Shown here piece by piece: positions 1-64,000 of a DNA stretch of 64,000 bases. The notes below the pieces were generated by a model. That model saw nothing but the letters and a program-made list of their open reading frames with translations. It did not search any database and was not told the origin of the DNA. Source of the DNA: Naegleria gruberi (taxonomy: Eukaryota); NCBI GenBank assembly GCA_000004985.1, contig GG738872.1. The stretch is one strand, 5' to 3'. Numbering within the stretch: the stretch's first letter is position 1; every line of letters starts with the position of its first letter. Both the position numbers and the translations under genes were made by a program.

Positions 1-1
1 T

Positions 2-1389
2 ATTTTGTCTGAAATTGTTGAAACCTTTGGTGTTGAACCTCTCCTAAACCATATTTCTCAAGGTTCTGAAAAGTTAGATACTTCTGCTGCTCCTGGTCTT
101 GCTTGGATGGCTCTCATTTTGAAAGAACATTCTTGTATTAATGAGGCTGTAGTACTCTACAAAACAGCTTTAAAGTTGGCTCCAAGTAACTTTGCTTATT
201 TGCTTAATTTGGTTCACACTTTAGAAATTGATGTAAGATTCAAGGATGCACTCTGTGAAATCAAAGAATTCTGTAAGAATAACCCAACAGTTGCAAGTGG
301 AACATTCACCACAAAAGTTTTACTTGAGGTTAGTAATTTTGCATTTAGTTTTCTAACATAGTTTAGTTCTTGGAAAAACTTGACCTTGATAGTTTATCCG
401 ATCCAATCCAAAATACTTGTGCATATTCTCAAAATTACTATGTTGGAGAGCATGCAGCTGAGTTTTCAAGAACAATGGACGCTGAACGACTTGAAGATGG
501 TACAATATTCTACAGAAAAGGAGAGAAGTATGATGTAGATGAACTTATGAGAAGAATAGAAAAGCGAAAGTCAAAGGATGATAATTCTACACTTGATTTC
601 TTGGCTATTGGATTCACAGTTGTCAAGATTTGTTATGTTAGTGGATTTTTAACATTTTTACCTGAATTAATTCAAGCATTAGAATTTGAGAGAATGGGAA
701 GAGATTTACATAGCACCCAAATTAGAAATGAGAATGCTTACTTTTGTACTATTAGTCAACTTTTATCTCAATTTATCTACAAAACCTTACCTATTGAAAA
801 TGTAGATGTGGAGAAGAATCATATTTATCTTGTTGGTGAGTCTCACTCAATGACATCATCCTATCAAGCTATCAATTGGAGACAAAGTAGATATGTCCTC
901 CTTCCTAAACTTGTAACAGGATGTAAATGTTTCCACTTGAGAGACAATACCAAGTTTTACCCAAAGAGAAACTATTTCAGTGTTTTGAATTCAATTCCAA
1001 AAGGATCAACTGTTATCTTTATGTTTGGTGAAATTGACTGCAGGGAAGGTATTTGGGTTTCTGTTGAAAGATTCAGATACAAGAATATTCAAGAAGGAAT
1101 TGAAACAACAATTTCTTATTATATGAAGGAATTACTTAAGGTAAATAAGGAGTATGACTTGTTCATCCATCCTGCACCACCTGTATTAGACTTTACAAGA
1201 GAAACTGTAAAGTTATTTAACATTCACCTCAAGAAGGAATGTATCAAGAATGGACTCAGATATTTGGACTTTATGGATGAAATGTTAACTGATAATGGTA
1301 AGAACCTTAAAAAAGAATTGGTATTAGATGGTACTCATTGCTCTCCAAATGTTACTAAATATTTAGAAAAGGAATTGAATAAATATTAA
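2..1389 (+). CDS. TPR-like repeat protein with C-terminal SGNH/GDSL-hydrolase-like domain. 5' partial (runs off window start). Two exons ~2..328 and ~367..1389.
   Basis: ORF 5..361 (frame 2) and ORF 370..1389 (frame 1) are joined by a 38-nt intron (gttagt...tttag, ~329..366). An in-frame TAG at 364-366 forces the acceptor at 365/366. Exon 2 contains GESHS (GDS-like block I) and LDGTH (DxxH block V) motifs. Exon 1 reads as TPR-like helices (ALKLAPSNFAYLLNLV). Confidence 0.55.
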
Positions 1390-1403
1390 TCAATTGAAAT
1401 GAT

Positions 1404-4400
1404 TTAATTAAGTTGTGTGCCTACTTGATTTTGGTCTGCTTCGATTTCATTCACGAAATATTTGAATGGTGGTTCATAAGCTCTATTCATTCTTTCAATA
1501 ACTTCTTGAGAATTTGGACCTTCTACTTTGAATGATGACATAACGTTGCTACTAGTTCCGTAATAAATAGCCTCAGATTTACCAAACTCTTGGTATTCTT
1601 CTGCCTCTTTTTCCTCTTCTCTTGAGATAATTCTATCTCTATTGGTTTTTGAAATGAACAGGTTCTTGATTGGTTTGAAAATTCTTTGTTTGATGAAAGT
1701 CTTGGCAGTAGTATTCTTTGTAAAGTACATAAACCATACACCCATAATTCCCATAAATGCCAATCCACTAAATACAGTGTGCATTATAAACCATGCATTA
1801 GCTTTGATTCTAATACCAAAGAATAAGGTCATACTTCCATGATAAATTGCCATGATTGACATTACAAGGGAACAAATAAGAGTAACAAGTTTTCTGTGAG
1901 ATTTGAAATTACTAGTTAGCACTCCCTTACAAGCTCCTTCTGAAACATGTCCATAGATATACATAATAACGTATCTATCAACAAGATGTTTGAAAATCAT
2001 GTAAAATAAGCAACACAATAGAATCAATGGTGAAAACAAAGAGTTTGTGATACAAATGGCTAGAATGGTTAACATGTATGAATACTCATATTCAAAGTAA
2101 AAAAGAGATAATTCACAAGCTTTCAACTTTTCCAATGGACTTGTCTTTGGAAGACTCTTAGTTCCCCACAAGTAATAGATCAAGTTGTAAATTCTTAAAA
2201 TATCTTCACAGTTTTTGAGAATTGCTGTTTGTAAAACAAAGTTAAAAAAGTAAGAACCAGCACCTGGTAAAAACATATTACTCAACATTTGTGAAATATT
2301 GCCCTGTTGTTGAATCAAGTTAATGAAGGCATCGAAACTGGTAAGAGATAACATTGGCATAATTAATGTTGATAGTACGAGATACATGAACAATCTAGCA
2401 ATAATCTTTCTCATATATCTGGATTTGGATCTGAATTTGGAAAAATCTTGAGCATACCAAACACCATACGGAAGGAAAATAGAGAACAAGTGAAGGGCTA
2501 AAGTTGGAGCATATTGGAAAACAATTGAACCAAATTCACCAGCACTTTCTAATGGAATTGTTAATAAAATAAATAAATGAATAACAACGTACCCTTAATT
2601 CTAAACAATGAGATGTGAACTATTGGAATTCTTGTAAGTGATTCAAGAGATGAGAACAAAGCCATAGGAGTTGTCAAGAAAACAAATATTAAAATGACAA
2701 TGAATTGCATCAAAATATTTCTAAATGAATCGAAAAAGCCAGTATATGTTAACATATTTTCCCAGTTGATATCATCAGGTTCATATGCCTGCTTGATTTG
2801 GAATGTAATATTTCTAACAGTTGAGACAGATAAAACATCTCCTTCACTTTGAATATCACTTAATGTGGAAACTTTGATTGGCATTTTGATGTCACCTCTC
2901 TTGTAGTACATATCCAAACATTGTTCTGCATCTTTGGCTGCTTCAAAAACAATAAATCCATATCTTAAACATGGAATGATATCATGTTCAGCTCCATACT
3001 CATCTTTCTTTACACTAGCATAAATTTTATCCCAGTGTTGCATATCAAGTCTTAACTCTCGTTTTCTTTCTTTCAACTGACCGATTTTGCTTGTGTGATC
3101 TCTGTAAACACGTCTCCAAAAAGCGTGCTTTTCTTTGAGATGAATTTCTTGCAGAAACTCATAATGTTCAAGTTGATCACAAATGGATTGGTAATCATTT
3201 TGCATTTGAATTCTATCATAAACATCATAGATAAGAACAGCTTTGTGTACTTTCAATCCTGGACACAATTCTTCCTTCACCATTTTTTCAAATTGAGGTT
3301 CACTCTTGAAATCACTTGGAATATTCTGAACTAGAACACTTCTAGAACTGAGTAGAATACTTTCTTGTTTTTCAGTTTTGGCTTTTCCATAATTTTCTTT
3401 AGAGACAATATCGTGTCTTGAAAACTTAAATAAGAACAAGCCAAATATGAATGAAACACCAAATGAGAGAAATACGTGGACCAAGAGCAGGAATGGACTA
3501 TCTAAGACCATTGAAATTGTAGTTCTCAAGAGAGGATAATCACTAGGAGCAACTGTATATCCGTTAAAGTCAAACTTCATGTCATTAATATCTGTGCTTT
3601 GTGTCATGTGAAGAGGAAGGAGAACAATAGAACACAACAGAGCAATTAAAAACATGGCGGAAATGAATTCTTTTTGAAAGAGCAAATAAACAGCAACATC
3701 TCTTGAATATCTGTTTAAAAGTCTTTCCATATCTTCATGATTATGTGTCTTTGAAACAAAAGAAAGCAAAACATCAATTGCAAAGTTTGTAAATTCGACA
3801 AGGAATTCATACTTTTCCTTGGCAAAGGCAATAAACTTTTCTTTGAATGTTCCTAATTTTGCTACAGTTTGTTGATAAGGAATATATGGAATAGCCATTG
3901 ATATTTTCCTTGTTGGAGATCTAGAAAATATATTTTCTGATCTTTGATATGTTGATTGACTGCTTTGAGTATTTGTAATATTTGATTCTTGATCTATATC
4001 ATCATCTTCACTTTCTGAGTCTTCATCTTTCAAATCCAATAAATTAATAAATTTTGAATCTAATCTGACTCTATTAATGATTGAGGAATTTTCTAAAAAG
4101 TCCTCGTCAACTGTTGGATAAATATCACCACCCTTATCCTTATAGTTAATATAATTATTTCTAGATCTGATGTTTTCCTTTACATTTTTCAATAATTTCT
4201 TCTTTTCTTTCAAATTAAAAAGTGGTAAGAAAGGTCTGAAAAGGAAGAATATAATCAAGAATATTAATCCAATAGACAAGTTTGTTACAATTGTAAAAGT
4301 TACACCGCCTTGCGACATATCAATCACAATAGTTCCATTATTTACATTAGAATCATTTGGCTTATCATCAATTGATTTGTTTGTTTCCAATGTTCTAGTC

Positions 4401-4711
4401 AAATCAATTACATAATCATTTACTCTATCATCAAATGATGAAATATCTACAAAATAATTCCTTCTCGAATTCATACTAAATTGTATCGGTGGCGTTGTTA
4501 TTCTGCTACTAATTGTATTATCAAGCCTATCATTATTATTATTACTATTATAACTATCACTCATCACACCACAGTATCCTCCACCTACAAAAATCATTAA
4601 AATAATCAGGAGGAACCCTAGCCTGCAACGAGCAGCAGCACCACTACTCTGCACATTCCTTCTCCGAGAAGTAGAATCATCACCGATGGAGGGAATTGCT
4701 AACAGAGACAT
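1404..4711 (-). CDS. CSC1/OSCA/TMEM63-family calcium-permeable stress-gated cation channel (DUF221/RSN1_7TM). Two exons, 2593..4711 and 1404..2548.
   Basis: ORFs 2561..4711 and 1404..2489 on the minus strand are joined by a 44-nt intron (minus-strand GTACGT...CCATTAG, plus 2549..2592). The phases match (1+2), giving ...FRIK|ESAGEFGSIVFQYAPTLALHLFSIFLPYG. There are multiple TM helices and a cytosolic domain typical of the family. The N-terminal ~280 aa carry N-rich/acidic low complexity. Confidence 0.8.
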
Positions 4712-4919
4712 TTTTTTACTTGGTGTTGATCGGAGTGAGAATTGAAGCTTGTTACATCAATGTTCTTCTTCTCCTGAGGAGAATCAAAGAAAAACAGATT
4801 TCATTTGCAGTTTAATAGGAGGAAACAGAGGTTAGATTAGAGGGAGTTTCCCAATAGTTGGATTTATTCTTTGATGAGAGGAATTATGATGGTTTTGGAT
4901 AGCATAACTGATTTCAAGT

Positions 4920-6077
4920 TTACAATGAAAAGTGATAGAATTCTCTTCTGAATTTTAAATCACCATAATCACAATAGAATCTACAGGGTGATTTCAATTC
5001 AAATTTGTAATAACCAGTATCTATTATACCTCCATAGTAAGAGTGATCGTAATAGAAATAATCGAACGTTGTTGTGTGCTCTGCAATCATTTCAAAAGTG
5101 CTAGTTGTTTTTTTAGTGTCCACAATATCTGGACTAAAGGTGGATGATTCGATTACTCGAAGTTTTTCTCTTTTGGTGTAGATTCCAGCTAATGTATCTG
5201 TCATGCAAACAAAGAAACATCCAATTAAGACTCTGTACACTCCAATTTCTTTACAATCGTGGAAAGTACTAGGATTTCCCTTATTGTAAATTCTACCTTT
5301 CAGTTTTTTAGGTGTAAAATGTCTGTAAATTTGGTCAATTGTGAGGAGATTGTAAGAATGTTTGAGGTTTGTTAAATCCAACATGAAACATGAATTGCTG
5401 CCATCAATTTTCCCCATCAGTAGGTAACTAGTCAAGTTTGTGGTTTTACAAGAATCAAACGTTTTGAGCTTGATATAAACTTGCTTTTTTTCTGGATCAA
5501 CATCAAGAACATCGACCAATCTTGAAAGTATTTCATTCTCTAACATAACCTTCGAACTGGATAAATTCAAATATTTGACAATTTCTGTGATGGAATTGAA
5601 TTTCAAATCAAATTCAATACGTATCATGTTAGCATTCTTTCTATCTGTCTTTACAATCTTTTTGAAAATATCCCCCCTCGTACTCTTATTTGCCTTGTTG
5701 AAACTCTGTTTTTCAATTCTATTTAAATGATCAAAATCACATTTGAATCGAATAATTATCTTGGATTGTTTAGTATAAATGTTATTATCATTATAAATTG
5801 TTGAATATAAACTGCCATTATAGAGCTCATTCTCTAGCCTAAAGTCTTCATTTGTTCCTTCGATAATTGGTTCATAATTTTGTTTATCCATAAAGCATTC
5901 TTTTAGTTGATGTTCAAAATCCTGTTTTCGTCCACAAAAATTGACTTTTGTCTTGACAATTATTCCAAAACTTTTCAAAATTTCCAAAAGAGAAGATGAA
6001 TCAACAACTGACAATGCCTCTCTATGTTTCTTATCTTTAGGTATTTTTATTGGATGGTTGAATTGACTTGAAGACAT
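4920..6077 (-). CDS. Hypothetical protein (385 aa), no recognisable domain by eye.
   Basis: Long intact ORF with window-typical codon usage. It is transcribed divergently from the 6153 gene with only ~75 bp between start codons. Confidence 0.5.
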   Translation of the reverse strand: MSSSQFNHPIKIPKDKKHREALSVVDSSSLLEILKSFGIIVKTKVNFCGRKQDFEHQLKECFMDKQNYEPIIEGTNEDFRLENELYNGSLYSTIYNDNNIYTKQSKIIIRFKCDFDHLNRIEKQSFNKANKSTRGDIFKKIVKTDRKNANMIRIEFDLKFNSITEIVKYLNLSSSKVMLENEILSRLVDVLDVDPEKKQVYIKLKTFDSCKTTNLTSYLLMGKIDGSNSCFMLDLTNLKHSYNLLTIDQIYRHFTPKKLKGRIYNKGNPSTFHDCKEIGVYRVLIGCFFVCMTDTLAGIYTKREKLRVIESSTFSPDIVDTKKTTSTFEMIAEHTTTFDYFYYDHSYYGGIIDTGYYKFELKSPCRFYCDYGDLKFRREFYHFSL

Positions 6078-6152
6078 TTTTTTGTTTAGAGAGTATGAAC
6101 TTCAATTCCACAAGTTCACTTCTTAATAAACATATAAAAATAACTTTAAAAA

Positions 6153-7493
6153 ATGCAAACACAATCTTGTCCGGTAACAGGTGATTCTGATTCTACAATA
6201 TTACCACTTGTAGCCATGATCGGAAGCAAAATGTCTTCTTTTCAATCGTTCTTCATGCTCAAGGCCAGAATGTTGTATCATTGTAAAGGGTTGGATAAAA
6301 GGTATTTTGAAAAATGTCAAAAGATTGCCTATGAATCGAGAGGACATTTCAGAATTACTGCCTTTGATATAATGTGGAATGAGAGTGGATACAGGGATAA
6401 GACATTTGATTTAAGATATGACAAAATGAATGATGAATTTAAAATGGGAATATTATATGAAAATAATAGAAAATTAAAGAGTTTGATGAAGATTTCATTA
6501 ATGGCTGATGGACATATTGTGGCCATTGATTTGGAGGAGTATCAATATTCAACTAACTCCAAAAAATACATTGAAACAATGAGAGAGCATTTTCTTATTG
6601 CAAAAATGAGTGGAAAACATTGTATGATAATTGTAAATATTTCAGAATTTGATAGAACATTTGAAAAACTTAATGATTTGATGGAAGAAATTCAGAAAAT
6701 TTTGAAGGAATTTTCCATGTCAAATATTCACATTGTTGGTATTCAAGGTAATTCCAATTTCTCCAAATTGGATCCATTTGAAAGGATGCCTCATCCATTG
6801 TTTTCCAAATTAACTTGTACCGAAGCAATAATTGAATTCAGAAAGGAAATTGTGAAAGAAATTGAAAATACTCAGATTACCCAAAATAATGAAGGAGACA
6901 GTTTAGTGTATGCAGTTATGGGAAAGGAGAAAATAGGAGGGATTGGAACTACAGTGATTGGAAGAGTAATTTCTGGTTCTATTCAATTTGATCAAGAGGT
7001 AAAAATTACAGAAACAATTCTCTCAAATGTGAAAAGCTTAGAAATATTTCACGAGAATCAAACCAAAGTGAATAGAGGAGATTTTTGTGGGGTGGCATTG
7101 AAAAATGTTAGAATGGTTGACATTACAAGAGGTAGTTTGATTGGAATAGATCCAAGTCATACATTTGAGGCCATAGTTTACATAACACACTCACCAAAGA
7201 AAGGATGGAAAGTTGGAGTGACACCCATAGTATTTTCAACTTGTGTGGGGGAGGCCTGTAGAGTTATTGAAATAGTGGAAAGGTTGAACAAAAAGACAAA
7301 GACCCCTCTTGTTTCCAAACCAAGCAATTGTAAAGAAAACGAATTAGTTAGATTGAGATTTAGTTGTCATAAGGGCATTCAACTATTCAGTGAGGAACGA
7401 TGGAGAAGAATCATTTTAATTCACAATAACAAAGTCATGGGAGGTGGTTTTATTACCTTGGTTGGTGGTACTCATTACAATGAGAATAAATAA
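6153..7493 (+). CDS. EF1A/eRF3/HBS1-family translational-GTPase paralog with a degenerate G domain (putative pseudo-GTPase).
   Basis: The C-terminal two-thirds align to EF1A beta-barrel domains II and III: VYAVMGKEKIGGIGTTVIGRVISG, VKSLEIFHENQTKVNRGDFCGVALKNV, FEAIVYITHSPKKGWKVGVTPIVFSTCVGEACRVIEI and VMGGGFITLV. In the N-terminal region the P-loop GHVDSGKS is replaced by IGSKMSSFQ and NKxD by NISEFD. The ORF is intact at 446 aa. Confidence 0.6.
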   Translation: MQTQSCPVTGDSDSTILPLVAMIGSKMSSFQSFFMLKARMLYHCKGLDKRYFEKCQKIAYESRGHFRITAFDIMWNESGYRDKTFDLRYDKMNDEFKMGILYENNRKLKSLMKISLMADGHIVAIDLEEYQYSTNSKKYIETMREHFLIAKMSGKHCMIIVNISEFDRTFEKLNDLMEEIQKILKEFSMSNIHIVGIQGNSNFSKLDPFERMPHPLFSKLTCTEAIIEFRKEIVKEIENTQITQNNEGDSLVYAVMGKEKIGGIGTTVIGRVISGSIQFDQEVKITETILSNVKSLEIFHENQTKVNRGDFCGVALKNVRMVDITRGSLIGIDPSHTFEAIVYITHSPKKGWKVGVTPIVFSTCVGEACRVIEIVERLNKKTKTPLVSKPSNCKENELVRLRFSCHKGIQLFSEERWRRIILIHNNKVMGGGFITLVGGTHYNENK

Positions 7494-7669
7494 AAATCAT
7501 CGATAATAATTAATTTACCTCATGATTTTAAAATCAATTTTCAAGCTTTAACCTGGATAACACCAAATGAACAAAAAAGTTCCTCAAGATAACTTTTATG
7601 AATATCAAATAGAAGCAAAAATCTCCTCACAATAAAAAAAAATAGAACGATCAATAAGGAGAAGACAAC

Positions 7670-8793
7670 ATGACAAAAGGATCCATCAGATTGGCATTAG
7701 ATAAACCATATTATATTGCCGGAGAGGTAATTACTGGTAATTGTGAGGTGAATATTTCTCAACCTGTACAAGCTGCTGCCCTCACTATTAAATGGAAAGG
7801 AATGGAAAGAACCAAGTTTGTTATTTCTAGAATGGAGACTTATGATGCTGGTGGTGGTAGAACAGAAACTAGAACAGTCCATGATAAGTTTGAACAAGAA
7901 AAGACCTTCTTCAAGACTCAAATGGTTTTAGGTTAGTTTTTATTAATGATCAAAAATTGTTAATGAGCAAAATATTAATATGTGTGATGATGATTTAATT
8001 ATATTTGCAATGAATTAATTATTTAAAATTAATAGGAAGTTTTAATGGAGGAATGGCAATGCCAGGTACTTATTCATTCCCTTTCCAATTCCAATTACCA
8101 GCTGATTTGCCAGGTGGATGCAACATTCATCGTACTGAATTCGGAAATGAATATAGAGCAGCTATTATTTACAAAGTTAAATCCAATTTGGATAATGTTA
8201 ATGAAAAGGATATTAAGGATAAGAGATACTTGTCAATTGTTCCTAGATCTTTGACTGTTCCTCAACCAGTTAGTTGTCACAATGAAAAGAGTTTCCTCTT
8301 TGGTGGTTCAGGAAAGCTTTTCATGGATGCTACCATTCCAAAGAATGTTTTCATTCCAGGTGAAACAGTTCCTGTCCGAGTTATTATTGACAATCAATCA
8401 AAGAAGAATGTTGACAAATTGAAAGTTAAACTTATGCGTGATGTTAAACTCAATTGTAAGGGAAGAACAATTCAATATTCAGAAGAAGTCAATCGTAATG
8501 TTTTCAATGGAGTTGACAAGAAATCAAAACATGATAATGTATTGAATTATGGTTTACCAGCAAACATTTTCCCAAGTACTGAAGGTTCAATGATTTCCCA
8601 TATTTATCACTTGGATATTGAATGTGATGTTGCGTAAGTTTTATATTAATTTTCATCATGTTATTAATTCAATATTACACTTAGAATGGCATTCGATTTG
8701 GAAGTTCACCCACGTATTGAAATTATCTTCATGCCAGCCATGAATCAAGCTTTCTATTTCTATGATAATATGCCAAAAGGGTGTTGGAAGTAA
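7670..8793 (+). CDS. Arrestin-domain-containing protein (arrestin_N + arrestin_C). Three exons, 7670..7931, 8036..8633 and 8685..8793.
   Basis: ORF 7670..7936 (arrestin-N-like) and ORF 8053..8637 (arrestin-C-like) are linked by a 104-nt intron (gttagt...aatag, 7932..8035; phase 1). A 51-nt intron (gtaagt...cacttag, 8634..8684; phase 2) adds a short terminal exon ending at TAA 8791-8793. Confidence 0.7.
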
Positions 8794-9013
8794 ATGTTAC
8801 TAATAAATTTTGTATCAAAACTGAAACCCATACAAATTCTGGATAAAGGAAAATAATTTCTCTTCTTTAATTGTCGCTGATTACTCCCTAAAATGTAAAA
8901 TGATGTACCTCATATTAACATATCTCTAAGAATTACATCAATCAACCTCAATGGTCATCTTGACATCATTAAACATTGAGGCATCGTTGAATTTCACCAA
9001 AACAGAAAAAAGA

Positions 9014-10171
9014 ATGCCACACCACAAACCTCGCTCTGTAATTATTGATGTTGGCTCATTGCACACAAAAGCAGGCTTTGATGGAGAGTCAACTCCTCGA
9101 GTAATTGCAACACTACTTGCCAAACAAAAGATTACACATTCCAGTACTAGAAATGTTCTAATGCATTTACAGAATCCACTTGTTTCACCCAAGAAGGAAT
9201 ACATGATTGGAAAGGAAATTAAGAATCAAAGTGCAATGAATATGGCTCTTTTTCATCCAGTGGAAAGAGGAAAATTCAAAGATTTGAAACAATTGGAGAA
9301 ATTGTGGGATTACATGTATGAAACTGAATTGAAAGTTTCAACTAGTGATTGTAATTTGTTAATTGCTGATAATATTTTCAATCCTGAAGAGAATAGACAG
9401 AGAGAGCATTGTGCTCAAATATTATTCGAATCTCTAAAAGTGCCCAGTCTCTTTTTCGAGCATCAATCTGTTCTGTCAATGTTTGGGGCAGGAAAATTGA
9501 CAGGCGTTTTAATTGATTCAGGATATGGAATCACCCATACTATTCCATTCTTTGAAGGAATTCCTTTAAGAGATGCAATTGAAGTTTCTAATTTTGGAAG
9601 TCAAGATTTGGATCAATTTTTAATGAATTGTTTAATTAATCTTTCGGATAATTTGAAAATTAATCAAATTAAACAATGCATAAAAAATATTAAGGAAGAA
9701 TTATGTTTCATTAAGGCAGATCCACTTGCTCACAGTGATTGTAAACCTTATGAACTGCCAGATGGAACAATGGTAGCTCTGAGAAATGAACTATTCGAAG
9801 GCGGTGAACTATTCTTCAAACATCAATTAGCAGATAAGAGTTTCCATGGTATTCATCAAATGGCACATCGATCCATTCTCAAATGTGAACCAGAAATTAG
9901 AAAAGATCTCTATTCTAATGTTGTACTAACAGGTGGAAATTGTAAATTATTTGGAATAGAACATCGATTAAAGAGAGAAATGAAATCACTCACAGGAAAA
10001 CAAATTAAAATTCACTCGACTCATTACCATGATAAGGAATGTTTGAGTTTTATTGGTGGTTCAATAATAACTTCAATATCGACGATGGATGAGGCATGGA
10101 TAACAAAGAAGGAATGGGATGAAATTGGACCTGATGCATTCATAAGAAAGGGAACAATTATTATTGATTAA
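9014..10171 (+). CDS. Divergent actin-related protein (actin fold; Arp6/Arp10-like by length).
   Basis: It starts MPHHKPRSVIIDVGSLHTKAGFDGESTPRV, a variant of the actin N-terminal phosphate-1 motif. It has actin-fold spacing over ~385 aa as a single exon. The ATG at 9014-9016 is in the frame of ORF 8951..10171. Confidence 0.65.
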   Translation: MPHHKPRSVIIDVGSLHTKAGFDGESTPRVIATLLAKQKITHSSTRNVLMHLQNPLVSPKKEYMIGKEIKNQSAMNMALFHPVERGKFKDLKQLEKLWDYMYETELKVSTSDCNLLIADNIFNPEENRQREHCAQILFESLKVPSLFFEHQSVLSMFGAGKLTGVLIDSGYGITHTIPFFEGIPLRDAIEVSNFGSQDLDQFLMNCLINLSDNLKINQIKQCIKNIKEELCFIKADPLAHSDCKPYELPDGTMVALRNELFEGGELFFKHQLADKSFHGIHQMAHRSILKCEPEIRKDLYSNVVLTGGNCKLFGIEHRLKREMKSLTGKQIKIHSTHYHDKECLSFIGGSIITSISTMDEAWITKKEWDEIGPDAFIRKGTIIID

Positions 10172-10581
10172 TTATTCCCCAATAAAAATTAGTTAAAAAG
10201 TTGCTAAATTTGTTAATAAAAACTAGAGTTTTTGAGTTATTATTTCTGGCCAATTAACACGTTTCATAAAAGATCAGGACTATTATTACTCTAATGTCAT
10301 TCTATCTATGAAATTTTGTTCTCGATTCCAATTAGAAGAAATTTTTTGTAAATGACGTCAAACATTCTCCAACCAACGATTACTAATCCTATCACCTCTG
10401 AATACCAAACAACCAATACAGTGCTACAACAAAATATCAACCCACACAAACATCTCTATGATGAGCTTCTTCAATGTACAATGAACTCTGAAGAGAGGGA
10501 AAATGAATAGAACTTTAATTCCTCTTTCATCTGCGTTCTGATAAAACATCAGCAAACCAATCAAACAATTATTTTAAAAAA

Positions 10582-11391
10582 ATGGGACAAAAAGGATCAA
10601 GCAATTCATCTTCATCATCATCGACAACAACCAATAGTACCTACAACAATCACTCTAATACATCGAACCAAACCAAGACAACTCAATCATCAAATAATAG
10701 TGGTAATAATAATACATCTAATAATACTACGGCTGCTGCTTCTACTACAACAACAAATAATACATCTTCTACAACAAATAGTGTCAAGAGTGGAGACGAA
10801 ATGGAAAAATTATATGCTAAATATGCTGCAATGGACGTTAAAGATCCAGATTCTGAAGATGATGTTGATTACATAGGAACTGAAGGTTTACTTAAATTAG
10901 CTGAGGATATAGGAATTAATCCGGAGCAAAGAATCATGTTGATTATGCTCTATAAAATTGGAGCAACTGAACAATACAAAGTTAAACATAAAGAATTCGT
11001 TGATGGATTTAAGAGAAATAACTGTCAATCATTGAGTGATATGAAGAGCAAAGTTAGTAGTTGGGAACAACCAATTACTAGCAACAATACTGAATTTAAA
11101 AAGTTTTACGTTTGGTGTTACAACTACTCAAAAGAACCAGGTGCAAAGTCAATGTCTTGCGAAATGGCCTCTGCTACATGGCGTTTACTTTTAAGTGACA
11201 GATATAAGAAGATTAACGAATGGTGTGATTATATTGAAAATACTTACAAGAGAGCAATTCAAAAGGACTCTTGGGATCTTTTCATTGATTTTGTTCATAA
11301 TGTTGGTGATGATCTTTCTAGATATGATTCAAATGATGCTTGGCCCGTAATTGTTGACGATTGGTGCACTCTTCTTCAAAAGAAACAATAA
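10582..11391 (+). CDS. DCUN1D: DCN1-like protein (defective in cullin neddylation; PONY/DCUN1 domain) with N-terminal MGxxxS myristoylation motif.
   Basis: The C-terminal half carries the PONY-domain signature (LLKLAEDIGINPEQ, FKKFYVWCYNY, DAWPVIVDDWCTLL). It begins MGQKGSS followed by an S/T/N-rich tract. Single exon. Confidence 0.8.
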   Translation: MGQKGSSNSSSSSSTTTNSTYNNHSNTSNQTKTTQSSNNSGNNNTSNNTTAAASTTTTNNTSSTTNSVKSGDEMEKLYAKYAAMDVKDPDSEDDVDYIGTEGLLKLAEDIGINPEQRIMLIMLYKIGATEQYKVKHKEFVDGFKRNNCQSLSDMKSKVSSWEQPITSNNTEFKKFYVWCYNYSKEPGAKSMSCEMASATWRLLLSDRYKKINEWCDYIENTYKRAIQKDSWDLFIDFVHNVGDDLSRYDSNDAWPVIVDDWCTLLQKKQ

Positions 11392-11637
11392 TTCTTGAAG
11401 AGAAAGGAGCTAGTTAATAAGTGTCACTAATCATATGTAAATATATAATAATTAATTTATACAATTTCACAAATAAATGATCCGATCCAATTGATAAATA
11501 ATAGAGAATTTAATTATTACTAGTATTTCTTTGATTTTACATTCTCGTTTCACGTTTTACATTCGGATCTCAAACTCTTTCCAATCACTTAATCAATTTA
11601 AACATCATATGGAAGTATAATTGAGATTGCAACAGTT

Positions 11638-12918
11638 TCATTCATATAACAAATCTCGTGCATAAATGAGTACACTGTACTTGTTTAAGAATTGAGAAGC
11701 ATGAGTTTGTTCAACGTAGACATGACCCCATTCACTCATATCTTGATCTTCTTTTTTGCTCATAACAACTTTAAATTCTTTTGTAAGCCATGAACTAACA
11801 TTGACCATATGTAAACGTAATGGAGCTGAGGAAACTTCATCATTTCTCTTTGCATTCTTGGATATGTGTTCCTCAATTCTGTCATACAAGAGTGAAAATC
11901 CACAATTACAAGTCTCTCTAAAAACGTTACCATATTCAGGAGATTCAATCAAATCCGACAATTCAAAGAGTAATTTTTGAACCTTATCATTTTCTTCACC
12001 CTTGTCTTTGGCTAATTGTGAAAGATCAGGTAAGATTAAGTTTGGTAATTTAAATTCACTAGTAGATTCTTCGTTATTATCCAATTTTTGATCTATTTGC
12101 TTTCTAATAGATTCTACAAGCTCCTTAAAATCATTAGTGGCAAATTGATGTTTTAACGATAAATCTAAAACGTGAGCTTTAACAACATTTTCTACAAGAG
12201 AAATTAATTTTGGCAACCCAACATCATTGAAATAAGCTGCATAACCTAAAAATCTATGTTGTGAAACTCTATCGGAAGAAAGTGACAAATGGTTTTTCAA
12301 TTTTTCATCTTCAAATCCTTCTTCTATTTTCTTATTGTTAAAAGTATGCTCCATATATAAATGTCTTCCGATCATTGATATTTGAATTGAAATAATTGTA
12401 TCCATTAAACAAAGAGCATAGATAGATGAAATTGTCCTTGCCAAAGAATCAATTTTAATCTTTTCCCAAACTTGTTTCTTTCTTGATGCCGAAATGTCTT
12501 TTTGTGTTTTTAATTCCTCCACAAGTGATTCAATTGGATATTGTTCATTTAAATGATTAAAAATCTGTAGCAATGATCAGCAATATTATCAATAAAAACC
12601 ACATACATTTGGTAAAACAGAAATCAAGGCTAACTTGGCAGCATTACTATTCTCTGAAAATAAATATTTCATTTGTTGTTCTCTTTTAGCCTTTTCCTTT
12701 GTTTCATCCTTTCGTTTCTTGTACCAATAGTAAGTTAACCCTCCACCAATTCCTAGCACAGATGCAATAGCACCAGTCCAAATCAATTTTTGTTTGTGTT
12801 TCTTAAAGAATCCATTGAACATTTTTTTATCAAGTTGTTTTTTTATTCCGATCGCAAGCTTTTGGCGCAAAGATTGTTTATTTAGCTTCAAGGAAGGAGA
12901 GACAAGGAGAAATTTCAT
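11638..12918 (-). CDS. PEX3: Peroxin-3 (peroxisome biogenesis factor PEX3). Two exons, 12607..12918 and 11638..12564.
   Basis: The N-terminal TM segment (KQKLIWTGAIASVLGIGGGLTYYWYKK) and ...LISVLPN|IFNHLNEQYPIESLVEELKTQKDISASRKKQVWEKIKID match the PEX3 consensus (LSMLPTLREALMQQLN...). A 42-nt intron (minus-strand GTATGT...CTACAG, plus 12565..12606; phase 0) joins ORFs 12589..12918 and 11638..12573. Confidence 0.8.
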
Positions 12919-13124
12919 CTAGAAGAAGGATCAACAAATTCAAGCAAATTATTGTTGTTATTGTTACTAGATAGTTAGACAATTTTCATTTTGTGGGGCA
13001 ATTTTATCATAGGTTAGAAATGGATTAGAAAAAGAGCAACAATAACAACGACTATTTATTTGACGCTAGGAGATGACGAAGGAGTTGAAAAATCTTTTTC
13101 AAATTTATTAAAATATTTAAAAAA

Positions 13125-16002
13125 ATGTTCGAAAAGAGTCTTCAAGATATGGTAAAAGGCATTCGTGCCAATAAAGCCACCGAAGATGCTTATATTCGAT
13201 CATGTGTTTCTGAAATTAAAGATGAACTCAGAGCCAATGATATTAAAAAGAAGGCTGTTGCTGTACAAAAATTAACTTATGTAGGTGTTATTTGTTGATG
13301 ATCGTAGGATTAAATTTTATTAGTTACATATGTTGGGATATGACATGAATTGGGCAGCTTTTCATATTTTGGAAGTTATGAGTAGTCCAATCTTTACTTA
13401 CAAGAGAATTGGTTATCTTGCTGCTTCTCTTGGTTTTACACCACAAACTGATGTTATTTTACTTACTCATCAATTGTTTAGAAAGGAATTGAAGAGTGCT
13501 AATCAATATGATACAGGTCTTGCTGTTTCTGCTATTGCTAATATTGCTACTCCAGACTTGGCAAAGGATTTGGCATCGGAAATTTTGGGACTTTTCAACT
13601 CATCTAGACAATATATTAGAAAGAAGTCTGTCTTGTGTATGTACAAGATTTTCCTTCAATATCCAGATGCATTGAGACCATCCTTCCCTAAACTTAAGGA
13701 AAAGTTGAGTGATTCTCATCCTTGTAGGTATTAGATATTTCATATTATCTAATTAACATTATTGAATAGCTGTTATTTCTTCTGCTGTCAATGTTATTTG
13801 TGAATTGGCTAGAAAGAATCCAAAGAATTACCTTGGTATGGCTCCAATCTTCTACAAGTTGTTGACCAATGTAACTAACAATTGGACCCTAATCAAGATT
13901 GTCAAGTTGATGGGCTCATTGGCTCCTCATGAACCAAGATTGGCCAAGAAGCTCGTTGAACCAATTGCTAATATTATTTCAACCACTCCAGCAAAGAGTT
14001 TGCTCTATGAATGTCTTATTACTGTTACTATCGGTATGCAAGAACATATGACAGTTGTCAAATTGGCTGTTGACAAACTCAAGTCATTTGTTGAAGATAA
14101 GGATCAAAATCTCAAGTACCTCGGTCTTGCTGGTTTGAATAACTTGTTATCTAAATATCCAAAAGTTATTTCTGATATGAAGGATACTATTATGGAGTGT
14201 TTGGAAGATCAAGATGTCACCATTAGATATAGAGCTTTGGACTTGTTATGTGGCGTTGTAAACCAAAAGAATATTAAGGGTATTGTTAGCAAGTTGTTGA
14301 AGCAATTGGAAAAGGCTGAAGGTGATTACAGAGATTTCCTCATTGAAAGAATTATTACTTCATGCTCAAAGGACAATTATAAGGCTATTGCCAACTTTAA
14401 GTGGTATTTGGACATTTTAATCCAATTGACCAACATTAAGTCTGCTCAACATGGTAAATTGATTGCTCAACACATTATGGATGTCTTGATTAGAGTTAAG
14501 AGTCTCAGACAACATGGTGTCAATGAAATGATCTCCTTGTTGACTTCTCCTCACTTGCTCACTGAAAGCTCTGAAACTTCAAGCGTTTTTGATGTATTGT
14601 ATGCTGCTTCTTGGACTATTGGTGAATTATTACATCTTCAGAATTCTCATTGGACACTGAAAAGGAATCTGAAGTTTATCAAGATCCTAATGCTCCAGTT
14701 AGTAACTATCAACGACAAAGAGATGTCTTTATCATCAAGGGAACTGCCAAGAAGAAACCTGTTGCTACTACTGGTGAACCAAAGAAAGTTAAGAAGACTA
14801 CCACAAAGAAGGTCAAGAAGACTAAGAAGTATGATGATGAAAATGAAGAGCCAATGCAAGTCAGTACTGAATTTGAACAAGTTGAAGGTTATGTTCCACC
14901 AAAAGCTAAGGCTGTCGAAACTGAAGATGCTCTCAGTAAGATTGATCTTACTGCTCCAATTGGTGCTGATGAAATATTGCCAACAATCAAGGCTTATCCA
15001 GTTGGATCATCTCCAATTATTCCAAAGAAGGAAAAGGAAGTTCCAGTCAAGAAAACCAAGGAAGCAAAGTCAGAAACCACCACAAAGAAGAAGGTTAAGA
15101 AGACCAAAGAAGGTGCTACTGAAGGAGAAGTCAAGAAAAAGAAGAAGGTTGTCAAGAAGGCTCCAGAATCAAGCAAGCAATTGATTGACTTCTTTGACAC
15201 TCCTGAAGCTTCCGAACCAAAGGTTGAAAAGAAGACTACCAAGAAGAAGGCTTCTTCTGAACCAAAGTCTGAAAAGAAGGCCAGTGCAGGAAAGAAAGGT
15301 TTGAAACTCTTGTGTAGAGACGAACATGTTAAGGTATATTACAATACTAAGGCCTTCCCATTGGATGGTACCACTTTATCAATTCCAATTTCATTGGAAA
15401 ATGTTTCTGATGAAGATGTTAACGCTATTGCCTACAATATTGACAGTACTATGAATCTCAAATTCATTAGACCTGGAATGCAACAAACTGGTGTAGTTCG
15501 TTGTGGATTCTCTCTTGCCCCAGAGTCAACCAACACACTCAATCCATCCTTCACATTCCAATCATTTGTCAGACAACAACAAGTTACAGGTTTTGTAGAA
15601 TATACTCTTGGTACTGAAGACAAACGTAGATTGGACTTTACTATGAAGATTCCATCTTCAATGTTCTTTGTACAAAAACGTGTAACTACTGAAGAATTTG
15701 CCAACTTGATCAAGACTGGTCAATTACCTCACCTTTCTTCAACCAACTGTACCCTTAACGAAAAGATTACCAATGTAAATGATGCTGCTAAGGAAATTGC
15801 CAGACAACTTCGTTTAACTGTTGTTGATTATGTTGCTGACACTGTTTATCAAATGTATGGTAACTCGTGTCAAAATCATCATTTGGCTGTTTTAGTTAAA
15901 GCCAAATCAGCAACCTCTGTTTCTGTTGAACTCAGAACAACTGATGACAACCTGAGCACTTCTCTCATCCAAGAAGTTGCTATGCTCTTCAAGGAAAAGT
16001 AA
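13125..16002 (+). CDS. AP3D1: AP-3 adaptor complex delta subunit. Exons are 13125..13280, 13324..13723 and 13770..16002, with an unresolved frame change near 14672.
   Basis: The N-terminus MFEKSLQDMVKGIRANK...KLTY|LHMLGYDMNWAAFHILEVM is reconstructed across a 43-nt intron (13281..13323). A 46-nt intron (gtaggt...gaatag, 13724..13769; phase 1) gives SDSHP|S|VISSAVNVICELARKNPKNYL, matching AP3D1. Trunk-domain similarity (HLQNSHWTLKRNL versus human HLQEPHHTLEAML) runs to ~14671 in frame 2. The K-rich hinge and C-terminal region continue in frame 1 to 16002. Confidence 0.8.
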
Positions 16003-16154
16003 ATAAAACAATCTCTTGAGACATGTTAATTATTCTTTACAGTTACATCCTTCATGAATTTCTGTCAATCAACAAATTCATTTTCATTCATATTAATTTT
16101 TTAATTAAAAAGTAAATTGATTCTATTTTTAATTACATCATAATTATTAAAAAA

Positions 16155-17078
16155 ATGCCATCAAACCTTCTGGAAAAATTCGCTGATCTCGAACCAATCC
16201 CTGCACAAGAAGGACCAAATCCAGTTGTACAAATTGCCTACTCGGATGATTTTAAAGAAGTGATGGGATACTTCAGAGCAGTTATACAAAATAATGAAAT
16301 TTCTGAACGTGCTTTGGAACTTACTGCTGAAGCTATTGAATTAAATCCTGCAAATTATACAGCATGGCATTATAGACGTATTGTACTTGATGGATTGAAT
16401 GCGGATTTATCGAAAGAAATAGAATATTTAAATCAAGTTTCCGAAGACAACCCTAAAAACTATCAAATTTGGTATCATCGTCAATCGTTGATTGAAAAAC
16501 TTAGAGTTGTTGATGGTGAAAAGGATTTTGTTGAGAAAATGTTTGGTGATGATTCAAAGAATTATCATGTTTGGACTTATAGACAATGGCTTGTCAAGGA
16601 GTTTAATTTATGGGAAGGTGAATTAGATTTTACTATCCGTCTATTTAATCAAGATTTGAGAAACAATAGTGCATGGAATTATCGTTTCTATTTAATTCAA
16701 CATACTACACCAAATTTTGAAACAAATATCCAAGTAAGAAAACAAGAAATTGATGTTGCTTTCGAATACATTCTCAAAGCACCAAACAATGAAAGTCCTT
16801 GGAATTATGCAAAGGGAATGGCTAGCCACTTGATGAAAGAAACATCTCCTGAATATCAAGAAATTGTTGGATATTTAGAAGAAAAGACAAGATCTGTATT
16901 GGAAAGGGTTTCTATTAATCCACATGCTAACTATTTACTCTTTGTTTGTTTGATGAGAAGAGGTCAATTGGAAGAAGCTCTTACAGTTTGTCATAATTTG
17001 CAAAAGTTTGATGGTATTAGAAAGAAATATTGGGAATTCAGAGCTAAACAAGTGGAAGGTTTGATTTCTCAACTTTAA
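16155..17078 (+). CDS. FNTA: Protein farnesyltransferase/geranylgeranyltransferase type-I alpha subunit (PPTA repeats).
   Basis: Repeated W-x-YRR/W-x-HR helical repeats (ANYTAWHYRRIVL, NYQIWYHRQSL, NYHVWTYRQWL, NNSAWNYRFYL) in a 307-aa single-exon ORF. Confidence 0.85.
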   Translation: MPSNLLEKFADLEPIPAQEGPNPVVQIAYSDDFKEVMGYFRAVIQNNEISERALELTAEAIELNPANYTAWHYRRIVLDGLNADLSKEIEYLNQVSEDNPKNYQIWYHRQSLIEKLRVVDGEKDFVEKMFGDDSKNYHVWTYRQWLVKEFNLWEGELDFTIRLFNQDLRNNSAWNYRFYLIQHTTPNFETNIQVRKQEIDVAFEYILKAPNNESPWNYAKGMASHLMKETSPEYQEIVGYLEEKTRSVLERVSINPHANYLLFVCLMRRGQLEEALTVCHNLQKFDGIRKKYWEFRAKQVEGLISQL

Positions 17079-17176
17079 ATAAAATTGTAATTTATTAATT
17101 GACCATACCATGCCACCTTAATTCTGCATTATTGTAAACCAATAGTTTAAACTCAATTTCAAAATAGAACAAAAAA

Positions 17177-17713
17177 ATGTCTGAAATGCTAAAGAGTCTC
17201 ATAGGAGATGATGATTATGATAGCTATGATGAAGATGACGATGAAGATGATCATCAATTATCGGGTGATGATGTCAATGATGAGGAAGAATTACCAAACA
17301 ATGAATCTAGTTATATAGAAAATAAGGAAGAAATTGAAAAGAATATAACATTGAAGGTTCTCTCGGAAAAGAACAAGACAAGAAAGAAAAAGTTTAAACT
17401 TTCCTCATCTTCATCAACAGGAGAAGATAGATCGAAGATGAATCAAGTTCAGATCATGACGATGACTGAGGAAGAGATACAAGACTATCAAAATTTGAAA
17501 CTCTATGGCATTGAAGGACCAAAATTGAAAAAACAAGAGGAAGTGAATGAGGAAGTTAATTTCAAGTTGGACGTGTTGCAATCTTCTAAAATGTTCTTTG
17601 AAGATGTAGATCCAAGTGTTGTTACAATTTATACTGGATCAAAGGCTCATGAAACACAATTTCATTATGTGACTTGCAAATGGTATGACTTGATGCTTGA
17701 AAAGGGGATATAA
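17177..17713 (+). CDS. Hypothetical acidic protein (178 aa), possibly the 5' part of the adjacent Kelch-BTB gene.
   Basis: ORF with a D/E-rich N-terminus. It lies only ~14 nt upstream of the next ORF (17728..19272) on the same strand in a different frame. Confidence 0.35.
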   Translation: MSEMLKSLIGDDDYDSYDEDDDEDDHQLSGDDVNDEEELPNNESSYIENKEEIEKNITLKVLSEKNKTRKKKFKLSSSSSTGEDRSKMNQVQIMTMTEEEIQDYQNLKLYGIEGPKLKKQEEVNEEVNFKLDVLQSSKMFFEDVDPSVVTIYTGSKAHETQFHYVTCKWYDLMLEKGI

Positions 17714-17727
17714 AACTTCGTGAAGAT

Positions 17728-19272
17728 GTGCTCAGAATTGAAGTAACAGAACCAAAATATGTCACTGAGGAATATTCACATACCAAGTCCTTTAATATTG
17801 TACAACAATTATTGAATAGAACAGATCATATGACATGTCTTTCGAGTGATCACAAATATCTATTCATTGCTGGTGGAATAACAGCAAATACTCAACATGA
17901 TGACTTGATTGTTTATGACCTTACTAAAGGAAGATTAAATATTTATAGAGATATTATGAGAGTTAGTAATGAGATGAATGCAAATTCTAATCCTATCTTG
18001 GCTGGTCAATTTATGATTGAAATGAATGGAGATATTTATATTTTTGGGGATTCTGTTTACAAAATTCAGAAAATATTCAAACCACAGGAAATTTGTTTTA
18101 CTCCTGGAATGTTAAATTCATGGTATGGAGGATTTTACTTGTACTCACGAAGAACTCATTTCTCATTTAATAGTACCATTGCTGAGGGTGGTATTGATGT
18201 TTTTGTTTTTGGTGGGAAAACTTTAGCAAATTCAATCTTGGATGATTTATACATTATTCATATTCCTAATAATGTAAATAATCAAATTCCAATGGCATAT
18301 GCTAAAGTAGAAAAGCCAAGAAGAGGAGAAAGAGATTGGCCATCAGCTAGATTTGGACATTCATCGTGTATTATTGCTAACTTGATGTTTGTTTATGGTG
18401 GAATGAGTGCTAAAAATCAATTGTTAAATGACTTGTACGTATTTGACACATCTACTCGTGTTTGGACTGAAATCAACGTTGAATCAATGCTTCCCCCATA
18501 CACAGGCACAATAATCTTGAGTAACTCGAAAGAGGTAAATCAATTTTTGGAATTTGTCAAGTTAGTGTCTGAAGTAAAGCATTTTCCATACATTCAAAAG
18601 ATTTGTAGTATGGATTTGAGAAAGGATTTGAGTTTAACACGAGAAATTTTGGAAGTTATGCACAAAGATTTTACAAGTTTGATCGATGATAAGACCTACA
18701 GCGATTTAGTGATTGTATTGGACCATGATGGCTCTAACCAACCTCCTCCAATGGAAGAAATCTCAATGGAAGACGAGTTGCTTTCACCTCTTTCAGACAG
18801 TAAGATTCCTTCTTCTGGAATTTTTGTACACAAATTGATTGTCTCACGATCTCCATTCTTTGCAAGAATGTTTGTTACAAGTGGTATGTTGGAAAGCAAA
18901 GAGAAGGTTGTGCACTTGACAGACTATTCAAAGGAGATCATGATGGACTTGTTAAAATATTTGTACACTGACATTATTCAACTAAGTCCAAGAAACTGTT
19001 TAGGTATTTTGGTTTATTGCTTAATGTTAGATTTGGGTGACTTGGCCAGTTGTTGCAGAAGAATGGTTTCATCTCTAGTAGACAATAATAATGTGTGGAC
19101 AATACATGAGATAGCAGTTCTTTACAATGAAAAGACACTGGAATGTTCATGTGAACAATATATTGCCAATAACTATGCAACACTAAGCACCAACTCTTTC
19201 TTTTTGGAATTACCTGATATGAGCAGAATTAAGATTAAGCAAATCTATGACAGGAAGAATAAGAAGAAGTAA
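17728..19272 (+). CDS. Kelch-repeat plus BTB/POZ-BACK domain protein (LZTR1-like architecture).
   Basis: Kelch-type blades (YLFIAGG..., IYIFGD..., VFVFGG..., MFVYGG...) are followed by a BTB-like block (SDLVIVLDHDG...IFVHKLIVSRSPFFARMF...VVHLTDYSKEIMMDLLKYLYTD). The ORF track start is a GTG, so the true start is uncertain. Confidence 0.65.
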   Translation: MLRIEVTEPKYVTEEYSHTKSFNIVQQLLNRTDHMTCLSSDHKYLFIAGGITANTQHDDLIVYDLTKGRLNIYRDIMRVSNEMNANSNPILAGQFMIEMNGDIYIFGDSVYKIQKIFKPQEICFTPGMLNSWYGGFYLYSRRTHFSFNSTIAEGGIDVFVFGGKTLANSILDDLYIIHIPNNVNNQIPMAYAKVEKPRRGERDWPSARFGHSSCIIANLMFVYGGMSAKNQLLNDLYVFDTSTRVWTEINVESMLPPYTGTIILSNSKEVNQFLEFVKLVSEVKHFPYIQKICSMDLRKDLSLTREILEVMHKDFTSLIDDKTYSDLVIVLDHDGSNQPPPMEEISMEDELLSPLSDSKIPSSGIFVHKLIVSRSPFFARMFVTSGMLESKEKVVHLTDYSKEIMMDLLKYLYTDIIQLSPRNCLGILVYCLMLDLGDLASCCRRMVSSLVDNNNVWTIHEIAVLYNEKTLECSCEQYIANNYATLSTNSFFLELPDMSRIKIKQIYDRKNKKK

Positions 19273-19358
19273 CTTCTACAGAAACAATTAAAGTGGATTT
19301 AAATAATTTAAATAATTTATTATGATCAAACAAGGTTGAAAAGGTCTTTTGATTGAAA

Positions 19359-22300
19359 TTACAATTGGCAAGTATATTTGTAAACTACACCATCCTCACC
19401 ACCACAGTATAATTTTTTACCATCACTAGTTAAATAAAGACAGGTAACAGCAGATTTGAGATCTTTGAGAGTAACAGACTTGGTCAAAGTGAGCTCGTTC
19501 TTGTTTGTTTCACTTGAAACAGTGTAATTCATATCAAATATACTAATTTCACCATTTGAATGACCAACAAGCAAGTGTTCTCTACCGTCATAAGGATTGA
19601 TAACTTTAAGAGCTGTTGTAGCTGGTGTTCTTCCTAAACTCTTTGAAGCCAAGATGTCACCATTCATAGCATAAACAGTTACTCTGGTCCATTGACAAAC
19701 AATAATTTGTCCAGTGGATGGACATACAGAAATAAATGAAATTGGTTTGTCTTCAACATCTGATGGAATTGACAATTCACGAACATACTTCAATCTACTT
19801 AGATCCCATACAATACATGTTGCATCATAACTTCCACTAACAATGATGTTGAATTCAGAGCTAGCTGTAACGTAAGAGATTTTATCAGTGTGACCACACA
19901 ATCTCTTTTGAATTTCCAAAATTTCAGTCTTCTTATGTTTCTTAATCTTGAAAACACTGACAACACTATCTTCACCACCACAAACAAGCACTTGATGATC
20001 TTTAGTGATAGTAGCATGACTAATTTGAGAGGTATGAAGTCTTTCATGAACTACTATTGGTGTTTCACTGTTACTGTCTCTGAATAATCTTAATGAGTAA
20101 TCAGGATGTCCATAAGAATAGTACTTTGAACTCTTAGCATCTGCAAAGAAGCAATTCTTGTTCACAGCAACAATACCATTAACTAATTGTTTTTGAGTTA
20201 AAGAAATTTGACCAACAGCTAATGGACCCCATAATTGAGGAGTAACAGGTTCAAAAGTGTTGACACCAGAGAAAGGTGTTGTAACTACAACACCTGTGTC
20301 TGAGACAGTACTACTTTCCTTGTATGTGAGTACCTTGTTGATCTTACCTGTTAATTTTCCAAGGGTTGCAGTAAATGAAGGAGCAACAATACCTCCTTGT
20401 AAATCGGCAACAATTGTACTTCCTGCGTCATTGGCATATGTTACATCATCTGCAACAATACCCTTGAGCTTGTTGAAAGAAACACAAATAACATTTGGAT
20501 CAAGAACCTTCTTAAAACTTGGTAATACGACTGGTTGTGTGTTAACAGCAAGTACAAGATTACTAATAAGTCCTGAGCTACCAACAAGTGCACCAACATT
20601 GCCATCGGATGCTTCACCACCTGTAGTTTGTGTACCAACAGTTGGTAATTGATCAGCAGCAGTAATATTTTCAGGAGTTGGACTAATAGTAGGTTGCTTT
20701 TCAATTAATTGATTGGTATTTCTCTTTGGATGTGGTTTTGTGAACAATTGTTGTGGAGTATTACCAAAGTTACTGATTTGAGAAATGATAGCTCTCTTTT
20801 CGATTTCATTCGAAATATTATCAATATCAACAGATCCTTCATATGTTAAATAGAAGAAAACATTCAATGCTTTTTCTGCTTCTGGACCTTTTTGCTTGAA
20901 ACCAAATATTAAATCTACCCATTCATGCAAATGTTCAGAAACATAATCACTTTCCAATGCTTTTCTCATCATCTTTACAAAATATTCAGGATTACCGTGA
21001 GCCCAAGGTGGTAACTCTACTTCATTGACTGGATTACCATTTTGCTTCAAGCCAAACTGTACGTTATTCTTGTTGATCAAAAATTCAGGAAGAACGTAGA
21101 ATTCAGGAATCAATTCCTTAACATCTGATAAAGAGAAATCAGTTGATGCAGATTCCCAAGTTTCCTTGATTGAGTGGAACATACGATCAGCAATATCAAA
21201 CTTGCCTCCTTGTAATTCAACACATTGAGATGTATAAGGTTCAATTCTCAACATGTAGTAAAGTACAATACCTGCACTTGAATAGTGAGAACCATAGTGG
21301 AATTTTGGAATATAAGGATCACACCAACTGTGATATCTTTCACGGAAAAGTTTAGCTCTACCATCATCAATAGCACCCATTGGTTTAGATAAATCACGAT
21401 AAATCTTTGGATCATTAAAGTTCAATTCTTCACTACTATAATCTTGTAAGACCCATGGGAAGATTGGATATTGTGTTAAATCGTTAAAAGATCTTCCAGC
21501 TAAAGTGTTCAAGTACATTAAATATTCAAAGTTATCAACTTCTCCCTTTTGCCACTTTGATTGCATAGTCTTGAGTGAAGGGAAGGCCTTCTTGTGATGT
21601 TTGTCTGAAGATTTGAGTTTTTCATACACTTTGTTCATGTCAACCTTCTCAAGTACTAAGAAGAAGTTTCTACCATCACTACAGAATATTTCAACTGCAG
21701 TTTCTCTCAATAAATATCTTCTCTTGAGAATGTCATTAATATCAGTTAGTGGAATCTTGATTGTTTCATGAGAAATATCAGAAAGTTCATTTTCACTGAC
21801 TGCCTGTTGTGCGCTTGATTCAATCAATGTGGAGTGGTCTCCCTTAACTTCTATTAATTTATCATCATCAGTAAGTACATAGTTGTCGATAATGTAGGCA
21901 TTATTCTTACAAATCAAGAATAGAGACTTTTGTCCATCGAGACCATTAATTCTCAAACTGTTATAACTGAACAAAATCATATCACCAGGTTCGATAAGTT
22001 TTCTAATCTTGAAATCTTCACCCATTTCTTCTTCATACATTGTAAGTAAATCGTCATCATCAACTTCATCAGCAGTAGCATTTTCCAGAGTTGTTCCTTC
22101 ATGAGTATTATCACTTTCCATACTTTCATCCAATGATTCCAAATCACCTCTAGATCTGTTAATTTCAAGTGGTCTTGGACTTCCTTCAAGAGAAATATCT
22201 GTTGTATCAAGAGTAATGGATGGAGGAGCAAGTGCTTCAAGATCCTTGTCATCAAGTTCCTTCTTTGGTTGTAACATTTCACGAGGCTTTGCAGGTGACA

Positions 22301-25300
22301 AATAGCTCCATTCTTGGAACTTTTCAAGGTTTTCAATGGCTGGTTTTTCAGGTTGCTTAGGAGAAGAGTCCATGTCAATTAAATTGACAGTGGACTTTAC
22401 AGTAGTATTTCTTTCCTTCTTAGATGCGTGGACACTATTTTGTTCTCTGTTTGGATCGGATTGAATAGCAACTTCATAAGCCTTTTCAAGATGGAATTTT
22501 TCTAACTTGATTCTCATTCTCTTAGGACCTTCAGTTGAATCCAATCTCCATGCCAATGTATTGTCTTCTTTAGCTCTATGAGACCATGTTCCTCTTTCCA
22601 TGAACAATAATTCGTAAAGATTGTTCCATGTCTCTCCAGCAAATTTTAATCTAATAATTGATTCTTCAACCAAAACTTGGGTTCTTTCTTCTTCCATTTC
22701 AATAATGTGTTTTAATTGGGATTTGGCATTTCCAAGCAAGAAACCATAATTTTCTCCTAATTTTCTTTCACTTCTTGAGGCAGATCTGTTTCTCATTAAA
22801 TCTCCTTCTAACATGTTCAATGCATTATGAGTATGCTTATTTTCACCTTCAATATATCCAGTGAGAGTGGATGCCAAGTTATTATTAAAGAAATTGGAGA
22901 CTTTTTCGTTATTTTCATTAAACCACTTTGTGAAAATAGATACATCAGAATCTAACAAAGATCTGAATCCTTGAACAATACTATTACCCAAGTCATAGGC
23001 AGCTTGAAGAGTTTCATTTGTAATTTTCTCTTTTGGAACCAAGAAAATTGTTGGAAGTAAATTTGTATCGTGATGGGCAGCAACAATCAACTTCCAGATT
23101 TTAACTGCTGTATCCTTAATTGAAACTTCGGAATCATCTGTCATTAGTGTAAACAAAAGGAAGAAAATACAATTAAAATATTCAAAATCAAGATTGTTAG
23201 GATCTAGTGAAGTTATAAAAGCTTGAGTATCCAACATTGAATTGAGAACTTTCTCTGTAAAATCGCTAGATGATACTTGAACAAATGAATATAAAATCAT
23301 TCTGTTAAGGGATCTAAATGGATATGCTGAAGATTCCTTCTTCATACCAACTCCAGTTGTAAAAAGATTTGTTACGGAAAACTTGGATGATACGTCCAAC
23401 TGTTTGGTTGTTGAAATTACTTGGATTATGAAATTCAAAGTATCAATGTAGTGAGTTTTTGGTAAAATAGAAGCATAGTGCATATCAACTACATAAGAAC
23501 AGAAAACTGAAAGGTTTGCTCCAAGTTTGCTATCTTTTGCTTGAACCCAAGCAACCATCTTCTCGCTGGAATAAACCTTGATTAATGACATTAAGAATGA
23601 AGATCTAAATGCCAAGGTTGAAGTTTCACTAGCTTGAGTTGGAGGAGATTTCAATATATCTTCAACAATTTGAACACCTTTGCTTGAGTTGGAGAGTTCA
23701 TAGGTTGTGATAGCTCTCAGAATGGAAAGAACTGATGAAGCAATAGAATTAGTTAAGAAGGCATCTGTATCTACCTTTGGTTTTTTGTTCAACTCTAGAG
23801 AAAATAGCATAATTGATAATGCTTGAAGCGTTTCAGGCTTTCTAAATTGAGTTTTAACATCACTAGATAATCTCCATATTCTCTTGAATACAGATAATAT
23901 TTCTTTAGTAATAGCATTTTCTCTTGGTCTTTCTTCCAATTTAATTGAGTTCAAATCTATTGTAGTAACTGGGCTTGCTTCTTCTTGTTCAATACCTGCT
24001 TTAAAAGATCCAACAGAAGAAACAACGTTTCTCAATAAACTCCATCTACGGTTGGCTTGTGATGATTTTTCTTCTGATCTAAAAGATGCAAAATAAGAAA
24101 CAGCTGAAACCTCACCATATAATGCACTCTCAGAATCAGGAGCATAGTTATGAGAAATGAGTTCGATGAGTATTGGAATAACTTCCTTGCAGAAAATAAT
24201 ATCTGTCATACCCTTTTCATTAAACATTCCTGAAACTTGATCCAAAGAATTCTTCAAATCAGCCTCTGAGACAACGTTCAATGAAGGATAAGCGAAAATT
24301 GTTCTAGTCATCAACAATAATAAGGTGTAATAAACATCTGGTTGATTACAATATGGTATTAAACCTCGTTTTAAACTTGGTAAAATATTATCTGGCTTTA
24401 TCTTTCCTTGTAAAAGAAGAAGACAAAGTAATTGGAGAGATAATATCAATGAAATAGGATGAGATTTCTCTCCAACAAATTGATAGAACCAAACTTCATC
24501 AACATGTTTTGAAAATAATTCAAGGTAATTAACATCTGAACTAGCTAAATCGTATAACATTTTCAATAATAAATTTCTTGCTGCTACATTACTCAATGAA
24601 AGGGTAGTAGCACTTTGACGTCTTAACTTCTTGGAACTTGATGAGGAAACATCAGACAGAGAAGGTGTTTGAGTAAGTGAGAAGGAAGAGTTGTTTGACT
24701 TGGTGTTAACCATAACCCAACTTCCTGCCTTTTGTATCTTTCTATTTCCTGATATGAGAGCAGAATCATCAAGAGAACTCAGCAAAAAGTTACAAATAGA
24801 TATCATATCATTATCTGACATTCTATGCTTGAATAAGTGAGCTAATATACCAGAAATAACTTCAATAATTTGAATGGATGGAGATTCACTCAAAATATGC
24901 AACAATTTGGTAACAATGCCTGTTGTCTTGAGTCTAATAACATTCCAATGAGTATAATAACTTTGCGAAACAAGATTGTCAATTTTTTGGAATAATTCAA
25001 GTTGAATAGCTGTATCTGTCTTTCTCCAAATATCATAATCAATGATCAAGCAAATAAATGCTTTCAGATTGGTTACAATTTCCTTTTGTTCACCACTACC
25101 CATAAGTACAAAATCGAATAAAAGTTGAAGAATCTTGCTATCCAACAAAGATGTCTTTTTTCTAATGAAACTTGCAATAATGTCGTATCCCAAAATTCTT
25201 TCTACTTCATCAATTTGTAATGGAGAGTCCATCATCAAATTGTACAAGAGCATTAATGAATCATAAAGAGCTTGAGTAGTTTCAGCTCTATCAATGAGGG

Positions 25301-28300
25301 CAAGAACAACTACAATACCATCAGAGTTAAGAATATTGTCAGAGAGTGATGTTGGGCAACAAACAAAACTCTTGTCTAATTGTGGTAAGAGTACTTTTGG
25401 TGACTTTCTATCGCCGTGTAAACTTTCTAAAACCAGTGAATTGTTTCTGTTATCTTGGTCCAATGACTTTAGGGAATGGTTATGAGCGTTGAATGCGAAT
25501 ACCAATCTCTCAGGAGATAATTTAGAGGCAGAAATTGATACAATGCTTTCTTTTGCTTCGGTTTCAGTTGAAATCTCTCTAGATGTTGCAACTCTTTGCA
25601 ATAATTTAATATAGTTTGGATAGAGATGATATGTAAGAAGATCCATGTGTGGAGTATAGGATCCTTGGAAATAACCTGTGTAAGTATTGTTAGCAACGAA
25701 AATAGATGCAACCGTCTCTGGATAAAGAACATCTTCATAAAGGAAAGAAGGTCCCATTCTCCAAACATCAATACTATCAGCACTATTTTTACCCAAAATA
25801 CCAGTAACTTTGGATCCTGCAGCATACGGATTAACAAAACCAACTTTTTGTGATTCTTCCAATTTACCATCAACATAAATCGACATTACACTGCTCGATA
25901 ATCTGTTTCTTTGATGGGTTACAACCAAGTGATGCCACTTGTCAGATTCAAATTGAACCTTAGAGAATAAAATTCTCTTTGATTTTGGTCCATTTTGGAA
26001 TTCAAGAAAACCATCTGGTCTGACGTGGAATTGAAGGAATGATTTGCCATCATCTGATTGAATGTTAAGAAGAATAAAAACATTGAGATCACCAAAGGTT
26101 GTTGCTGATAATCTCTTGCTTGCGTTGGATTGTGTTCTTTGATGAGAGTGAGTTCTTCTTTTCTTTTGGGCTGTAGCAGAGACATCTGTTGTATTGTAGA
26201 ACCAACATGAGAAAGTATATCCAGCTGTCATTGAACTATTCCAAGTTCTGTCTGTTAGATTAATAATTGGGCATTCAGATCCCGGCCTATATTCTACAAA
26301 TGGAGTGCTAATACCTTTCTTGGCAGCATTCATCAATAATTTCATCATACATTGTGGGTGATCCTTGTCTGCAAAGATTGATAATAATCTTCTCCACTCC
26401 AATTGTGATAATCTGTAACATGCAACTTTTTCGCAAATGTTTAGTAATGTAGCACTAAACTTGTGATTAGTGTCAACCATTTGTCCATATAAATTATCCA
26501 AAATAAAATCAACAACCTTGATATTGGATAAACCCTCTAGGTTCAATGGACCAACTTTTAACATTAACTCGGTAACTTTCAAAATGGACAATTGTAAATC
26601 CTCACTAGCATGATTGATGAGTTTTAAACAAAACAAAAGACCAAATGGATTATGAAGAATTGGGCATTTTGAAACTGTGAGACCGCCAATATTCAGATAG
26701 AGGTCGTTATCTCGTGATCTAAGGGGAATAGGTGTAACTGGGCTAACAGCCAGAGAAGAAATATTGCCAGAGGAAATGCTATTATAGCTTAAATTACCAG
26801 AAGAGTTATTTTGATCAAACTCTTCAATACATTTCTCAGTTGCAAAATCAATCAAACATTGGAAAACTTCTTTCTTGTACTCAGTGTTCATTATGCCATT
26901 TACATTTAAAGCGTCAATTATGGCATTATCACCAATCTTAGGTAAGAATGATAACTTATTCCTTGGATGATTCTGAAGAGATGTAGCCAAAGCAGTAAAC
27001 ATGGATTGCATTAATCTGATTACGTCCATTTGTTCGTAAAGCTCCTCAGTGTCAGTATTATCATTCTCAGAGTTTGAATCCTCTAAAAGCTTATTCAATT
27101 GCTTTGAAAGAACTGAACCTGTTGGGCATGGAGTATTAATCAAGATAGAAACACTAGCAACAAAACCGGCGTCTCTAAATGACTCTTTTGCTCTATCATT
27201 ACTCTTAAACATTTTAGTAAGAGCATTGAAAATAGCAATCTTGAGTCCAATATTAGATCTCTTTGATGTTTGTAAAATTTCAATCAATACATTGACATCG
27301 ATACTTTGTTGGACTGTATCTTGAACAATAATAGTGTGGAACACTTTCAAAGCATACCCTCTAAACATGTCATTAAGTAACATTGTTTGAAGGACTGACA
27401 CACCTCCAACTTCTCTGAATGTACGTACATTATCGTTTGTCTTTTGAAGCATGGAAATTAAAACTTGAATAGTTAAATCTAAGAGTTTCAAAATAACCAT
27501 ATTCTTTTCATCATTGTTTTTGAATTGCCCCAACTTGATAATGCTTTCGAATTCATCACAAAGCATACCAACAATTTTTTCAAACAAGTAGGCTTCCTTG
27601 AACCTAATACTAAATCTGGAATCAAAGTTTAACAGTTTGTTAATAAGAGAGAGAACGTTCAAAACTAATTTAGGAGCTGCTTCTCTACTGGTTAATAACT
27701 CTCCAAGCATCTTCAACTCTTCGATTGGTGAAAAATTCAAACCTGCAAATATGAATTCAACTAGTTTTAAAACTGATTGTTGCATTTTCTCTGAGAGGTC
27801 AGGTAAATTTCTTATCAAAATAGCCATATTATGTAAGTGATGTACTGATGGATAATTTAGAGAATTATCTGCAAAGACTACAAGAAGTATTTCTATAATT
27901 TCTTGTTTTAAAATATCCTTGTTTGTTTTCAAGAATATATTAATTAATGATTGATAAATTGCAATATTCTTAATTCTTCTTTCCAAACTAGTATTTGCTG
28001 AGGAGAAGTTCATTTGTTGAATATAATCTTGTGGAGGCTCTGTTGGTTTTTCTCCAACACAAAGAAGATCGCTAAAGTTTTTAAGTGCTACTTTCATAAC
28101 TTCCATATCAGTTTCAAATTGAGTTTCACATTCTATGAGGGCCTCTTGAAGTATTTGATGGCCATTTGAATCATTAAAATCTCTGTACAGGTAAGGACTT
28201 GTTGAAATAGTTTGTTTTAAAATTGAAACAATAGTTTCTATTACTGATGAAACCATTTTGTAATCTGTTGATTTGATATTCTTGAAAGAATCTAATAATA

Positions 28301-29359
28301 AATAAATAATTTTCTTTTTGTGTAAACTGTCAACCAATACAAGATCAGTCTTGATTAGAAGAGCTGAAAGTATATCAAGAGCTAACTTTTGAGAGAAACT
28401 AAACCCTTCTTCACATTGGAAGTTAGTGAGAATTCTTACCAAAGTGAGAACATCCTCGCTCTTTTTTACAGTTTCAGTCAACTCTCTATTGTTTAAACAG
28501 ATGTGTATGAAAGATACTAATTGTTGACAAACAACTTCAATAGATTCTCTTGTTGTCAATTCATGTTTTTTTTGTAAAGGTTGATCATCAACTGTGATAA
28601 GTAGAGAACTGGTTTTATCTGAAGGATCAAAATCTTGTACGTATTGTTGACAGTAAAGTTCAATATCCTTTGATGTCATCTTTGAAACTATATCTAATAT
28701 ATTTATAATCAATGTGATAATTTTAAAATCCATAATAAATGGAGCTGAAACTTCCTCGAAATTAGAAACCAACATGTTCAAAGTATTTACAATATCAGAG
28801 CAATGTTTTTCCTTTGAAATTAAATAATGTATAATAGATAATTTAACACTGTTGAGATTATTTGGTAGTGATGATGAGCTTGGATCGAAACTAGTATCAA
28901 TTTGAGTGGTGTTGAAAGGTGAAGGTGGAGGGACATTACTAGTTTCTTTCAAAGCGTTTTCCATATCCTTTTTCATTCTATGTGTCACTGTTGATGTAAA
29001 AGTTTGTGTGTTTTTGAATCTATCATTAAAAATTTAGAACATTGAATATTTGTAAATTTCACTTACATTTGATGAAAATGTTGTTGAAACATTGTTTGAC
29101 TATAAAATACTTCTTGAAATAGGGTTATAATATTATAAAGTGAAGTATCCGTCTCGGAATATAGATTAGACTCGTTTAAAAACACCTCCCATTTTGTCTT
29201 CAAATCAATAAATGTTTGAAAGATCTCTTCACTATTAAAATCCTCTCTAGATATTGGTTTAGCTTCTACTCTTGGTGTATTGTTAGATGTACTTTCCGTG
29301 CCTTTCATTCCAAATACACTTCCAATATACCCAAGCACTGATTTTCGTTTGTTGGTCAT
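19359..29359 (-). CDS. BEACH-domain protein of the LvsA/neurobeachin/LRBA family (~3300 aa; ConA-like, PH-like, BEACH and C-terminal WD40). Two exons, 29067..29359 and 19359..29019.
   Basis: It has the BEACH signature ([29 protein letters not shown]...WVDLIFGFKQKGPEA) and WD40 repeats at the C-terminus. The upstream ORF 29063..29359 (ATG at 29357-29359) splices through a 47-nt intron (minus-strand GTAAGT...TGATAG, plus 29020..29066; phase 2). This lands in the frame of the 9.6-kb ORF, whose track start at 28988 is a GTG and therefore internal. Confidence 0.85.
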
Positions 29360-29909
29360 TTTCTTTTAAAGATGATCCAAATAGATAAATAGATGATGAT
29401 GTAAGTGATGTAAATAATTGGTAGTTTAGAAGTCTTTAAAAGCCTTCAATATTGATTGTTGGGAAGAGAGAAATATTCGCTAGCCTAAAAATTGGAGGTG
29501 AGATGTTGTTGGGAGGGAGAATTTTTTTGTGATTTATTTTACTTGGCGCTTTTTAGATGGTGGTCACTTGATGAATGTCTGAGACAGCACTCTGCTGAGT
29601 TTGTTCTTTTATCTGGAATTGGAAGGCTTCGATCATCCATTGACTGAAGACTTTCCGACAGTATTTTTAATTAGTAGTGATTGGTGCTATTTGAAATTTA
29701 AATAAATTTAAAATTTTGAAATCTTGTAATTTGTGTTGATTCAGAAGAAAGATTACCAACATTTAAACAAACTCAATAAAAAAGAAAGATCAGTGAACAA
29801 AAAAAGAAGAATCTTGAAAAACTGAAAGCAAAAATTATTTCAAGATTCTGCATGACAAATCCAAATTTGTTTTTATTAAACATTTCATAAATTATAAACT
29901 TGTGAGGAT

Positions 29910-32900
29910 TTAAAAGTACAATCTTGTTAATAACTTTGGTCTTACTTTTGCTTTACAAGTAGGGCATTCCAACTTGTATGATAACCATTGCTGCCAACAA
30001 CTGTAACAATTAACATGTCCACATTTGGCTGCTGTTGGTTCTTTACAATTTTCCTTACAGATACTGCACAGAGTAGCAGAAACAACTGGTGGTGTTTCTT
30101 CTATTATTTGAGGTGGAGGTGCTGATTTTTCTTGTTGTTGAACTACTGGTGTAGGAATGCTGGTTGATTGACCAATAAGGCTCGTCTCTAAGGTGAGAGG
30201 AATATCAGAGAAGGTTTGATTAACAACAGTAACTGGTTCTGGATCATCAAGAAGAATTGGTCTGGAAATTGAATTAGAAGATGCTACTGTCTTTGTCTTT
30301 TTTACCACAGCACCTGTAACGAGATCGAATTGTACCTGCTCTTGTTTCCTCTTTTTAGAGTTGGATTCCAATAACTCTTCCTCTTGTAGGATAATTTGTT
30401 TCTTTACAATTTCATCAAACAGGTCTGTCATTTTTGGTGCAATAAAATTCTTGAATTTTTGAATGGCATCCAAATTATTCACTCCAAACAGTTTAACAAG
30501 TTTCACAACCAATATACTGAATGAATTAGTACTTGTTGAATCTTTAGAGGTATTTTGCTTTTTAAATTCAATTAACAGCTTTTTAAATTCTTGATATTTT
30601 TCGGAAGGTAACATTTTCTTCACCAATTCAAGATATTCAGCAGATTGTTTCCTACTTGCAGATGGTGGAGGAGTTTCTGTTTCAACTCTAGCTGGAGGAG
30701 TATTCACCAAATTCTTATTTTCAATCGATTGAGGATTAATATAGGTATTCAGCACAACATTTCGTTTTGGTGTTGAATTATCATTGATAGCACTGCTACC
30801 AAAGTTACTAGATGAGGAAGCAGTTGAAGATGAATTTGAACCCTTATCATAAACTACTTGTTTTGAAATATATCTTCTTGGTTCACTCGATTCAACAGGT
30901 TTTTTGTAATGTTGTAGTGAGGTAGAATTTGGTGGCTGTGCTTGTACATCAACTTCTTTCATCTTAGTGTCATTCTCGCTTACCATTTCATTTCTATATT
31001 CCTCAATATCCTCATGATAAATATTTCTATATTGCATTGGGGCTTGAGAAATATAGAGCTGATTTAGATCCAGATTAAATCTAGGTATTTTCTTAATTGG
31101 TGGAGGAGGTGGAGGTTTGACTTTTTCACTTTCAATACCAAATTTTTGGAATGCATTCTTATAAAATAAAGAGAGAGCATTATTAACTTCTGAGAATTGC
31201 CCAGCTACTTTAAGATGAGGTTGTAACCATCTGGAAAGCTGCTGTCTTTGATTTTGGGTTGCATATCTTTCATCACATAGAACAACAGCTCCATAATCAT
31301 ATCTGTGTCTGATAATTCTACCAATGGCTTGGTTGACAGCTCTAGAAGACTCTTGAGTATACCACTGACTACCAGTTATTGGTTTAGCGTTTGGATTTTC
31401 TGTTGTAATCCTTTTAGCTGTTTCATCAAGATAATCTCTCTTTAATTTTACTTTCAAATCAAAAAGTGGAGGAAATGGTAATCCAACAATCATACAACAA
31501 CGACCATTTCTATTGATAAAATCTAAACCTTCACTCACTCTACCTCTACAAACAGCAAAGAAACATGCACCTGTTGTGTTTCCTTTCCTATTTTTAATAC
31601 TATCCTCATATTCTCGAATAACTTGATTTAGTTTGGAAGACTCTTTCGGTTCAGTAATTATCGTCTTATTTTGAGTTACACTGTCCCATGTTGATTTAGC
31701 TCCTCCATTAGATTTCTTCCAAATTTCAATACATTGATCCATCAGCGTATATGAGGGGAAGAAAACCAATAAACCATCAGGTACTACTTTTGAAAGATTT
31801 AAAAGTGTTGTTCCTACTTCTCTAAGATATGGTTCAGAAGCTCTATTTGTAAAACTTGAATTGAGTTTGGTTCCACCAGGGCCACACTGAGCAGCCATTA
31901 CACAAATTTGTTCTCTATTTACAACGTGTGGATTTTCCAATCTGATAGGAAAACTCAAACCAAGTTCATAAGCAAAGGATTCCATTGGCGAGAGAGTACC
32001 AGATGTTAATATGAAAGAAAGTGGACCTTCCTTTGCTAAATTTTGCATTGAAAGACCAGGATTGAAACACCAAAAGGAAAGAGTTTTTGATTTTCTAAAA
32101 TCTTTCTTCTTATCTCTAGTAGCCAAAGCATCAGTATAGAATTGCAAATGTTCTGAAGATAGATTGGTATTCATAACTCCTGGTTGTTTCTTTGAGTAGT
32201 AAATATACACTTTGTAAAAGTTTTTAAATACTTCTTCACAATTTGCCTCATTGAATACTCTTTCAACAGCTTCTTTAACACGTTCCAGTCCAGAGCATGA
32301 TTGTTTCTTATTTTGTAAAAATGTGATGATACTTCTAATTTTTTCATTAAATGTTTCCCAAGTCGATGGATGAATGGAGGCATATGAGAAAACTTCATAA
32401 ATAGAATCACCAGTTGATGTACTTCCTTCTTCTGGTATTTCCATTTCATCTATATGTATATCCAAATCTAAAAGAGCAGATGAAACGTCAAAACAATCAG
32501 ATCTCAATTCTGTTGATTTCTGAATATCGGATGGATCTATTGTAAGTTTATCCATTTCAGCTCTACATTTTTCAATTTCTGCAATGGCCTTGCTTATATT
32601 AATTGTAGAAAAATCGAATGAACTTGCTTCAGCACATAGTTTTTGTACATTGTGAGCTTCGTCAAAAATTATAATGGAATTTGAAATATCAACATTGACT
32701 TTCTTTCTCAATAATGGATCAATTAAATAATTGTATGGCATGAATATAATTTCAGCAACTTTTTGTTTTTCTCTAGAATAAAAGAAAGGGCAAAAACATC
32801 TTTTCAATCCCTTTTCCAATAAATCCTCAATATCCTCAATTTCATCTTCCTTTTCATGTGTGAATAATTCTCCAGATTTTTTCAAGCTTGTGAAATTTGT

Positions 32901-33636
32901 ATAATATTTACAACCTCCAGATCTTACAAGTGATGTACATTTTGAAATTTGTTGAAATCCTTTTAAAGATATAACATCTGGATTGATACATGATTGTTCT
33001 CTAGATCCCATAACAACAATTTCTGGAGTATATGCTGATTTTTTAAGTTCCTTGATAGCGTGAGTCAATTGAGAGTGAGTTCTAGATGTAAAAATAATTT
33101 TTGGAATTGGTCCAACATGTTGTCCATTCATTTCTGTAAAATGTCACAAATAATTCCAATAAATTTTAATTGCAATTAAAACATACTCTTTTTATAATCC
33201 AATAACCATGCGTATGAAGAACATAATAAACACACTATCAATAAATTATTATTATAACAATATTAAATTATCATTTAACATACTTGTTTTACCAGTACCA
33301 GTTGGTGATTCTAATAAAGCATTTCTAGACTAATGCAGAAATGGAATCAATAAATTATTAATTTTAAAAAACTTACACAAATAACTGTCGGATTATCTTT
33401 TCTTTCTTGCATTGATTCCTGTAGACATTGAATAACTTTTTCCATATACATTTCCTGACAAGGATAGGCTTGATACGGAAAATGTACAGGAACTCCTATT
33501 ATTTTGATATTATCAATTGATGCAATAATAATATTATAGTATGGTCCGATCATCATCACAATTATCAATATTTATGAATTTAAAAATCATCATGATGGGG
33601 TGAATAAAACTCACCTCTAATATTGTATTCTGGCAT
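29910..33636 (-). CDS. RTEL1: RTEL1-like Fe-S DNA helicase (XPD/Rad3 family; DEAD_2 + Helicase_C_2) with C-terminal C4C4 RING. Five exons, ~33615..33636, 33377..33495, 33284..33329, 33187..33234 and 29910..33133.
   Basis: The main ORF 29910..33131 starts inside helicase domain 1 (IPKIIFTSRTHSQL). Four upstream micro-exons encode MPEYNIR|G|VPVHFPYQAYPCQEMYMEKVIQCLQ...|[32 protein letters not shown]|MNGQ. This matches the RTEL1 N-terminus [21 protein letters not shown]...[21 protein letters not shown]. Introns (plus coordinates) are 33496..33614 (119 nt), 33330..33376 (47 nt), 33235..33283 (49 nt) and 33134..33186 (53 nt), all GT-AG with consistent phases. The C-terminal CSICKENCKEPTAAKCGHVNCYSCW...CPTCK is a RING. 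Confidence 0.8.
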
Positions 33637-34032
33637 TTTTTTCCAAAGAGAATTGGAATTTTTTATCAGATGTAGAAGAGAAAACTTGTGCTAAGAGTTC
33701 TTTTATTTGTTGGAAGAAAGCAACAACTTGGTTGAAAGAGGAGTATTGAAGTTACGATCAGAAGAATTGTGCTATCAAGTGTGGTTATTACTTTTTTTAG
33801 ATTAGTTAACGGTAAATTGTTGCATCATCTTTTGTAACGAATAGTCACGTTGGCAATTAGTAATAATAGACTCTCAGTGGGTGATGATGCTGAACATTGA
33901 TATCACCAAGCCTTTGATATTTAAAAAACCAACAAGAAAAAATTATCTACACACTATCAACCAGACTGTTGTAGTTTAGTAGATTCTCAACCTCATCACC
34001 CGACAAAAACTAGGATAATAATAATCAACAAA
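33637..34032. promoter_or_regulatory. Divergent (bidirectional) promoter region between RTEL1 (minus) and NSF (plus).
   Basis: A 396-bp spacer between two head-to-head start codons (33636 and 34033). I could not score any specific motif. Confidence 0.35.
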
Positions 34033-36494
34033 ATGATTGGCGAACCAGCTGGCGTTAAAAGACTTAAAGTAACCAATACTCCTGGTAAGAATTTGGTTGC
34101 TACTAATTATGCCTATGTCAATGAAAAGGAATTTCCTGAATTTCCAATTTATATTAGAGTGAAGGATATTGTTCTTATTGCTCAATCACATCCTAGTATT
34201 GAATTTGGATCTATTGCTTTGAACAAAATTCAAAGACAAAGTGCTCACTTACCAAACAATGCCGATGCTGAATGTGAGGTTTTCCATGTACCAAAACATA
34301 ACTTTGAACTTTCCTTTGTACTTTTCGGTAAGTATATGTGATTTATTATTTGATATATTAATTGATTTATTGAAAATTTTAAACCGATCATTTTGATGAT
34401 GAATTATTTGATCATCACAATTTTAAATTATCTTTTAATAATTAATATTTATTACTCTAATGACGATAATTTTATACAATAGAAATTGATTTTATTAGTC
34501 CAAATACTGTTACAGATAATGAAGTTGACGGAAAGAGATTAATTCAATCGTTCAAGGAAAATTATAATAGACACATCTTTATTGATAGACAAAAGTTTGT
34601 CATTGATTTTGAAGGAAATATGATTCTTGTTACATTGAAGGAAATGGAAGTTTTTGATACTAAAACATTGCAAACAAATTCAGGAGAACTTAAAGAAGTT
34701 GCTACTATGGGTATTTTAACAAAGAATACCAGTATTCGTGTTGTTAAACCAAAGACATCAACTGTAAAACTTACAAATTTACCATCTGAATCAGCTGGTA
34801 CAACTGATATTTTCAATACTCAAGTTACATTTGAAAAATTAGGTATTGGTGGTTTGGATAAGCAATTGAATAATGTTTTCAGAAGAGCTTTTGCTTCTCG
34901 TATTTATCCAGCTGAAGTTATTGCAAAACTTGGTGTTAAACACGTTAAGGGTATTATTCTTTTTGGACCTCCTGGTACAGGTAAAACACTTGTTGCCAGA
35001 CAAATTGGTAAAATTTTGAATTGTAAGGAACCAAAAGTTATTAACGGTCCAGAAGTTTTGAATAAGTACGTTGGTCAATCAGAAGAAAATATTAGAAAGT
35101 TATTTGCTGATGCTGAAGCTGAATTCCAAGAAAAGGGAGATGACAGTCAACTTCACTTGATTATTTTCGACGAATTGGATGCTATTTGTAAACAACGTGG
35201 TACTGTTAGAGATGGTACCGGTGTTCAAGATTCTATTGTTAACCAATTGTTGAGTAAGATTGATGGTGTCAACTCACTTAACAATATTTTGATTATTGGT
35301 ATGACCAACAGATTGGACATGATTGATGAAGCTCTTTTACGTCCAGGTAGATTTGAAGTTCAAATGGAAATTGGTTTACCAGATGAGAATGGTCGTTTAC
35401 AAATCTTGAAGATTCACACTCGTGAAATGTCAAAGAATCAATATTTGGCTGATGATATTAACTTTGAATATTTGGCTAAAACTACAAAGAACTTTTCAGG
35501 CGCTGAAATTGAAGGTTTAGTTAAATCAGCTGCTTCATTTGCTTTGAATAGACAAATTGATTTACAAAATAAGAAGAAATTCGATGAAAAGAATATTAAG
35601 GTTACAGGAGCTGACTTTGAAATGGCTCTTACTGAAGTTAAACCAGCATTTGGTGTTTCTACTGATGAATTGGAAGCTTACTTGAATCAAGGATTGATTA
35701 ATTATGGTGAGCCATTCCAAAAGTTGATGAATACTTGCAAATCTTTTATCAGACAAGTTGAAACAAGTAGTAGAACTAATTTGTTGAGTATTTTACTTAG
35801 TGGTACTACTGGTACAGGTAAAACTACAATTGCTTCTCACTTGGCTGTTGAAAGTGGTTTCCCTTATGTTAAAATTATTTCTGCAGATAAGATGGTTGGT
35901 TATTCTGAACAAACAATTTGTACACAAATTAACAAGATTTTCCACGATGCTTACAAATCACCATTGAGTATCATTGTGGTTGACAGTATTGAACGTTTGA
36001 TTCAATTGGTTCATATTGGTCCAAGATTCTCCAATTTAATTCTTCAAGCTTTACTTGTTTTGATTAAGAAACCACCACCAGCAGGTAGAAAGTTACTCGT
36101 TGTTGGTACAACAAGTATGGCTGATATTCTTGATAGTTTGGAAATTACCAGAATGTTTAACGTTACAGTTGATGTACCAAGTCTTTCATCAAGACAAGAC
36201 ATTTCAAATATTTGTCTCTCTTCTGGATGTTTCAATTTGGATTCTGATCAAGATAGAGAAACTATGAAGAATATTATGGGATTGATTCCAAATCAAATTC
36301 CAGTTAAAAAGCTACTCTTAGTAACTGAAATGGCTCACACAAGAACTGATATGGATGAAGCTGATGCTGATGAATCACAAAGAAGAGTTACAGTTGAAAA
36401 GTTTGCTCAATCTTTGAGAGATTGTGGTGTGTACGATAGAAAATTACCAATTCCTTTGACAATGCAAGAAGAAGACTCTGAAGATGAAGAGTAA
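34033..36494 (+). CDS. NSF: N-ethylmaleimide-sensitive factor (NSF; vesicle-fusing AAA+ ATPase with N, D1 and D2 domains). Two exons, 34033..34327 and 34483..36494.
   Basis: The D1 Walker A motif is GPPGTGKTLVARQIG with near-identical surrounding sequence, and the D2 Walker A is GTTGTGKT. A 155-nt intron (gtaagt...caatag, 34328..34482; phase 1) links the N-domain exon to the rest. The junction ...SFVLF|GEIDFISPNTVTD aligns to human ...[20 protein letters not shown]. Confidence 0.9.
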
Positions 36495-36643
36495 ATTAAA
36501 TAATTTTGTAATTTTATTTAACAATTGTTTGAATAATACTTGTTTGGCCTGTTCAATGTAAGATCTATAATATGAAAAGATGATCAACAGTCATTCATTT
36601 CTTTCTAATTGATAACTTTCTATTTTTCAAAGTTAACAATTTA

Positions 36644-39619
36644 TTAAATTTCCATTAGCATTGACTTTTCTGATGGAATTCTACTGATAACAGTTTCAGA
36701 GTCATCAATACTATTTCCACTATTACTTGGACTGCTGTATGAAGTGGTGTTCTTTTGATATTTTTCACTCATTTTCAATTGTTGATAATAATCTGGGAAT
36801 ATCCAATATTTAATACCATAGAAAATAAAATCAAATGCCAATGGAGTAACAACACACAACAAGTGAACAATCCAAAACTTTGGTGATTGAACGACAACAT
36901 ACCAAACATAGTATGTAAAATTAGCACTTGTTGAAATGAATTCAATACCAGCATAGGCAAATTGAAAACCATAATAAGTTATAAATGATAAAATCATACA
37001 TAAGTGATGAATAATTGTAATATTTTCCATTTCAAAATAACATTTCAAATTAACAACAATAAAAACACTTGAACAAATTAAGGTAGATAATGACCAAAGT
37101 CCATCATCTCTACCATCTGTTAAAAGTGAACTTGAATTATTTCCATAAATAGCAAAATAGAATATTATAGTAGCATGAATAATTCCACCTAAAATCCACT
37201 TGATAAAAGTAAACCAATTAAAAATGTAATCAGTTCTCAATTGAGCATATAACTTTGGACCAATCTCTGGATCTTCCAATAAATCTTCATTAACATCCTT
37301 TTCGAATAAACCAAATACGAAAGGATTCAATAAAGTGAAAACTAAATTATAAAAAGTTAAAACATATGAATCAGCAATAGTTTGACCAGAACTCATTGTA
37401 TAAAAAGCATAAAATATCTGAACAAATGATATTACAATATTCTTATAAAATGAATATTGAATAAATTGAGCTGATCTCTTATAGGAATACCTGCCATGTG
37501 TCACTAGTAATCTTTTTAACATGTAAAATTTAGGAATTGCATAATCAGATGCTAATTTAGCTTGTGAACCTTCTTTACCCATAATACCAACACCTATTTT
37601 AGCTTTTTGAATCATTGGAACATCATTAGCACCATCTCCAATTGCTAAACCATTTTTACCTAATTTCTTTTTTGCCAAATCAACAAGTTGTGATTTTTGT
37701 TTTGGTGTGGCACGACAACAAATGACAGTTTGACATTTCTTGACAAGTTCAATAAATAAATTTGATGTCTTTTCATTTTCCATACAGAAAGTGAATGAAT
37801 GTCCATCTAATATTAAGGCAATATCAATTTTAGAACTGTCAATTGTCAAATTTACAATTTCTTGAATGTAATGTGATATATATTTAGAACATGACACTTC
37901 GTCATGAATTGTTCCATCTTCACCATTCAATGAATAAATTTTTGATTCCTTTGATAGGAAATTTGACATTTGTGCAATATTAATAGCAGTTTCTCTTTTA
38001 TCACCTGTTAATAACCATAATTGTAAACCTGCATCAAGTAAAAATTTAATAGTTTCTGGAACATTTGGTTGTAAACAATCTTCAATTCCAGTTGCACCAA
38101 CAATATTTAAATTACTTTCCAATTCAAATTCACATTCTTCAATGGCTTGTTTTCTCCTCCTTGAAGACATGATTGATTTAGATGAATTATATTTAGTCAA
38201 CCAAGTATTAAATTCAATTGGTTCAATAAATTTAAATGCTAATAATAAAGTTCTTAATCCATCAATGGCAAAATTTAAAATATGTTGTTCTAATTGTTTT
38301 CTATCCTTTTCATTTTCAGTAGATTTAATGAATGGAAATAGAAAACTATCTGCTCCTTTTGTAAAACAAACATAAATTCCATTATTAGTTTCCATATTTG
38401 GAATTGCAAAGTTTGCCATTTTTCTATAAATGGGATAATCATTTAAAAATTCATTAGGAAATAAAAATATAGTTGACATTCTCTTTCTATCTGCTGTAAA
38501 TGGAATTTCGGCAAGTCTTTCAAAATGATACTCCTTTCCAAATATTTCCAAAATTGTCTTTTTTTCAGAATAACACTTGACTAGGAATCCATTATTTTGT
38601 GCACCCAAAACTAGTGCAACTTCATCAATACTTTCACCTTCAAAAATAGTTTTCAATTGTTCTGTTTGATTTTCCTTTTTAGATTTCTTTCTATTTTTAA
38701 CAATTTTCTCTCTAACTGAAACATTATGACATAGTGAAAGTAATAACAAAGTATTAAATGCTTGAAAGAATTCCATCTCATTGGTAAATGATAATTTTCT
38801 TTCTGAAATGATTGAATCCAATTCATTTTGAGTTAATTCATGAGCAGTATGTTTTTTCTTAGTATGGTAATCTCTCAATTTATCTAAAATTGATCCTAAT
38901 TGACCTTTACAAGTAAAATCATCATGAATATAATCATATGAAATACAACACTTTTTAAATACCATTGAATTTTCAGTCAATGTTCCAGTCTTGTCACTAA
39001 AAATGATATCAACTTGTGATAAGTCAGCATTTAAATCACTCGAAATGGAAAGTGAATTTAAAAATATTTTCTTATCTGAATCATGAGGATCTTGTTCATA
39101 AATTGCCATCTTATTATCCATTGTAATAAACCAAGCTTGAATCATTTTTACAAATTCCAATGAAACAAATAAAGAAACAGGAATCATTAAACTTAATAAA
39201 ATGAAATAAGTTAAAAATGATGAAATTACAAAACCAGTATCTGAAATTCCAATTGGAGTTGGTTGACCAGTATATGTTGCCTTTGTTTTAGCTTGTGTGA
39301 ATTCATAGTATCCCCCCAATCCAGCAAATAATAAACAACATGCAATTTGAATTGTAAATAAAATACCAACTGCATAATTTAACATGGCATTTACAAAACT
39401 AAATTTAACTTTTCCTTTTTGCATATTTTTCATAATTTTAGTATCAGATCCTGTATAGATTACAGTTCCATAGACAAATTGTGTACTTTTTAATATAGAT
39501 CCTTTTAAGAGTAAATTTTGATGTGAAAGTGGTATTTCATTATGAATATTTCCATTATTAGTAATTGTATTTCCATTATTAGTAGTAGTAGTAATATTAT
39601 TATCACCTTGAGGTTCATT
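36644..39619 (-). CDS. P4-type ATPase (phospholipid flippase), 5'-truncated by the assembly gap. The ORF runs from the gap side down to the stop at 36644.
   Basis: It has the DKTGTLT phosphorylation site, the P-type hinge GDGANDVPMIQKAKIGVGI, and C-terminal TM helices. The conserved LLLKGSILKSTQFVYGTVIYTGSDTKIMKN follows a poly-T/N insert. Two in-frame TAA codons lie between the coding part and the N-run at 39641, so the actuator domain and TM1-2 must lie in or beyond the gap. Confidence 0.8.
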   Translation of the reverse strand, partial: NEPQGDNNITTTTNNGNTITNNGNIHNEIPLSHQNLLLKGSILKSTQFVYGTVIYTGSDTKIMKNMQKGKVKFSFVNAMLNYAVGILFTIQIACCLLFAGLGGYYEFTQAKTKATYTGQPTPIGISDTGFVISSFLTYFILLSLMIPVSLFVSLEFVKMIQAWFITMDNKMAIYEQDPHDSDKKIFLNSLSISSDLNADLSQVDIIFSDKTGTLTENSMVFKKCCISYDYIHDDFTCKGQLGSILDKLRDYHTKKKHTAHELTQNELDSIISERKLSFTNEMEFFQAFNTLLLLSLCHNVSVREKIVKNRKKSKKENQTEQLKTIFEGESIDEVALVLGAQNNGFLVKCYSEKKTILEIFGKEYHFERLAEIPFTADRKRMSTIFLFPNEFLNDYPIYRKMANFAIPNMETNNGIYVCFTKGADSFLFPFIKSTENEKDRKQLEQHILNFAIDGLRTLLLAFKFIEPIEFNTWLTKYNSSKSIMSSRRRKQAIEECEFELESNLNIVGATGIEDCLQPNVPETIKFLLDAGLQLWLLTGDKRETAINIAQMSNFLSKESKIYSLNGEDGTIHDEVSCSKYISHYIQEIVNLTIDSSKIDIALILDGHSFTFCMENEKTSNLFIELVKKCQTVICCRATPKQKSQLVDLAKKKLGKNGLAIGDGANDVPMIQKAKIGVGIMGKEGSQAKLASDYAIPKFYMLKRLLVTHGRYSYKRSAQFIQYSFYKNIVISFVQIFYAFYTMSSGQTIADSYVLTFYNLVFTLLNPFVFGLFEKDVNEDLLEDPEIGPKLYAQLRTDYIFNWFTFIKWILGGIIHATIIFYFAIYGNNSSSLLTDGRDDGLWSLSTLICSSVFIVVNLKCYFEMENITIIHHLCMILSFITYYGFQFAYAGIEFISTSANFTYYVWYVVVQSPKFWIVHLLCVVTPLAFDFIFYGIKYWIFPDYYQQLKMSEKYQKNTTSYSSPSNSGNSIDDSETVISRIPSEKSMLMEI

Positions 39620-39640
39620 TTAATTGACCCCTTAATTTAT

Positions 39641-39980
39641 NNNNNNNNNNNNNNNNNNNNNNNNNNNNNNNNNNNNNNNNNNNNNNNNNNNNNNNNNNNN
39701 NNNNNNNNNNNNNNNNNNNNNNNNNNNNNNNNNNNNNNNNNNNNNNNNNNNNNNNNNNNNNNNNNNNNNNNNNNNNNNNNNNNNNNNNNNNNNNNNNNNN
39801 NNNNNNNNNNNNNNNNNNNNNNNNNNNNNNNNNNNNNNNNNNNNNNNNNNNNNNNNNNNNNNNNNNNNNNNNNNNNNNNNNNNNNNNNNNNNNNNNNNNN
39901 NNNNNNNNNNNNNNNNNNNNNNNNNNNNNNNNNNNNNNNNNNNNNNNNNNNNNNNNNNNNNNNNNNNNNNNNNNNNNNNN
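39641..39980. other. Assembly gap (340 N).
   Basis: A run of n characters. Confidence 0.99.
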
Positions 39981-40546
39981 ATGTACATATGTGATTCACC
40001 TTCATCTTCCTCTTCTATGGTATTATTATTATCATGTTGTTCCGATAATTTAAATGAATTATTACAATTTGATCCTGGTAATGATGAGGTTGCTGATGTT
40101 GGCATATTACTATTAGGTGATTGTAATATTATTATATTATTATTCTTATCATCTTGATGAGGTTGACCAGCTGATGATGGTGATTTAAGAATATTACTTG
40201 ATTGATGAGGAGATTGTTGTTGATAATAATAAGGATGATCATCTAAATGTAAGGGATCCAACAAACCAACTGAACTTCTATTTGAAAAGGAATCTAATAA
40301 TTCCCTATCTGATGATGAACCACCACTTGGAGTTGATACTCTATCTTTATGATAGTGTAAATCTATTGTTGTTGTTGTTGTTGTTGTTGTTGATGATTCC
40401 AACAAGTGTTGACGATTATTGTTGAATTCTGTATAATTTAAACCAACAACCATTTTCTTCTGGAGAACAGTTGTAAATATTTGATTAATGATAATAGAAA
40501 TTGCTCTAAATGTTGCACACAACTGTTGGTTGAGATTAAGCAACAA
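39981..40546 (-). CDS. Possible first exon (low-complexity cytosolic N-terminal tail) of the P4-ATPase gene, running into the gap.
   Basis: This ORF has the same orientation directly upstream of the gap. It is Q/S/T/N-rich with an acidic end (EEEDEGES). There is no conserved motif, so the assignment is tentative. Confidence 0.25.
40366..40392. repeat. (TGT/GTT)n microsatellite, ~9 units (encodes the poly-Thr on the minus strand).
   Basis: Direct reading: tgttgttgttgttgttgttgttgttg. Confidence 0.9.
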
Positions 40547-40994
40547 TGGAATCGAGTACTTTTTTCAAAATAGTTCTAATTATTGGAGGAGCATGTTGAG
40601 GACACACCCAATGATTCAATAGTCTCCGGTCTTATTAGGGTTGAATAATCCTTCATTATCGCTGTAATAATTCTTTCTAAGCAGCATTTGGAAGCGTAAC
40701 CACAATTGTTTCCCTACTATGTTATTGTTCAAAAAACAAGTTCGGTACAGCGGGAATAAATTTTAAAATACCGCGCCCAATAACTCGACAGAAACTGTGT
40801 ATTCTAATAATACTGTTGATGACATAAAATAGTATTGAAGAGAAATTAGATGAAATGATGTTAAAAAACTGTAGATTACCAATGAAATGTAGTGATGGAT
40901 TCTTATGTTGTATTACAATGAAACATCAATGCCCTTCAATTTATTTCTATCGCCCAAAACACATATTTTTGTGTGACCCTCAATGCTTCATCTT

Positions 40995-41143
40995 AATGCC
41001 AGGTTTTGAGATAAAAATTTTAAGGATTAGGAAATTGTGTGCGTTTGTATAGAATCACAAGGCATCAACAAGCAATTGCTAAAAGAAACTCATTTTCGTT
41101 AAATACAATGAACCAACATATCTCAAAACCTGGCATATTTTGA
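40995..41143. mobile_element. Candidate MITE-like element (~150 bp) bounded by 17-bp terminal inverted repeats (tgccaggttttgagat / atctcaaaacctggca).
   Basis: The inverted 16-17-mer pair lies at ~40996-41011 and ~41128-41143. The internal segment is AT-rich and non-coding. Its right two-thirds recur at 46088-46179. Confidence 0.3.
41049..41140 (+). repeat. Dispersed repeat, copy A (~92 bp).
   Basis: It matches 46088..46179 at ~93% identity in the same orientation (atagaatcacaaggcatcaacaagcaattgcta...aatacaatgaaccaac..atctcaaaacctggcatattt). Confidence 0.85.
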
Positions 41144-41769
41144 AATTTTCTGAGAATGAAGGCATATTGAATTAAGTTGCTAAAAAAACTTTTTCAAAGC
41201 CCAAATATGGTTATTCTTCCTCCTTCTTACTATTTTCAAAAATTAACAAGAACCTCTTGGTTCATGTAAATTCAACTTTTCAATTTCTTCAGCGTTTTCA
41301 AAAATGATCATCCTCATCATTATTTACCTGCAATACTTCCACTAAATCAATCTTTGTTGAAACGTGATGTATTGCACTCAATAGATAAGATTGCATGACA
41401 CATTTTCCTTTCAATCACACCAGCAATGACTGGTCCAGTATTCACACCAATTCTAATGTTCACAATGAGTTGATCATTCGAATTCCTTCATATAAATCAA
41501 TAGTTTATCATTCAAAGGATGAGACATTTCATAGAGTTTGTGATACCATAAATATATCTGTTGGATCCAAAACTGTTACATTTTGGAAAATAAATTTTGT
41601 TGAGCATTGTAAAAGTTTCTTGTATTTTCTTGAGTTGAAGAAGTTAAGTAATCGGTCATTACTTCTTCAATACCAAAACAATATTGAACTTTTGCATTGA
41701 ATGTAATTGTAATGTTGAGCTGTTGCAAGTATAATAGAACAGATTCATATCTTAATAAGGAGTAAATTT

Positions 41770-41819
41770 NNNNNNNNNNNNNNNNNNNNNNNNNNNNNNN
41801 NNNNNNNNNNNNNNNNNNN
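41770..41819. other. Assembly gap (50 N).
   Basis: A run of n characters. Confidence 0.99.
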
Positions 41820-41842
41820 CCTCGTTAGCTGCTGTGTAATTA

Positions 41843-43687
41843 CTAACCTAATAATTTACATACTTCATATAATAATTCAGCTTTCTTAATAGGCTTAATT
41901 AGAACCTTGTTGATACCTGTGTCAAGTAGAGAATTAATCTCCTCTTTCGCACTGTTTCCAGTTAAAGCTATTATTGTATTATTGGTGTTGTTATCTTTTT
42001 TTCTCTTCTAAGTATTCGTGTTGTTTCTAAACCATTCATGACTGGCATGATGACATCAAGGATGATAAAATCGAATTGAAAGGTCTCACACATTTTTAAA
42101 GCCTCCAATCCATTTTCAGCTTCCTCACAACTACATGATTTAAGAATGTTCTTTACAATATTTCGTATGATTTCATTATCATCAACTACCAAAGCTCGTT
42201 TTCCCACGAGTATTCCCTCTTGATATTTCAAATCTTCTTTTCGGATTTCTTGTTTGTAGGAAGGATGGGTGTATGGTATGGTTATGGTGAAGGTTGACCC
42301 CAATCTCTCAACTGACTCCACCTTAATAGAGTACTTGCATGAGTTTGTGAGAATGTTGAGAAGTACTTGCTGAATTTTGGTAGGATCTGAATACATCATT
42401 TCTGGAACGCTTTCGTCAACACATATTGTTACTTTCAGTTCTTCATGTTCGTATATCTTTACCATTTGGATAAGTTGATAAAGTTTATCTCTGAGGTTGA
42501 AGGTTGATACATTTAGTTTCATAAAGCCAGATTCTAGTTGGGAAATGTCAATTAAGTCATCCAACAGTTGAAGAATGTACTCTGTTGAAAAGTTGGATTG
42601 GATTTCTTAATTCATGGGACATATACGCTATAAATTTAGTTTTTTGTATTAGGTCCTCTTTTGTGGATTCATCGTTTACAGTTATTGCAAGATAAGGATC
42701 ATTTCTAAAAAAGAAACTACTAACAGATATGGAGATGGGAACCAACTCTTTGTTACAATCAAATTAACAAGATGCTTCTAAATATGGTTTACAATGAGTA
42801 TTTAGTCTACTTATTGATAAATCTACACCTGATCTTGTTCTTCTACTATTACAATTGGCGATTGTTTTCACTTTAAACCAAACACCGAGGCAGTGCTTCC
42901 TATCCACTTCAGACCATACAGTATTAGGTATCAAATCACAAATGTGAATTGGATTGGTAGTTATGTTGCCAATGTATGGTGGAAAGGAGACTCCAAACAG
43001 TTCTTTTGCACTCATATTCATTGCTACCACGTGTAATTCCCTGTTAACAACAATAATTCCCTCCTCTAATTCCCTAAATAATGCTAATGACAGTTCGGCT
43101 ATTCACTTTCCCCCAATAGTGGGTTGATTAAGTTATCAAATTGGTTATCACTATTAACAAAATGTGATTCATTTAAGGACTCACTATGCTGAAGCTCGTG
43201 CTCATATAACATGATCAAGTGGGCTAAAGAGTTTCCCAAATATGAGAGGATTGGAACCATCTCCTCATAGTATCCACCCTCCTTGTTAGCAAGTACCAAA
43301 ACACCCACTGTATCATAGCCAAACACGAGAGGTAAGCATAACGCGTTCTCCTTATCAGGATGGACAAGAGGCTTATCGTTTGTCCTAGGAGGCAAACTAT
43401 TGCAAATGATTGTTCTCTTTTCAAGGAATGCTTGAACAAAAAGTGCATGTGAGCCAACGGTTTTGAAAATTAATTTATCTGGAGCTTGAAGTTATCTCAG
43501 AAAAGCTCTTTAATTTTAACATCAAGGAATAGGTACTTGATGTTATCTCAGCTACCTGTTCCGAAAGGTGGCTCATTAAGCACCATTCGCTTACCCTGTT
43601 ATCAGAGTTTTGTAACAGTGTTTTAAAGCCTTGTTTGATGATTTCCATGAACTTGCTCTTCCAACTCTGTAGTGTGAATAAGCTCAT
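41843..43687 (-). pseudogene. Hybrid histidine kinase (GAF - HisKA - truncated HATPase_c - receiver), apparently disrupted: candidate pseudogene.
   Basis: Four consecutive minus-strand ORFs sit in different frames: 43099..43395 (GAF-like), 42764..43030, 42557..42745 (H-box AYMSHELRNP) and 41971..42564 (LIDISQLESG..., N-box LLNILTNSCKYS, receiver DDN...D...MPVMNG). The ATP-binding G1/F/G2 boxes are missing. The receiver domain is frameshifted by an 8-bp tandem duplication (tattattg tattattg at ~41969-41984). It resumes as PIIALTGNSAKEEINSLLDTGINKVLIKPIKKAELLYEVCKLLG, ending at the stop at ~41843-41845. Confidence 0.55.
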
Positions 43688-44226
43688 TTTTTTCAGTTTG
43701 GGCAGACTAACGAAAACTTTTTTTGGAAATATTCCATTAATAATAAGGCCTTATTAGTTAATTTACCAAAAGTATTTTATTTCCACAACACATGGTGGTA
43801 ATTTAGTTTTGAGAATGTTTTGCATCTCATTTGCAGTTCAATCCATTCTATCAAAGTCTGAACATACAAACTATCCATCATTACAATGATTAAAATAATT
43901 CAATAAAGTTCTTCAAAGTAAACTGATTGAATGCGTTTTTCTGAAAGGTAATTCACATCCTTCCCGCAACTTTCGCCACCGACTCTTCTTGATGGTTTCA
44001 GGTTGTAAAGATATTGAAATAAGGAACTAAACATGACAATGCATAGAATAAAATTAAGGCTTGAAAAATGAATTTAGAAGTAATAATGATTTTTTTGGAT
44101 GTTAAAGAGCTAGTTGTTTGATGATATATAGAACATTGTATCAATCTTTTAATATTTTACAAATGATCAACAAAAAACTTCTCATCAAACCCAGTTCCAT
44201 TCTTAACATTTTATTTTATGAAATGT

Positions 44227-45636
44227 TTAATTTACTTTCCTCACAATAAGAGGCCAACCAACTTGAATGACAACGAACTTGTGGATAGTTTTATCATTAT
44301 TGCCAAGTAATTCTTGTTCTTTTTTGGCATATTGTTTAACCTTAGAACTTGCCTCATTTAAGATACTTTCAACTTTAACATATTTGTTTGCCCATTTTTG
44401 AAAAACTAGCATATTCAATAACTGGCTTTCATCAGCTTGTAATAATTCTTTAAATTTTTCCTTAAACATATAAGGTTTCCAAATTCTAATAGTAGAATAT
44501 TGTGATAAATACATTGGTCTCAAACGTTTCAATTTAATGATAAATATGTCATTGTCGGTTGAAATAACAAGGTCAGCTCTTAATTCAGTATATTCTTTTC
44601 CATTGATATGATAATTTGTATATTCCTTTTCTGCTCTAAAAGTAAAATCTTTGCTTCTATATAAAGAATATGATCTCAATGCAGATTCAATACAAGATTG
44701 TAAACCTCTTTCAGACATATCATTGTCAAACACTGTTTCTTGCTTGCTTAAAATACTCCAAAGTAATTTTTTCAAATTATCTTGAGTTGGTTCATTAATA
44801 AAAGTTGATATATCACTTTCACGTAAAGATATAAGTCTACGTAACTGTTCCAAATATTGAACCTTTGTAATTTCATTTGGAATTAACAATTGTTTTGGAT
44901 TCATTTGTTTTGAGGATGATTCTGTGAAAGTAATCATACCATGATAATACATGAATGATAAAGCATTATCACGAATCTTTGATATATCCTCTTCATTGGA
45001 TGGTGGGTCAATGATCTCTCTTAATTTTAGTGAAGGATAAATAGACTCTGTTACTTCAATATAATCTTTAGACAGTAATTGTTGAATGATATCATTTGAT
45101 ACAACTGATGATGCCAAAGTTGCAAAAACATTCTCACTGATCATTATGTTGGTATCTGTTAATATTGATAATGGAATGTCTTGTTTTTGTAAAACAGCAT
45201 TTCTGAAAGGTTCATCTTTTACAAGTTTGTTCAAAAAGAACATTGAAAGAGTTGTGTTAAATAGAGCATGTTTTGAACCAGGAAAATGATAACCATTATA
45301 ATACTTTTTCATGGTTGAAATGGCAGTATCTTGATCATTTCCAAGAATATCAATATTATTCAATGCCATTCTCAGATCATTTTCTGTAAAACCAACCAAA
45401 CCACCAAATATCTTATCAAAGGAAATATTACTGGAAACATTATATCCAGATGCATCTGCAAGAGCAATAGGAGTGATACCAATGATTAAACTACGAAAAT
45501 CTTGTAAACCAACACCTGAAGACCATTTTAATTGTTCAAAGAAAGAACGAATTGGTGNNNNNNNNNNNNNNNNNNNNNNNNNNNNNNNNNNNNNNNNNNN
45601 NNNNNNNAAAAGGATTACAGTTGGAATAAATGGCAC
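44227..45636 (-). CDS. AAA-ATPase_like (PF09820-type) C-terminal region followed by a PD-(D/E)XK nuclease-like (DUF1703/PDDEXK_9-type) domain. The 5' end is interrupted by the gap.
   Basis: Family signatures are GITPIALADASGYNVSSNISFDKIFGGLVGFTENDL...KKYYNGYHFPGSKHALFNTTLSMFFLNKL, and further downstream ELRADLVISTDNDIFIIKLKRLR (D...E.K). The N-run 45558-45607 falls inside the ORF. A weakly related upstream ORF 45807..46055 (EIIEK...FMYPISNFI) sits in another frame. Confidence 0.5.
   Translation of the reverse strand: MPFIPTVILXXXXXXXXXXXXXXXXXXPIRSFFEQLKWSSGVGLQDFRSLIIGITPIALADASGYNVSSNISFDKIFGGLVGFTENDLRMALNNIDILGNDQDTAISTMKKYYNGYHFPGSKHALFNTTLSMFFLNKLVKDEPFRNAVLQKQDIPLSILTDTNIMISENVFATLASSVVSNDIIQQLLSKDYIEVTESIYPSLKLREIIDPPSNEEDISKIRDNALSFMYYHGMITFTESSSKQMNPKQLLIPNEITKVQYLEQLRRLISLRESDISTFINEPTQDNLKKLLWSILSKQETVFDNDMSERGLQSCIESALRSYSLYRSKDFTFRAEKEYTNYHINGKEYTELRADLVISTDNDIFIIKLKRLRPMYLSQYSTIRIWKPYMFKEKFKELLQADESQLLNMLVFQKWANKYVKVESILNEASSKVKQYAKKEQELLGNNDKTIHKFVVIQVGWPLIVRKVN
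45558..45607. other. Assembly gap (50 N).
   Basis: A run of n characters. Confidence 0.99.
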
Positions 45637-46087
45637 AGCTTAAATATTTGAATTGTTATTATAAATAACCAATGTAATGAAGGCAATATAGGTTGCTGAG
45701 AGAAACTCCCAGAAAAAATCTCAACACAAATTCAAATTCTGCAACATGGTTGTTCACACAATTTCTTAATTTGGCAATATAGATACCGATTATATTATCA
45801 CCATATTTATATATTTTCTATTTTAATAAATTTCCTATATTTAAGCTTTCCTAAAGTCTGGTAAATAAATATTACAAAAAAATGCAAACTCAATTCTGTC
45901 AACATAGGTATTACAAAAATCCTCATAAATCTGAGTGATTGGAAATTTGTTAAGCCACAAATAATGAAATTTGAAATAGGATACATAAATTGAGAACTCA
46001 TCATTTTTTCAATAATTTCCTGAGCAGATGCTGAATTGAGATGCATGGTCATCAACTTTCCAACTTGCTCATAAGGAAAATCTGTTC

Positions 46088-46179
46088 ATACAATCACAAG
46101 ACATCAACAAGCAATTGCTAATAGAAATCCATTTTCGTTAAATACAATGAACCAACGAATCTCAAAACCTGGCATATTT
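46088..46179 (+). repeat. Dispersed repeat, copy B (~92 bp).
   Basis: A direct copy of 41049..41140 lying 5.0 kb downstream. It carries only one arm of the 17-mer TIR. Confidence 0.85.
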
Positions 46180-46859
46180 GCTTCATCTTTGTTTACTCAT
46201 TTGAATGAAAGCCAAATGATTCTCTCTTTCATAAATATTAGCCGTTGATATTATAATGCAAAATTGAAAAGACAATTTAGGCTGAGTGTTACTCTTAAAT
46301 ATTAAACATTTCAATTTCTTATATTATGGAGTATTTGATTTTTTGAACTGTTTGCACTGAATATTGAAACAAGCATCAATTAAGATCTTTTAGCAAGGAG
46401 AATGATAAAAGACTTTTATATTATTTATAACTATCTTAACATCCTCATTCCCTTATCAAATGTTTATTCAACATTACAATTCATTTATCTACAGTAAAGA
46501 TGATCTCATTTAGTAAGAGGTCATCATTATCAAAGCAGAAGGAGTAACAACGATGATAGAATCTTTTGTAAACTTTATCCATGTTGAATAAAATAGTCAG
46601 TTTATCTAAAAGAGTACTCATTGCACACTTCAACGTTCACAATCTTCCAATCAATAACAAACATCATCTGGCAGATTTTATTGTAAACACACTCCCACAG
46701 GCCTATTATTACACAACTTCTTTTCAAATGTGATGAAAGTGAGTTACAGTTACTATTCAACAAATGAACACTTTGAATAAAAGATTTTCTTGTTGACAAA
46801 TAAAGGATTTTTCAAAGCCTCTCTTCTTGTGAGTACTCCGAATTAAAAGACTAAAAAAA

Positions 46860-49791
46860 ATGTCGACAAGTAAATTCTCAGCATCATCATCCAATGGTGG
46901 TGCGCTTGTAATGATGATGGCAAGTCTAATGTTATTGCTATTGACATCATTTATTGAAAGTGCTCCAATGTATCAACTTGATAATTTATCTAGAACAAGT
47001 AATGGTTATTCTGGTATTTTAACCTTGACACAAGGACAGTAAGTAAATCATCATCAAGTTCCGAAATTAACACACTAATGATGATGATAACAATGATATA
47101 TTGATGATGTATTGATAATAGAGGTCCTTATGGTGGTGACTATACAAAGTTAGCTTTGGATGTTTACTATGAAACACAAAATAGAGTTCACATTAAAATT
47201 ACTGATTTGGCAAAACAAAGATGGCAAGTTCCAAGTTGGATTATTAAATCAAAGACTCCTGCTAATGAACCTGCTGATAAAGATTATTTGGTCAATTTGA
47301 AAACATCTCCATTTGGACTTGAAATTTATAGAAAATCAACAATGGAATGTATTTTCAATACTACAAATATTCCACTCATTGTAAGTTTATCTCCTATCAA
47401 TAACTGTCAATATATAATGTTATTATTATTACTATTATTATAACTGTATTACAATTTCTAATAATCATGAATTTGGTTATAATATTTGATAACAATTCTA
47501 TGAATTAATCAATAGTTTGAAGATCAATTCATTTCATTTGGTACAAGTTTTGATAAAACTCAAAAATCCAAAGATCAAGGACAAGTTAATATTTATGGAT
47601 TTGGTGAAAGAGCTAGACCATTGAGATATACACCTGGTACTTATACAATGTGGAATTTAGATAATTTGAATACTCCAAATGAAAATTTATATGGTACTCA
47701 TCCATTCTATATGCAATATTATTCTAATAGTGGTCGTGCTCATGGTGCATTCTTATTTAATTCCAATGCAATGGATGTTACAATTACAGATGATAATTTA
47801 ATTTGGAAGACAATTGGTGGTGTTATTGATTTGTACGTTTTCACTGGTCCAACTCCAGAAGATGTTACTAAACAATATCACGAATTAATTGGCACTCCAT
47901 ATATGCCACCTTTCTGGACATTGGGATGGCATCAATGTAGATATGGTTACAAGAGTATTGATGAAGTTAAAACTGTTTATACTAAATATACTCAATATGG
48001 TATTCCATTAGATACTATGTGGAATGATATTGATTATATGGATGGTTATAGAGATTTTACAACTGATCCAATTAGATATCCAAAAGCTGAAGTTCGTCAA
48101 TTTGTTGAAAACTTAAAGGCAAAGAATCAACATTACGTTGTCATTATTGATCCAGGTATTAAATTTGAACAAGGTTACAAACCATATGATATTGGTAAAC
48201 AATTGAACGTTTTCATTAAGAAGAGTGATGGTGTTACTGATATTGTTAACACTGTTTGGCCAGGTTATTGTGTTTTCCCTGATTTTACTAATCCAAAGGC
48301 TATTCCATATTGGGAAAATTTGGTTGCTCAATTCTATTCTGAAATTCCAGTTTCTGGTTTATGGTTAGATATGTAAGTAGTAGATTTTGTTTCTATTTAT
48401 TTAACAATACTTTGGATTACCAATAATAATTGAATCAAATATAATGATATTAATAATAACAAAATAGGAATGAAGTCAGTTGTTTCTGTAATGGTACTTG
48501 TACTCCAACAAAGAAATACCAAAAAGTCAATAACAAATTTGATCCAAATAATCCACCATATGTTCCAGGAGGTAGACAACTCGATATGAAGACACTTTCA
48601 ATGGATGCTGTTCAACATATTTCCATTAATTATAACACTCACAGTTTGTATGGTCTCTATGAAGTTAATGCAACTGTTTCTGTTCTTCAAAAAGTTACTG
48701 GTAATAAGAGACCATTCATTTTAACTAGAAGTAGTTATCCTGGTTTGGGTGCTATTTCTGCTAAATGGTTAGGTGATAATGAAGCCACTTGGGAATCAAT
48801 GAGAAACAGTATTAGTGGTATGTTAGCTATGCAAATGTATGGTGTTGCATTGATTGGAGCTGATATTTGTGGTTTCATTGGTAATACTACTTATGAATTG
48901 TGTGCCAGATGGACTCAAATGGGTTCTTATTATCCATTCACTAGAAATCACAATGATATTAAGGCCAACGATCAAGAACCATACGTTTTTGGTCAAGAAT
49001 TTGTTGATATGACTAAGAGAGTTCTTGCTAATCGTTATTCATTGTTGAATTTCTATTATACTCAATTCTATGATGTTCATGTTAATGGAGGTGGTGTTGT
49101 TCAACCATTGTTCTATGTTTTCGGTCATGCTGATTCAAATCCATTATTGGCAACTATTGATACTCAATTTATGGTTGGTAAATCATTAATGATTATTCCA
49201 GTATTAGAAGCAGGTGTTAAGAGTGTTAAGGGATACATTCCAAAGCATAAGCCAGGTTGGTTTGATTATTTCAGTGGTGAATTGATTTCTGCTACTGGAG
49301 GTGAAACAATGGAATTTGATGCTCCATTGCTTGGTTATACTCCAACTTTGATTGCTGCTGCCAAGATTGTTCAAAAGCAAATTCCATCATTAACTACTTT
49401 TGATACCAGAAGAAATCCATTCCAACTTACAATTGCTTTATGTCAACATGAATTCCATGCTAATGGTCAAATTTATTTAGATGACGGTGAAACTGCTGAA
49501 ACTATTGAAAGAGGAGTTTATTCATTGGTTGATATTCAAGCTAAACGTATTTCACAAAATGTTCTTACTCTCGTTACTAAGGTTGTTAAGGATGAATATC
49601 AAACTAATATTCCAAAATTGGATCAAGTTACATTCTACGGTTATCCATTAACTAGTGAAGTTTGTACTGTTACTGTTAATGGTAATGCATACCATAGAAT
49701 AACAATTGAAGCAAAGAAGAGAATTGTTACAATGCGTGGTCTTGGATTACATTTACTTGAATCTAATTTAATTGTCATTACATGTCAATAA
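46860..49791 (+). CDS. Secreted/lysosomal alpha-glucosidase, glycoside hydrolase family 31. Four exons, 46860..47038, 47122..47380, 47516..48372 and 48468..49791.
   Basis: It has an N-terminal signal peptide (ALVMMMASLMLLLLTSFIESA). GH31 motifs include YGFGERA, the WNDIDYMD region and GLWLDM|NE spanning intron 3. Introns are gtaagt...ataatag (47039..47121, 83 nt; phase 2), gtaagt...caatag (47381..47515, 135 nt; phase 0) and gtaagt...aaatag (48373..48467, 95 nt; phase 2). Exon junctions reproduce conserved GH31 sequence. Confidence 0.85.
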
Positions 49792-50292
49792 TTAGCTCAA
49801 AATTAATTTATTAATAAAACAACATTCTGAAATGTTCAATTCTTGATTGTGGTTGACTTCAAGATAGAAATGTACCAAATCTATTAATACTTTCCAACTC
49901 GATCTTTACATTGATAGTCATTTTCCAAATATTCATTAATTGTATTATCTATCATTCTTCTTATCATCATCCTATTCCCTGCATCAACGTTTAATAATTA
50001 TAATATTATTATTAATATTGGAGCTTAGGAATTGCAAAGATTCTTCCACCATTCCGTTCTCTCAACATCTCTCATCACTCTCACACACAGCAAGGTTGTA
50101 AACAACAAACACGCTAGCCAATGAATCTTTTGCCTTGAGTTGTGTTCCCCAATCACAACGCGTTGTTTGCTGCTGGCAGGCGAAGAGAATAAACAAAGCC
50201 TGACCAACGCACATCTTGTTTGAATCGTTTTCGAAAAAAAAATAACAACAACCCCACTTTCTTACTACCCGTAACAATTTTAAATTTAAAAA

Positions 50293-51516
50293 ATGGTTAA
50301 TAATGATATTACCGTAACTGTAGAAGATGACTACAAGCAAAAGAGCGGAAAGGCTAGATATGAACAAAAAGAAGTTAAGGAATTTGATGATATGAATCTT
50401 AAGGAAGATTTACTCAGAGGAATTTACTCTTATGGTTTTGAAAAGCCATCAATTATCCAACAACGTGCCATCTTGCCAATCACTACTTCTGAACCACCAG
50501 CAGACGTTATTGGTCAAGCCCAATCTGGTACTGGTAAGACTGCTACTTTTACTATTTCATTGCTTCAAAGATTAAATATTTCTCCTGATGTTATCCAACC
50601 ACAAGGACTTGTTTTGGCTCCAACAAGAGAATTGGCTCAACAAATCCACAAGGTCATCATGTCATTGGGTGAATATATGAAGGTTAAAGTACACGCTTGT
50701 GTTGGTGGTACTAAAGTTCAACACGATATTGCCATTCTTGAAGAAGGTGTCCACATTATTGTTGGTACTCCTGGACGTGTTTTCCACATGATTCAAAGTG
50801 GTCACTTGAACGTTAACAGCATTAAGATGTTAGTTATCGATGAAGCCGACGAAATGTTGAGCAGAGGTTTCAAGGATCAAATTTATGCCATCTTTAAGAA
50901 TCTCCCACAAGATATGCAAGTCTGTTTGTTCAGTGCTACTATGCCAACTGAAGTTTTGGAAATTACTGACAAGTTTATGAGAGATCCTATTAGAATTTTG
51001 GTAAAGAAGGAAGAATTGACATTGGAAGGTATTAAACAATTCTACATTTCAGTTGATAGAGAAGACTACAAGTTTGAAACTTTGTGTGATTTGTACAAGG
51101 TTTTGACTATTTCCCAATGTGTCATTTTCTGTAACTCACGTAAAAAGGTCGAACAATTGGCTGAACAACTTAACAAGAAGGACTTTACTGTCTCCTGTAT
51201 GCACGGTGAAATGGATCCAAAGGATCGTGAATTGATTATGCACGAATTCAGAACTAGTGCTTCTCGTGTTTTGATTACTACTGACTTGTTGGCTCGTGGT
51301 ATTGACGTTCACCACGTTTCCTTGGTTATTAACTTTGACTTGCCACGTCACAAGGAAAATTACCTCCACAGAATTGGTAGATCTGGTAGATATGGTCGTA
51401 AGGGTGTTGCCATCAACTTTGTCACCAAAGATGATGTTAGATCCTTGAGAGAAATCGAAAAGTTCTACTCTACTTCTATTGAAGAATGTCCTAACAACAT
51501 TGCCGAATTGATTTAA
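50293..51516 (+). CDS. EIF4A: Eukaryotic translation initiation factor 4A (DEAD-box RNA helicase).
   Basis: Motifs present are [13 protein letters not shown] (motif I), [17 protein letters not shown] (DEAD), SAT, and [19 protein letters not shown] (motif VI). It is a single 407-aa exon with an A-rich Kozak-like context upstream. Confidence 0.9.
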
Positions 51517-51664
51517 TTTTGTAATATCCCTCTATCAAATGGAATTTTCCTTTTGATAATTTTAACCTTTTAATTGAATTTAAATTATCTCCTCTCTCCC
51601 CTCATTATTTACACTCTAGACAATAAACACACAACCCGTTCCAAATTAATTTAATATTTAAATT

Positions 51665-54600
51665 TTATTTCAAAGACGAACTTGATATTTCCGAAACAAT
51701 TTTGAATAAGCTCTCATCCAAAATCCATTCAAGGGTTTGTTGAAATTCTGGACTAGACAAGACTTCTCCCTTGTTTGTTTTTTGTTTGATTGCTGATGTT
51801 GAAAGTGAAGTTGACATTCTTGATGATGCTCTTGAAGATGTACTCGAGTTGGAAGTATTGTTATTGGTCATTTGTAAGGAAGAATTAGCTTTTGAAAGTT
51901 GACTAGAACTTTCTCTTGACTTTTGCATGCTTGACCTCAAACTATATATTCCTGAAGCAGGTCTTGAACTTCTAGGTGTTTCAGCAAATTCACAATAGAA
52001 TAAGCTTGATTCTTCGTCTTGTTGTTTGAGAATTTCTTGTTCAGTTTCAGTGTCGTTTATAATTTCTTGTAGCATGCCAGCCAAAATATCAGTAAAGATA
52101 CCCTTATCTATACTTGATGATACAGAGATATTCTTAGCATTATTCGATCTATTCTCAATTTCATAGTTGTTGTTTGATAATTGTGGAATGTAATGAGTTT
52201 CCCATTGATTTCTTGTTGAAGGACTGTATTTGTAATTTTCCATACTAACAGTTACAGCTTTAACTGAAATCAATAATTTAGTCTTTGTCATTGGTTGCAA
52301 CCCAAATTTGTCATAAGTTGGTGAAGGTGGTCTTTCTAATGCTTTTGGTTTGGCAACTGTCTTTGAAACAGGTAAATATCTTGGAATATTTGTTGAATAA
52401 GCAGCCATTGTTAAATGATTATCACGAGAAATTGTACTCTTACTAATAACAGATTCTCGCTTTGTTGTACTCTTTGAAATTGCTTTTGGAATAATTCTTC
52501 CCTTATTCAATCTATTACTTGAATTTGCAAAATGTTCCTTAATAGATAAAATACTCTTATCACTCATCACATCAGAAACATCATCATCCAAACTCTTAAC
52601 AGTTCTTATCAATGTTTCTTCATACTTTTTCTTTCTTTGGTCCTTTCTTTCCCTTCTACTTATATTTGTAATTTCACAATAAATATCACAATCTAATAAT
52701 TGTGGAACTGCTCCAACATTGAGTGTAACTTTACAAACTTTGAACTCCTGAGGAGCAAGAGTACAAGTTTTAGGTTCAATTACCATTACCGAACTTAATT
52801 GTTGATCATCTAATGGTATTGTTGAATTCCAATCAAATGTAATTGAATCTTGAGAAAGATTTGTAACTGTTATCAATCTTCTATTTACAGATAAACATGG
52901 ACATGTTTCAAAATCTAAAACTTCTGATGAAAAATGGACTATTTGATTTGGTGTTTGTACTTGTTGAATTGGTTGTAAAGATGTTGGTAAATAGTTTACA
53001 ATAATATCTTCTGATGGTTCTTCCTCTTCTTCTTCTTCAATACTTAAAGGAGTGTTAGACCTTCCATCAACACCTTTTCCTTTTAGAGTCATGTTATAAA
53101 CTAAATCAGATCCAATCATGTGAATTTGCATATTCAATTCATATGTTTTAACTTCAATAGGTTTAAAAACAAATCTTAGATAAATAAAATGATTAGCAGG
53201 AACAATACTCTTCTTGTTTTCCAAAGTTAAAACATCAAAATCATAATTTTCAACTGATAATTGCTTAAATGGAAATTCATCAATATTAATTTCAATATCT
53301 TGATCTGTTGGATTGGCAACTTTAACATATTGTATTGGATGATCTTCAGCTCCAATTTCTTGTTCTTCAAATTCATGTTCCATTGAAGCAAATTGCAAAT
53401 GTTGTTGATTTCGGGCAAGTGTTTGACCAGTCATATGAAGTGTAAAACATCTTCCATTTCTAACTTGTACTAAAACAGGTAATTCATGAATCTCTGCAAT
53501 CTTATGTCTATAAATAAAGGCAATGAGAGCCTTTTCGCCTGGTTCGAGTGTTCCCTTATTAGGTTGAATTTCAAAGAGTTTGTTTACGTATATACTGAGG
53601 GCTTTCAACTCTTCATCTGTTCTTGCCACTTGATCGTGAGCCCATTTTTCAACATTAACGATAGTATCAAATGTAGTGGTGAGTGAGAATTGTGCTTTCA
53701 CTTTACCAATATTTTCTAAAGTAACAAATACAACTGAATCATCTGAATCAATTGGTCTTGAACCAAAATCACAATAGAATCTATTCAATTCTTGAATTGA
53801 AGTGTTAAAGTTTGTAATATTTGATTCAACATCTTCAGAATTACTGATCTTTCTCAATTCGTTATTAATTGCATTGATGGAAAATTGATGCCACATATCA
53901 GATTTTGAATATATTTCACTCTTTACATCTGTTATGCCTATTTGGGGATATGCACCAATACCAATCATTTCACATTTTGGTAAATCAATCATTTGTTCCA
54001 TTGTTGTTAATTCCTGACTCAACCTACAATAAACAATAAATTTATCCACTCTTCTATTATGAGGACAATAGGTAATTCTTATTTGTTTGTGGGATCTAGC
54101 AGGAACCTTGCCTTTGGGAGATTCAATATTTAAAGAAGTATCTGATAAGGCTTCTGTCTCTTCTTGTTCTGATTCTTCATTAACAATGAGTTCATAAGGC
54201 AAATCACATTCACTAGAATTGAAAAGTGTAATAATTTTAACACATTGATCATCAACTAGTACATTTCCAAAATCGATATTTGCTGGTTCCATAGTGATTC
54301 CAGCACTTGTACCTTCTCCTAATAGTGTTAAGAAAACTCTAGATCTTACAGGTTCCTTATTAACTTCAGCAACACTAGATATTATACATGGAACTTTGAT
54401 TGTAAAACCCTTTTCATCTGGAGGACAGAATGTCCATGTTATTTTCTGAGTTTCATTTCCATTCAATACTCCTGTTTTCTTACTTACTACAAATGTTGAA
54501 ACAAATTCTTTTGGAACATCCCATTCATATGATATTGGAATTCTTGAAGGATTGAAAATAGTAATTTCTTTGGTGGAGGTGGTTCCGATATGGGTTGGTT

Positions 54601-57026
54601 TAAAGAAAACTTTTGAATCTTTCCCAAAATTAAGTGTTGGCATGAAACTCATTCCAAATAATGGAATATTGACGGTATGATTTGGAGAATCATTAAACAA
54701 ACAATTTACACTCTCTTGGAATGTACCTGGTTCATCAGGTGTAAATTTGAAAACAACAATTTGGAAGGATTTCTTTTGAACCATACCACTTTGTGGAATA
54801 CACATAAAGTGTTTCCTTTGTCTTTCTGTTAAAATGAATTCAAAAGGCATTGGAATATCATTCTCGTTATAAATTGTATAGGATCTATATGTTGTATCAC
54901 CAGTTAAACAAGAAGGGAATGTAACTGTTGTTGGTGGTTGAAGAGTATATCTAGGAATGAAAGCAGCAGTGTTATTAAAAGTATTACCAAACACTCTAAG
55001 CGGAAGAGACCAAGGTGGTACAAATGTTTGAGAATTCACCAATCTAAAACTTCTATTTGTCTTGAAATAACAAACAAATTCAATCTCGCTTCCATAAAAT
55101 TGATTATCATATGAAGGTCTAAAACCAATCTTGAAAGAGAAGGTACTCATTGGTTGAATATCAATCGTTTCAGGAAAGACAACAAATGGAGAAGGATTTC
55201 CATCACATGTTGGAATATGAACATCACAAGTTATTTTGCCATTGGTTCTATTGGCAAGTGTCACTGTTTTATATTCAGCCATTCTAAATCTTGAACAACT
55301 TCCAAATGAAACACTATTATAATTAATCGAAACTGGATTGTTATAATCTGAAATATTAGAGAAATATTCTCTCAATGTCATTTCAATATTTTCTCTGATT
55401 GCATCTGTTGTTGATGTTTGATTCGATAAGAGTTGAGTCAAGTTGGATAAATTAACTTTTTCTTCTTGAGAAAGAGAATCTGTTTTTCCACTTTCAGAAA
55501 GTTCAATAAATGTTTCCAATTCTGTTGGAGAATATGATGGAAATCCTTTATATATCCTTTCTTTGTAAGCATAAACTTCCTTAATAGAAAATGGAGGAGG
55601 TCTCCTTGATGATGTAAAACTAGTTCCCAGCAAGTCAATAAACTTTTCATGATTATTCACTTCAATAATGTTGTAAAACAACTTACAGTAATACCTTGAT
55701 TCTTTACAACAACGAACACTCTTCTATAATAATTGATAGGTTTCTCTGGGAAAAATGTGATGGTAATTTGTCTTGTTTGTCTTGCTGATACAACACCAGT
55801 TGTTTTATCAAATTTGAAACATCCTTCAGCATCAACCTTAATATTATATTCAGCATCCATATTCGATTTGTTTTCTAAAGTTAATAATCTCTTCACCTCC
55901 TTTCCTTGCGGAATATCTCCAAAGTTAATAGACATGGGTGAAATTACTAATTCCGGACCTACACCAAAACCAGAACAAGCTAATTTTACAGAATTTCCTC
56001 CTGGTGTAGATATTAAATAATTATTACAATCAAATGAATCAATAGTTGTTGGATTATAGGTTATGGTGATTTGTTGGGTCGTTCCTGGAAGAATAATTTG
56101 AGATTGAGGTTCAAAGGTGAAAATATCCTCAATATAGTCATTTTCTACTCGTTCTATGGTGTATGAGGCAGGTACCAATGATGTATTCTTAACAGTTATA
56201 GTCTTCCTAGCAGTTACATCAATTGGACACTTTCCAAAAGAGGCAGTTGTTTCACTTGCAACAATGTGTGGTATTTTACCAACACCTTGTATTTGCATTT
56301 GTAAAGAGTCTCCATTTGATAATTTACAAATACCAGTTGACACATATGATGAAGCTTCTTTTGGTGCAAAGAATGTATTAATGGTGATTGTTTCTCCTAC
56401 TTGTAATTTTCCATATGCAGGTTTGCAATTAAATGGCTGTTTTACTTGCCAGTTCTAAATAACTNGGAATATCCAAACAAACTCTTGGCAATAAGGCCAT
56501 CAAATTTACAGAAAATTCTCCTTTCTTCAAAACTGTCAATTTTACAGAATCAGTATAGTTTTTCTAAATACATATTAAGAATTGATCATTATACAAAATA
56601 ATTACCTTTTCAATTGGTCGGAATTTAACTTCAAAAGAGATTGAAACACCAGGACTTATCTTTGCAGGTTCGGGAAAAGCCATAAAGAAAGTCTTTGATT
56701 TTGGTAATTCATATTTTACTTCCACTACTTCAGTTCCGACGTTTTTTACTACAATCTTTTTTAAATAATCACCTCCAATTTCCCTATAAATTATAATGAC
56801 AATGATGATGAATAATATATTAAGGTTTGTATGTTATTGTTTTCTCTTGCAATACATACCAACTTTTCCAAACTAATTCGCTTGTAATTTCAACTCCATG
56901 CACTTTTTGTGTTCTTGTTGAAATAAAACTCGTTCCTACAATACTACTAGAGGCATTACTTTTTGAAAAGTTGTAACTTCCATCCGATATTGATGGTGAA
57001 TTATTAGCCTTCCGACTGAAACTCAT
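51665..57026 (-). CDS. Large protein (>1700 aa) built from multiple ASH/MSP-like (PapD-like Ig-fold) domains with an S/N-rich C-terminal tail. At least five exons, with exon 1 ending ~56860.
   Basis: ASH/MSP signatures recur: PFNCKPAYGKLQVGETITINTFFAPKE, GEIGGDYLKKIVVKNVGTEVVEV, and FVVFPETIDIQPMSTFSFKIGFRP. Exon 1 encodes MSFSRKANNS...ITSELVWKSW, starting at ATG 57024-57026. I inferred 76-nt, 42-nt and 44-nt introns (55643..55686: ...VVVKNQGIT|FIDLLGTSF). There is one unresolved frame change next to the ambiguous base at 56465. I cannot assign the exact family (Hydin/DLEC1/CFAP65/Cep192-like). Confidence 0.6.
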
Positions 57027-57341
57027 TTTTTTCAAAGTGATTAAACAGAAAGGCTTTGAAATCATCACCTCAACCAACTACTATTACTTGTAGTGATTTT
57101 GGAGGGAAATTATTTTTGGCGCTCTTTTTTTCAAAGCCTTTTCTCAAGCCTTTCATCTTTTCATCTAAATAATCTTGAACTGGTTAGAGGAAACATTAAT
57201 ATTTCTCAGGATTTTATATGAAATCATTGATGACCTCTTCATTGGAATTTCTTCATTCACACCTAAAAAGTCATTGCAAATTCACCTTTCCATATTCACA
57301 CTTGACTGTCTCTTCATCCTGCCACTCGTCAATCAAAAAAA

Positions 57342-57445
57342 ATGTCTTCACTACCAACAACATCATCACTTGATAATAACAATACTATTCAACAAGAAGA
57401 CAAACATAGACCTACTATATCAATCTCTTCATCTACTAATACTTC

Positions 57446-57480
<35 letters not shown>

Positions 57481-58884
57481 CATATTAATAATTCTAATAA
57501 TAATAATAGTAAAAATAATCATTTATTAAAATCATTCTTTTTAAAAATCTTTCATAAATCCAATAATTCAAATAATTCCAATAATAATGAATTAAAAAGA
57601 AATCAATCATTTTTTGATCGTTTTAAAAGAAAAAAAAAAGATTTAAATGAAAATGATTTATCACCATCAGCTGCAAGTAGTTTATCTTTAAATGATTTAC
57701 CTGATGTTATTAATATAGATGATGATGATGATGATATTCATATTCATGATGATAATGTATCTATTAATAATAATAATAATACTAGTAATAATTTAAATAA
57801 TAATAATTTTAATATTAATAATTTTAATAAATATATTTATTTATTTAATGCAAATTCTAATAAATTAAATATTTATAATAAATATAATGATGAAAATGAT
57901 GAAAATGATAATGAATTAAAATGTATAAATGAAATAATGGATCATACAGATGATATAAATTGTATTTTAAATTTTGATAATTTATTATTTACAGGTTCAC
58001 ATGATAATTCAATTAATTTTTATAAAATTAATGAAAATAATTTAAATTTAATTACAAAATTTCAAGATGAAACAAATACTTTAGAAAGTTTATCAAATTA
58101 TAAAAAAACAAATTTAATTTCTGGTTCAAGAGATAAAATTATTAGAATTAGAAATTTAGATTCTGAAAATGGAAATTTAATAAAATTAGAAGGTCATACT
58201 AGTTGGATTCATTGCGTTTATGGTGGAAGTGATAATTTAAATAATTCTAATAATTCTAATTCTAATAATATATTATATGAATCACATTTATTTTCATCAC
58301 AAAGAAGTACAACATTAAATGAAAGTGATATCTATATTTGGAATATTGAATATGGAAATATAGTACAAAAATTACGTGGACATGAATCAACAGTTTATAA
58401 AATGACACAAATTAATTCACTTCTTGTTTCTGCATCACAAGATAGTAGTGTTAAATTATGGGATTTAAAATCAAATCAATTAGTTGGTGATTTGAGAGGT
58501 CATAATGATTGGGTTAAAGATGTTATTAATCCATCAATTCTTAATTCATCATCTTCATTATCATCTACATCATCATTTGAAATTGTTTCATGTTCAATGG
58601 ATGGTAGTATTAAATTATGGGATATTAGAAAAATGTCAACTTCAACTAGTCATTCAAATGATTTAAATAATTCTATTAATAATAATTCCAATAATAATAA
58701 TGGATCATCATCATTAATAGAAACTATTTATCAAAATGAACAAATTGGATTTAATTGTATATATCCACATGATAGTAAATATTGGTATTTTGGATCTAAT
58801 CAAAGTGGTAAATTACATTTATATAATTTCAAAGATAAGAAATTTAAAGAATTACATCTTGTTAGCACCACCTTGACTATGTGA
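57342..58884 (+). CDS. WD40-repeat protein with a long N/D-rich N-terminal region. The start codon is uncertain.
   Basis: WD repeats sit in the C-terminal half (SGSRDKIIRIRNL, SASQDSSVKLWDL, SCSMDGSIKLWDI). An A-rich-context ATG at 57342 (MSSLPTTSS...) is in frame 0 and terminates at ~57487 inside an (AAT)n tract. The long ORF 57175..58884 is in frame 1. Confidence 0.5.
57447..57476. repeat. (AAT)n microsatellite, ~10 units.
   Basis: Direct reading: aataataataataataataataataat. Confidence 0.9.
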
Positions 58885-60900
58885 TAATAAATAATTTGGA
58901 GTTTTCATAAAGGATGAAGATTTTGTACTTGAATTTTCTAAACTTCTATCTTGATAATAGGATGAAGATGGAGATGAATAATTTGACATGGCAGATGATG
59001 CATTTCTTCTAATTTCTTCAGCACGTAATATATTTGTTCTTGTATTATTAACTCTTCCTTTTAACTTTTTCTTTGTATGTTTATCTCTTAAATCTCTAAT
59101 TTTATCAGAGGTAGATGATTGATTTTCCAATGTAGCAGGCCATTGAAGTGGTTTAACAGATTCATAACTTCCTCTAAATGATTTACTCTTAATAGTTTCA
59201 AAACCATAGGCATTCATAAATTCATTTAAAGAAATATATCCTCTTCTTTTACCATGTAATGATTCAATCATTTGATCTAAATCAACATCAAGTATATATC
59301 TATCAAATTTCTTTAAAGTTTCTCTAAAAACACTTAATGGAACTCTATCTGTATCACCATATATTGGAAATGCACTTCTTAAATTTTCCAACTTGTTATT
59401 ATATGAAGTATTAACTTGATTAATTGAATGAACTAAATCATCATGTACACCATAGGGTGCTCTTTCTTTTTTAGGATCCATTATTCTTTCAATTTGTTGT
59501 TCATTTCTTTCTCTTCTTCTACGAATGGCTTCATGATTCATTGTACCACAATATCTTGATTCTCTTTGTGAAGTTGTTGTATTTGTTCCTAGTTGTTTTT
59601 CTAATTGTTCCATTGCTCTATTAAATTCACTATATCCAAAATAACCATCATTATTTGGATCTGCCATTCTAATAAATTCATCAATCTTTTTAACTTGTTC
59701 ATTTTGATATTGTTGAACTGCTAAGAAATTTGGTAAATCTGATGGTACTTCATCTAATAAATGAAAATCCTTAATAATTGCCTTTTTAAAATCATCACTT
59801 TTAACTTTACCACCTGTATATCCTGTTGCTTGTTTAATTCTCCTAAATGCTTCAGATAATGATGGTGAAAGTCCATGAATTTTATCTTTAACTACTTCTA
59901 ATACATCATTGGATTTAGAATAATCTAAATCTCTCAAATGTGTTGGTACATGCTTTTCATTCTCTTGTTTTGAATGACTATTATATCCATGTTTAGCATA
60001 ATATTGATTAATTAATTCTCTATTCGTTGGACTATTTCCATTTATAGAAGAATTAACTGATGAATATTGTTGTGAGGAACGATTGGAAAATAAACCATTA
60101 CCACCACCACTATGATTACTACTTAGACTTGAATTTACTTTAGGTGGAACAAATGTATTTTGATTAGAACTTGTAAAATTTGAATTATAAGTTGTAGTGT
60201 TGTGATGATTTTTAGGTGAATTATAATAGGAATGAAGTGATGATACTACACTATTTGCAGGTGATATTACTTGTTGTTGATTTGAACTTCTTCTACTTCC
60301 ACTTGCACTTGCTGCTCTCTTAATTGGTCTATCAAATGATGTTTGAGAGAAATCTCTCATCTTAGATGGACTTAGATCTAAATCTAATCGATTGTTTTTA
60401 ATCATTCCCATATCAGTTGAAGATCTAAAATTCATCATTTCATTTCTATCAAATCTATTATTATTATTGGTATTATTATTAGTATTATTATTATTGGATG
60501 TATTATTATATGAATTTGAATTATGATTACCTAGTGAAGAATTACTTCTATTGACAGGAGATGATGCTCTATTCATATGAATAGGAGAACTTGATCTTTG
60601 TATTGGTGATGATGCTCTATTTAAAACAGGACTGGTTGATCTTTGTAAGATTGGAGATGATGCTCTTAATTCATCAATTGATGGTGGAGGTAAAGGTGCA
60701 TCAATTTTAGAACGATTCATTCTAGATGAACCGCCTGATTGAGGTCTCTTCTTTTTAGAATCTTGAAACATTATTGGTGAAGCTGAACGATTTGGTTGCA
60801 TATTCAATCCACTATTATTTAATATTGGTTCATCAATAAGGCTATTATTATTGGATACTTTTAATTCCTTTCTAATAAAACTACTAGCACTTCTACTCAT
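58852..60900 (-). CDS. EF-hand domain protein with an S/N/P-rich N-terminal region (repeated SSP..R.SSP phospho-site-like motifs).
   Basis: It has canonical EF-hand loops (DPNNDGYFGYSEF, GKRRGYISLNEF). The 682-aa ORF is intact. Its 3' end overlaps the convergent WD40 gene by ~33 nt. Confidence 0.6.
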   Translation of the reverse strand: MSRSASSFIRKELKVSNNNSLIDEPILNNSGLNMQPNRSASPIMFQDSKKKRPQSGGSSRMNRSKIDAPLPPPSIDELRASSPILQRSTSPVLNRASSPIQRSSSPIHMNRASSPVNRSNSSLGNHNSNSYNNTSNNNNTNNNTNNNNRFDRNEMMNFRSSTDMGMIKNNRLDLDLSPSKMRDFSQTSFDRPIKRAASASGSRRSSNQQQVISPANSVVSSLHSYYNSPKNHHNTTTYNSNFTSSNQNTFVPPKVNSSLSSNHSGGGNGLFSNRSSQQYSSVNSSINGNSPTNRELINQYYAKHGYNSHSKQENEKHVPTHLRDLDYSKSNDVLEVVKDKIHGLSPSLSEAFRRIKQATGYTGGKVKSDDFKKAIIKDFHLLDEVPSDLPNFLAVQQYQNEQVKKIDEFIRMADPNNDGYFGYSEFNRAMEQLEKQLGTNTTTSQRESRYCGTMNHEAIRRRRERNEQQIERIMDPKKERAPYGVHDDLVHSINQVNTSYNNKLENLRSAFPIYGDTDRVPLSVFRETLKKFDRYILDVDLDQMIESLHGKRRGYISLNEFMNAYGFETIKSKSFRGSYESVKPLQWPATLENQSSTSDKIRDLRDKHTKKKLKGRVNNTRTNILRAEEIRRNASSAMSNYSSPSSSYYQDRSLENSSTKSSSFMKTPNYLLSHSQGGANKM

Positions 60901-61713
60901 TTTGTACAGTTATTATTATTCTAATTATTTATATATATGAAGGGTTGTTGTTTTTGTTGTTGATGATGTTTTTGTTTGAATATTACCACTAATTATTGAG
61001 GGAACAATTTTAAAAGGGGAAGATATTCTTGTTTATATAATTTTGCTACTACCACTACTACTACTCTTAGAAAAGATGAAGAAGATGACAATCCGTATTA
61101 AAACAATTCATAAAGTCTTTTGAGAGATTGGTGCTTATATCCCTTACTTTTAATTTTTTAATGATTGATTGAGAGGAAAGCCTTCTTTTCAACCGTTATA
61201 ATTTTCCACCTTGTAAATAATTCAAGTCTCGTGTCAATTAAGAGAGAGCAATTCAATTGCTTTTTTTTATAATAAAAAAATATTTACGATTCTTTGAAAC
61301 AAGCAACGCTTCATTAAGAGAGAGAACAAGCAAACGAACAGGCGAAGCCTTATCAAAGTGACTCTATTTGAAGTGCTGGCCAAATCAAGTTTAGAGGGAG
61401 ACAATTCCATATATCAATTCAAATATGTTTCTTAGAGAGAGAGAAAGTATAAACCTTGCATTCATTGACACAATACGAAGAATGTGGACAAGTCTAGATG
61501 TTGATTTATATAACATCTCTTTTGAATGATTCATAATATTCTGTAATTTTCAAAGCCATCTCTTACTGCTTTATCATTTTAGAGTTTGAGACTCTGAATC
61601 ATAATTAGTTAAATAATAATTTTAGTTTATTAGCCTTATTATTATAAGCTTGAACATGTAGAGTTTAGGTTGAGTTTAATGATTTTTTTTTCAAACACAA
61701 AAAAATTGGTAAA

Positions 61714-63144
61714 ATGCTCAACAACAAGAATGAATCCTCTTGTTCAACATCACAATCATCATCATCAAAATATGAATATTCAATACATCCATCATTATAT
61801 TTATTAAAAAACAAAATATCATATAATAATCATTTCTCACCTTCTATTTTATTATTTAATCATTCCGATCATTATTCCGATCATCAATTAAATCAATTAT
61901 CTATTCATAATAATATTATTAATATTAATAATAATACTAATCAATCCAATCAATCAGAATCTACTAATCAATTATCTATTCATAACAATAATAATAATCA
62001 ATTTAATAATCAATCTATTCACAATAATAATAATAATAATCAATTTAATAATAATAATAAATTAAATAAATATTATAAATTAAAAAATTATACCAATCAT
62101 TATGGAGGTATAATTAAAATAAATGAAGAATCTAATTTACTATGTATAGGTACAAGTGAAAGTAATTCTTTAATTATTTGTAAAATTCAAAATGATAATC
62201 AAAATGATCAAGAATTAAATTTTGAATTAAAATCTAAATTTTTAGAATATCATACAAGTGAAATTTTAGATTTTGAATTTTATAATCAATTTATATTTTC
62301 ATCTTCATTAGATTCAAATATATCTTTATATGATTTAAATATTTCTAAAAAAGTAAATAATATAAATTTAGAAAATCAAATAATTAATAATATAAAAATA
62401 GATAAAAATATTCCATTATTATATTTTTGTAGAGAAAAATCAATTTCAAGTTGGGATTTTAGATGTAAAAATTATAATACAATAATTTCATCAAATTCTA
62501 AAAATAATATTTTAAATTCTAATAATAGATTAGATTTATATAGAAATATAAAATTAAAAAATGATAATAATACAATTATATTAACTAGAAGTAATGGTAT
62601 TATTGAATTTAGAGATTTAAGATTTAATAAAAATGTTCATTATTTATTTGATAAATTTGAACATTTTATAAATATAAATCCAAATACAGAAAATTTAATT
62701 TCTATAAATGGAAATGGAAATATTTATGAAATTAAAGAAAATTATAATTCAAATAATATTAATGATTCTATTTATAATAATTATTATCATTTTAATTTAA
62801 TTGGAAATAATCAATTTTTTAATAGAAATATTGAATATTCTAAATATGGTAATTATATTATATGTGGTAATGATTTAGGAATGACATTTATATTTGAATG
62901 TTTTAAATATTCTAAAAATAAATTAATTGAACCATTAACAATTATAGAAAGAAATGAAAAATTACCAATTAAAAATACTTATTTTATAAATAATTCTAAA
63001 TTTGGTGAATATGATCATTTTATTACTAGTTTTAATGATACTATACATTTATATAAATATAATAATAATTTAAATAATATAAATGAAAATATAAATAATA
63101 ATTTAAATATAAAAAATAAATATCTAAATAATTTAATGATTTAA
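61714..63144 (+). CDS. N-rich protein with degenerate WD40-like beta-propeller repeats (476 aa).
   Basis: Repeat-like strands are SSLDSNISLYDL, SISSWDFR, IIEFRDLRF and TSFNDTIHLYKY. The N-terminal 120 aa are poly-N/Q. Function is unknown. Confidence 0.45.
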   Translation: MLNNKNESSCSTSQSSSSKYEYSIHPSLYLLKNKISYNNHFSPSILLFNHSDHYSDHQLNQLSIHNNIININNNTNQSNQSESTNQLSIHNNNNNQFNNQSIHNNNNNNQFNNNNKLNKYYKLKNYTNHYGGIIKINEESNLLCIGTSESNSLIICKIQNDNQNDQELNFELKSKFLEYHTSEILDFEFYNQFIFSSSLDSNISLYDLNISKKVNNINLENQIINNIKIDKNIPLLYFCREKSISSWDFRCKNYNTIISSNSKNNILNSNNRLDLYRNIKLKNDNNTIILTRSNGIIEFRDLRFNKNVHYLFDKFEHFININPNTENLISINGNGNIYEIKENYNSNNINDSIYNNYYHFNLIGNNQFFNRNIEYSKYGNYIICGNDLGMTFIFECFKYSKNKLIEPLTIIERNEKLPIKNTYFINNSKFGEYDHFITSFNDTIHLYKYNNNLNNINENINNNLNIKNKYLNNLMI

Positions 63145-64000
63145 TTGATTTGGCAGAATTTGTTGAAAATCATGAAATACAAGAATGGCAATTAAATACA
63201 GTTTCAAATGATAAATGTTCATATATGGATGGATATCAAGATCAAATTATTTATATTTGTTTAACTTGTTTAGAAAATATTAATTCAAATATTTATAATA
63301 ATAATTTAAATAATTTAAATAATAATAATAATAATATAATTATAAATAATATAAATGAAAATAAAATATATACAAATATAAATGGAAATGAATTAATATT
63401 ACATGGTATATGTGAATATTGTTCTAAACATTGTCATCATGGACATTCTATATATAATATTGGATTAAAAAGGAAATTTAAATGTGATTGTGGTAATTTT
63501 AAATTTAAAAATAATGATATAAATGGTAATAGTAATATATTAATAGATTGTGTAGGATGTAATATAATTAAATCTAATTTAAATGAAAGAAATGAATATA
63601 ATCATAATTATTGTAATGAATGGTGTTATTGTAATCAATCTGAAACAGGTAATATGTATCAATGTGATCATTGTTATGATTGGTTTCATGATCATTGTAT
63701 TTTTAATAATTTAAATACTACTATAAATGGAAATGATAATAATATAGGTGATTTGGCAAATAGATTGGGATTTTCATTTATATGTGAAAAATGTTGGAAT
63801 GATAATATTAAAGATATAAATTATACAATTGAAATTGATCAACAAGATTATTTTAATAATAATAATCAATTTAATATTATAATACAAAATATTTATAAAA
63901 ATAATGATGATAACATGATATTGACATCTTCATCATCTCTTAATAATAATATTGATAAACAAATAGTTCAATTAGATGAAGATGATGAAGATGATGATGA
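63132..64000 (+). CDS. UBR7: UBR7-like putative E3 ligase (UBR-box zinc finger + PHD finger), 3' partial at window end.
   Basis: It is absent from the ORF track because it runs off the window. Frame 0 is open from 63132 to 64000. KCSYMDGYQDQIIYICLTC...GICEYCSKHCHHGHSIY...RKFKCDCGNFKFKN matches the UBR7 UBR box (CSYSQGS...ALYACSTC...GICLACSYECHGSH...RNFRCDCGNSKFKN). It is followed by a PHD C4HC3 (CNEWCYCNQSETGNMYQCDHCYDWFHDHC). The first in-frame ATG is at ~63222. Confidence 0.7.

Follow-up and report, generated by a model that had tools for sequence, protein, structure and literature searches.

What can an elongation factor still do once every motif with which it handles GTP has gone? The question is raised by an ORF in a 64,000-nucleotide stretch of the Naegleria gruberi genome (the window), which corresponds to NAEGRDRAFT_49665 (XP_002676402, D2VHV7) and whose translation is 100% identical to that predicted protein. 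A preliminary description took the gene for a paralogue in the EF1A family whose G domain has eroded and labelled it a candidate pseudo-GTPase, and all the peptides that it quoted lie within the ORF. Pseudo-enzymes derived from translational GTPases are, to our knowledge, few, Ski7 and Tsr1 being the best known, and each of these two revealed a distinct ribosome-linked mechanism. We know of no described eEF1A derivative that has lost all of its nucleotide-binding motifs and is nevertheless maintained by selection, and our literature search found no paper that names the NAEGRDRAFT_49665 locus tag or its accessions. On balance, we favor the view that the gene encodes such a protein, namely a static, nucleotide-independent mimic or binder that derives from eEF1A and is kept by selection.

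The limits of the gene are narrowly drawn (Table 1). A neighboring gene on the minus strand has its ATG at 6077, and because the spacer between the two genes is 75 bp long, neither an upstream exon nor an N-terminal extension would fit. The RefSeq model (P0001) is shorter and aligns to aa 22-446 of the ORF. A start at 6216, as in that model, would disrupt the predicted strand beta1 (aa 19-24), making the ATG at 6153 the more plausible site of translation initiation on structural grounds; the metagenome gene call for a second copy of the gene, described below, is 446 aa long. The genome of N. gruberi has a GC content of 32%, and the GC3 of NAEGRDRAFT_49665 (0.29) is that of ordinary neighboring genes, which gives no hint of a highly expressed translation factor. 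The predicted protein is basic, with a pI of 8.9.

Table 1. Positions in the window of the NAEGRDRAFT_49665 ORF, its surroundings and its domains.
Feature	Position	Strand	Description
Candidate pseudo-GTPase ORF	6153..7493	+	complete, single exon, 446 codons + stop; intact
Intergenic spacer	6078..6152		75 bp, common to the ORF and the divergently transcribed neighbor
Alternative start, ATG of Met22	6216..6218	+	used by the 425-aa RefSeq model
Degenerate G-domain remnant	6207..6872	+	aa 19-240; colinear with the eEF1A G domain
G1 P-loop relic	6222..6242	+	G24-S-K-M-S-S-F30 replaces GHVDSGKS
Switch-I-like helical region	6264..6410	+	aa 38-86; G.DKR..EK..K.A; Thr84
G3/switch II relic	6450..6473	+	I100-L-Y-E-N-N-R-K107 replaces (I/V)IDAPGHRD
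G4 relic	6633..6653	+	V161-N-I-S-E-F-D167
Domain II beta-barrel	6903..7154	+	aa 251-334; PF03144 match; pLDDT ~90 or above
Domain III	7155..7463	+	aa 335-437; PF22594 match; pLDDT ~90

Searches with the whole protein and with its parts lead back to eEF1A. In a phmmer search of the PDB, eEF1A2 is matched colinearly across aa 38-398 (E=5e-19), and colinearity with eEF1A extends over aa 38-437 at ~25% identity, with the same domain order and a length of 446 aa versus ~460 aa in the canonical factor. The best match to aa 1-248 alone is eEF1A1 (E=7e-4, aa 38-214 aligned to 22-207), and that to domains II-III alone is eEF1A/aEF1A (E=1e-12). Hbs1, Ski7 and eRF3 are absent among the 60 full-length PDB matches listed, eRF3 reaches E ~0.1 (0.12) with the G domain alone, and neither Hbs1 nor eRF3 was recognized among the matches examined from the exhaustive search described below. 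Among family models, NCBIfam TIGR00483 (EF-1_alpha) aligns with E=1e-22, its 80.3 bits lying below the cut-off of 540 bits, and Pfam detects GTP_EFTU_D2 (PF03144; aa 265-330, E=8e-10) and GTP-eEF1A_C (PF22594; aa 338-435, E=1e-6), both above their gathering cut-offs. No match to the G domain (PF00009, cut-off 26.5 bits) appears in the Pfam scan, even at E<=1. The colinear eEF1A match and the missing PF00009 match thus agree with the description of the gene as an EF1A-family paralogue whose G domain is eroded.

Structure prediction had been proposed as a check, and it too recovers the EF-Tu fold, domains II and III included. The AF2 model has three domains in this arrangement (pTM 0.81), and its aa 100-200 alternate between strand and helix as in a G domain (pLDDT 70-92), so that the G-domain fold is, according to the model, kept. 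Foldseek finds eEF1A/aEF1A to be the best structural matches (E=2.6e-30, TM 0.72-0.79), and Hbs1 and eRF3 are weaker, at E 1e-24 to 1e-23 compared with ~1e-30. The closed conformation of the model is no proof of a constitutive state, because the alignment behind it is dominated by canonical GTPases. Judging from the sequence and structure matches, NAEGRDRAFT_49665 derives from eEF1A proper and not from Hbs1, eRF3 or Ski7.

Within this predicted fold, the P-loop, the DxPGH switch and the NKxD motif had all been reported lost, and our HMMER and MAFFT alignments bear this out. The relic of G1 (G24-SKMSS-F30) is a shortened loop without GK[ST], which the AF2 model puts between beta1 and a helix formed by aa 30-43. 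At G3, the HMMER alignment replaces DAPGH with Y102-E-(gap)-N-N105, a change that leaves neither the Asp nor the Gly nor the catalytic His in place. NKMD of G4 has become S164-E-F-D167, with loss of the guanine-reading Asn and Lys and retention of the Asp (D167), and at G5 the Ser of SGW is replaced (Q198-G-N). One MAFFT alignment set the segment VTGDSDST (aa 8-15) against the P-loop sequence VIGHVDSGKST; AF2 and HMMER place beta1 and the P-loop position at aa 19-30, and the likeness of aa 8-15 to a P-loop context is probably a coincidence. The erosion is uneven along the domain. Of the positions with >=95% conservation in canonical eEF1A, 9% are kept in the G3/switch II region and 35% in aa 38-86, which is the best value within the G domain and belongs to a region where the alignments also retain the switch-I Thr (T84). 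With G1, DxPGH with its catalytic His, and NKxD lost, the protein almost certainly neither hydrolyzes GTP nor binds it in the canonical way. The label of candidate pseudo-GTPase is therefore apt for a protein with a predicted EF-Tu fold and no G1, G3 or G4.

Domains II and III had been called clearly retained, which is true of both Pfam matches, with a nuance as to the sequence of domain III. Domain II is the most conserved part of the protein, with 40% of the canonical positions (>=95% conserved) kept and the stretches KIGGIGT..GRV..G, KS.E..HE and GD..G...KNV still recognizable. Domain III keeps its fold, but its sequence has diverged strongly; 24% of canonical positions are retained, and the canonical contacts with the tRNA T-stem or with partners may for this reason be lost as well. 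Its net charge is +9; a fungal reference eEF1A (P0004) carries +4, and the four canonical eEF1As that were scored range from +4 to +6. The aminoacyl pocket of EF-Tu is made up of H67, E226, D227, F229, T239 and N285 (PMC4329189), and the counterparts of these residues are Y89, M256, G257, E259, I269 and F311, so that four of the six positions differ from eEF1A and five from EF-Tu. Viewed from eEF1A, the pocket residues QDVY and N have become MGKE and F, and the changed columns in domain II are M256, G257, E259, F299 and F311. A pocket altered at four of six positions would not permit the delivery of aminoacyl-tRNA, and on sequence grounds NAEGRDRAFT_49665 cannot be a GTPase that performs this task. 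Three other residues that touch tRNA in EF-Tu are all kept: K109 and R326 correspond to K90 and R300, which clamp the 5' phosphate, and E297 corresponds to E271, which stacks on A76 (PMC4329189).

These features suggest how a static mimic of eEF1A might work. The domain II barrel, the basic domain III and the kept residues of the 5'-phosphate clamp could together allow the protein to occupy a site otherwise taken by eEF1A, the candidates being a tRNA-like RNA, the ribosomal factor-binding site or a partner protein of eEF1A. The outcome would be a competitor, a placeholder or an adaptor, and no enzyme. The identity of the gene, its motif loss, predicted fold, selection and family context are shown by the analyses; that the protein binds no nucleotide, which ligand it has and what it does in the cell are features of the model that we infer.

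There is a smaller but appreciable chance that the ribosome and tRNA are not needed at all, and that the paralogue retains only a non-translational, auxiliary role of eEF1A in the actin cytoskeleton or in proteostasis. Such a role has been proposed for divergent, weakly expressed copies of EF-1alpha that co-occur with EFL; in the passages that Kamikawa et al. (2013) devote to them, these copies are argued to keep auxiliary functions only, in the cytoskeleton and in ubiquitin-dependent degradation (PMC3699394). The loss of the aminoacyl pocket and of all G motifs would fit a role of this kind, as would the strong divergence of domain III and a GC3 without the signal of a highly expressed factor. 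However, K109, R326 and E297 have survived and domain III has become more basic, changes that suit RNA binding at least equally well. The precedent also differs in its setting, since the copies discussed by Kamikawa et al. are the sole EF-1alpha beside EFL, whereas a passing mention by Atkinson (2015) credits N. gruberi with "several highly divergent versions of eEF1A" (PMC4342817).

Close relatives of the gene are scarce. Word-index and exhaustive phmmer searches of ~15 billion proteins, the latter covering 1.84 billion representatives, found no ortholog above 30% identity beyond the gene itself. Protein searches detected no member of its branch in N. fowleri or N. lovaniensis, two scans of metagenome contigs for relatives gave no matches, and a comparison with the environmental contigs L001 and L006 found no synteny beyond the gene itself. 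A profile search with the family alignment returned canonical eEF1A only, and as two of its own input sequences were not listed among the results, we give this search no weight. The only hits in a scan of viral contigs were eEF1A genes of giant viruses, canonical in type; an origin from giant viruses was rejected because these genes group with canonical eEF1A.

More distant relatives can nonetheless be grouped. Neighbor-joining trees, whose very long branches make long-branch attraction possible, unite NAEGRDRAFT_49665 with the sequences P0063 and P0067 at 65-78% bootstrap, and a wider group adds the N. gruberi proteins 71823 and 71873, C9374_011189 of N. lovaniensis, and P0069; bootstrap for the family is 92% with four members and 42% with seven. 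The environmental relative P0063 has lost G1, G3 and G4 just as NAEGRDRAFT_49665 has. G3 is missing from the two N. gruberi paralogues and the N. lovaniensis protein, all of which retain G1 and G4; DxPGH is absent from P0230, the full-length form of 71873, which has GAEKSGKT and TKCD, and from P0150, which has GSARVGKS and NKCD. Three characters considered as synapomorphies of the family (N285->F, LDCH->LY and a one-residue insertion) were discarded as strong evidence, the same states being found in many other divergent EF1A-like sequences. By these sequence comparisons, the gene is part of a small, loose, fast-evolving EF1A-like group with graded erosion that spans Naegleria and related uncultured eukaryotes, and the branch that has lost G3 alone among G1, G3 and G4 looks able to bind GTP and not to hydrolyze it.

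One could go further and see in Naegleria and related uncultured amoebae a hitherto unrecognized family of eEF1A-derived pseudo-GTPases at successive stages of erosion, all of them nucleotide-independent mimics that dock on tRNA or at the factor site of the ribosome, although we consider this broad proposal unlikely. Hydrolysis (G3) would then have been lost first and nucleotide binding (G1 and G4) later. If the proposal is true, translation might be tuned or silenced by these proteins, for instance when cells pass between the amoeba, flagellate and cyst stages, and as eukaryotic derivatives of eEF1A they would parallel Tsr1 and other placeholder factors.

It seems very unlikely that NAEGRDRAFT_49665 is instead a duplicate of eEF1A that has no function, is decaying and has kept its ORF open by chance. 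The low identity to eEF1A, the loss of all catalytic motifs and the want of an ortholog above 30% identity in the databases searched are what such a history would leave behind. Neither expression nor biochemical evidence on the gene turned up in the literature, and XP_002676402 is not among the entries listed from the N. gruberi proteome in the supplement to PMC9035749. Chance is nevertheless a poor explanation for a frame that contains no internal stop after ~75% amino-acid divergence at 32% GC: each of the remaining five frames is interrupted by 18-48 stops, and 2000 rounds of shuffling give a mean of 39 and never fewer than 21. The cores of domains II and III are modeled at pLDDT ~90, and relatives with similar motif degeneration are intact ORFs in other organisms, which also argues against decay.

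Further evidence on this point comes from an independent metagenome contig (L002), which carries a second strain or allele of the gene with the same degenerate motifs, including an identical G1 relic. The two copies differ by 20 substitutions and no indels over 1341 nt, whereas indels do occur between them in the flanking non-coding DNA and in the neighboring CDS; the 75-bp spacer has 3 substitutions and 5 gap columns. Non-synonymous changes are fewer than expected (binomial p = 0.009), and in domain III (aa 335-437) there are 3 synonymous changes and no amino-acid changes in the fold. The pN/pS ratio is 0.30, a value that rests on 20 substitutions and denotes moderate constraint; that it is not strong constraint is a point on the side of decay. 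The evidence for conservation is this one intraspecific comparison, as the protein searches yielded no ortholog with more than 30% identity.

From these data, we conclude that purifying selection maintains NAEGRDRAFT_49665, and that sequencing error or a dead pseudogene is ruled out by the sequence evidence. The gene had been described as intact, gene-like and no obvious pseudogene, with the caveat that it might prove an error-laden copy. Its open frame and the L002 comparison uphold the former, and the latter is answered by a second strain or allele that shares the degenerate motifs under purifying selection. Since selection persists despite the loss of the motifs, the protein probably acts through non-enzymatic binding, as the static eEF1A mimic that we favor would do.

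Less probable again is a surveillance factor in the manner of Ski7 or Hbs1, that is, a GTPase-dead partner of a Pelota- or eRF1-like protein that would recruit the decay machinery to stalled ribosomes. An N-terminal adaptor region defines Ski7, Hbs1 and eRF3, and in NAEGRDRAFT_49665 a mere ~18 residues precede beta1. The resemblance to Ski7 and to the Dom34 partner Hbs1 that had been suggested is therefore unsupported, because the sequence places the gene with eEF1A proper and there is no adaptor extension. Least probable of all is an unusual switch or enzyme whose non-canonical pocket would continue to bind a nucleotide or some other small ligand, an idea that could draw on the survival of T84 and D167, on the comparatively well-kept switch-I helices and on a sister branch whose intact P-loop and [NT]KxD imply that the loss of binding may be recent, but that has to contend with a shortened P-loop lacking the Lys and Ser/Thr for the beta-phosphate and Mg2+, with substitutions at G3 (Asp and Gly), G4 (Asn and Lys) and G5 (Ser), and with a Pfam G-domain model that fails to detect the region.

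The practical value of these findings is limited, given a single lineage, no close ortholog and a function that we infer. Their attraction lies in the sister paralogues, whose intermediate state supplies a natural series from molecular switch to static binding module, and this series could show which surfaces of eEF1A matter without GTP.

How, then, does our putative eEF1A mimic compare with known systems? With canonical eEF1A/aEF1A it shares the domain order, the length, the KIGGIGT..GRV..G stretch, the counterparts of K90, R300 and E271, and a basic pI; it differs in being without G1, G3 with its catalytic His, G4 and G5, and in four of the six pocket positions. The divergent copies treated by Kamikawa et al. 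and Atkinson are similar in that they evolve fast, are presumed to be freed from elongation and are kept for a subset of functions; the passages on them speak of divergence and low expression, and complete loss of the nucleotide motifs goes unmentioned there (PMC3699394, PMC4342817). Ski7 of S. cerevisiae keeps G1, G4 and G5 and binds GTP, with its catalytic His replaced (PMC4509514), and it is a GTPase-like exosome cofactor derived from Hbs1, with a long N-terminal region that contacts both the exosome and the Ski complex (PMC4509514, PMC4933942). Its Hbs1 descent, its kept motifs and its long N-terminus are all missing from NAEGRDRAFT_49665, which is thus not in a Ski7-like state; that state is approached by the sister paralogues (71823/71873 and N. 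lovaniensis 011189; P0230 and P0150), in which G1 and G4 are present and G3 is lost. In functional terms, Tsr1 is the best precedent for a mimic of a translational GTPase that is free of nucleotide; this factor of pre-40S biogenesis has been called an "inactive structural mimic of translational GTPases" (PMC4895721), and it serves as a static, ribosome-binding placeholder.

The 446-residue protein studied here (the query) is a nuclear gene product of Naegleria gruberi, an amoeboflagellate, and is 100% identical to NAEGRDRAFT_49665 (XP_002676402, D2VHV7, 'predicted protein'). As the preliminary description had proposed, it belongs to the EF1A family and has an eroded G domain. Pfam recognises domain 2 of EF-Tu (E=8e-10) and, at E=1e-6, the C-terminal domain of eEF1A, but no PF00009 G domain even at E<=1; eEF1A is the top PDB-sequence match by phmmer (E=5e-19, colinear over residues 38-398); and the NCBIfam EF-1_alpha model scores 80 bits (E=1e-22; cut-off 540 bits). 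Searched alone, the N-terminal 248 residues also return eEF1A first (E=7e-4) with eRF3 behind (E about 0.1), and domains II-III return EF1A of archaea and eukaryotes (E about 1e-12). Alignments confirm the loss of the P-loop, DxPGH and NKxD motifs: G1 GHVDSGKS has become G24-SKMSS-F30, a shortened loop without GK[ST], G3 DAPGH has become Y102-E-N-N, and G4 NKMD has become S164-E-F-D167. G5 (SGW) is gone too, replaced by Q198-G-N, and the switch-I Thr is kept as T84. Among positions at least 95% conserved across 56 canonical eEF1As, retention in the query is highest in domain II (40%) and the switch-I helices (35%); it falls to 24% in domain III, to 23% both near G1 and in the G core, and to 9% near G3/switch II. 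The domain III figure indicates that, although the fold of domains II and III is retained as first described, domain III has diverged in sequence far more than that account implied. The data thus support the reading of the protein as a pseudo-GTPase EF1A paralogue.

Structure prediction agrees on the EF-Tu fold. The AlphaFold2 model, built from a 47-sequence alignment, has a mean pLDDT of 79.9 (about 90 across domains II and III) and a pTM of 0.81, and in it residues 19-24 form a strand and residues 30-43 the helix that comes next, which places the P-loop position at residues 24-30. In Foldseek searches of the PDB, ribosome-bound eEF1A and GTP-bound archaeal EF1A come top (E about 1e-30, TM 0.72-0.79), followed by GDP-form EF1A (TM about 0.41); Hbs1 and eRF3 score 1e-24 to 1e-23 at 16-18% identity. 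The model adopts a closed arrangement, which may simply be carried over from canonical sequences in the alignment used.

The tRNA-contact residues bear on what such a protein might do. The aminoacyl pocket of EF-Tu is formed by H67, E226, D227, F229, T239 and N285, A76 stacks on E271, and K90 and R300 grip the tRNA 5' phosphate (PMC4329189). In a motif-anchored alignment the query pocket reads Y89, M256, G257, E259, I269 and F311 where eEF1A has L, Q, D, Y, V and N, a departure from eEF1A at four of the six positions. EIFH stands in place of EMHH, and the query retains E271 as E297, K90 as K109 and R300 as R326. The protein is basic (pI 8.9), with a net charge of +9 on domain III; the four canonical eEF1As scored range from +4 to +6 there. 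Our best reading is that the query would be unable to carry aminoacyl-tRNA or to cycle with GTP. Most likely it would serve as a nucleotide-independent, eEF1A-shaped binding module, acting as a competitor, placeholder or adaptor where eEF1A normally binds; candidate sites are an eEF1A partner, the factor site of the ribosome, and RNA or tRNA. We regard this specific mechanism as tentative. Nearly as plausible is a paralogue with an auxiliary role only, in the cytoskeleton or proteostasis, as proposed for the divergent EF-1alpha found beside EFL (PMC3699394). No expression evidence for the gene was found among the listed entries of the N. gruberi proteome supplement.

The analogy with Ski7/Dom34-partner-like proteins drawn in the preliminary description is not supported. 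A Ski7/Hbs1-like surveillance factor is unlikely, as sequence affinity (to eEF1A), architecture and motif state (G1, G3 and G4 lost) are all contrary to it. Ski7, Hbs1 and eRF3 carry long N-terminal adaptor regions (PMC4509514), whereas the query has about 18 residues ahead of strand beta1 and a 75-bp spacer to its divergent neighbour, so that it lacks any such adaptor. Neither a word-index search of 5.8 billion clusters nor an exhaustive phmmer search of 1.84 billion representatives found an ortholog above 30% identity. The latter gave 160 matches at E<=1e-3, of which a single one, the query gene itself, reached E<=1e-30; all the matches examined were eEF1A-type proteins or fragments, with no Hbs1 or eRF3 seen among them, and one long match that was checked proved to be eEF1A-like plus an N-terminal extension. 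There is no viral link, since the giant-virus eEF1A genes found in IMG/VR are themselves canonical and group with canonical eEF1A.

According to a passing remark by Atkinson (2015; PMC4342817), 'several versions of eEF1A ... highly divergent in sequence' occur in N. gruberi. Other strongly divergent EF1A-like proteins rank among the query's top matches. These comprise NAEGRDRAFT_71823 (P0064, 337 aa) and NAEGRDRAFT_71873 (P0226, 393 aa) of N. gruberi, which probably arose by recent duplication given their 74% identity and shared 337-kb contig; C9374_011189 of N. lovaniensis (P0150); and the environmental proteins P0063, P0067 and P0069/P0211, with P0063 and P0211 coming from one ENA sample. 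Neighbour-joining groups the query either with P0063 alone (78% bootstrap) or with P0063 plus P0067 (65%), and 71823/71873 with the N. lovaniensis protein (78%); the wider divergent group receives 92% with four members and 42% with seven, the latter because other long branches intrude, and long-branch attraction possibly affects these groups. Putative synapomorphies were rejected, the same states occurring in other divergent EF1A-like sequences. The 5' ends of the 71823 and 71873 gene models seem truncated, and P0230, a 456-aa ORF version of 71873 on a contig from ENA, extends it by an N-terminus that contains a P-loop. G1 and G4 read GAEKSGKT (intact) and TKCD in P0230, GSARVGKS and NKCD in P0150, and GPSLSGKG and TKID in P0069, all without DxPGH; G1, G3 and G4 are all gone in the query and P0063. 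From this pattern, erosion looks staged, hydrolysis being lost first (a Ski7-like state) and nucleotide binding later. Cryptic nucleotide binding by the query is unlikely, its shortened P-loop lacking both the Lys and the Ser/Thr.

P0211 and P0063 are encoded by an uncultured eukaryote (contigs L001, ENA ERZ27315067, 17 kb, and L006, same sample, 2 kb) that is intron-poor and very gene-dense (spacers 13-130 bp, GC about 38%), and whose multiple EF1A-like members parallel Naegleria's several paralogues. Partial G-motif erosion also occurs in many other environmental or protist matches, including P0115 (DTPSP, SKME), P0196, P0181, P0073 and a pair of proteins from Pelomyxa schiedti, one of them 1827 aa long. 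Degenerate or divergent copies of eEF1A seem to be widespread among amoeboid protists.

That the gene is a decaying copy is unlikely, both the ORF and its substitution pattern being contrary. All peptides quoted in the preliminary description lie in one ORF without internal stops, as against 18-48 stops in each of the other five frames and a mean of 39 (minimum 21) in 2000 shuffles. On L002, a 2953-bp metagenome contig carrying a second strain or allele beside the same divergent neighbour, the ORF differs by 20 substitutions and no indels in 1341 nt, with indels present in the short flanks and even in the neighbouring CDS. None of the ten amino-acid differences falls at a degenerate G1, G3 or G4 position, which excludes a sequencing artefact or an error-laden copy as the source of the motif loss. 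By Nei-Gojobori, non-synonymous changes number 11 and synonymous ones 9 (pN/pS 0.30; fewer non-synonymous than neutrally expected, binomial p = 0.009), with none and three, respectively, in the domain III fold (aa 335-437). The frame has moreover stayed stop-free in a genome of 32% GC while the protein diverged by about 75%. Taken together, these data show a protein-coding gene under purifying selection, with a constraint that is only moderate and measured from few substitutions. We consider it very probable that the query is a selected, GTPase-dead eEF1A derivative; for that identity combined with the eEF1A-mimic mechanism, we lean slightly in favour.

The neighbours are ordinary eukaryotic genes.

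Features of the window around the EF1A-like gene
Feature	Position	Strand	Remarks
EF1A-like gene (query)	6153-7493	+	446 codons
Divergently transcribed neighbour	4920-6077	-	385 aa; no Pfam match; 9-nt in-frame indel versus second strain or allele
Arrestin N-/C-domain gene	7670-8637	+	ORFs 7670-7936 and 8053-8637; presumably separated by a roughly 100-nt intron
BEACH-domain/WD40 giant	19359-28988	-	3209-codon ORF; neurobeachin/LYST-like
OSCA/CSC1-like channel			
Actin-related protein			
DCN1-like protein			
Low-GC segment	38001-40000		GC 22%
AT-rich tandem repeats	61974-62065, 63051-63389		several, near 3' end
Extremely AT-rich 3' end	62001-64000		GC 15%, GC skew +0.29

The spacer shared with the divergent neighbour is a putative bidirectional promoter region. 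The RefSeq model (425 aa) begins at Met22 (ATG 6216), and its start is probably too far downstream: the residues ahead of Met22 include predicted strand beta1, a separate metagenome gene call is 446 aa long, and the single change between the two strains upstream of Met22 is synonymous.

Translation-factor-related pseudo-GTPases such as Ski7 and Tsr1 are already known. To our knowledge, no derivative of eEF1A proper lacking G1, G3 and G4 and accompanied by sister paralogues in intermediate states has been described; our literature search returned none, nor any paper naming the query gene. The case is confined to one lineage, no close ortholog was detectable, and the function proposed is an inference. 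For the query as a putative nucleotide-independent mimic, the functional precedent is Tsr1, described as an 'inactive structural mimic of translational GTPases' (PMC4895721).

Follow-up and report, generated by a model that had tools for sequence, protein, structure and literature searches.

The 64,000 nt of Naegleria gruberi NEG-M DNA analysed here (the window) carry a 5.2-kb block in which a sensor-kinase gene is dead and a gene of a nuclease family is still open. The block, positions 40995–46178, is situated where the promoters of two divergent genes meet, those of a P4-ATPase flippase and of a GH31 alpha-glucosidase. The two genes of the block are both on the minus strand and are separated by a spacer (43688–44226) with no detected homolog. 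Two assembly gaps of 50 N each, 41770–41819 and 45558–45607, are present, as described in an earlier sequence-only reading of the window, and the internal order of 40995–46178 is given by mate-pair scaffolding across these two scaffold gaps. The 480 nt past the second gap (45608–46087) show no family-matching open reading frame and no repeats, and possibly represent the upstream region of the nuclease-family gene.

The window and the corresponding regions of N. lovaniensis and N. fowleri are colinear, with the gene order RTEL1-AAA-GH31-eIF4A-CFAP65. In these two species the AAA to GH31 distance is just 196–282 bp and the segment is absent in spite of the kept gene order, which bears out the accessory-like position proposed from sequence alone. 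Both species also lack the adjacent flippase gene and present neither a clean empty site nor a polarity of gain versus loss. The N. lovaniensis homologs of the two genes are found on other contigs and in other contexts.

Element M and the flanking duplication

The segment had been described as bounded by two 92-nt repeats of approximately 93% identity in the same orientation. The repeats, 41049–41140 and 46088–46179 (plus strand), are real; 85 of 92 nt are identical (92.4%; blastn E = 2e-34), the mismatches are at unit positions 4, 14, 35, 41, 42, 70 and 71, and homology is lost abruptly on either side of the 92 nt. The larger unit that encloses the left repeat, with its 18-nt inverted repeat, had gone unreported. 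The left repeat is the right-hand part of a complete MITE-like unit of 146 nt, termed M (40995–41140, plus strand), which consists of an 18-nt terminal inverted repeat (TIR), a 35-nt spacer and the 92-nt unit, the latter ending in the inverted TIR (41119–41136). The outer left TIR, ATGCCAGGTTTTGAGATA, is at 40996–41013 (plus strand) and the two TIRs within M are perfect (18/18 complementary). The right repeat is a 5′-truncated M, positions 55–146, with the inverted TIR at 46159–46175 as its right terminus. Because the complete left M and the 5′-truncated right M point the same way, the segment has inverted 17-mers as its outermost ends (40996–41012 and 46159–46175; 17/17 complementary). Three exact TIR 17-mers were found versus 0.27 expected, with up to three mismatches allowed.

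M is AT-rich and non-coding, folds into a hairpin closed by the TIRs (z = −4.6), and is present at no fewer than two loci with a common terminus. The second locus is in the sequence L001 (5319–5398), where an internally truncated copy spans M positions 1–80 with 89% identity. The match between L001 and the window ends precisely at 40996, the outer base of the TIR, and only the DUF1703 gene and the 80 nt of M are held in common; M sequence adjoins both N. gruberi DUF1703 paralogs. L001 is from the same species, a near-identical N. gruberi strain; another contig of that sample, L122, matches the window with 99.3% identity. Among the three M-related copies compared (two in the window and one in L001), the M sequences are 89–92% alike, whereas the 3′ ends of the adjacent genes are ~65–73% alike. 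M therefore postdates the gene duplication, in keeping with a mobile repeat. A search of the JGI metagenomes with the TIR 17-mer gave chance matches only, and no published description of the TIR family of M was found. There is no transposase-like open reading frame in the segment or adjoining it, the neighbours being the P4-ATPase and GH31 genes.

The word GCTTCATCT had been noted just outside each 92-nt repeat. It occurs exactly twice in the 64 kb, at 40985 and 46180, and extends to the 11-mer TGCTTCATCTT, a putative target-site duplication whose left and right copies are at 40984–40994 and 46179–46189 (plus strand). Thus the recurrence holds, but the adjacency on the left does not, as the left word is 55 nt upstream of the left 92-nt copy and directly outside the 18-nt inverted repeat. 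The distance from TGCTTCATCTT to the TIR core is 1 base on the left and 3 on the right. Compared with random flank pairs from the window, an 11-nt word common to the 16-nt outward flanks has p of about 6e-5. The flanking 11-mers show 0/11 mismatches versus 7/92 for the 92-nt copies. Neither M copy has a flanking duplication of its own; the right end of the complete left M, 41140, has no matching copy, and only the composite has one. The perfect TIRs of 17 and 18 nt, the 11-nt flanking duplication and the independent copy with the same terminus support the transposon-shaped structure that had been suggested, and do so more strongly than the features then noted.

Coding content of the segment

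A decayed remnant of an adenylate/guanylate cyclase catalytic domain (PF00211) is found in several frames at 41301–41700 (minus strand), with E = 2e-4 and a score of 21.5 bits, slightly below the cutoff of 21.9. It is followed at 41843–43687 (minus strand) by a full-length but dead hybrid histidine kinase pseudogene (GAF-PAS-HisKA-HATPase_c-REC). Fragments of GAF_2, HisKA, a truncated HATPase_c and Response_reg are present on the minus strand in changing frames, and in tblastn six pieces cover residues 8–763 of the 764 of N. lovaniensis C9374_009980. The latter (GAF_2-HisKA-HATPase_c-Response_reg) shares its order of domains with the pseudogene, and the two align over their whole length. In contrast to it, the window kinase has at least four frameshifts and an in-frame stop (42764–42766) and is in a non-syntenic place. 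Its HATPase_c domain has lost ~60–75 residues, including the ATP-lid part, and matches profile positions 2–30 only. The decay of the kinase that had been seen from the sequence is thus confirmed, and this is not a functional hybrid histidine kinase gene. The closest relative is the N. lovaniensis protein (E = 1e-127), the next match being at 1e-33, and no closer N. gruberi parent was found. A complete dead copy with no closer parent in N. gruberi therefore fits relocation rather than copying.

The open reading frame at 44227–45557 (minus strand) has 443 codons and is the 3′ part of a gene of the DUF1703 family, paralogous to NAEGRDRAFT_78045; the 5′ part would lie in or past the second gap. 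DUF1703 proteins consist of PF09820 (AAA-ATPase_like) and PF08011 (PDDEXK_9); the family has a conserved nuclease motif, E...D...ExK, and its C-terminal domain is of the alpha-beta-beta-beta-alpha-beta type (PMC6387759, PMC3424549). The window sequence matches PF09820-bearing proteins of Naegleria and Willaertia with E = 1e-209 to 1e-95, and a profile search reaches thousands of bacterial PF09820+PF08011 proteins. The visible open reading frame itself gives no Pfam match, even at E = 10, and PF08011 is undetected, so that membership in PF09820 is by homology only. In the full-length paralog P0001, PF09820 is at residues 78–300 and PF08011 is sub-threshold even there. The equivalent of residues 78–300 would fall in or beyond the gap 45558–45607, and the ATPase domain is encoded neither in the assembled open reading frame nor in the 480 nt past the gap. 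It may have been lost at the gap or, as we infer, lies hidden in it.

Of the nuclease motif, the window sequence retains E310, the D of RADLVI and K344. The acidic position of ExK, however, is taken by a lysine, IIKLK in the window versus IIEFK in all relatives, so that the motif reads KLK and one catalytic acidic residue is lost. In the predicted model the C-terminal domain displays an alpha-beta-beta-beta-alpha-beta pattern that fits the PD-(D/E)XK core. The fold search lists mostly PD-(D/E)XK nucleases, none at E ≤ 0.001, and the weak structural matches include the Wolbachia CidB/CinB nuclease domains. The sequence-only reading had assigned a PF09820/PF08011-type gene to this position; the family homology stands, but the visible open reading frame has neither a Pfam match nor an intact ExK. 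The sequence is therefore a family homolog and probably not an active nuclease.

Ka/Ks for this open reading frame is 0.22–0.38 and every indel is a multiple of three, and the chance of a stop-free frame under neutrality is ≤0.004. Selection thus still maintains the frame. The sequence is also a gene-conversion mosaic, with the 5′ two-thirds recently homogenised with NAEGRDRAFT_78045. Cardinium DUF1703 paralogs have been reported to recombine, and the N. gruberi paralogs do likewise.

Origin of the segment

There are roughly even odds that 40995–46178 is one inserted unit, and to the reading of the segment as a transposon-bounded composite insertion of host DNA a probability of about 0.5 is given. 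Its bounds would be supplied by M, a small class II element of the non-autonomous kind, complete on the left, 5′-truncated on the right and in direct orientation. A transposase supplied in trans would have used the outer ends of both Ms, and everything between them would have moved as a composite (‘macro’) transposon, presumably in a single transposase-mediated step. The 11-nt duplication would then be the target-site duplication of the composite insertion, and the cargo would be ordinary host DNA: a full-length hybrid histidine kinase gene that has since decayed, the cyclase remnant and a DUF1703-family paralog. Insertion into a resident M, or conversion guided by M homology, would leave the same end structure, and this is counted against the composite.

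A possible though doubtful alternative is that a simple 146-nt M inserted first, with the 11-nt duplication, and that ~4.95 kb of host DNA entered M later by double-strand-break repair, template switching, or recombination or conversion with an M-flanked donor. The 92 nt of M would have been duplicated in the process and the 5-kb block would never have transposed. This would account for a left M that is complete, with both TIRs, yet has no matching duplication at its right end, and for the direct orientation and sharp borders of the 92-nt copies; moreover the DUF1703 paralogs demonstrably convert in N. gruberi, so that ectopic recombination operates. However, simple end-joining does not yield a 92-nt target duplication, a donor already bounded by M is needed, which is the same requirement as for the composite, and the difference in mismatches between the 11-mers and the 92-nt copies mildly favours a younger outer event. 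It is unlikely that the kinase and DUF1703 genes are native here and that two Ms inserted independently on either side, with coincidental 11-mers. The cargo does resemble normal chromosome in its whole genes, spacers, same orientation and host composition, and N. gruberi has no parental copy closer to the kinase. Against this stand the 11-nt match in the exact outward flanks, the lack of a flanking duplication for either M copy, and the finding that N. lovaniensis and N. fowleri carry neither gene at the syntenic position, their homologs being elsewhere.

An assembly artefact, in which the contig 41820–45557 or the repeat-bearing contig ends are misplaced and the real locus is a solo M, is improbable. 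Two gaps are inside the unit, and the second is where the open reading frame is 100% identical to the paralog, which is typical of an assembly breakpoint. On the other hand, both junctions of M with non-M sequence (41140/41141 and 46087/46088) are within contigs. M at 146 nt is far below the read length of the Sanger-era sequencing on which we take the NEG-M assembly to be based. The 92-nt copies differ at seven positions and hence do not stem from one stack of reads that was collapsed or duplicated, and the window open reading frame differs at several residues beside the gap from NEG-M's own paralog P0002. The most improbable reading is a recently acquired bacterial island that brought in the ATPase/nuclease gene and the kinase by horizontal transfer; the sequence-only reading had raised recent acquisition as one option and had noted the overwhelmingly prokaryotic family of the ATPase/nuclease gene. 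The family is indeed largely bacterial in the database, with >6000 profile matches, mostly in Planctomycetaceae and Bacteroidia, and hybrid kinases also have many bacterial relatives. Yet both genes have their nearest relatives among heteroloboseans: for the DUF1703 gene these are in N. gruberi, N. fowleri, N. lovaniensis and Willaertia (44–77% identity, versus only ~25% for bacterial members), and for the kinase 1e-127 compares with 1e-33. A comparison of GC and codon usage, which had been proposed as a check, gives no foreign signature; the segment has 31.6% GC versus 31.1% for the window, and the GC3 of the DUF1703 open reading frame, 0.20, is inside the host range. The DUF1703 copy also recombines with a resident paralog. 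The suggested recent acquisition is thus not supported, and the DUF1703 clade is an old resident of heteroloboseans.

Relation to known elements and significance

Macrotransposons formed by two class II elements include those of maize Ac/fractured-Ac macrotransposition and the Drosophila FB-bounded transposable elements. Like the present segment, composite or macro transposons span kilobases of ordinary DNA between two copies of a TIR element, of which one is incomplete; their outer ends are inverted, and a single target duplication surrounds the whole. They differ in that neither a transposase partner nor a second copy of the composite nor an empty site has been seen here. The Tribolium Medea locus is a 21-kb composite Tc1 insertion (PMC3144190) and is reported to carry a DUF1703 homolog of bacterial origin (PMC6387759), the same gene family as the open reading frame here. 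The likeness to this DUF1703-bearing composite seems curious; the present data, in contrast to Medea, imply no drive or toxin-antidote phenotype.

Pack-MULEs are similar in being TIR-bounded and non-autonomous, with host coding cargo and a target duplication of the 9–11-nt class (11 nt here). However, Pack-MULEs carry short gene fragments with intact parents elsewhere, whereas the present segment holds whole genes with spacers and a kinase with no closer parent, and their TIRs are long (~100–200 nt versus 18 nt). The length of the duplication agrees with a Mutator-like element, the TIR length and the cargo do not. M is like MITEs in its size, AT-richness, lack of coding sequence, perfect 18-nt TIRs and hairpin, but differs in that no duplication flanks the left M by itself.

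It is conceivable, at long odds, that the DUF1703 gene is more than a passenger and that, as at Medea, a composite TIR element with a DUF1703 ATPase/nuclease homolog serves a free-living protist as a defence-type module or acts in it as a selfish one. The gene would then be kept open by selection, diversified by paralog conversion and spread by the element. The few hints are the maintained frame, the presence of M beside both paralogs and the weak CidB/CinB matches.

The insertion reading would explain a dead kinase and an unannotated gene within an otherwise conserved syntenic block. The two assembly gaps are flagged, as they probably conceal that half of a real gene which encodes the ATPase. 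The “prokaryote-type” gene is an old resident evolving by paralog conversion, which is a caution against false calls of horizontal transfer. Little has been described of the mobile elements of Naegleria, and the segment offers a concrete, testable candidate case in which a class II element was active and a transposon relocated genes.

Terminal repeats and flanking duplication

Two 92-nt direct repeats (41049–41140 and 46088–46179) match at 85 of 92 positions and have sharp borders; these repeats, reported in the sequence-only reading, are real. No homology was found past their borders. A larger tandem duplication is ruled out as their source since homology is limited to the 92 nt, and a 20-nt match (41270/46301) is out of register and is rejected as a trace of such a duplication. 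That reading overlooked an inverted repeat. ATGCCAGGTTTTGAGAT(A), positions 40996–41013, is the perfect reverse complement of 41119–41136 and of 46159–46175; three exact copies of the word are present versus 0.27 expected even allowing 3 mismatches. The left 92-nt repeat forms two-thirds, on the right-hand side, of a MITE-like unit of 146 nt, termed M (40995–41140), which has 18-nt terminal inverted repeats (TIRs) and forms a TIR-closed hairpin (z = −4.6). The right 92-nt repeat is M minus its first 54 nt. M gives no Rfam or tRNA match, ruling out an RNA gene or tRNA-derived element.

The outermost ends of the two M copies are inverted relative to each other, and directly outside these ends are the 11-mers TGCTTCATCTT. 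The flanking motif GCTTCATCT does recur as had been noted, with only two occurrences in 64 kb, and extends into TGCTTCATCTT at 40984–40994 and 46179–46189. When flank pairs are drawn at random from the window, a fraction of ~6e-5 have an 11-nt word in common within 16 nt outward. Thus TIRs and a significant 11-nt duplication enclose the entire 5.18 kb.

There are no further M copies in the 64-kb window. In the unassigned 480 nt near the right end of the segment, 45755–45770 resembles M positions 32–47 (ATTAGGAAATTGTGTG) in inverted orientation at 15 of 16 nt, which is marginal (E about 0.3). A scan of JGI metagenomes with the TIR 17-mer gave 116 stretches, and the fetched loci showed only chance matches to M; a few ran some bases past the 17-mer into unrelated sequence and were also judged to be chance. 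A literature search on Naegleria MITEs and DNA transposons found nothing specific.

Synteny and the decayed kinase

Three window open reading frames exactly match N. gruberi EFC43743.1, EFC43668.1 (eIF4A) and EFC43751.1, which places the window in strain NEG-M, whose draft assembly has N runs here at 39641–39980, 41770–41819 and 45558–45607. Contigs of N. lovaniensis and N. fowleri (L123 and L124) are colinear with the window for RTEL1, an AAA ATPase, a GH31 alpha-glucosidase, eIF4A, CFAP65, WD40 and EF-hand genes. The AAA to GH31 distance is 196–282 bp in these two species versus 10.3 kb in N. gruberi (window 36494–46860 versus L123 14464–14660 and L124 14824–15106). The N. gruberi interval is made up of the 5.2-kb segment and, on the minus strand, a flippase gene of the P4-ATPase type (36644 to ~40546), in which there is a 340-N gap (39641–39980). 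In N. lovaniensis, homologs of the segment's kinase and DUF1703 genes are on two other contigs with unrelated neighbours and without TIRs. At this position, therefore, the segment is specific to the lineage, and the question of its presence in relatives is answered in part: it is absent at the syntenic interval of both, but the flippase is missing there too, so neither relative offers a truly empty site, and the difference may reflect gain in N. gruberi or loss in the relatives.

The flanking genes of N. lovaniensis and N. fowleri map in reverse to N. gruberi and eIF4A maps forward; eIF4A is thus inverted versus its neighbours (window 50293–51516, L123 10001–11224). Unlike the rest of the window, 57175–58884 and 61714–64000 are extremely AT-rich: GC is 15% over the final 2 kb, and mechanical open reading frames of these stretches have a GC3 of 0.04–0.10.

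The segment carries a hybrid histidine kinase sequence (41843–43687, minus strand), separated by a gap (41770–41819) from a decayed cyclase catalytic-domain remnant at ~41301–41700 (PF00211, E = 2e-4). The kinase is most similar to C9374_009980 of N. lovaniensis (39% identity, E = 1e-127; next match 1e-33), and no closer N. gruberi protein was found. A tblastn search with C9374_009980 recovers residues 8–763 of 764 in six pieces (frames −1/−2/−1/−2/−2/−1). There is an in-frame stop at 42764–42766, ~60–75 residues of the HATPase_c ATP-lid are deleted, and Pfam matches HATPase_c at profile positions 2–30 only. Introns and sequencing errors are rejected as the cause of the breaks: neighbouring frames overlap, which leaves no space for introns, and the stop and the 60–75-residue deletion are also present. 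The kinase is a whole-gene pseudogene rather than a captured fragment.

The DUF1703 reading frame and a second M terminus

Most members of DUF1703 (PF09820 + PF08011), a family without an assigned role, are bacterial, and its Cardinium paralogs recombine (PMC6387759). The window copy (44227–45557, minus strand) has 443 visible codons, for which Pfam, NCBIfam, PADLOC and PDB sequence searches gave no match; with the last three empty, a defence-system or curated-family label is ruled out. Homologous PF09820 proteins occur in N. gruberi (76–77% identity), N. fowleri (57%), Willaertia (53–56%) and N. lovaniensis (44%); identity to DUF1703 proteins from bacteria is only about 25%. The GC of the frame is 29% and its GC3 0.20, both within the host range, and the whole segment is 31.6% GC versus 31.1% for the window. 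The sequence-only reading had raised recent acquisition as one option for the segment, with horizontal transfer of this gene to be sought in its composition and phylogeny; with the nearest relatives heterolobosean and the composition host-like, recent transfer is unsupported and is rejected.

PF09820 spans residues 78–300 of the full-length paralog, upstream of where the window frame meets the gap at 45558–45607, and is not encoded in the 480 nt beyond this gap. The gap sits where both paralogs are identical, a typical place for an assembly break. The gap probably conceals the ATPase half, although this half may instead have been lost. A naturally short isoform starting near the gap was suggested by a 442-residue Willaertia magna model, ABK040_007533, but falls because the DNA upstream encodes the N-terminal region, with the Walker A stretch disrupted. 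The model is N-terminally truncated (JBEGDK010000031.1, 7455–8000), and low-complexity sequence with stops replaces Walker A; the locus is pseudogenic or has been misassembled.

The best homolog outside NEG-M is on L001, a 7.5-kb ENA metagenome contig. Over 1.8 kb, another contig of that sample (L122) has 99.3% identity with the window. The L001 protein shares 95% of its residues with the NEG-M paralog NAEGRDRAFT_78045 and does not differ from it in the last 400. L001 is therefore the paralogous locus in the same species, and was used as a proxy for NEG-M's own NAEGRDRAFT_78045 locus. It has only two stretches in common with the window: the DUF1703 gene (L001 3975–5294, window 45557–44226) and 80 nt of M (L001 5319–5398, window 41075–40996, 89% identical). 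The latter match stops precisely at the TIR outer base. Flanks are unrelated, and the kinase-bearing 3.15 kb is missing from L001. M copies are 89–92% alike versus only ~65–73% for the adjoining gene 3′ ends; M is therefore younger than the gene duplication, which is how a mobile family behaves. Two more degenerate TIR 17-mer copies (14/17), oriented as the M terminus, are present at L001 2768–2784 and 5440–5456, one 394 nt upstream of the gene and the other 42 nt outside the M copy.

Nucleotide identity between the window frame and L001 falls from 100% at the gap edge to ~65–70% at the 3′ end, and Ks rises from 0 to ~1. For the C-terminal domain, the N. gruberi paralog (0.53) and N. fowleri (0.55) are equally far from the window copy, and the N. 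gruberi paralog is closer to Willaertia (0.74). The frame is an old paralog, and recent gene conversion has homogenised its 5′ two-thirds. A window-type tract is present in L001 as well. The sole patchy tract differing from the NEG-M NAEGRDRAFT_78045 protein is at L001 3680–4080 (protein residues ~170–300), where residues 283–300 are those of the window copy (EQLKW...SLIIG). This tract was converted from the window-type paralog, implying that the region is, or once was, present in that paralog.

Ka/Ks is 0.22 for codons 1–270 and 0.38 for codons 271–443, all indels are multiples of three, and in simulated neutral divergence no more than 0.4% of trials keep the last 173 codons free of stops; selection has therefore acted on the frame. 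The (D/E)xK motif has Lys at its acidic position (IIKLK) versus IIEFK in every relative. An AlphaFold model (mean pLDDT 73) predicts an alpha-beta-beta-beta-alpha-beta C-terminal domain, and its weak Foldseek matches are mostly PD-(D/E)XK nucleases (R2 RLE, Bax1, CidB/CinB, SduA, McrC, Can2, Cas4). Against the PDB, the highest probabilities (0.96–1.00, TM about 0.2–0.3) are for the Wolbachia cytoplasmic-incompatibility nucleases CidB and CinB, as weak fold matches.

Origin of the segment

The TIRs and duplication, the same terminus at a second locus and the absence from the syntenic interval of two relatives together suggest that host DNA was inserted here as one unit bounded by M. The favoured reading, with a probability of about one half, is that the segment moved as a composite ("macro") transposon, which would have used the outer ends of one complete and one fractured M. 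In its main rival, doubtful but to be kept in mind, an M was already resident and the 5 kb entered it later, through break repair or M-guided conversion; identical ends would result. Native genes flanked by two independent M insertions, with a coincidental 11-mer, are improbable. Scaffold misplacement is a little less probable again. Horizontal transfer, in the face of heterolobosean homologs and host-like composition, is very improbable. DUF1703 is rejected as the element's own mobility gene since the N. lovaniensis, Willaertia and metagenomic loci have no flanking TIRs; they are surrounded by ordinary host genes.

The 11-nt duplication falls in the Mutator range, whereas neither the TIR length of 18 nt nor a cargo of whole genes agrees with a Pack-MULE. 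The Tribolium Medea locus has a bacterial-origin DUF1703 homolog within a 21-kb composite Tc1 insertion (PMC6387759, PMC3144190). A DUF1703 gene in a composite TIR element may be common to both, a parallel that serves as a lead only. The feature is real, and is a fresh case of an already known type of event. Its significance is modest unless the DUF1703 copy proves to be more than a passenger.

What the first reader, a model, noticed from the sequence alone, without database searches (positions are those of the whole stretch)
41843..43687. Hybrid histidine kinase carrying an 8-bp tandem duplication, a missing ATP-binding core and multiple frame breaks (pseudogene or mis-assembly)
On the minus strand, GAF, HisKA H-box, N-box and receiver modules all occur in the right order but in four different frames. 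The receiver reads PIIQ* and resumes as PIIALTGNSAKEE... once one copy of the 8-bp unit tattattg (plus 41969-41984) is removed. The G1/F/G2 boxes are absent between LLNILTNSCKYS and GSTFTITIP. Near 42590 a 5-nt repeat (ATCCA ATCCA on the minus strand) coincides with another frame change between the H-box and its dimerisation helix. Together this argues for a decaying sensor kinase rather than missed introns. Other genes here have 0-4 short introns and long exons.
Basis: seen in the sequence. Interest (0 to 1): 0.5.

Follow-up and report, generated by a model that had tools for sequence, protein, structure and literature searches.

The report
Decayed histidine kinase gene, Naegleria gruberi
This stretch of the Naegleria gruberi reference genome is the wreck of a GAF-PAS hybrid histidine-kinase gene, broken by four deletions, a stop codon and an 8-base duplication; it is an ordinary pseudogene, of modest interest as a gene loss caught in progress.

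Summary
The window is Naegleria gruberi NEG-M (three ORFs match GenBank proteins exactly). On the minus strand, 43687-41843 holds the full-length remains of an intronless GAF-PAS-HisKA-HATPase-receiver kinase. It belongs to a family found only in heteroloboseans; the nearest relative is N. lovaniensis C9374_009980 at 51% identity.

I find six lesions:
- a net 71-nt deletion in the GAF domain
- a 10-nt deletion before the PAS domain
- an in-frame TAA in the PAS domain
- a deletion of about 71 nt just after the H-box
- an in-frame 219-nt deletion that removes G1, F and G2
- the 8-bp tandem duplication in the receiver, exactly as reported

An environmental contig about 99% identical to the window still carries both N-terminal segments in frame, so those two deletions are derived and recent. 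The missing pieces are nowhere else in the window, and no GT-AG intron can restore them.

Verdict: a real, non-processed pseudogene, confidence about 0.8. I could not check reads, so a cloning or assembly artefact, or a second intact allele in the strain, is not excluded. This is an ordinary finding of low interest.

The parts
41843..43687 (-). Whole relic of a GAF-PAS hybrid histidine kinase gene, from ATG 43687-43685 to TAG 41845-41843. It is 1845 nt; the intact form is inferred to be about 2.2 kb.
   Evidence: Both ends align with the start and end of N. lovaniensis P0002. Coordinates.
43496..43687 (-). Block A: N-terminus and first part of the GAF domain (MSLFTLQSW...LKLKSFSE).
   Evidence: Identical in the environmental protein P0001 and homologous to P0002 residues 8-72.
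43492..43495 (-). Lesion 1: deletion scar ATAA. 72 nt of the ancestral sequence, encoding TDQPLLEVIGLSGLPHIKESLEKVQ, are replaced by one T. The net loss is 71 nt, a frameshift, and translation stops at 43477-43475 after 70 codons.
   Evidence: Alignment with environmental contig L001. The lost segment contains the L..IGL.GL motif conserved in all relatives.
43102..43491 (-). Block B: second half of the GAF domain and the linker (LQAPDKLIFKTVGSHALF...NPLLGESE).
   Evidence: Pfam GAF_2 positions 54-135 of 136, E 5e-10. 49% identical to P0002 residues 113-232.
43100..43101 (-). Lesion 2: 10-nt deletion (TGTTTAAGTC). It removes L-F-K-S from the conserved E-L-[LF]-K-S-A-E-L-S motif and shifts the frame.
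   Evidence: Alignment with L001; motif conservation.
42593..43099 (-). Block C: PAS domain and H-box (AELSLALF...FIAYMSHELRNPIQ). The phospho-acceptor His codon CAT is at 42616-42614.
   Evidence: Weak Pfam PAS hits; HisKA positions 1-17 of 66, E 6e-5. 41% identical to P0002 residues 260-421.
42764..42766 (-). Lesion 3: in-frame TAA inside the PAS insertion loop. Most likely a nonsense substitution, for example AAA to TAA.
   Evidence: In the family alignment the stop column falls within residue-bearing loop sequence of four relatives, at K of the FKYE/LKYE motif in the N. lovaniensis and N. fowleri long-type proteins. The loop is as long as that of the intronless N. lovaniensis gene. An 81-nt or 63-nt GT..AG reading is possible but would remove homologous sequence.
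42592..42592 (-). Lesion 4: deletion scar (a single C) directly after NPIQ. About 24 codons are missing (the rest of DHp helix 1 and the loop, VIISGIHALIDSANCEDTSVIASL in N. lovaniensis). The loss is 3n+2 nt, a frameshift.
   Evidence: tblastn and family alignment. Size is inferred from the N. lovaniensis protein; no ancestral DNA was available.
41977..42591 (-). Block D: DHp helix 2, N-box (LLNILTNSCKYS), the tail of HATPase_c (IKVESVERLGSTFTITIPY) and the first three quarters of the receiver. The receiver Asp codon GAT is at 42057-42055.
   Evidence: Pfam Response_reg positions 2-74, E 1e-16, and HATPase_c positions 2-30 only. 52% and 47% identical to P0002.
42327..42328 (-). Lesion 5: junction of an in-frame 219-nt (73-codon) deletion that removes the G1 (DTGVGI), F and G2 (GSGIGLALSKLL) boxes.
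   Evidence: Family alignment: P0002 residues 534-606 have no counterpart. tblastn finds the core nowhere else in the window (all E >= 0.17).
41969..41984 (-). Lesion 6: 8-bp tandem duplication CAATAATA x2 (plus strand TATTATTG x2). It gives PIIQ-stop-stop instead of PIIALTGNS.
   Evidence: Removing one copy restores the frame and the conserved TPIIALTGNS.
41843..41968 (-). Block E: last quarter of the receiver (ALTGNSAKEE...LIKPIKKAELLYEVCKLLG) and the TAG stop.
   Evidence: Pfam Response_reg positions 73-108. 52% identical to P0002 residues 722-763.

Best explanation
The locus is a non-processed pseudogene in the Naegleria gruberi NEG-M reference genome. It is the in-place remains of an intronless, soluble hybrid histidine kinase with the order GAF, PAS, HisKA/DHp, HATPase_c, receiver.

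Inferred from how the family works, not shown here: the ancestral protein sensed a signal through GAF/PAS, autophosphorylated the His of SHELRNP, and passed the phosphate to the Asp of FIILDVIMP for relay to an HPt protein.

Shown here: in NEG-M the gene cannot do this. The first frameshift ends translation after 70 codons. The DHp helix-1/loop and the ATP-binding G1/F/G2 core are physically absent, and the receiver is frame-shifted.

Inferred: the lesions are ordinary neutral mutations (end-joining or slippage deletions, one slippage duplication, one nonsense change). They accumulated after selection on this copy was lost. At least the two N-terminal deletions arose very recently, because a wild relative about 0.3-0.5% diverged still has both segments.
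For: Identity of the organism:
- Three window ORFs are identical to N. gruberi proteins EFC43743.1, EFC43668.1 and EFC43751.1, on a 413,107-bp scaffold.

Homology:
- The conceptual protein hits N. lovaniensis C9374_009980 (E 5e-128) and Willaertia magna ABK040_003489 (E 2e-115).
- A search with P0002 shows a family of named members that are all heterolobosean, with a long-type paralogue in N. lovaniensis, N. fowleri and N. gruberi.
- In the alignment every intact member has all four segments that the window lacks.

Lesions:
- They are mapped to the base.
- Environmental contig L001 is 97.7-98.2% identical over its two aligned stretches. Within the kinase region only 2-3 bases differ in about 850 nt. 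It carries the 72-nt and 10-nt segments in frame, with conserved residues.

Not introns and not scrambled:
- The N. lovaniensis gene is one exon.
- Every GT..AG rescue would delete conserved residues.
- The missing segments are absent from the rest of the window.

Gene-specific decay rather than poor sequence:
- The adjacent ORF on the same contig is open for 1.33 kb and has no indel against L001 over the shared 822 nt. eIF4A has no coding indel against L012.
- Indel density in the kinase (2 in about 850 nt against L001) is like that in the non-coding DNA compared between the same two strains: 2 indels in about 540 nt of intergenic DNA, plus one 7-nt gap in L012 whose position I did not map.
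- No N. gruberi protein model for this locus appeared in either database search.
Against: - No reads, traces or RNA data could be examined, so none of the six lesions is confirmed independently in NEG-M itself.
- The relic lies on a small 3.7-kb contig between two 50-N gaps (41770-41819 and 45558-45607). That could mean low or odd clone coverage.
- Five indels against very few substitutions is a high ratio.
- The environmental contig ends, chimerically, at window position 42838. Lesions 3 to 6 are therefore judged only against proteins 40-51% identical, and their exact sizes and ages are inferred.
- Grouping with the N. lovaniensis short type has only 49% bootstrap support, and there is no synteny.
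Confidence: 0.8

Rival explanations
1. Heterozygous null: the broken copy is real, but NEG-M (a heterozygous diploid) also carries an intact allele like the environmental one. That allele was left out of the haploid consensus, and the large indel heterozygosity caused the flanking assembly gaps. This can be true alongside the best explanation.
For: Naegleria is described as mainly a heterozygous diploid (PMC9928731, read). An intact N-terminal allele exists in nature at about 99% identity. The contig is bounded by gaps. A small 6.8-kb scaffold carrying a partial copy of eIF4A, a gene also in this window, exists in the assembly.
Against: No second N. gruberi protein of the short type appears in either database search, so no alternative scaffold with an annotated intact copy exists. 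Allele fractions could not be tested.
Confidence: 0.2
2. Artefact: some or all of the lesions arose during cloning in E. coli or during assembly of a low-coverage contig, and the real NEG-M gene is intact.
For: The relic sits on a 3.7-kb contig between two gaps. The indel-to-substitution ratio is unusually high. No independent NEG-M data were available.
Against: Six independent events in 1.8 kb would be needed, while the adjoining 1.33-kb ORF on the same contig and the long ORFs of the window (up to 3209 aa) are clean. The ancestral sequence at the two resolvable deletions has no flanking direct repeats, so repeat collapse is ruled out. Deletions of 10 to 219 nt are not base-calling errors. 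Natural indels of 22, 2 and 7 nt also separate the two strains in non-coding DNA.
Confidence: 0.1
3. Still functional: the blocks are joined by unusual splicing, programmed frameshifting or editing into a working or regulatory protein.
For: Frame-compatible GT..AG pairs exist at each break. The H-box His and the receiver Asp codons survive.
Against: Every such pair removes conserved residues, in one case the H-box itself. The ATP-binding core and half of the DHp are absent from the DNA. The orthologue has no intron. The environmental allele shows the breaks to be simple deletions.
Confidence: 0.02

Closest known systems
Naegleria lovaniensis hypothetical protein C9374_009980 (P0002, 764 aa; UniRef name 'histidine kinase')
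   Same: Same domain order (GAF_2, PAS-like, HisKA, HATPase_c, receiver). Same short N-terminus and the same start and end. No transmembrane or N-terminal extension. Best hit, at 51% identity over 466 shared columns.
   Different: It is an intact single exon of 2295 nt. The window copy lacks 25 + 4 + about 24 + 73 codons and has a stop codon and an 8-bp duplication. The genomic neighbourhood is different. The sister grouping has only 49% bootstrap support.
Environmental allele: ENA metagenome contig ERZ929261 k127_225054 (L001; protein P0001)
   Same: About 98-99% identical in DNA across 45048-42838, including the upstream neighbour gene and the intergenic region. It is the same gene in a very close strain.
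   Different: It keeps the 72-nt and 10-nt segments, so the first 322 codons are open. It also differs by 22-nt and 2-nt indels upstream of the start codon. Its 3' end is chimeric, so the state of its kinase core and receiver is unknown.
Long-type heterolobosean paralogues: N. lovaniensis C9374_012450 (P0132), N. fowleri P0133, N. gruberi P0134 (same 413-kb scaffold, outside the window), Willaertia magna ABK040_003489 (P0003)
   Same: Same family and the same motifs: SEWTLMNQ, ELLKSAELSLALF, SSFFF, FLSHELRNPIQ, NSCKYT, GSGIGLALSKLL, TPIIALTGNS.
   Different: 40-47% identical to the relic. They have long low-complexity N-terminal and inter-domain inserts and are 972-1126 aa long. P0134 may be the single GAF-containing kinase among the 24 counted in NEG-M (PMC6324907), but I did not check that.
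Bacterial and eukaryotic hybrid sensor histidine kinases in general (Pfam HisKA PF00512 + HATPase_c PF02518 + Response_reg PF00072)
   Same: H-box SHELRNP, N-box, and a receiver with the DD...D...K pattern. Bacterial hits are 25-35% identical in the core.
   Different: The relic fails the catalytic requirements: no G1/F/G2, a truncated DHp and no continuous ORF.

Membership tests
Functional hybrid histidine kinase (HisKA + HATPase_c + receiver) | HisKA/DHp four-helix-bundle domain with the H-box histidine | tested here: not met
   The H-box SHELRNPIQ is present (His codon 42616-42614), but only HisKA profile positions 1-17 of 66 match. About 24 residues of helix 1 and the loop are deleted and the frame shifts at 42592.
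Functional hybrid histidine kinase (HisKA + HATPase_c + receiver) | HATPase_c ATP-binding fold with N, G1, F and G2 boxes | tested here: not met
   Only the N-box region matches (profile positions 2-30 of 111, 18.7 bits, below the 26.4 cutoff). 73 residues including DTGVGI and GSGIGL are missing and lie nowhere else in the window.
Functional hybrid histidine kinase (HisKA + HATPase_c + receiver) | Receiver domain with the phospho-acceptor Asp and conserved Lys in one frame | tested here: not met
   Both halves are recognisable (Response_reg positions 2-74 and 73-108), with Asp (GAT 42057-42055) and KP present. The 8-bp duplication separates them by a frameshift and two stop codons.
Functional hybrid histidine kinase (HisKA + HATPase_c + receiver) | One continuous open reading frame, or exons joined by plausible introns | tested here: not met
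   There are five blocks in two alternating frames plus an in-frame TAA. No GT..AG pair joins the blocks without deleting conserved sequence.
Heterolobosean GAF-PAS hybrid kinase family (by descent) | Significant full-length, collinear homology to the family and its signature motifs | tested here: met
   E 5e-128 and 2e-115 to the N. lovaniensis and Willaertia proteins. All blocks are collinear. The family forms one clade apart from the two bacterial kinases used as outgroup in 100% of bootstraps.
Non-processed (in situ) pseudogene | Homology to a functional gene plus disabling lesions | tested here: met
   Six lesions. Two are polarised by the environmental allele and by the relatives; the other four by the relatives only.
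Non-processed (in situ) pseudogene | Not a retrocopy: native flanks and position retained, no poly(A) tail | tested here: met
   The same upstream gene and intergenic region flank the intact environmental allele. The parental gene type has no introns, so intron absence says nothing. No poly(A) tract follows the stop codon.
Non-processed (in situ) pseudogene | The lesions are present in the organism's DNA, not only in the assembly | not testable with these tools
   No NEG-M reads or second assembly were available. Exact look-ups of the fragment ORFs and a metagenome scan found nothing.
Unitary pseudogene (no functional copy of the same type left in the genome) | No intact short-type copy in N. 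gruberi | tested here: inconclusive
   Only the long-type P0134 was found for N. gruberi. That search sees only annotated proteins, and an unassembled second allele is possible.

The most novel reading that the evidence does not exclude
The short-type GAF-PAS kinase may be in the middle of being lost from the genus: intact in N. lovaniensis, not found among N. fowleri proteins, open at least through its first 322 codons in a wild N. gruberi-like strain, and riddled with deletions in NEG-M. If the six lesions all post-date the roughly 0.3-0.5% split from the wild strain, NEG-M shows an indel-dominated, deletion-biased mutation spectrum, or a clustered error-prone repair event. That would make the locus a natural presence/absence polymorphism for a two-component sensor, and a marker that distinguishes laboratory from wild lineages.
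Probability: 0.25. Interest if true: 0.3.

Novelty: new member of a known kind. Interest (0 to 1): 0.15.

Why it matters
Mostly housekeeping.
- It explains why this 1.8-kb stretch of the N. gruberi reference yielded no matching N. gruberi protein in either database search.
- It adds one dead member to the 24 histidine kinases counted in NEG-M (PMC6324907).
- It warns that the reference strain's sensor repertoire may be smaller than that of wild relatives.
- It gives a small, datable example of how a two-component sensor is lost in a free-living eukaryote, and of an indel-rich neutral mutation pattern in Naegleria.

It does not reveal a new mechanism or open a long-standing question.

Tried and rejected
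1. Introns. By eye, a 58-nt GT..AG (43536-43479) and an 81-nt GT..AG (42828-42748) seemed to repair breaks 1 and 3. I rejected the first because the environmental allele and the relatives show that the 'intron' is conserved coding sequence (SSTYSLMLK) and that the break is a deletion. The second is unlikely for the same kind of reason.
2. The 5-nt repeat as a slippage lesion. Rejected: it encodes the conserved NPIQ and occurs at chance frequency.
3. Scrambled or displaced exons. tblastn of the missing segments against the whole window found nothing.
4. Independent confirmation of the broken ORFs. Exact look-up of 10 fragment-ORF variants found none in the collection.
5. More alleles or orthologues in JGI metagenomes. 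Only bacterial receiver domains at 27-32% identity came back.
6. Synteny with the N. lovaniensis locus. None found.
7. DNA of the N. gruberi paralogue P0134. Not on record.
8. Locus annotation through the eIF4A look-up. It returned only another contig from the same environmental sample.
9. The nature of sample PRJEB11402. No paper found.
10. An antisense-intron explanation for deletion 1. The lost 72 nt begin CT and end AC, which reads GT..AG on the other strand. I did not adopt it, because one extra base remains at the junction and the other deletions do not fit.

Full report
**Source of the window.** The window is eukaryotic, 31% G+C, with scaffold gaps at 39641-39980, 41770-41819 and 45558-45607. 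Three complete ORFs are identical, residue for residue, to Naegleria gruberi proteins EFC43743.1, EFC43668.1 (eIF4A) and EFC43751.1, all on a 413,107-bp scaffold. So this is the JGI reference assembly of N. gruberi, whose sequenced strain is NEG-M.

**Check of the observation.** A three-frame translation of the minus strand and a Pfam scan confirm the ordered fragments:
- GAF_2, E 5e-10
- PAS folds, weak
- HisKA, positions 1-17 of 66 only
- HATPase_c, positions 2-30 of 111 only (the N-box)
- Response_reg in two pieces, positions 2-74 and 73-108

The 8-bp tandem duplication is exactly at 41969-41984. Deleting one copy restores TTPIIALTGNS, which matches TPIIALTGNS in every intact relative.

Two details of the finding are wrong. 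First, only two of the three frames alternate, over five blocks. Second, the ATCCAATCCA 'repeat' is simply the codons for the conserved N-P-I-Q. 5-nt tandem repeats occur at chance level here (85 observed, 82 expected), whereas 8-nt ones are enriched (6 observed, 1.6 expected).

**Relatives.** The conceptual protein finds three strong hits:
- P0001, an ENA metagenome protein nearly identical over the N-terminal half
- N. lovaniensis C9374_009980 (P0002, 764 aa, E 5e-128)
- Willaertia magna ABK040_003489 (P0003, 972 aa)

Searching with P0002 adds a long-type paralogue in N. lovaniensis (P0132), N. fowleri (P0133) and N. gruberi (P0134). P0134 is on the same scaffold but not in the window. The next best hits are bacterial kinases, all with scores of 213 bits or less.

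The heterolobosean proteins group together, apart from the two bacterial kinases used as outgroup, in 100% of bootstraps. The relic is closest to the short-type P0002 (51% identity), with weak support (49%). The N. lovaniensis gene is a single exon of 2295 nt. Its neighbours are unrelated to those in the window. No short-type N. fowleri or second N. gruberi protein was returned.

**The lesions** (coordinates):
- Lesion 1, 43495-43492. Contig L001, which encodes P0001, aligns to window 45048-42838 at 97.7-98.2% identity. It shows that 72 nt have been replaced by a single T. Those 72 nt encode TDQPLLEVIGLSGLPHIKESLEKVQ, which contains the family-wide L..IGL.GL motif. Translation now stops after 70 codons.
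- Lesion 2, 43101/43100. Again against L001, 10 nt (TGTTTAAGTC) are gone, removing LFKS from the conserved ELLKSAELS motif. Neither deletion is flanked by direct repeats in L001.
- Lesion 3, 42766-42764. An in-frame TAA lies in the PAS insertion loop. The column aligns within coding residues of the relatives, at a K in two of the long-type paralogues, and the loop length matches that of the intronless N. lovaniensis gene. A nonsense change is therefore more likely than a small intron.
- Lesion 4, 42592. Directly after NPIQ a lone C is followed by FSTEYILQLL. About 24 codons of DHp helix 1 and its loop are missing, and the frame shifts.
- Lesion 5, 42328/42327. NSCKYS runs straight into IKVESVERLGSTF. 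P0002 residues 534-606, which hold G1, F and G2, have no counterpart. This is an in-frame loss of 219 nt.
- Lesion 6. The 8-bp duplication described above.

Adding back the inferred losses gives about 2.2 kb, close to the 2295 nt of the N. lovaniensis gene.

**Introns, recoding and scrambling.** The breaks are gaps in the DNA, not insertions, so splicing cannot repair them. An enumeration of frame-compatible GT..AG pairs shows that every candidate removes conserved residues. Across lesion 4, the candidates nearest the break remove the H-box itself, and the rest remove conserved PAS sequence. tblastn of the missing segments against all 64 kb gives nothing better than E = 0.17.

**Real or artefact?** I could not look at reads. 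Several points argue against an artefact:
- The neighbouring ORF on the same gap-bounded contig is open for 1.33 kb. Over the 822 nt it shares with L001 it has only substitutions.
- The window holds uninterrupted ORFs of up to 3209 codons.
- The two resolvable deletions are not repeat collapses.
- The same environmental sample yields an eIF4A contig (L012) that is 99.3% identical, with one 7-nt gap whose position I did not map.
- Between the two strains, indels in intergenic DNA (22 nt and 2 nt in about 540 nt) are about as dense as in the kinase (2 in about 850 nt), and the compared coding regions have none. That is the pattern expected if the kinase is evolving neutrally in NEG-M.

Points in favour of caution:
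- The relic sits between two gaps.
- The indel-to-substitution ratio is high. Only 2-3 base differences accompany the two deletions in the first 850 nt.
- L001 ends in a chimeric tail at window position 42838, so lesions 3 to 6 are polarised only by proteins 40-51% identical.
- Naegleria is regarded as a heterozygous diploid (PMC9928731), so an intact second allele in NEG-M is possible.

**Mechanism.** By family analogy, the ancestral protein was a soluble sensor. GAF/PAS input would control autophosphorylation of the H-box histidine and transfer of the phosphate to the receiver aspartate. In NEG-M the copy is dead several times over. The most economical account is loss of constraint followed by ordinary neutral mutations: end-joining or slippage deletions, one slippage duplication and one nonsense substitution. 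Loss of constraint is plausible because a long-type paralogue exists in the same genome and because no short-type N. fowleri protein was found. At least the two N-terminal deletions arose after the split from a wild strain that is only about 0.3-0.5% diverged.

**Comparison with what is known.** A survey of eukaryotic kinases counted 24 histidine kinases in NEG-M, one with a GAF domain and one with a PAS domain (PMC6324907). Neither database search returned an N. gruberi protein model for this locus. It is a new, unannotated example of a familiar thing: a non-processed pseudogene of a two-component sensor.

**Verdict.** Novelty is low and interest is 0.15.

Noticed in passing
window 41347-41480 (-), and more loosely 40550-41769: A relic of a class III adenylate/guanylate cyclase catalytic domain (RIGVNTGPVIAGVIERKM...; Pfam Guanylate_cyc positions 88-122 of 183, E 3e-5) lies just downstream of the kinase, beyond the gap. 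Neighbouring cyclase-like pieces are in other frames and there is no long ORF. The roughly 3-kb stretch 40.5-43.7 kb may therefore hold two decayed signalling genes.
   Followed up: partly
L001 1575-1646 (the segment missing at window 43495-43492): The 72 nt lost in lesion 1 begin CT and end AC on the gene strand, which reads GT...AG on the opposite strand, like an antisense intron removed through a cDNA. One extra base at the junction and the other deletions do not fit, so this is probably chance (roughly 1 in 100).
   Followed up: partly
L001 2307-2416: The environmental contig leaves the kinase at window position 42838. It continues with 89 nt that are about 89% identical to part of the upstream neighbour gene (window 44994-44906), and then with a 21-nt inverted copy of its own positions 1757-1777. 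This is either an assembly chimera or a real rearrangement that truncates the wild allele.
   Followed up: partly
window 44227-45636 (-): The upstream neighbour is an open ORF of at least 442 codons with no Pfam match, interrupted only by the 50-N gap. A diverged second copy seems to exist in the environmental strain (the L001 tail), so it may belong to a multi-copy family.
   Followed up: partly
P0134 (N. gruberi long-type paralogue, same scaffold, outside the window): The annotated protein ends abruptly after the G2 box (...GSGIGLALSKLLSRATVARSEETFPRNTNRGIIKR) and has no receiver, unlike its N. lovaniensis and N. fowleri counterparts. This is either a gene-model error or a second damaged family member in NEG-M. 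Its DNA could not be fetched.
   Followed up: partly
window-wide; 191, 4038, 29379, 40126, 41969, 57151: Exact 8-nt tandem duplications occur six times, against about 1.6 expected from a first-order Markov model. This suggests that short slippage duplications are a regular mutation type in this genome.
   Followed up: no
window 44085 region and 43706 region compared with L001; L012 compared with window 50053-51876: The NEG-M and environmental haplotypes differ by 22-nt and 2-nt indels in intergenic and 5' leader DNA, and by a 7-nt gap in the eIF4A contig L012. The 2-nt difference puts an upstream ATG (MEYFQKK...) in frame in the environmental allele only.
   Followed up: partly
window 39632-40546 (-): A low-complexity ORF (a run of nine Thr, Ser/Asn/Gln-rich) runs into the 340-N gap. 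It has no Pfam match and its status as a gene is unclear.
   Followed up: no

What the first reader, a model, noticed from the sequence alone, without database searches (positions are those of the whole stretch)
44227..46055. Prokaryote-type AAA-ATPase_like + PD-(D/E)XK (DUF1703-like) gene in a eukaryotic genome
Residues GITPIALADASGYNV...FGGLVGFTENDL...KKYYNGYHFPG...ALFNTTLSMFFLNKL, then a C-terminal D...E.K nuclease-like block (ELRADLVISTDNDIFIIKLKRLR), reproduce the architecture of a family abundant in Bacteroidetes, Firmicutes and archaea. That family is only sporadic in eukaryotes. The 5' end is broken by an N-gap, and a degenerate possible N-terminal fragment (45807-46055) sits in another frame. 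It lies inside the repeat-bounded segment.
Basis: partly seen in the sequence, partly recalled or inferred. Interest (0 to 1): 0.5.

Follow-up and report, generated by a model that had tools for sequence, protein, structure and literature searches.

The report
Gap-truncated mosaic ATPase-nuclease gene copy
This is the back two-thirds of an unannotated second copy of a bacterial-type ATPase-nuclease gene in the amoeboflagellate Naegleria gruberi, cut off by an assembly gap. It belongs to a family already found in Naegleria and its relatives, but half of it has been overwritten by its sister copy and its nuclease site has lost a key acidic residue.

Summary
The open reading frame is real: minus strand 44227-45557, 442 codons plus a stop, ending mid-codon at a 50-N gap. 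The window is Naegleria gruberi NEG-M (Heterolobosea), not an amoebozoan. The fragment is an unannotated paralogue of NAEGRDRAFT_78045 and aligns to its residues 268-705 at 76% identity.

The fragment gets no Pfam hit. The paralogue hits PF09820 strongly, and PF08011 stays below threshold. Profile comparison and predicted structure support a PD-(D/E)XK fold.

- The Walker A/B core is absent from the window.
- The proposed N-terminal remnant at 45807-46055 is not related to the family.
- The "E.K" motif is actually K-L-K. The Glu that is at least 90% conserved is Lys here.

The gene is a mosaic. The 5' 786 nt diverge 5.9% from the sister gene, which indicates gene conversion. The nuclease module diverges 34% and is an older lineage.

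The bounding "repeat" is a small MITE-like element. The family forms a eukaryote-type group with leaders that resemble mitochondrial presequences.

Verdict: a new member of a known family, of modest interest.

The parts
44227..45557 (-). Coding fragment of an unannotated DUF1703-type gene. It has 442 codons plus a stop (44227-44229) and 2 bases of a split codon at the contig edge. It corresponds to residues 268-705 of NAEGRDRAFT_78045.
   Evidence: ORF list and translation. tblastn gives 76% identity over 442 residues. phmmer E = 6.5e-207. No 100%-identical protein exists in the collection, so it appears unannotated.
45421..45557 (-). Residues 1-45: the last strands of the AAA+ alpha/beta core, i.e. 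the sensor-1 region FRSLIIGITPIALADASGYNV. This is the only part that overlaps Pfam PF09820.
   Evidence: PF09820 covers residues 79-301 of the paralogue, and the fragment starts at 268. The sensor-1 assignment follows Knizewski 2007. The strand is seen in the full-length model at residues 287-293.
45181..45420 (-). Residues 46-125: AAA+ lid, or domain 2 (FTENDL..., YYNGYHF, LFNTTLSMFFLNKL). Boundaries are approximate.
44746..45180 (-). Residues 126-270: helical and winged-helix-like linker. Boundaries are approximate.
44230..44745 (-). [quoted passage not shown]
44572..44574 (-). Motif II Asp (D328), retained.
   Evidence: Alignments A1 and A2. The column is at least 90% Asp across 40 eukaryotic and bacterial members.
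44527..44535 (-). Motif III reads K341-L342-K343 instead of E-x-K. The catalytic acidic residue is replaced by Lys (AAA). One G-to-A change from GAA would produce this.
   Evidence: Sequence. All 13 other aligned members with sequence in this region have E or D here. The Glu is at least 90% conserved in the 40-sequence alignment.
44263..44265 (-). Motif IV Gln (Q431 in VVIQVG), retained.
   Evidence: Alignment. Motif definition from Knizewski 2007.
44773..45557 (-). Tract homogenised with the NAEGRDRAFT_78045-type gene (gene conversion). Divergence is 5.9% in nt, 92% identity in aa, dS 0.18.
   Evidence: Sliding identity. Maximum chi-square breakpoint at 44772, reached by 0 of 1000 permutations. 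Third codon positions differ 10% on one side and 48% on the other. dN/dS. The tree of this part puts the window with 78045 at 100% bootstrap.
44230..44772 (-). Old, divergent nuclease module. Divergence from 78045 is 34% in nt, 56% identity in aa, dS 0.89, dN/dS 0.39.
   Evidence: In the tree of this part, 78045 groups with both Willaertia genes at 100% bootstrap and excludes the window copy.
45558..45607 (.). Gap of exactly 50 N that cuts the gene. It is probably a placeholder of unknown true length.
   Evidence: N-run list. A second gap of exactly 50 N lies at 41770-41819, so the gene sits on a 3.7-kb contig (41820-45557) between two such gaps.
40996..41136 (.). MITE-like element of 141 bp with perfect 17-bp terminal inverted repeats (ATGCCAGGTTTTGAGAT).
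   Evidence: There are 3 inverted-repeat matches in the window against 0.03 expected.
46088..46175 (.). Second, one-ended copy of the same element. This is the right copy of the 'bounding repeat'.
   Evidence: A third partial copy lies 25 nt after the stop codon of the full-length sister-type gene on L001.

Best explanation
Window 44227-45557 (minus strand) is the 3' two-thirds of a second, unannotated Naegleria gruberi gene of the DUF1703 family. It is a paralogue of NAEGRDRAFT_78045.

Full-length family members have four parts:
- a leader;
- an AAA+ ATPase of the archaeal-ATPase / STAND / Orc-Cdc6 structural class, with Walker A RPPRWGKS and Walker B DEYD;
- a lid plus a helical and winged-helix linker;
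- a C-terminal PD-(D/E)XK nuclease.

The expected mode of action for the family is a nucleotide-dependent switch or oligomerisation that controls DNA binding and cleavage by the nuclease domain. This is inferred from the fold, not shown.

In the assembly the contig stops in mid-codon at a 50-N placeholder, so the ATPase core is simply not assembled. It most likely continues into the gap.

The copy is a mosaic:
- Its lid and linker part has recently been overwritten by gene conversion from the 78045-type gene.
- Its nuclease module belongs to an older lineage that has stayed an open reading frame under purifying selection.

The nuclease module keeps the fold, the motif II Asp, the motif III Lys and the motif IV Gln. 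It carries Lys in place of the near-invariant motif III Glu. I therefore predict a paralogue that still folds and may still bind DNA but is a poor or dead nuclease. It may act together with the near-identical ATPase and linker module of its sister. That last step is speculation.
For: **Host and locus**
- Two window ORFs are identical to N. gruberi proteins on a 413-kb scaffold.

**Homology and extent**
- E = 6.5e-207 to NAEGRDRAFT_78045, aligned to its residues 268-705.
- Identity runs to the last base before the gap, and the split codon xCA fits the Ser found there in the sister.

**Family**
- PF09820 hits the sister at 2.4e-41.
- Bacterial PF09820+PF08011 proteins are hit by the fragment and by the family profile at 1e-82 to 1e-99.

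**Fold**

**Mosaic**
- The breakpoint is at 44772, with 5.9% against 34% divergence and 0 of 1000 permutations reaching that value.
- dS is 0.18 against 0.89.
- The two trees conflict, each at 100% bootstrap.

**Constraint**
- There are no stop codons in 442 codons of AT-rich DNA.
- dN/dS is 0.17 and 0.39.
- Lineage-specific changes are equal against N. fowleri and N. lovaniensis outgroups: 15 vs 18 and 17 vs 16.

**Active site**
- K341 replaces a Glu that is at least 90% conserved.

**Sequence hidden in the gap**
- The metagenome protein P0001 carries a foreign block at residues 177-292. At all four informative sites (274-292) it matches the window copy rather than 78045. This suggests a window-type gene with a Walker B region exists.
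Against: - The ATPase half is not in the window at all.
- The sequence beyond the gap (45608-46860) shows no trace of it. A complete gene therefore needs a true gap of roughly 0.8 kb or more, plus upstream sequence.
- No other data set contains this copy. The best JGI metagenome relative is 42% identical, and the best protein hit is 77%.
- No expression data are available.
- dN/dS of 0.39 in the nuclease module is compatible with some relaxation.
- E-to-K is a single-base change and could be a sequencing error.
- No member of this family has been characterised biochemically or structurally. A PDB sequence search found nothing. The mechanism therefore rests on fold analogy.
Confidence: 0.6

Rival explanations
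1. Dead relic: a genuinely 5'-truncated, untranscribed pseudogene fragment. The ATPase half was lost from the genome rather than hidden in the gap, and E341K is part of its decay.
For: - There is no N-terminal coding sequence anywhere in the window.
- The catalytic Glu is lost.
- It is absent from the N. gruberi protein set.
- dN/dS is higher in the 3' part, at 0.39.
- N. gruberi also has an annotated C-terminal-only relative, P0010 of 376 aa. Its locus could not be inspected.
Against: - Homology runs to the very last base of the contig. A real truncation would have to coincide exactly with an assembly break.
- 442 codons have no stop in about 27.5% G+C DNA despite dS of 0.89 in the 3' part.
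- Amino-acid change is symmetric against outgroups.
- The one other 'truncated' family member that could be checked is an annotation artefact. This is Willaertia P0004 of 442 aa, whose ATPase domain lies just upstream of the annotated start.
Confidence: 0.25
2. Assembly artefact: the 3.7-kb contig is a chimera of reads from NAEGRDRAFT_78045 (5' part) and a divergent paralogue (3' part), or it is misplaced in this scaffold. On this reading the mosaic is not biological.
For: - The contig lies between two 50-N placeholders.
- The contig ends where identity to the 78045-type sequence is highest, at 99-100%.
- A metagenome contig of the sister gene also looks mosaic.
Against: - The 5' part is not identical to NEG-M's own 78045. 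It differs at 19 of 250 residues.
- Divergence rises gradually from 0-2% to about 10% before the breakpoint. That pattern is expected of conversion tracts, not of a read-level join.
- A second module swap at the same domain boundary is seen among independent genomes. Nlov_0909 groups with N. fowleri in part A and with Ngru_P0010 in part B at 100% bootstrap.
Confidence: 0.05
3. Recent bacterial transfer or contamination: a prokaryotic gene newly arrived in, or wrongly assembled into, a eukaryotic scaffold. This is the strong reading of the first reader's title.
For: - The closest non-eukaryotic relatives are bacterial proteins of about 589 aa. They come from Competibacteraceae, Thiothrix, Ca. 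Kentrum and Cloacimonetes.
- The family was first described from bacteria and one archaeon.
Against: - Base composition matches the host.
- The flanking genes are Naegleria genes.
- It is 76% identical to another N. gruberi gene and 44-57% identical to genes of N. fowleri, N. lovaniensis and Willaertia, against 24-29% for bacteria.
- The Heterolobosea clade has 100% bootstrap.
- Eukaryote-type members share the RPPR Walker A variant and N-terminal leaders that bacteria lack.
Confidence: 0.02
4. Fully active variant nuclease: the Lys at motif III is tolerated or compensated by another acidic residue, as in PD-(D/E)XK families whose catalytic residues have migrated. On this reading the copy is simply a second working enzyme with a different nuclease module.
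For: - The ORF is intact and under purifying selection.
- D328, K343 and Q431 are retained.
- Migration of catalytic residues is documented in this superfamily (Knizewski 2007).
- Other family members also deviate yet persist. P0005 has Asp replaced by Arg. P0008 and P0009 have Asp replaced by Ser and Lys replaced by Thr.
Against: - The Glu is at least 90% conserved across 40 eukaryotic and bacterial members.
- It is a metal ligand in canonical PD-(D/E)XK enzymes. That is established knowledge of the superfamily, cited.
- A positively charged residue at that position is the opposite of what metal binding needs.
- No compensating residue was identified.
Confidence: 0.12

Closest known systems
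NAEGRDRAFT_78045 (N. gruberi, 705 aa, 'AAA-ATPase-like domain-containing protein'), with its orthologues and paralogues in N. fowleri, N. lovaniensis and Willaertia magna
   Same: Same family and same genome. Identity is 76% over 442 residues, and 92% in the lid and linker part. The domain order is the same and the C-terminus is the same (GWPLIVRKVN vs GWPLIVRKLN).
   Different: - The window copy lacks the assembled ATPase core and leader.
- Its nuclease module is only 56% identical and branches outside the 78045 + Willaertia clade.
- Motif III is KLK instead of EFK.
- It sits on another scaffold with unrelated neighbours.
DUF1703 family as defined by Knizewski et al. 2007 (Pfam PF09820 AAA-ATPase_like + PF08011 PDDEXK_9). 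It is mostly found in Bacteroidetes and other bacteria, and in Methanospirillum.
   Same: - It has the same four-part layout: AAA+ domain 1, domain 2, a helical region, and a restriction-endonuclease-like domain with an extra C-terminal strand.
- It shares the unusual Walker A (RPxRxGKS) and the DEYD Walker B, both seen in the sister gene.
- It shares motifs II, III and IV.
   Different: - Eukaryote-type members have RPPR[WF]GK[ST] instead of RPRRFGK[ST].
- They have a 25-81-residue basic leader and are longer, at 640-745 aa against about 590 aa.
- PF08011 does not reach its threshold on them.
- The window copy also lacks the motif III Glu.
Archaeal AAA+ ATPases SSO1545 (2fna) and PAB2304 (2qen), Pfam PF01637 type, and STAND NTPases (plant NLRs, CED-4/Apaf-1, bacterial Avs)
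   Different: - There is no repeat-type sensor domain (TPR, LRR or WD40).
- The nuclease is C-terminal.
- There is no hit to any PADLOC defence model.
- Sequence similarity is undetectable, so the resemblance is in fold and logic only.
Nuclease domains of the Wolbachia cytoplasmic-incompatibility factors CinB and CidB (7esz, 7esy)
   Different: - Identity is 11%.
- CI factors have tandem nuclease domains and no AAA+ module.
- Siozios 2019 also notes clear differences between DUF1703 and CI-type nuclease cores.

Membership tests
DUF1703 (PF09820 + PF08011) | Pfam PF09820 (AAA-ATPase_like) hit above the gathering score | tested here: not met
   The fragment gets no Pfam hit at E <= 1. The reason is coverage: PF09820 spans residues 79-301 of the sister protein (E 2.4e-41) and the fragment starts at 268.
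DUF1703 (PF09820 + PF08011) | Walker A RPxRxGK[ST] and Walker B DEYD | tested here: not met
   Neither is present in the assembled window. tblastn and an N-terminal family HMM find nothing in six frames. Both are present in the sister and in all full-length relatives. Whether they lie in the gap cannot be tested here.
DUF1703 (PF09820 + PF08011) | Significant full-length sequence homology to proteins that carry both Pfam domains | tested here: met
   The fragment alone hits ten bacterial PF09820+PF08011 proteins at 4.7e-12 to 4.9e-8. The family profile hits such proteins down to 1e-95.
DUF1703 (PF09820 + PF08011) | Pfam PF08011 (PDDEXK_9) hit above the gathering score | tested here: not met
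   There is no hit on the fragment. The sister scores 16.0 bits and N. fowleri 17.8 bits against a 25.5-bit cut-off. Profile-profile comparison with bacterial PDDEXK_9 C-termini gives E 4e-6 at 87% probability over the last 43 columns. In global mode it aligns motifs II and III, at E 1e-5.
PD-(D/E)XK superfamily | [quoted passage not shown] | tested here: met
PD-(D/E)XK superfamily | Catalytic signature D ... (D/E)-x-K | tested here: not met
   D328 and K343 are present, but position 341 is Lys. The other 13 aligned members with sequence in this region have E or D there, and the Glu is at least 90% conserved in 40 sequences.
STAND / Avs-type immune ATPases | C-terminal repeat sensor (TPR, LRR or WD40) and a match to known defence-system models | tested here: not met
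   The models show no repeat domain, and the protein ends with the nuclease. PADLOC gave 0 hits for the sister and for a bacterial homologue, and one chance-level hit (E 0.032) for the fragment. The structural resemblance is limited to the NTPase, helical and winged-helix module.
Horizontally acquired bacterial gene in a eukaryote | Nested within, or sister to, a bacterial clade, with patchy eukaryotic distribution | tested here: inconclusive
   In the NJ tree, Heterolobosea form a clade at 100% bootstrap. A bacterial group (Competibacteraceae, Kentrum, Cloacimonetes) forms a clade at 98% next to the eukaryote-type sequences. Monophyly of all eukaryote-type sequences is not supported (11%), and the direction of transfer is unresolved. 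The eukaryotic distribution seen covers Naegleria, Willaertia, Clydonella, one LTR-bearing contig and the fungus Terfezia.

The most novel reading that the evidence does not exclude
The eukaryote-type DUF1703 proteins are a nuclear-encoded, mitochondrion-imported ATPase-nuclease system of amoeboid protists, seen here in Heterolobosea and Clydonella. Its paralogues would diversify by swapping whole nuclease modules at one domain boundary and would repeatedly produce catalytically dead partners. That behaviour is more like a conflict or surveillance system than a housekeeping enzyme. The window copy would be one such dead-nuclease cassette variant.
Probability: 0.15. Interest if true: 0.6.

Novelty: new member of a known kind. 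Interest (0 to 1): 0.3.

Why it matters
For annotation, N. gruberi NEG-M has at least one more DUF1703-type gene than its protein set shows. The gene was missed because a placeholder gap cuts it, and any gene-family count or HGT survey based on that protein set will miss it too.

For biology, the interest is modest but real:
- It is a clean example of domain-boundary gene conversion between dispersed paralogues in Naegleria.
- It shows loss of a catalytic residue in a copy that has stayed open.
- It draws attention to an uncharacterised eukaryote-type branch of a bacterial ATPase-nuclease family. That branch has acquired organelle-type leaders.

None of this overturns anything known. Bacterial-type genes in Naegleria are well documented, and the family itself was described in 2007.

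Tried and rejected
**Family searches with no useful hit**
- Pfam on the fragment and on the 82-aa ORF at 45807-46055 found nothing at E <= 1.
- NCBIfam found nothing. PADLOC gave one chance-level hit at E 0.032.
- A PDB sequence search with a 40-sequence profile found no real relatives.
- A BFVD viral fold search returned only generic AAA or nuclease matches with TM below 0.4. afdb50 was unavailable.

**Looking for the missing N-terminus**
- tblastn with six homologues and an N-terminal family HMM against six frames found nothing.

**Closing the gap or finding the same copy elsewhere**
- The JGI metagenome scan gave 42% identity at best.
- The exhaustive representative search gave no cluster closer than 55-60% identity.
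- The loci of NAEGRDRAFT_78045 and P0010 are not on record.

**Other dead ends**
- I checked whether the bounding repeat is an RNA gene. Rfam and tRNA scans were negative. It turned out to be a MITE-like element.
- The bacterial promoter and terminator scan is uninformative for a eukaryote: 25 sites against 18.8 +/- 4.1 expected.
- The relative-rate test with Willaertia or P0006 as outgroup is rejected as invalid. In the nuclease part these genes are closer to 78045 than the window copy is.
- The literature has no mention of NAEGRDRAFT_78045 in the searchable text, nor in the supplements of two N. gruberi mitochondrial studies.
Full report
**What is there**

On the minus strand, 44227-45557 is one uninterrupted reading frame of 442 sense codons plus a stop. 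It ends, two bases into the next codon, at a run of exactly 50 N at 45558-45607. The local G+C is about 27.5%. An open frame of this length there cannot be chance, and the homology below settles the matter.

**Which genome**

Two other ORFs in the window are identical, residue for residue, to Naegleria gruberi proteins on a 413,107-bp scaffold. They are NAEGRDRAFT_80026 (eIF4A, window 50293-51513) and NAEGRDRAFT_49678 (window 58855-60900). The window is therefore N. gruberi NEG-M, a heterolobosean and not an amoebozoan.

The neighbours are ordinary Naegleria genes:
- fragments of a hybrid histidine kinase (GAF, HATPase_c, Response_reg) at 41971-43395 on the same strand;
- a GH31 glucosidase from 46860 on the other strand;
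- a P4-type ATPase at 36647-39433.

**Family assignment**

The fragment does match NAEGRDRAFT_78045, a 705-aa protein on a different 941-kb scaffold, at E = 6.5e-207. The match covers that protein's residues 268-705 at 76% identity. It also matches genes of N. fowleri (57%), Willaertia magna (53-56%) and N. lovaniensis (36-44%). It matches bacterial proteins carrying both PF09820 and PF08011 at 4.7e-12 to 4.9e-8.

In NAEGRDRAFT_78045, PF09820 covers residues 79-301 (E 2.4e-41). PF08011 reaches only 16 bits against a 25.5-bit cut-off. The fragment therefore overlaps just the last 34 or so residues of the Pfam ATPase domain, which explains the empty Pfam result. No protein in the 5.8-billion-cluster collection is more than 77% identical, so this copy appears to be unannotated.

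**Structure**

Profile-profile comparison of the eukaryotic C-termini with bacterial PDDEXK_9 C-termini gives E = 4e-6. In global mode it aligns motif II with motif II and motif III with motif III.

This agrees with Knizewski et al. 2007. [quoted passage not shown] They noted the odd Walker A RPRRFGKS, the Walker B DEYD, and nuclease motifs I-IV. No family member has a solved structure detectable by sequence.

1. The ATPase core is absent. Neither tblastn with six homologues nor a profile of the family's N-terminal region against all six frames (best score 0.3 bits) finds any trace in the window. This includes 45608-46900 and the ORF at 45807-46055. That ORF is not an N-terminal remnant.
2. 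The '(D...E.K)' block reads RADLVI...IIKLKR. Position 341 is Lys (AAA, 44533-44535). All 13 other members with sequence in this region have Glu or Asp there. In a 40-sequence alignment of eukaryotic and bacterial members, the motif II Asp and the motif III Glu and Lys are each at least 90% conserved. D328, K343 and the motif IV Gln (Q431) are retained.

Other family members also carry degenerate sites. Willaertia P0005 has Arg in place of the Asp. N. lovaniensis P0008 and P0009 have Ser in place of the Asp and Thr in place of the Lys. Loss of catalytic residues in otherwise intact paralogues therefore recurs in this family.

**The gene is a mosaic**

I compared it with L001, a metagenome contig encoding a protein that is near-identical to NAEGRDRAFT_78045 and fully identical from residue 314 on.
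- DNA identity is 95-100% from the gap to about 44800, then 50-80% down to the stop.
- A maximum chi-square scan puts the breakpoint at 44772. Mismatches are 46 of 786 (5.9%) upstream and 180 of 530 (34%) downstream. None of 1000 permutations reaches the observed value.
- Third codon positions differ at 10% and 48% on the two sides.
- dS is 0.18 against 0.89, and dN/dS is 0.17 against 0.39.

The trees disagree. In the 5' part the window copy is sister to 78045 at 100% bootstrap. In the 3' part, 78045 groups with both Willaertia genes at 100% and excludes the window copy.

The breakpoint lies at the junction between the linker and the nuclease domain. A second swap at the same boundary is visible: N. 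lovaniensis 0909 groups with N. fowleri in the first part, but with N. gruberi P0010 at 100% in the second.

The 5' part is not a mis-assembled copy of 78045, because it differs from NEG-M's own protein at 19 of 250 residues. Against N. fowleri or N. lovaniensis outgroups, the window copy and 78045 have accumulated equal numbers of private changes in the nuclease part: 15 vs 18 and 17 vs 16. That argues against long-term decay.

**Is the gene really truncated?**

The gene lies on a 3.7-kb contig (41820-45557) between two gaps of exactly 50 N. A third gap in the window is 340 N. I read the 50-N runs as placeholders of unknown length, which is an inference.

Homology to the sister runs to the last base of the contig, and the split codon fits the Ser found there. 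A true genomic truncation would have to coincide exactly with the assembly break. So the gene almost certainly continues into the gap. Whether the whole ATPase half is there cannot be decided here.

One indirect hint comes from the metagenome protein P0001. It is 78045-like except for a block at residues 177-292. At all four informative positions in that block (274-292) it matches the window copy. A window-type sequence that includes the Walker B region therefore probably exists, either in nature or in that sample.

The only other apparently truncated member I could inspect is Willaertia P0004, at 442 aa. It is an annotation artefact, because the ATPase domain lies just upstream of its annotated start.

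Attempts to find this copy elsewhere failed.

**The 'repeat-bounded segment'**

The 92-nt direct repeat is real, but it is part of a small MITE-like element. Window 40996-41136 (141 bp) has perfect 17-bp terminal inverted repeats. A one-ended copy lies at about 46088-46175. The window holds 3 inverted-repeat matches against 0.03 expected. A third partial copy sits 25 nt after the stop codon of the sister-type gene on L001. Rfam and tRNA scans of the region are negative. Two copies of a dispersed element do not by themselves define a mobile segment.

**Evolutionary placement**

Profile search finds further eukaryote-type relatives at about 30% identity:
- a transcript of the amoebozoan Clydonella sp. 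ATCC 50884;
- a protein on a 60-kb metagenome contig that also carries a Ty3/gypsy-type retroelement.

The nearest bacterial proteins, about 589 aa long, come from Competibacteraceae, Thiothrix, Ca. Kentrum and Cloacimonetes.

All 12 eukaryote-type sequences examined have Walker A RPPR[WF]GK[ST]. Fourteen of 15 bacterial ones have RPRRFGK[ST].

In an NJ tree the heteroloboseans form a clade at 100% bootstrap and the nearest bacterial group at 98%. Monophyly of all eukaryote-type sequences is not supported, and the direction of transfer stays open.

The exhaustive search finds 691 cluster representatives at E <= 1e-3 and 24 at E <= 1e-30 for the fragment.

This is not a recent transfer or contamination. 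It is a resident, multi-copy heterolobosean gene family of bacterial type.

**How it most likely works**

The following is shown:
- the fold classes of both modules, on predicted structures;
- conservation of Walker A/B and of the nuclease motifs across the family;
- loss of the motif III Glu in this copy.

The following is inferred. Full-length members use ATP binding and hydrolysis in a STAND/Orc-Cdc6-like switch module to control oligomerisation and DNA cleavage by the PD-(D/E)XK domain. The window copy, with Lys where a metal-binding Glu should be, is a poor or dead nuclease that has nevertheless been kept open.

The following is speculation. Its lid and linker module is kept nearly identical to its sister's by gene conversion, so it may assemble with the sister.

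Rivals are a truncated relic (0.25), an active variant (0.12), an assembly chimera (0.05) and a recent transfer or contamination (0.02).

**Verdict**

Several specifics are wrong. The object is a new, unannotated member of a known family with two mildly unusual features: a domain-boundary mosaic and loss of a catalytic Glu. Interest 0.3.

Noticed in passing
Proteins P0002, P0003, P0005, P0007-P0009, P0012, P0038, P0040 (relatives; not in the window): Eukaryote-type family members carry leaders of 25-81 residues before the conserved FPYG start. The leaders are rich in R/K and S/T and have 0-3 acidic residues. Most contain an R/K-x-[FY]-[SA] motif (IRRFST, IRKFST, RRFAAT) that resembles a mitochondrial presequence cleavage site. 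Bacterial homologues start M-x-FPYG. AF2 gives pLDDT 30-40 for residues 1-72 of the sister protein. This suggests import into mitochondria. No localisation predictor was available, and no proteome evidence was found.
   Followed up: partly
window 40996-41136 and 46088-46175; L001 5319-5398: A MITE-like element of 141 bp with perfect 17-bp terminal inverted repeats (ATGCCAGGTTTTGAGAT). The window holds one complete and one one-ended copy. A third partial copy lies right after the stop codon of the sister-type gene on a metagenome contig.
   Followed up: partly
L001 (ENA ERZ929261 contig, 7549 bp), gene 3179-5293: The encoded protein P0001 is a mosaic of NAEGRDRAFT_78045-type sequence with a foreign block at residues 177-292. 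The 3' end of that block matches the window copy at all four informative sites. This is either natural gene conversion in another strain or a chimeric metagenome assembly of two paralogues.
   Followed up: partly
L009 (Willaertia magna JBEGDK010000031.1), 5470-7402: The annotated 442-aa protein ABK040_007533 is truncated by annotation. tblastn of the N. gruberi protein (residues 62-493) matches from 5470, which is 530 nt upstream of the annotated start at 6001. The ATPase domain is therefore present.
   Followed up: yes
Alignment A1, trees: A second module swap occurs in the family. N. lovaniensis C9374_000909 groups with the N. fowleri gene in the lid and linker part (76%). In the nuclease part it groups with N. 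gruberi P0010 (100%). Those two share a long insertion after motif III.
   Followed up: partly
window 41971-43395 (minus strand), gap 41770-41819: Fragments of a hybrid histidine kinase (GAF_2, HATPase_c, Response_reg) lie directly downstream of the fragment, broken into several ORFs and cut by the other 50-N gap. Steczkiewicz 2012 notes that some archaeal DUF1703 genes lie near PAS/CheY genes. This is probably coincidence.
   Followed up: no
window 50293-51513: A separate 6,783-bp N. gruberi scaffold carries a partial eIF4A (EFC35809.1, 191 aa) in the same 90%-identity cluster as the window's eIF4A gene. This hints at unplaced duplicate or alternative-haplotype scaffolds for this region.
   Followed up: no
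window 62001-64000: G+C drops to 15%, with strong positive GC skew (0.29), at the right end of the window. Low-complexity repeats around 57400-63400 match one another.
   Followed up: no
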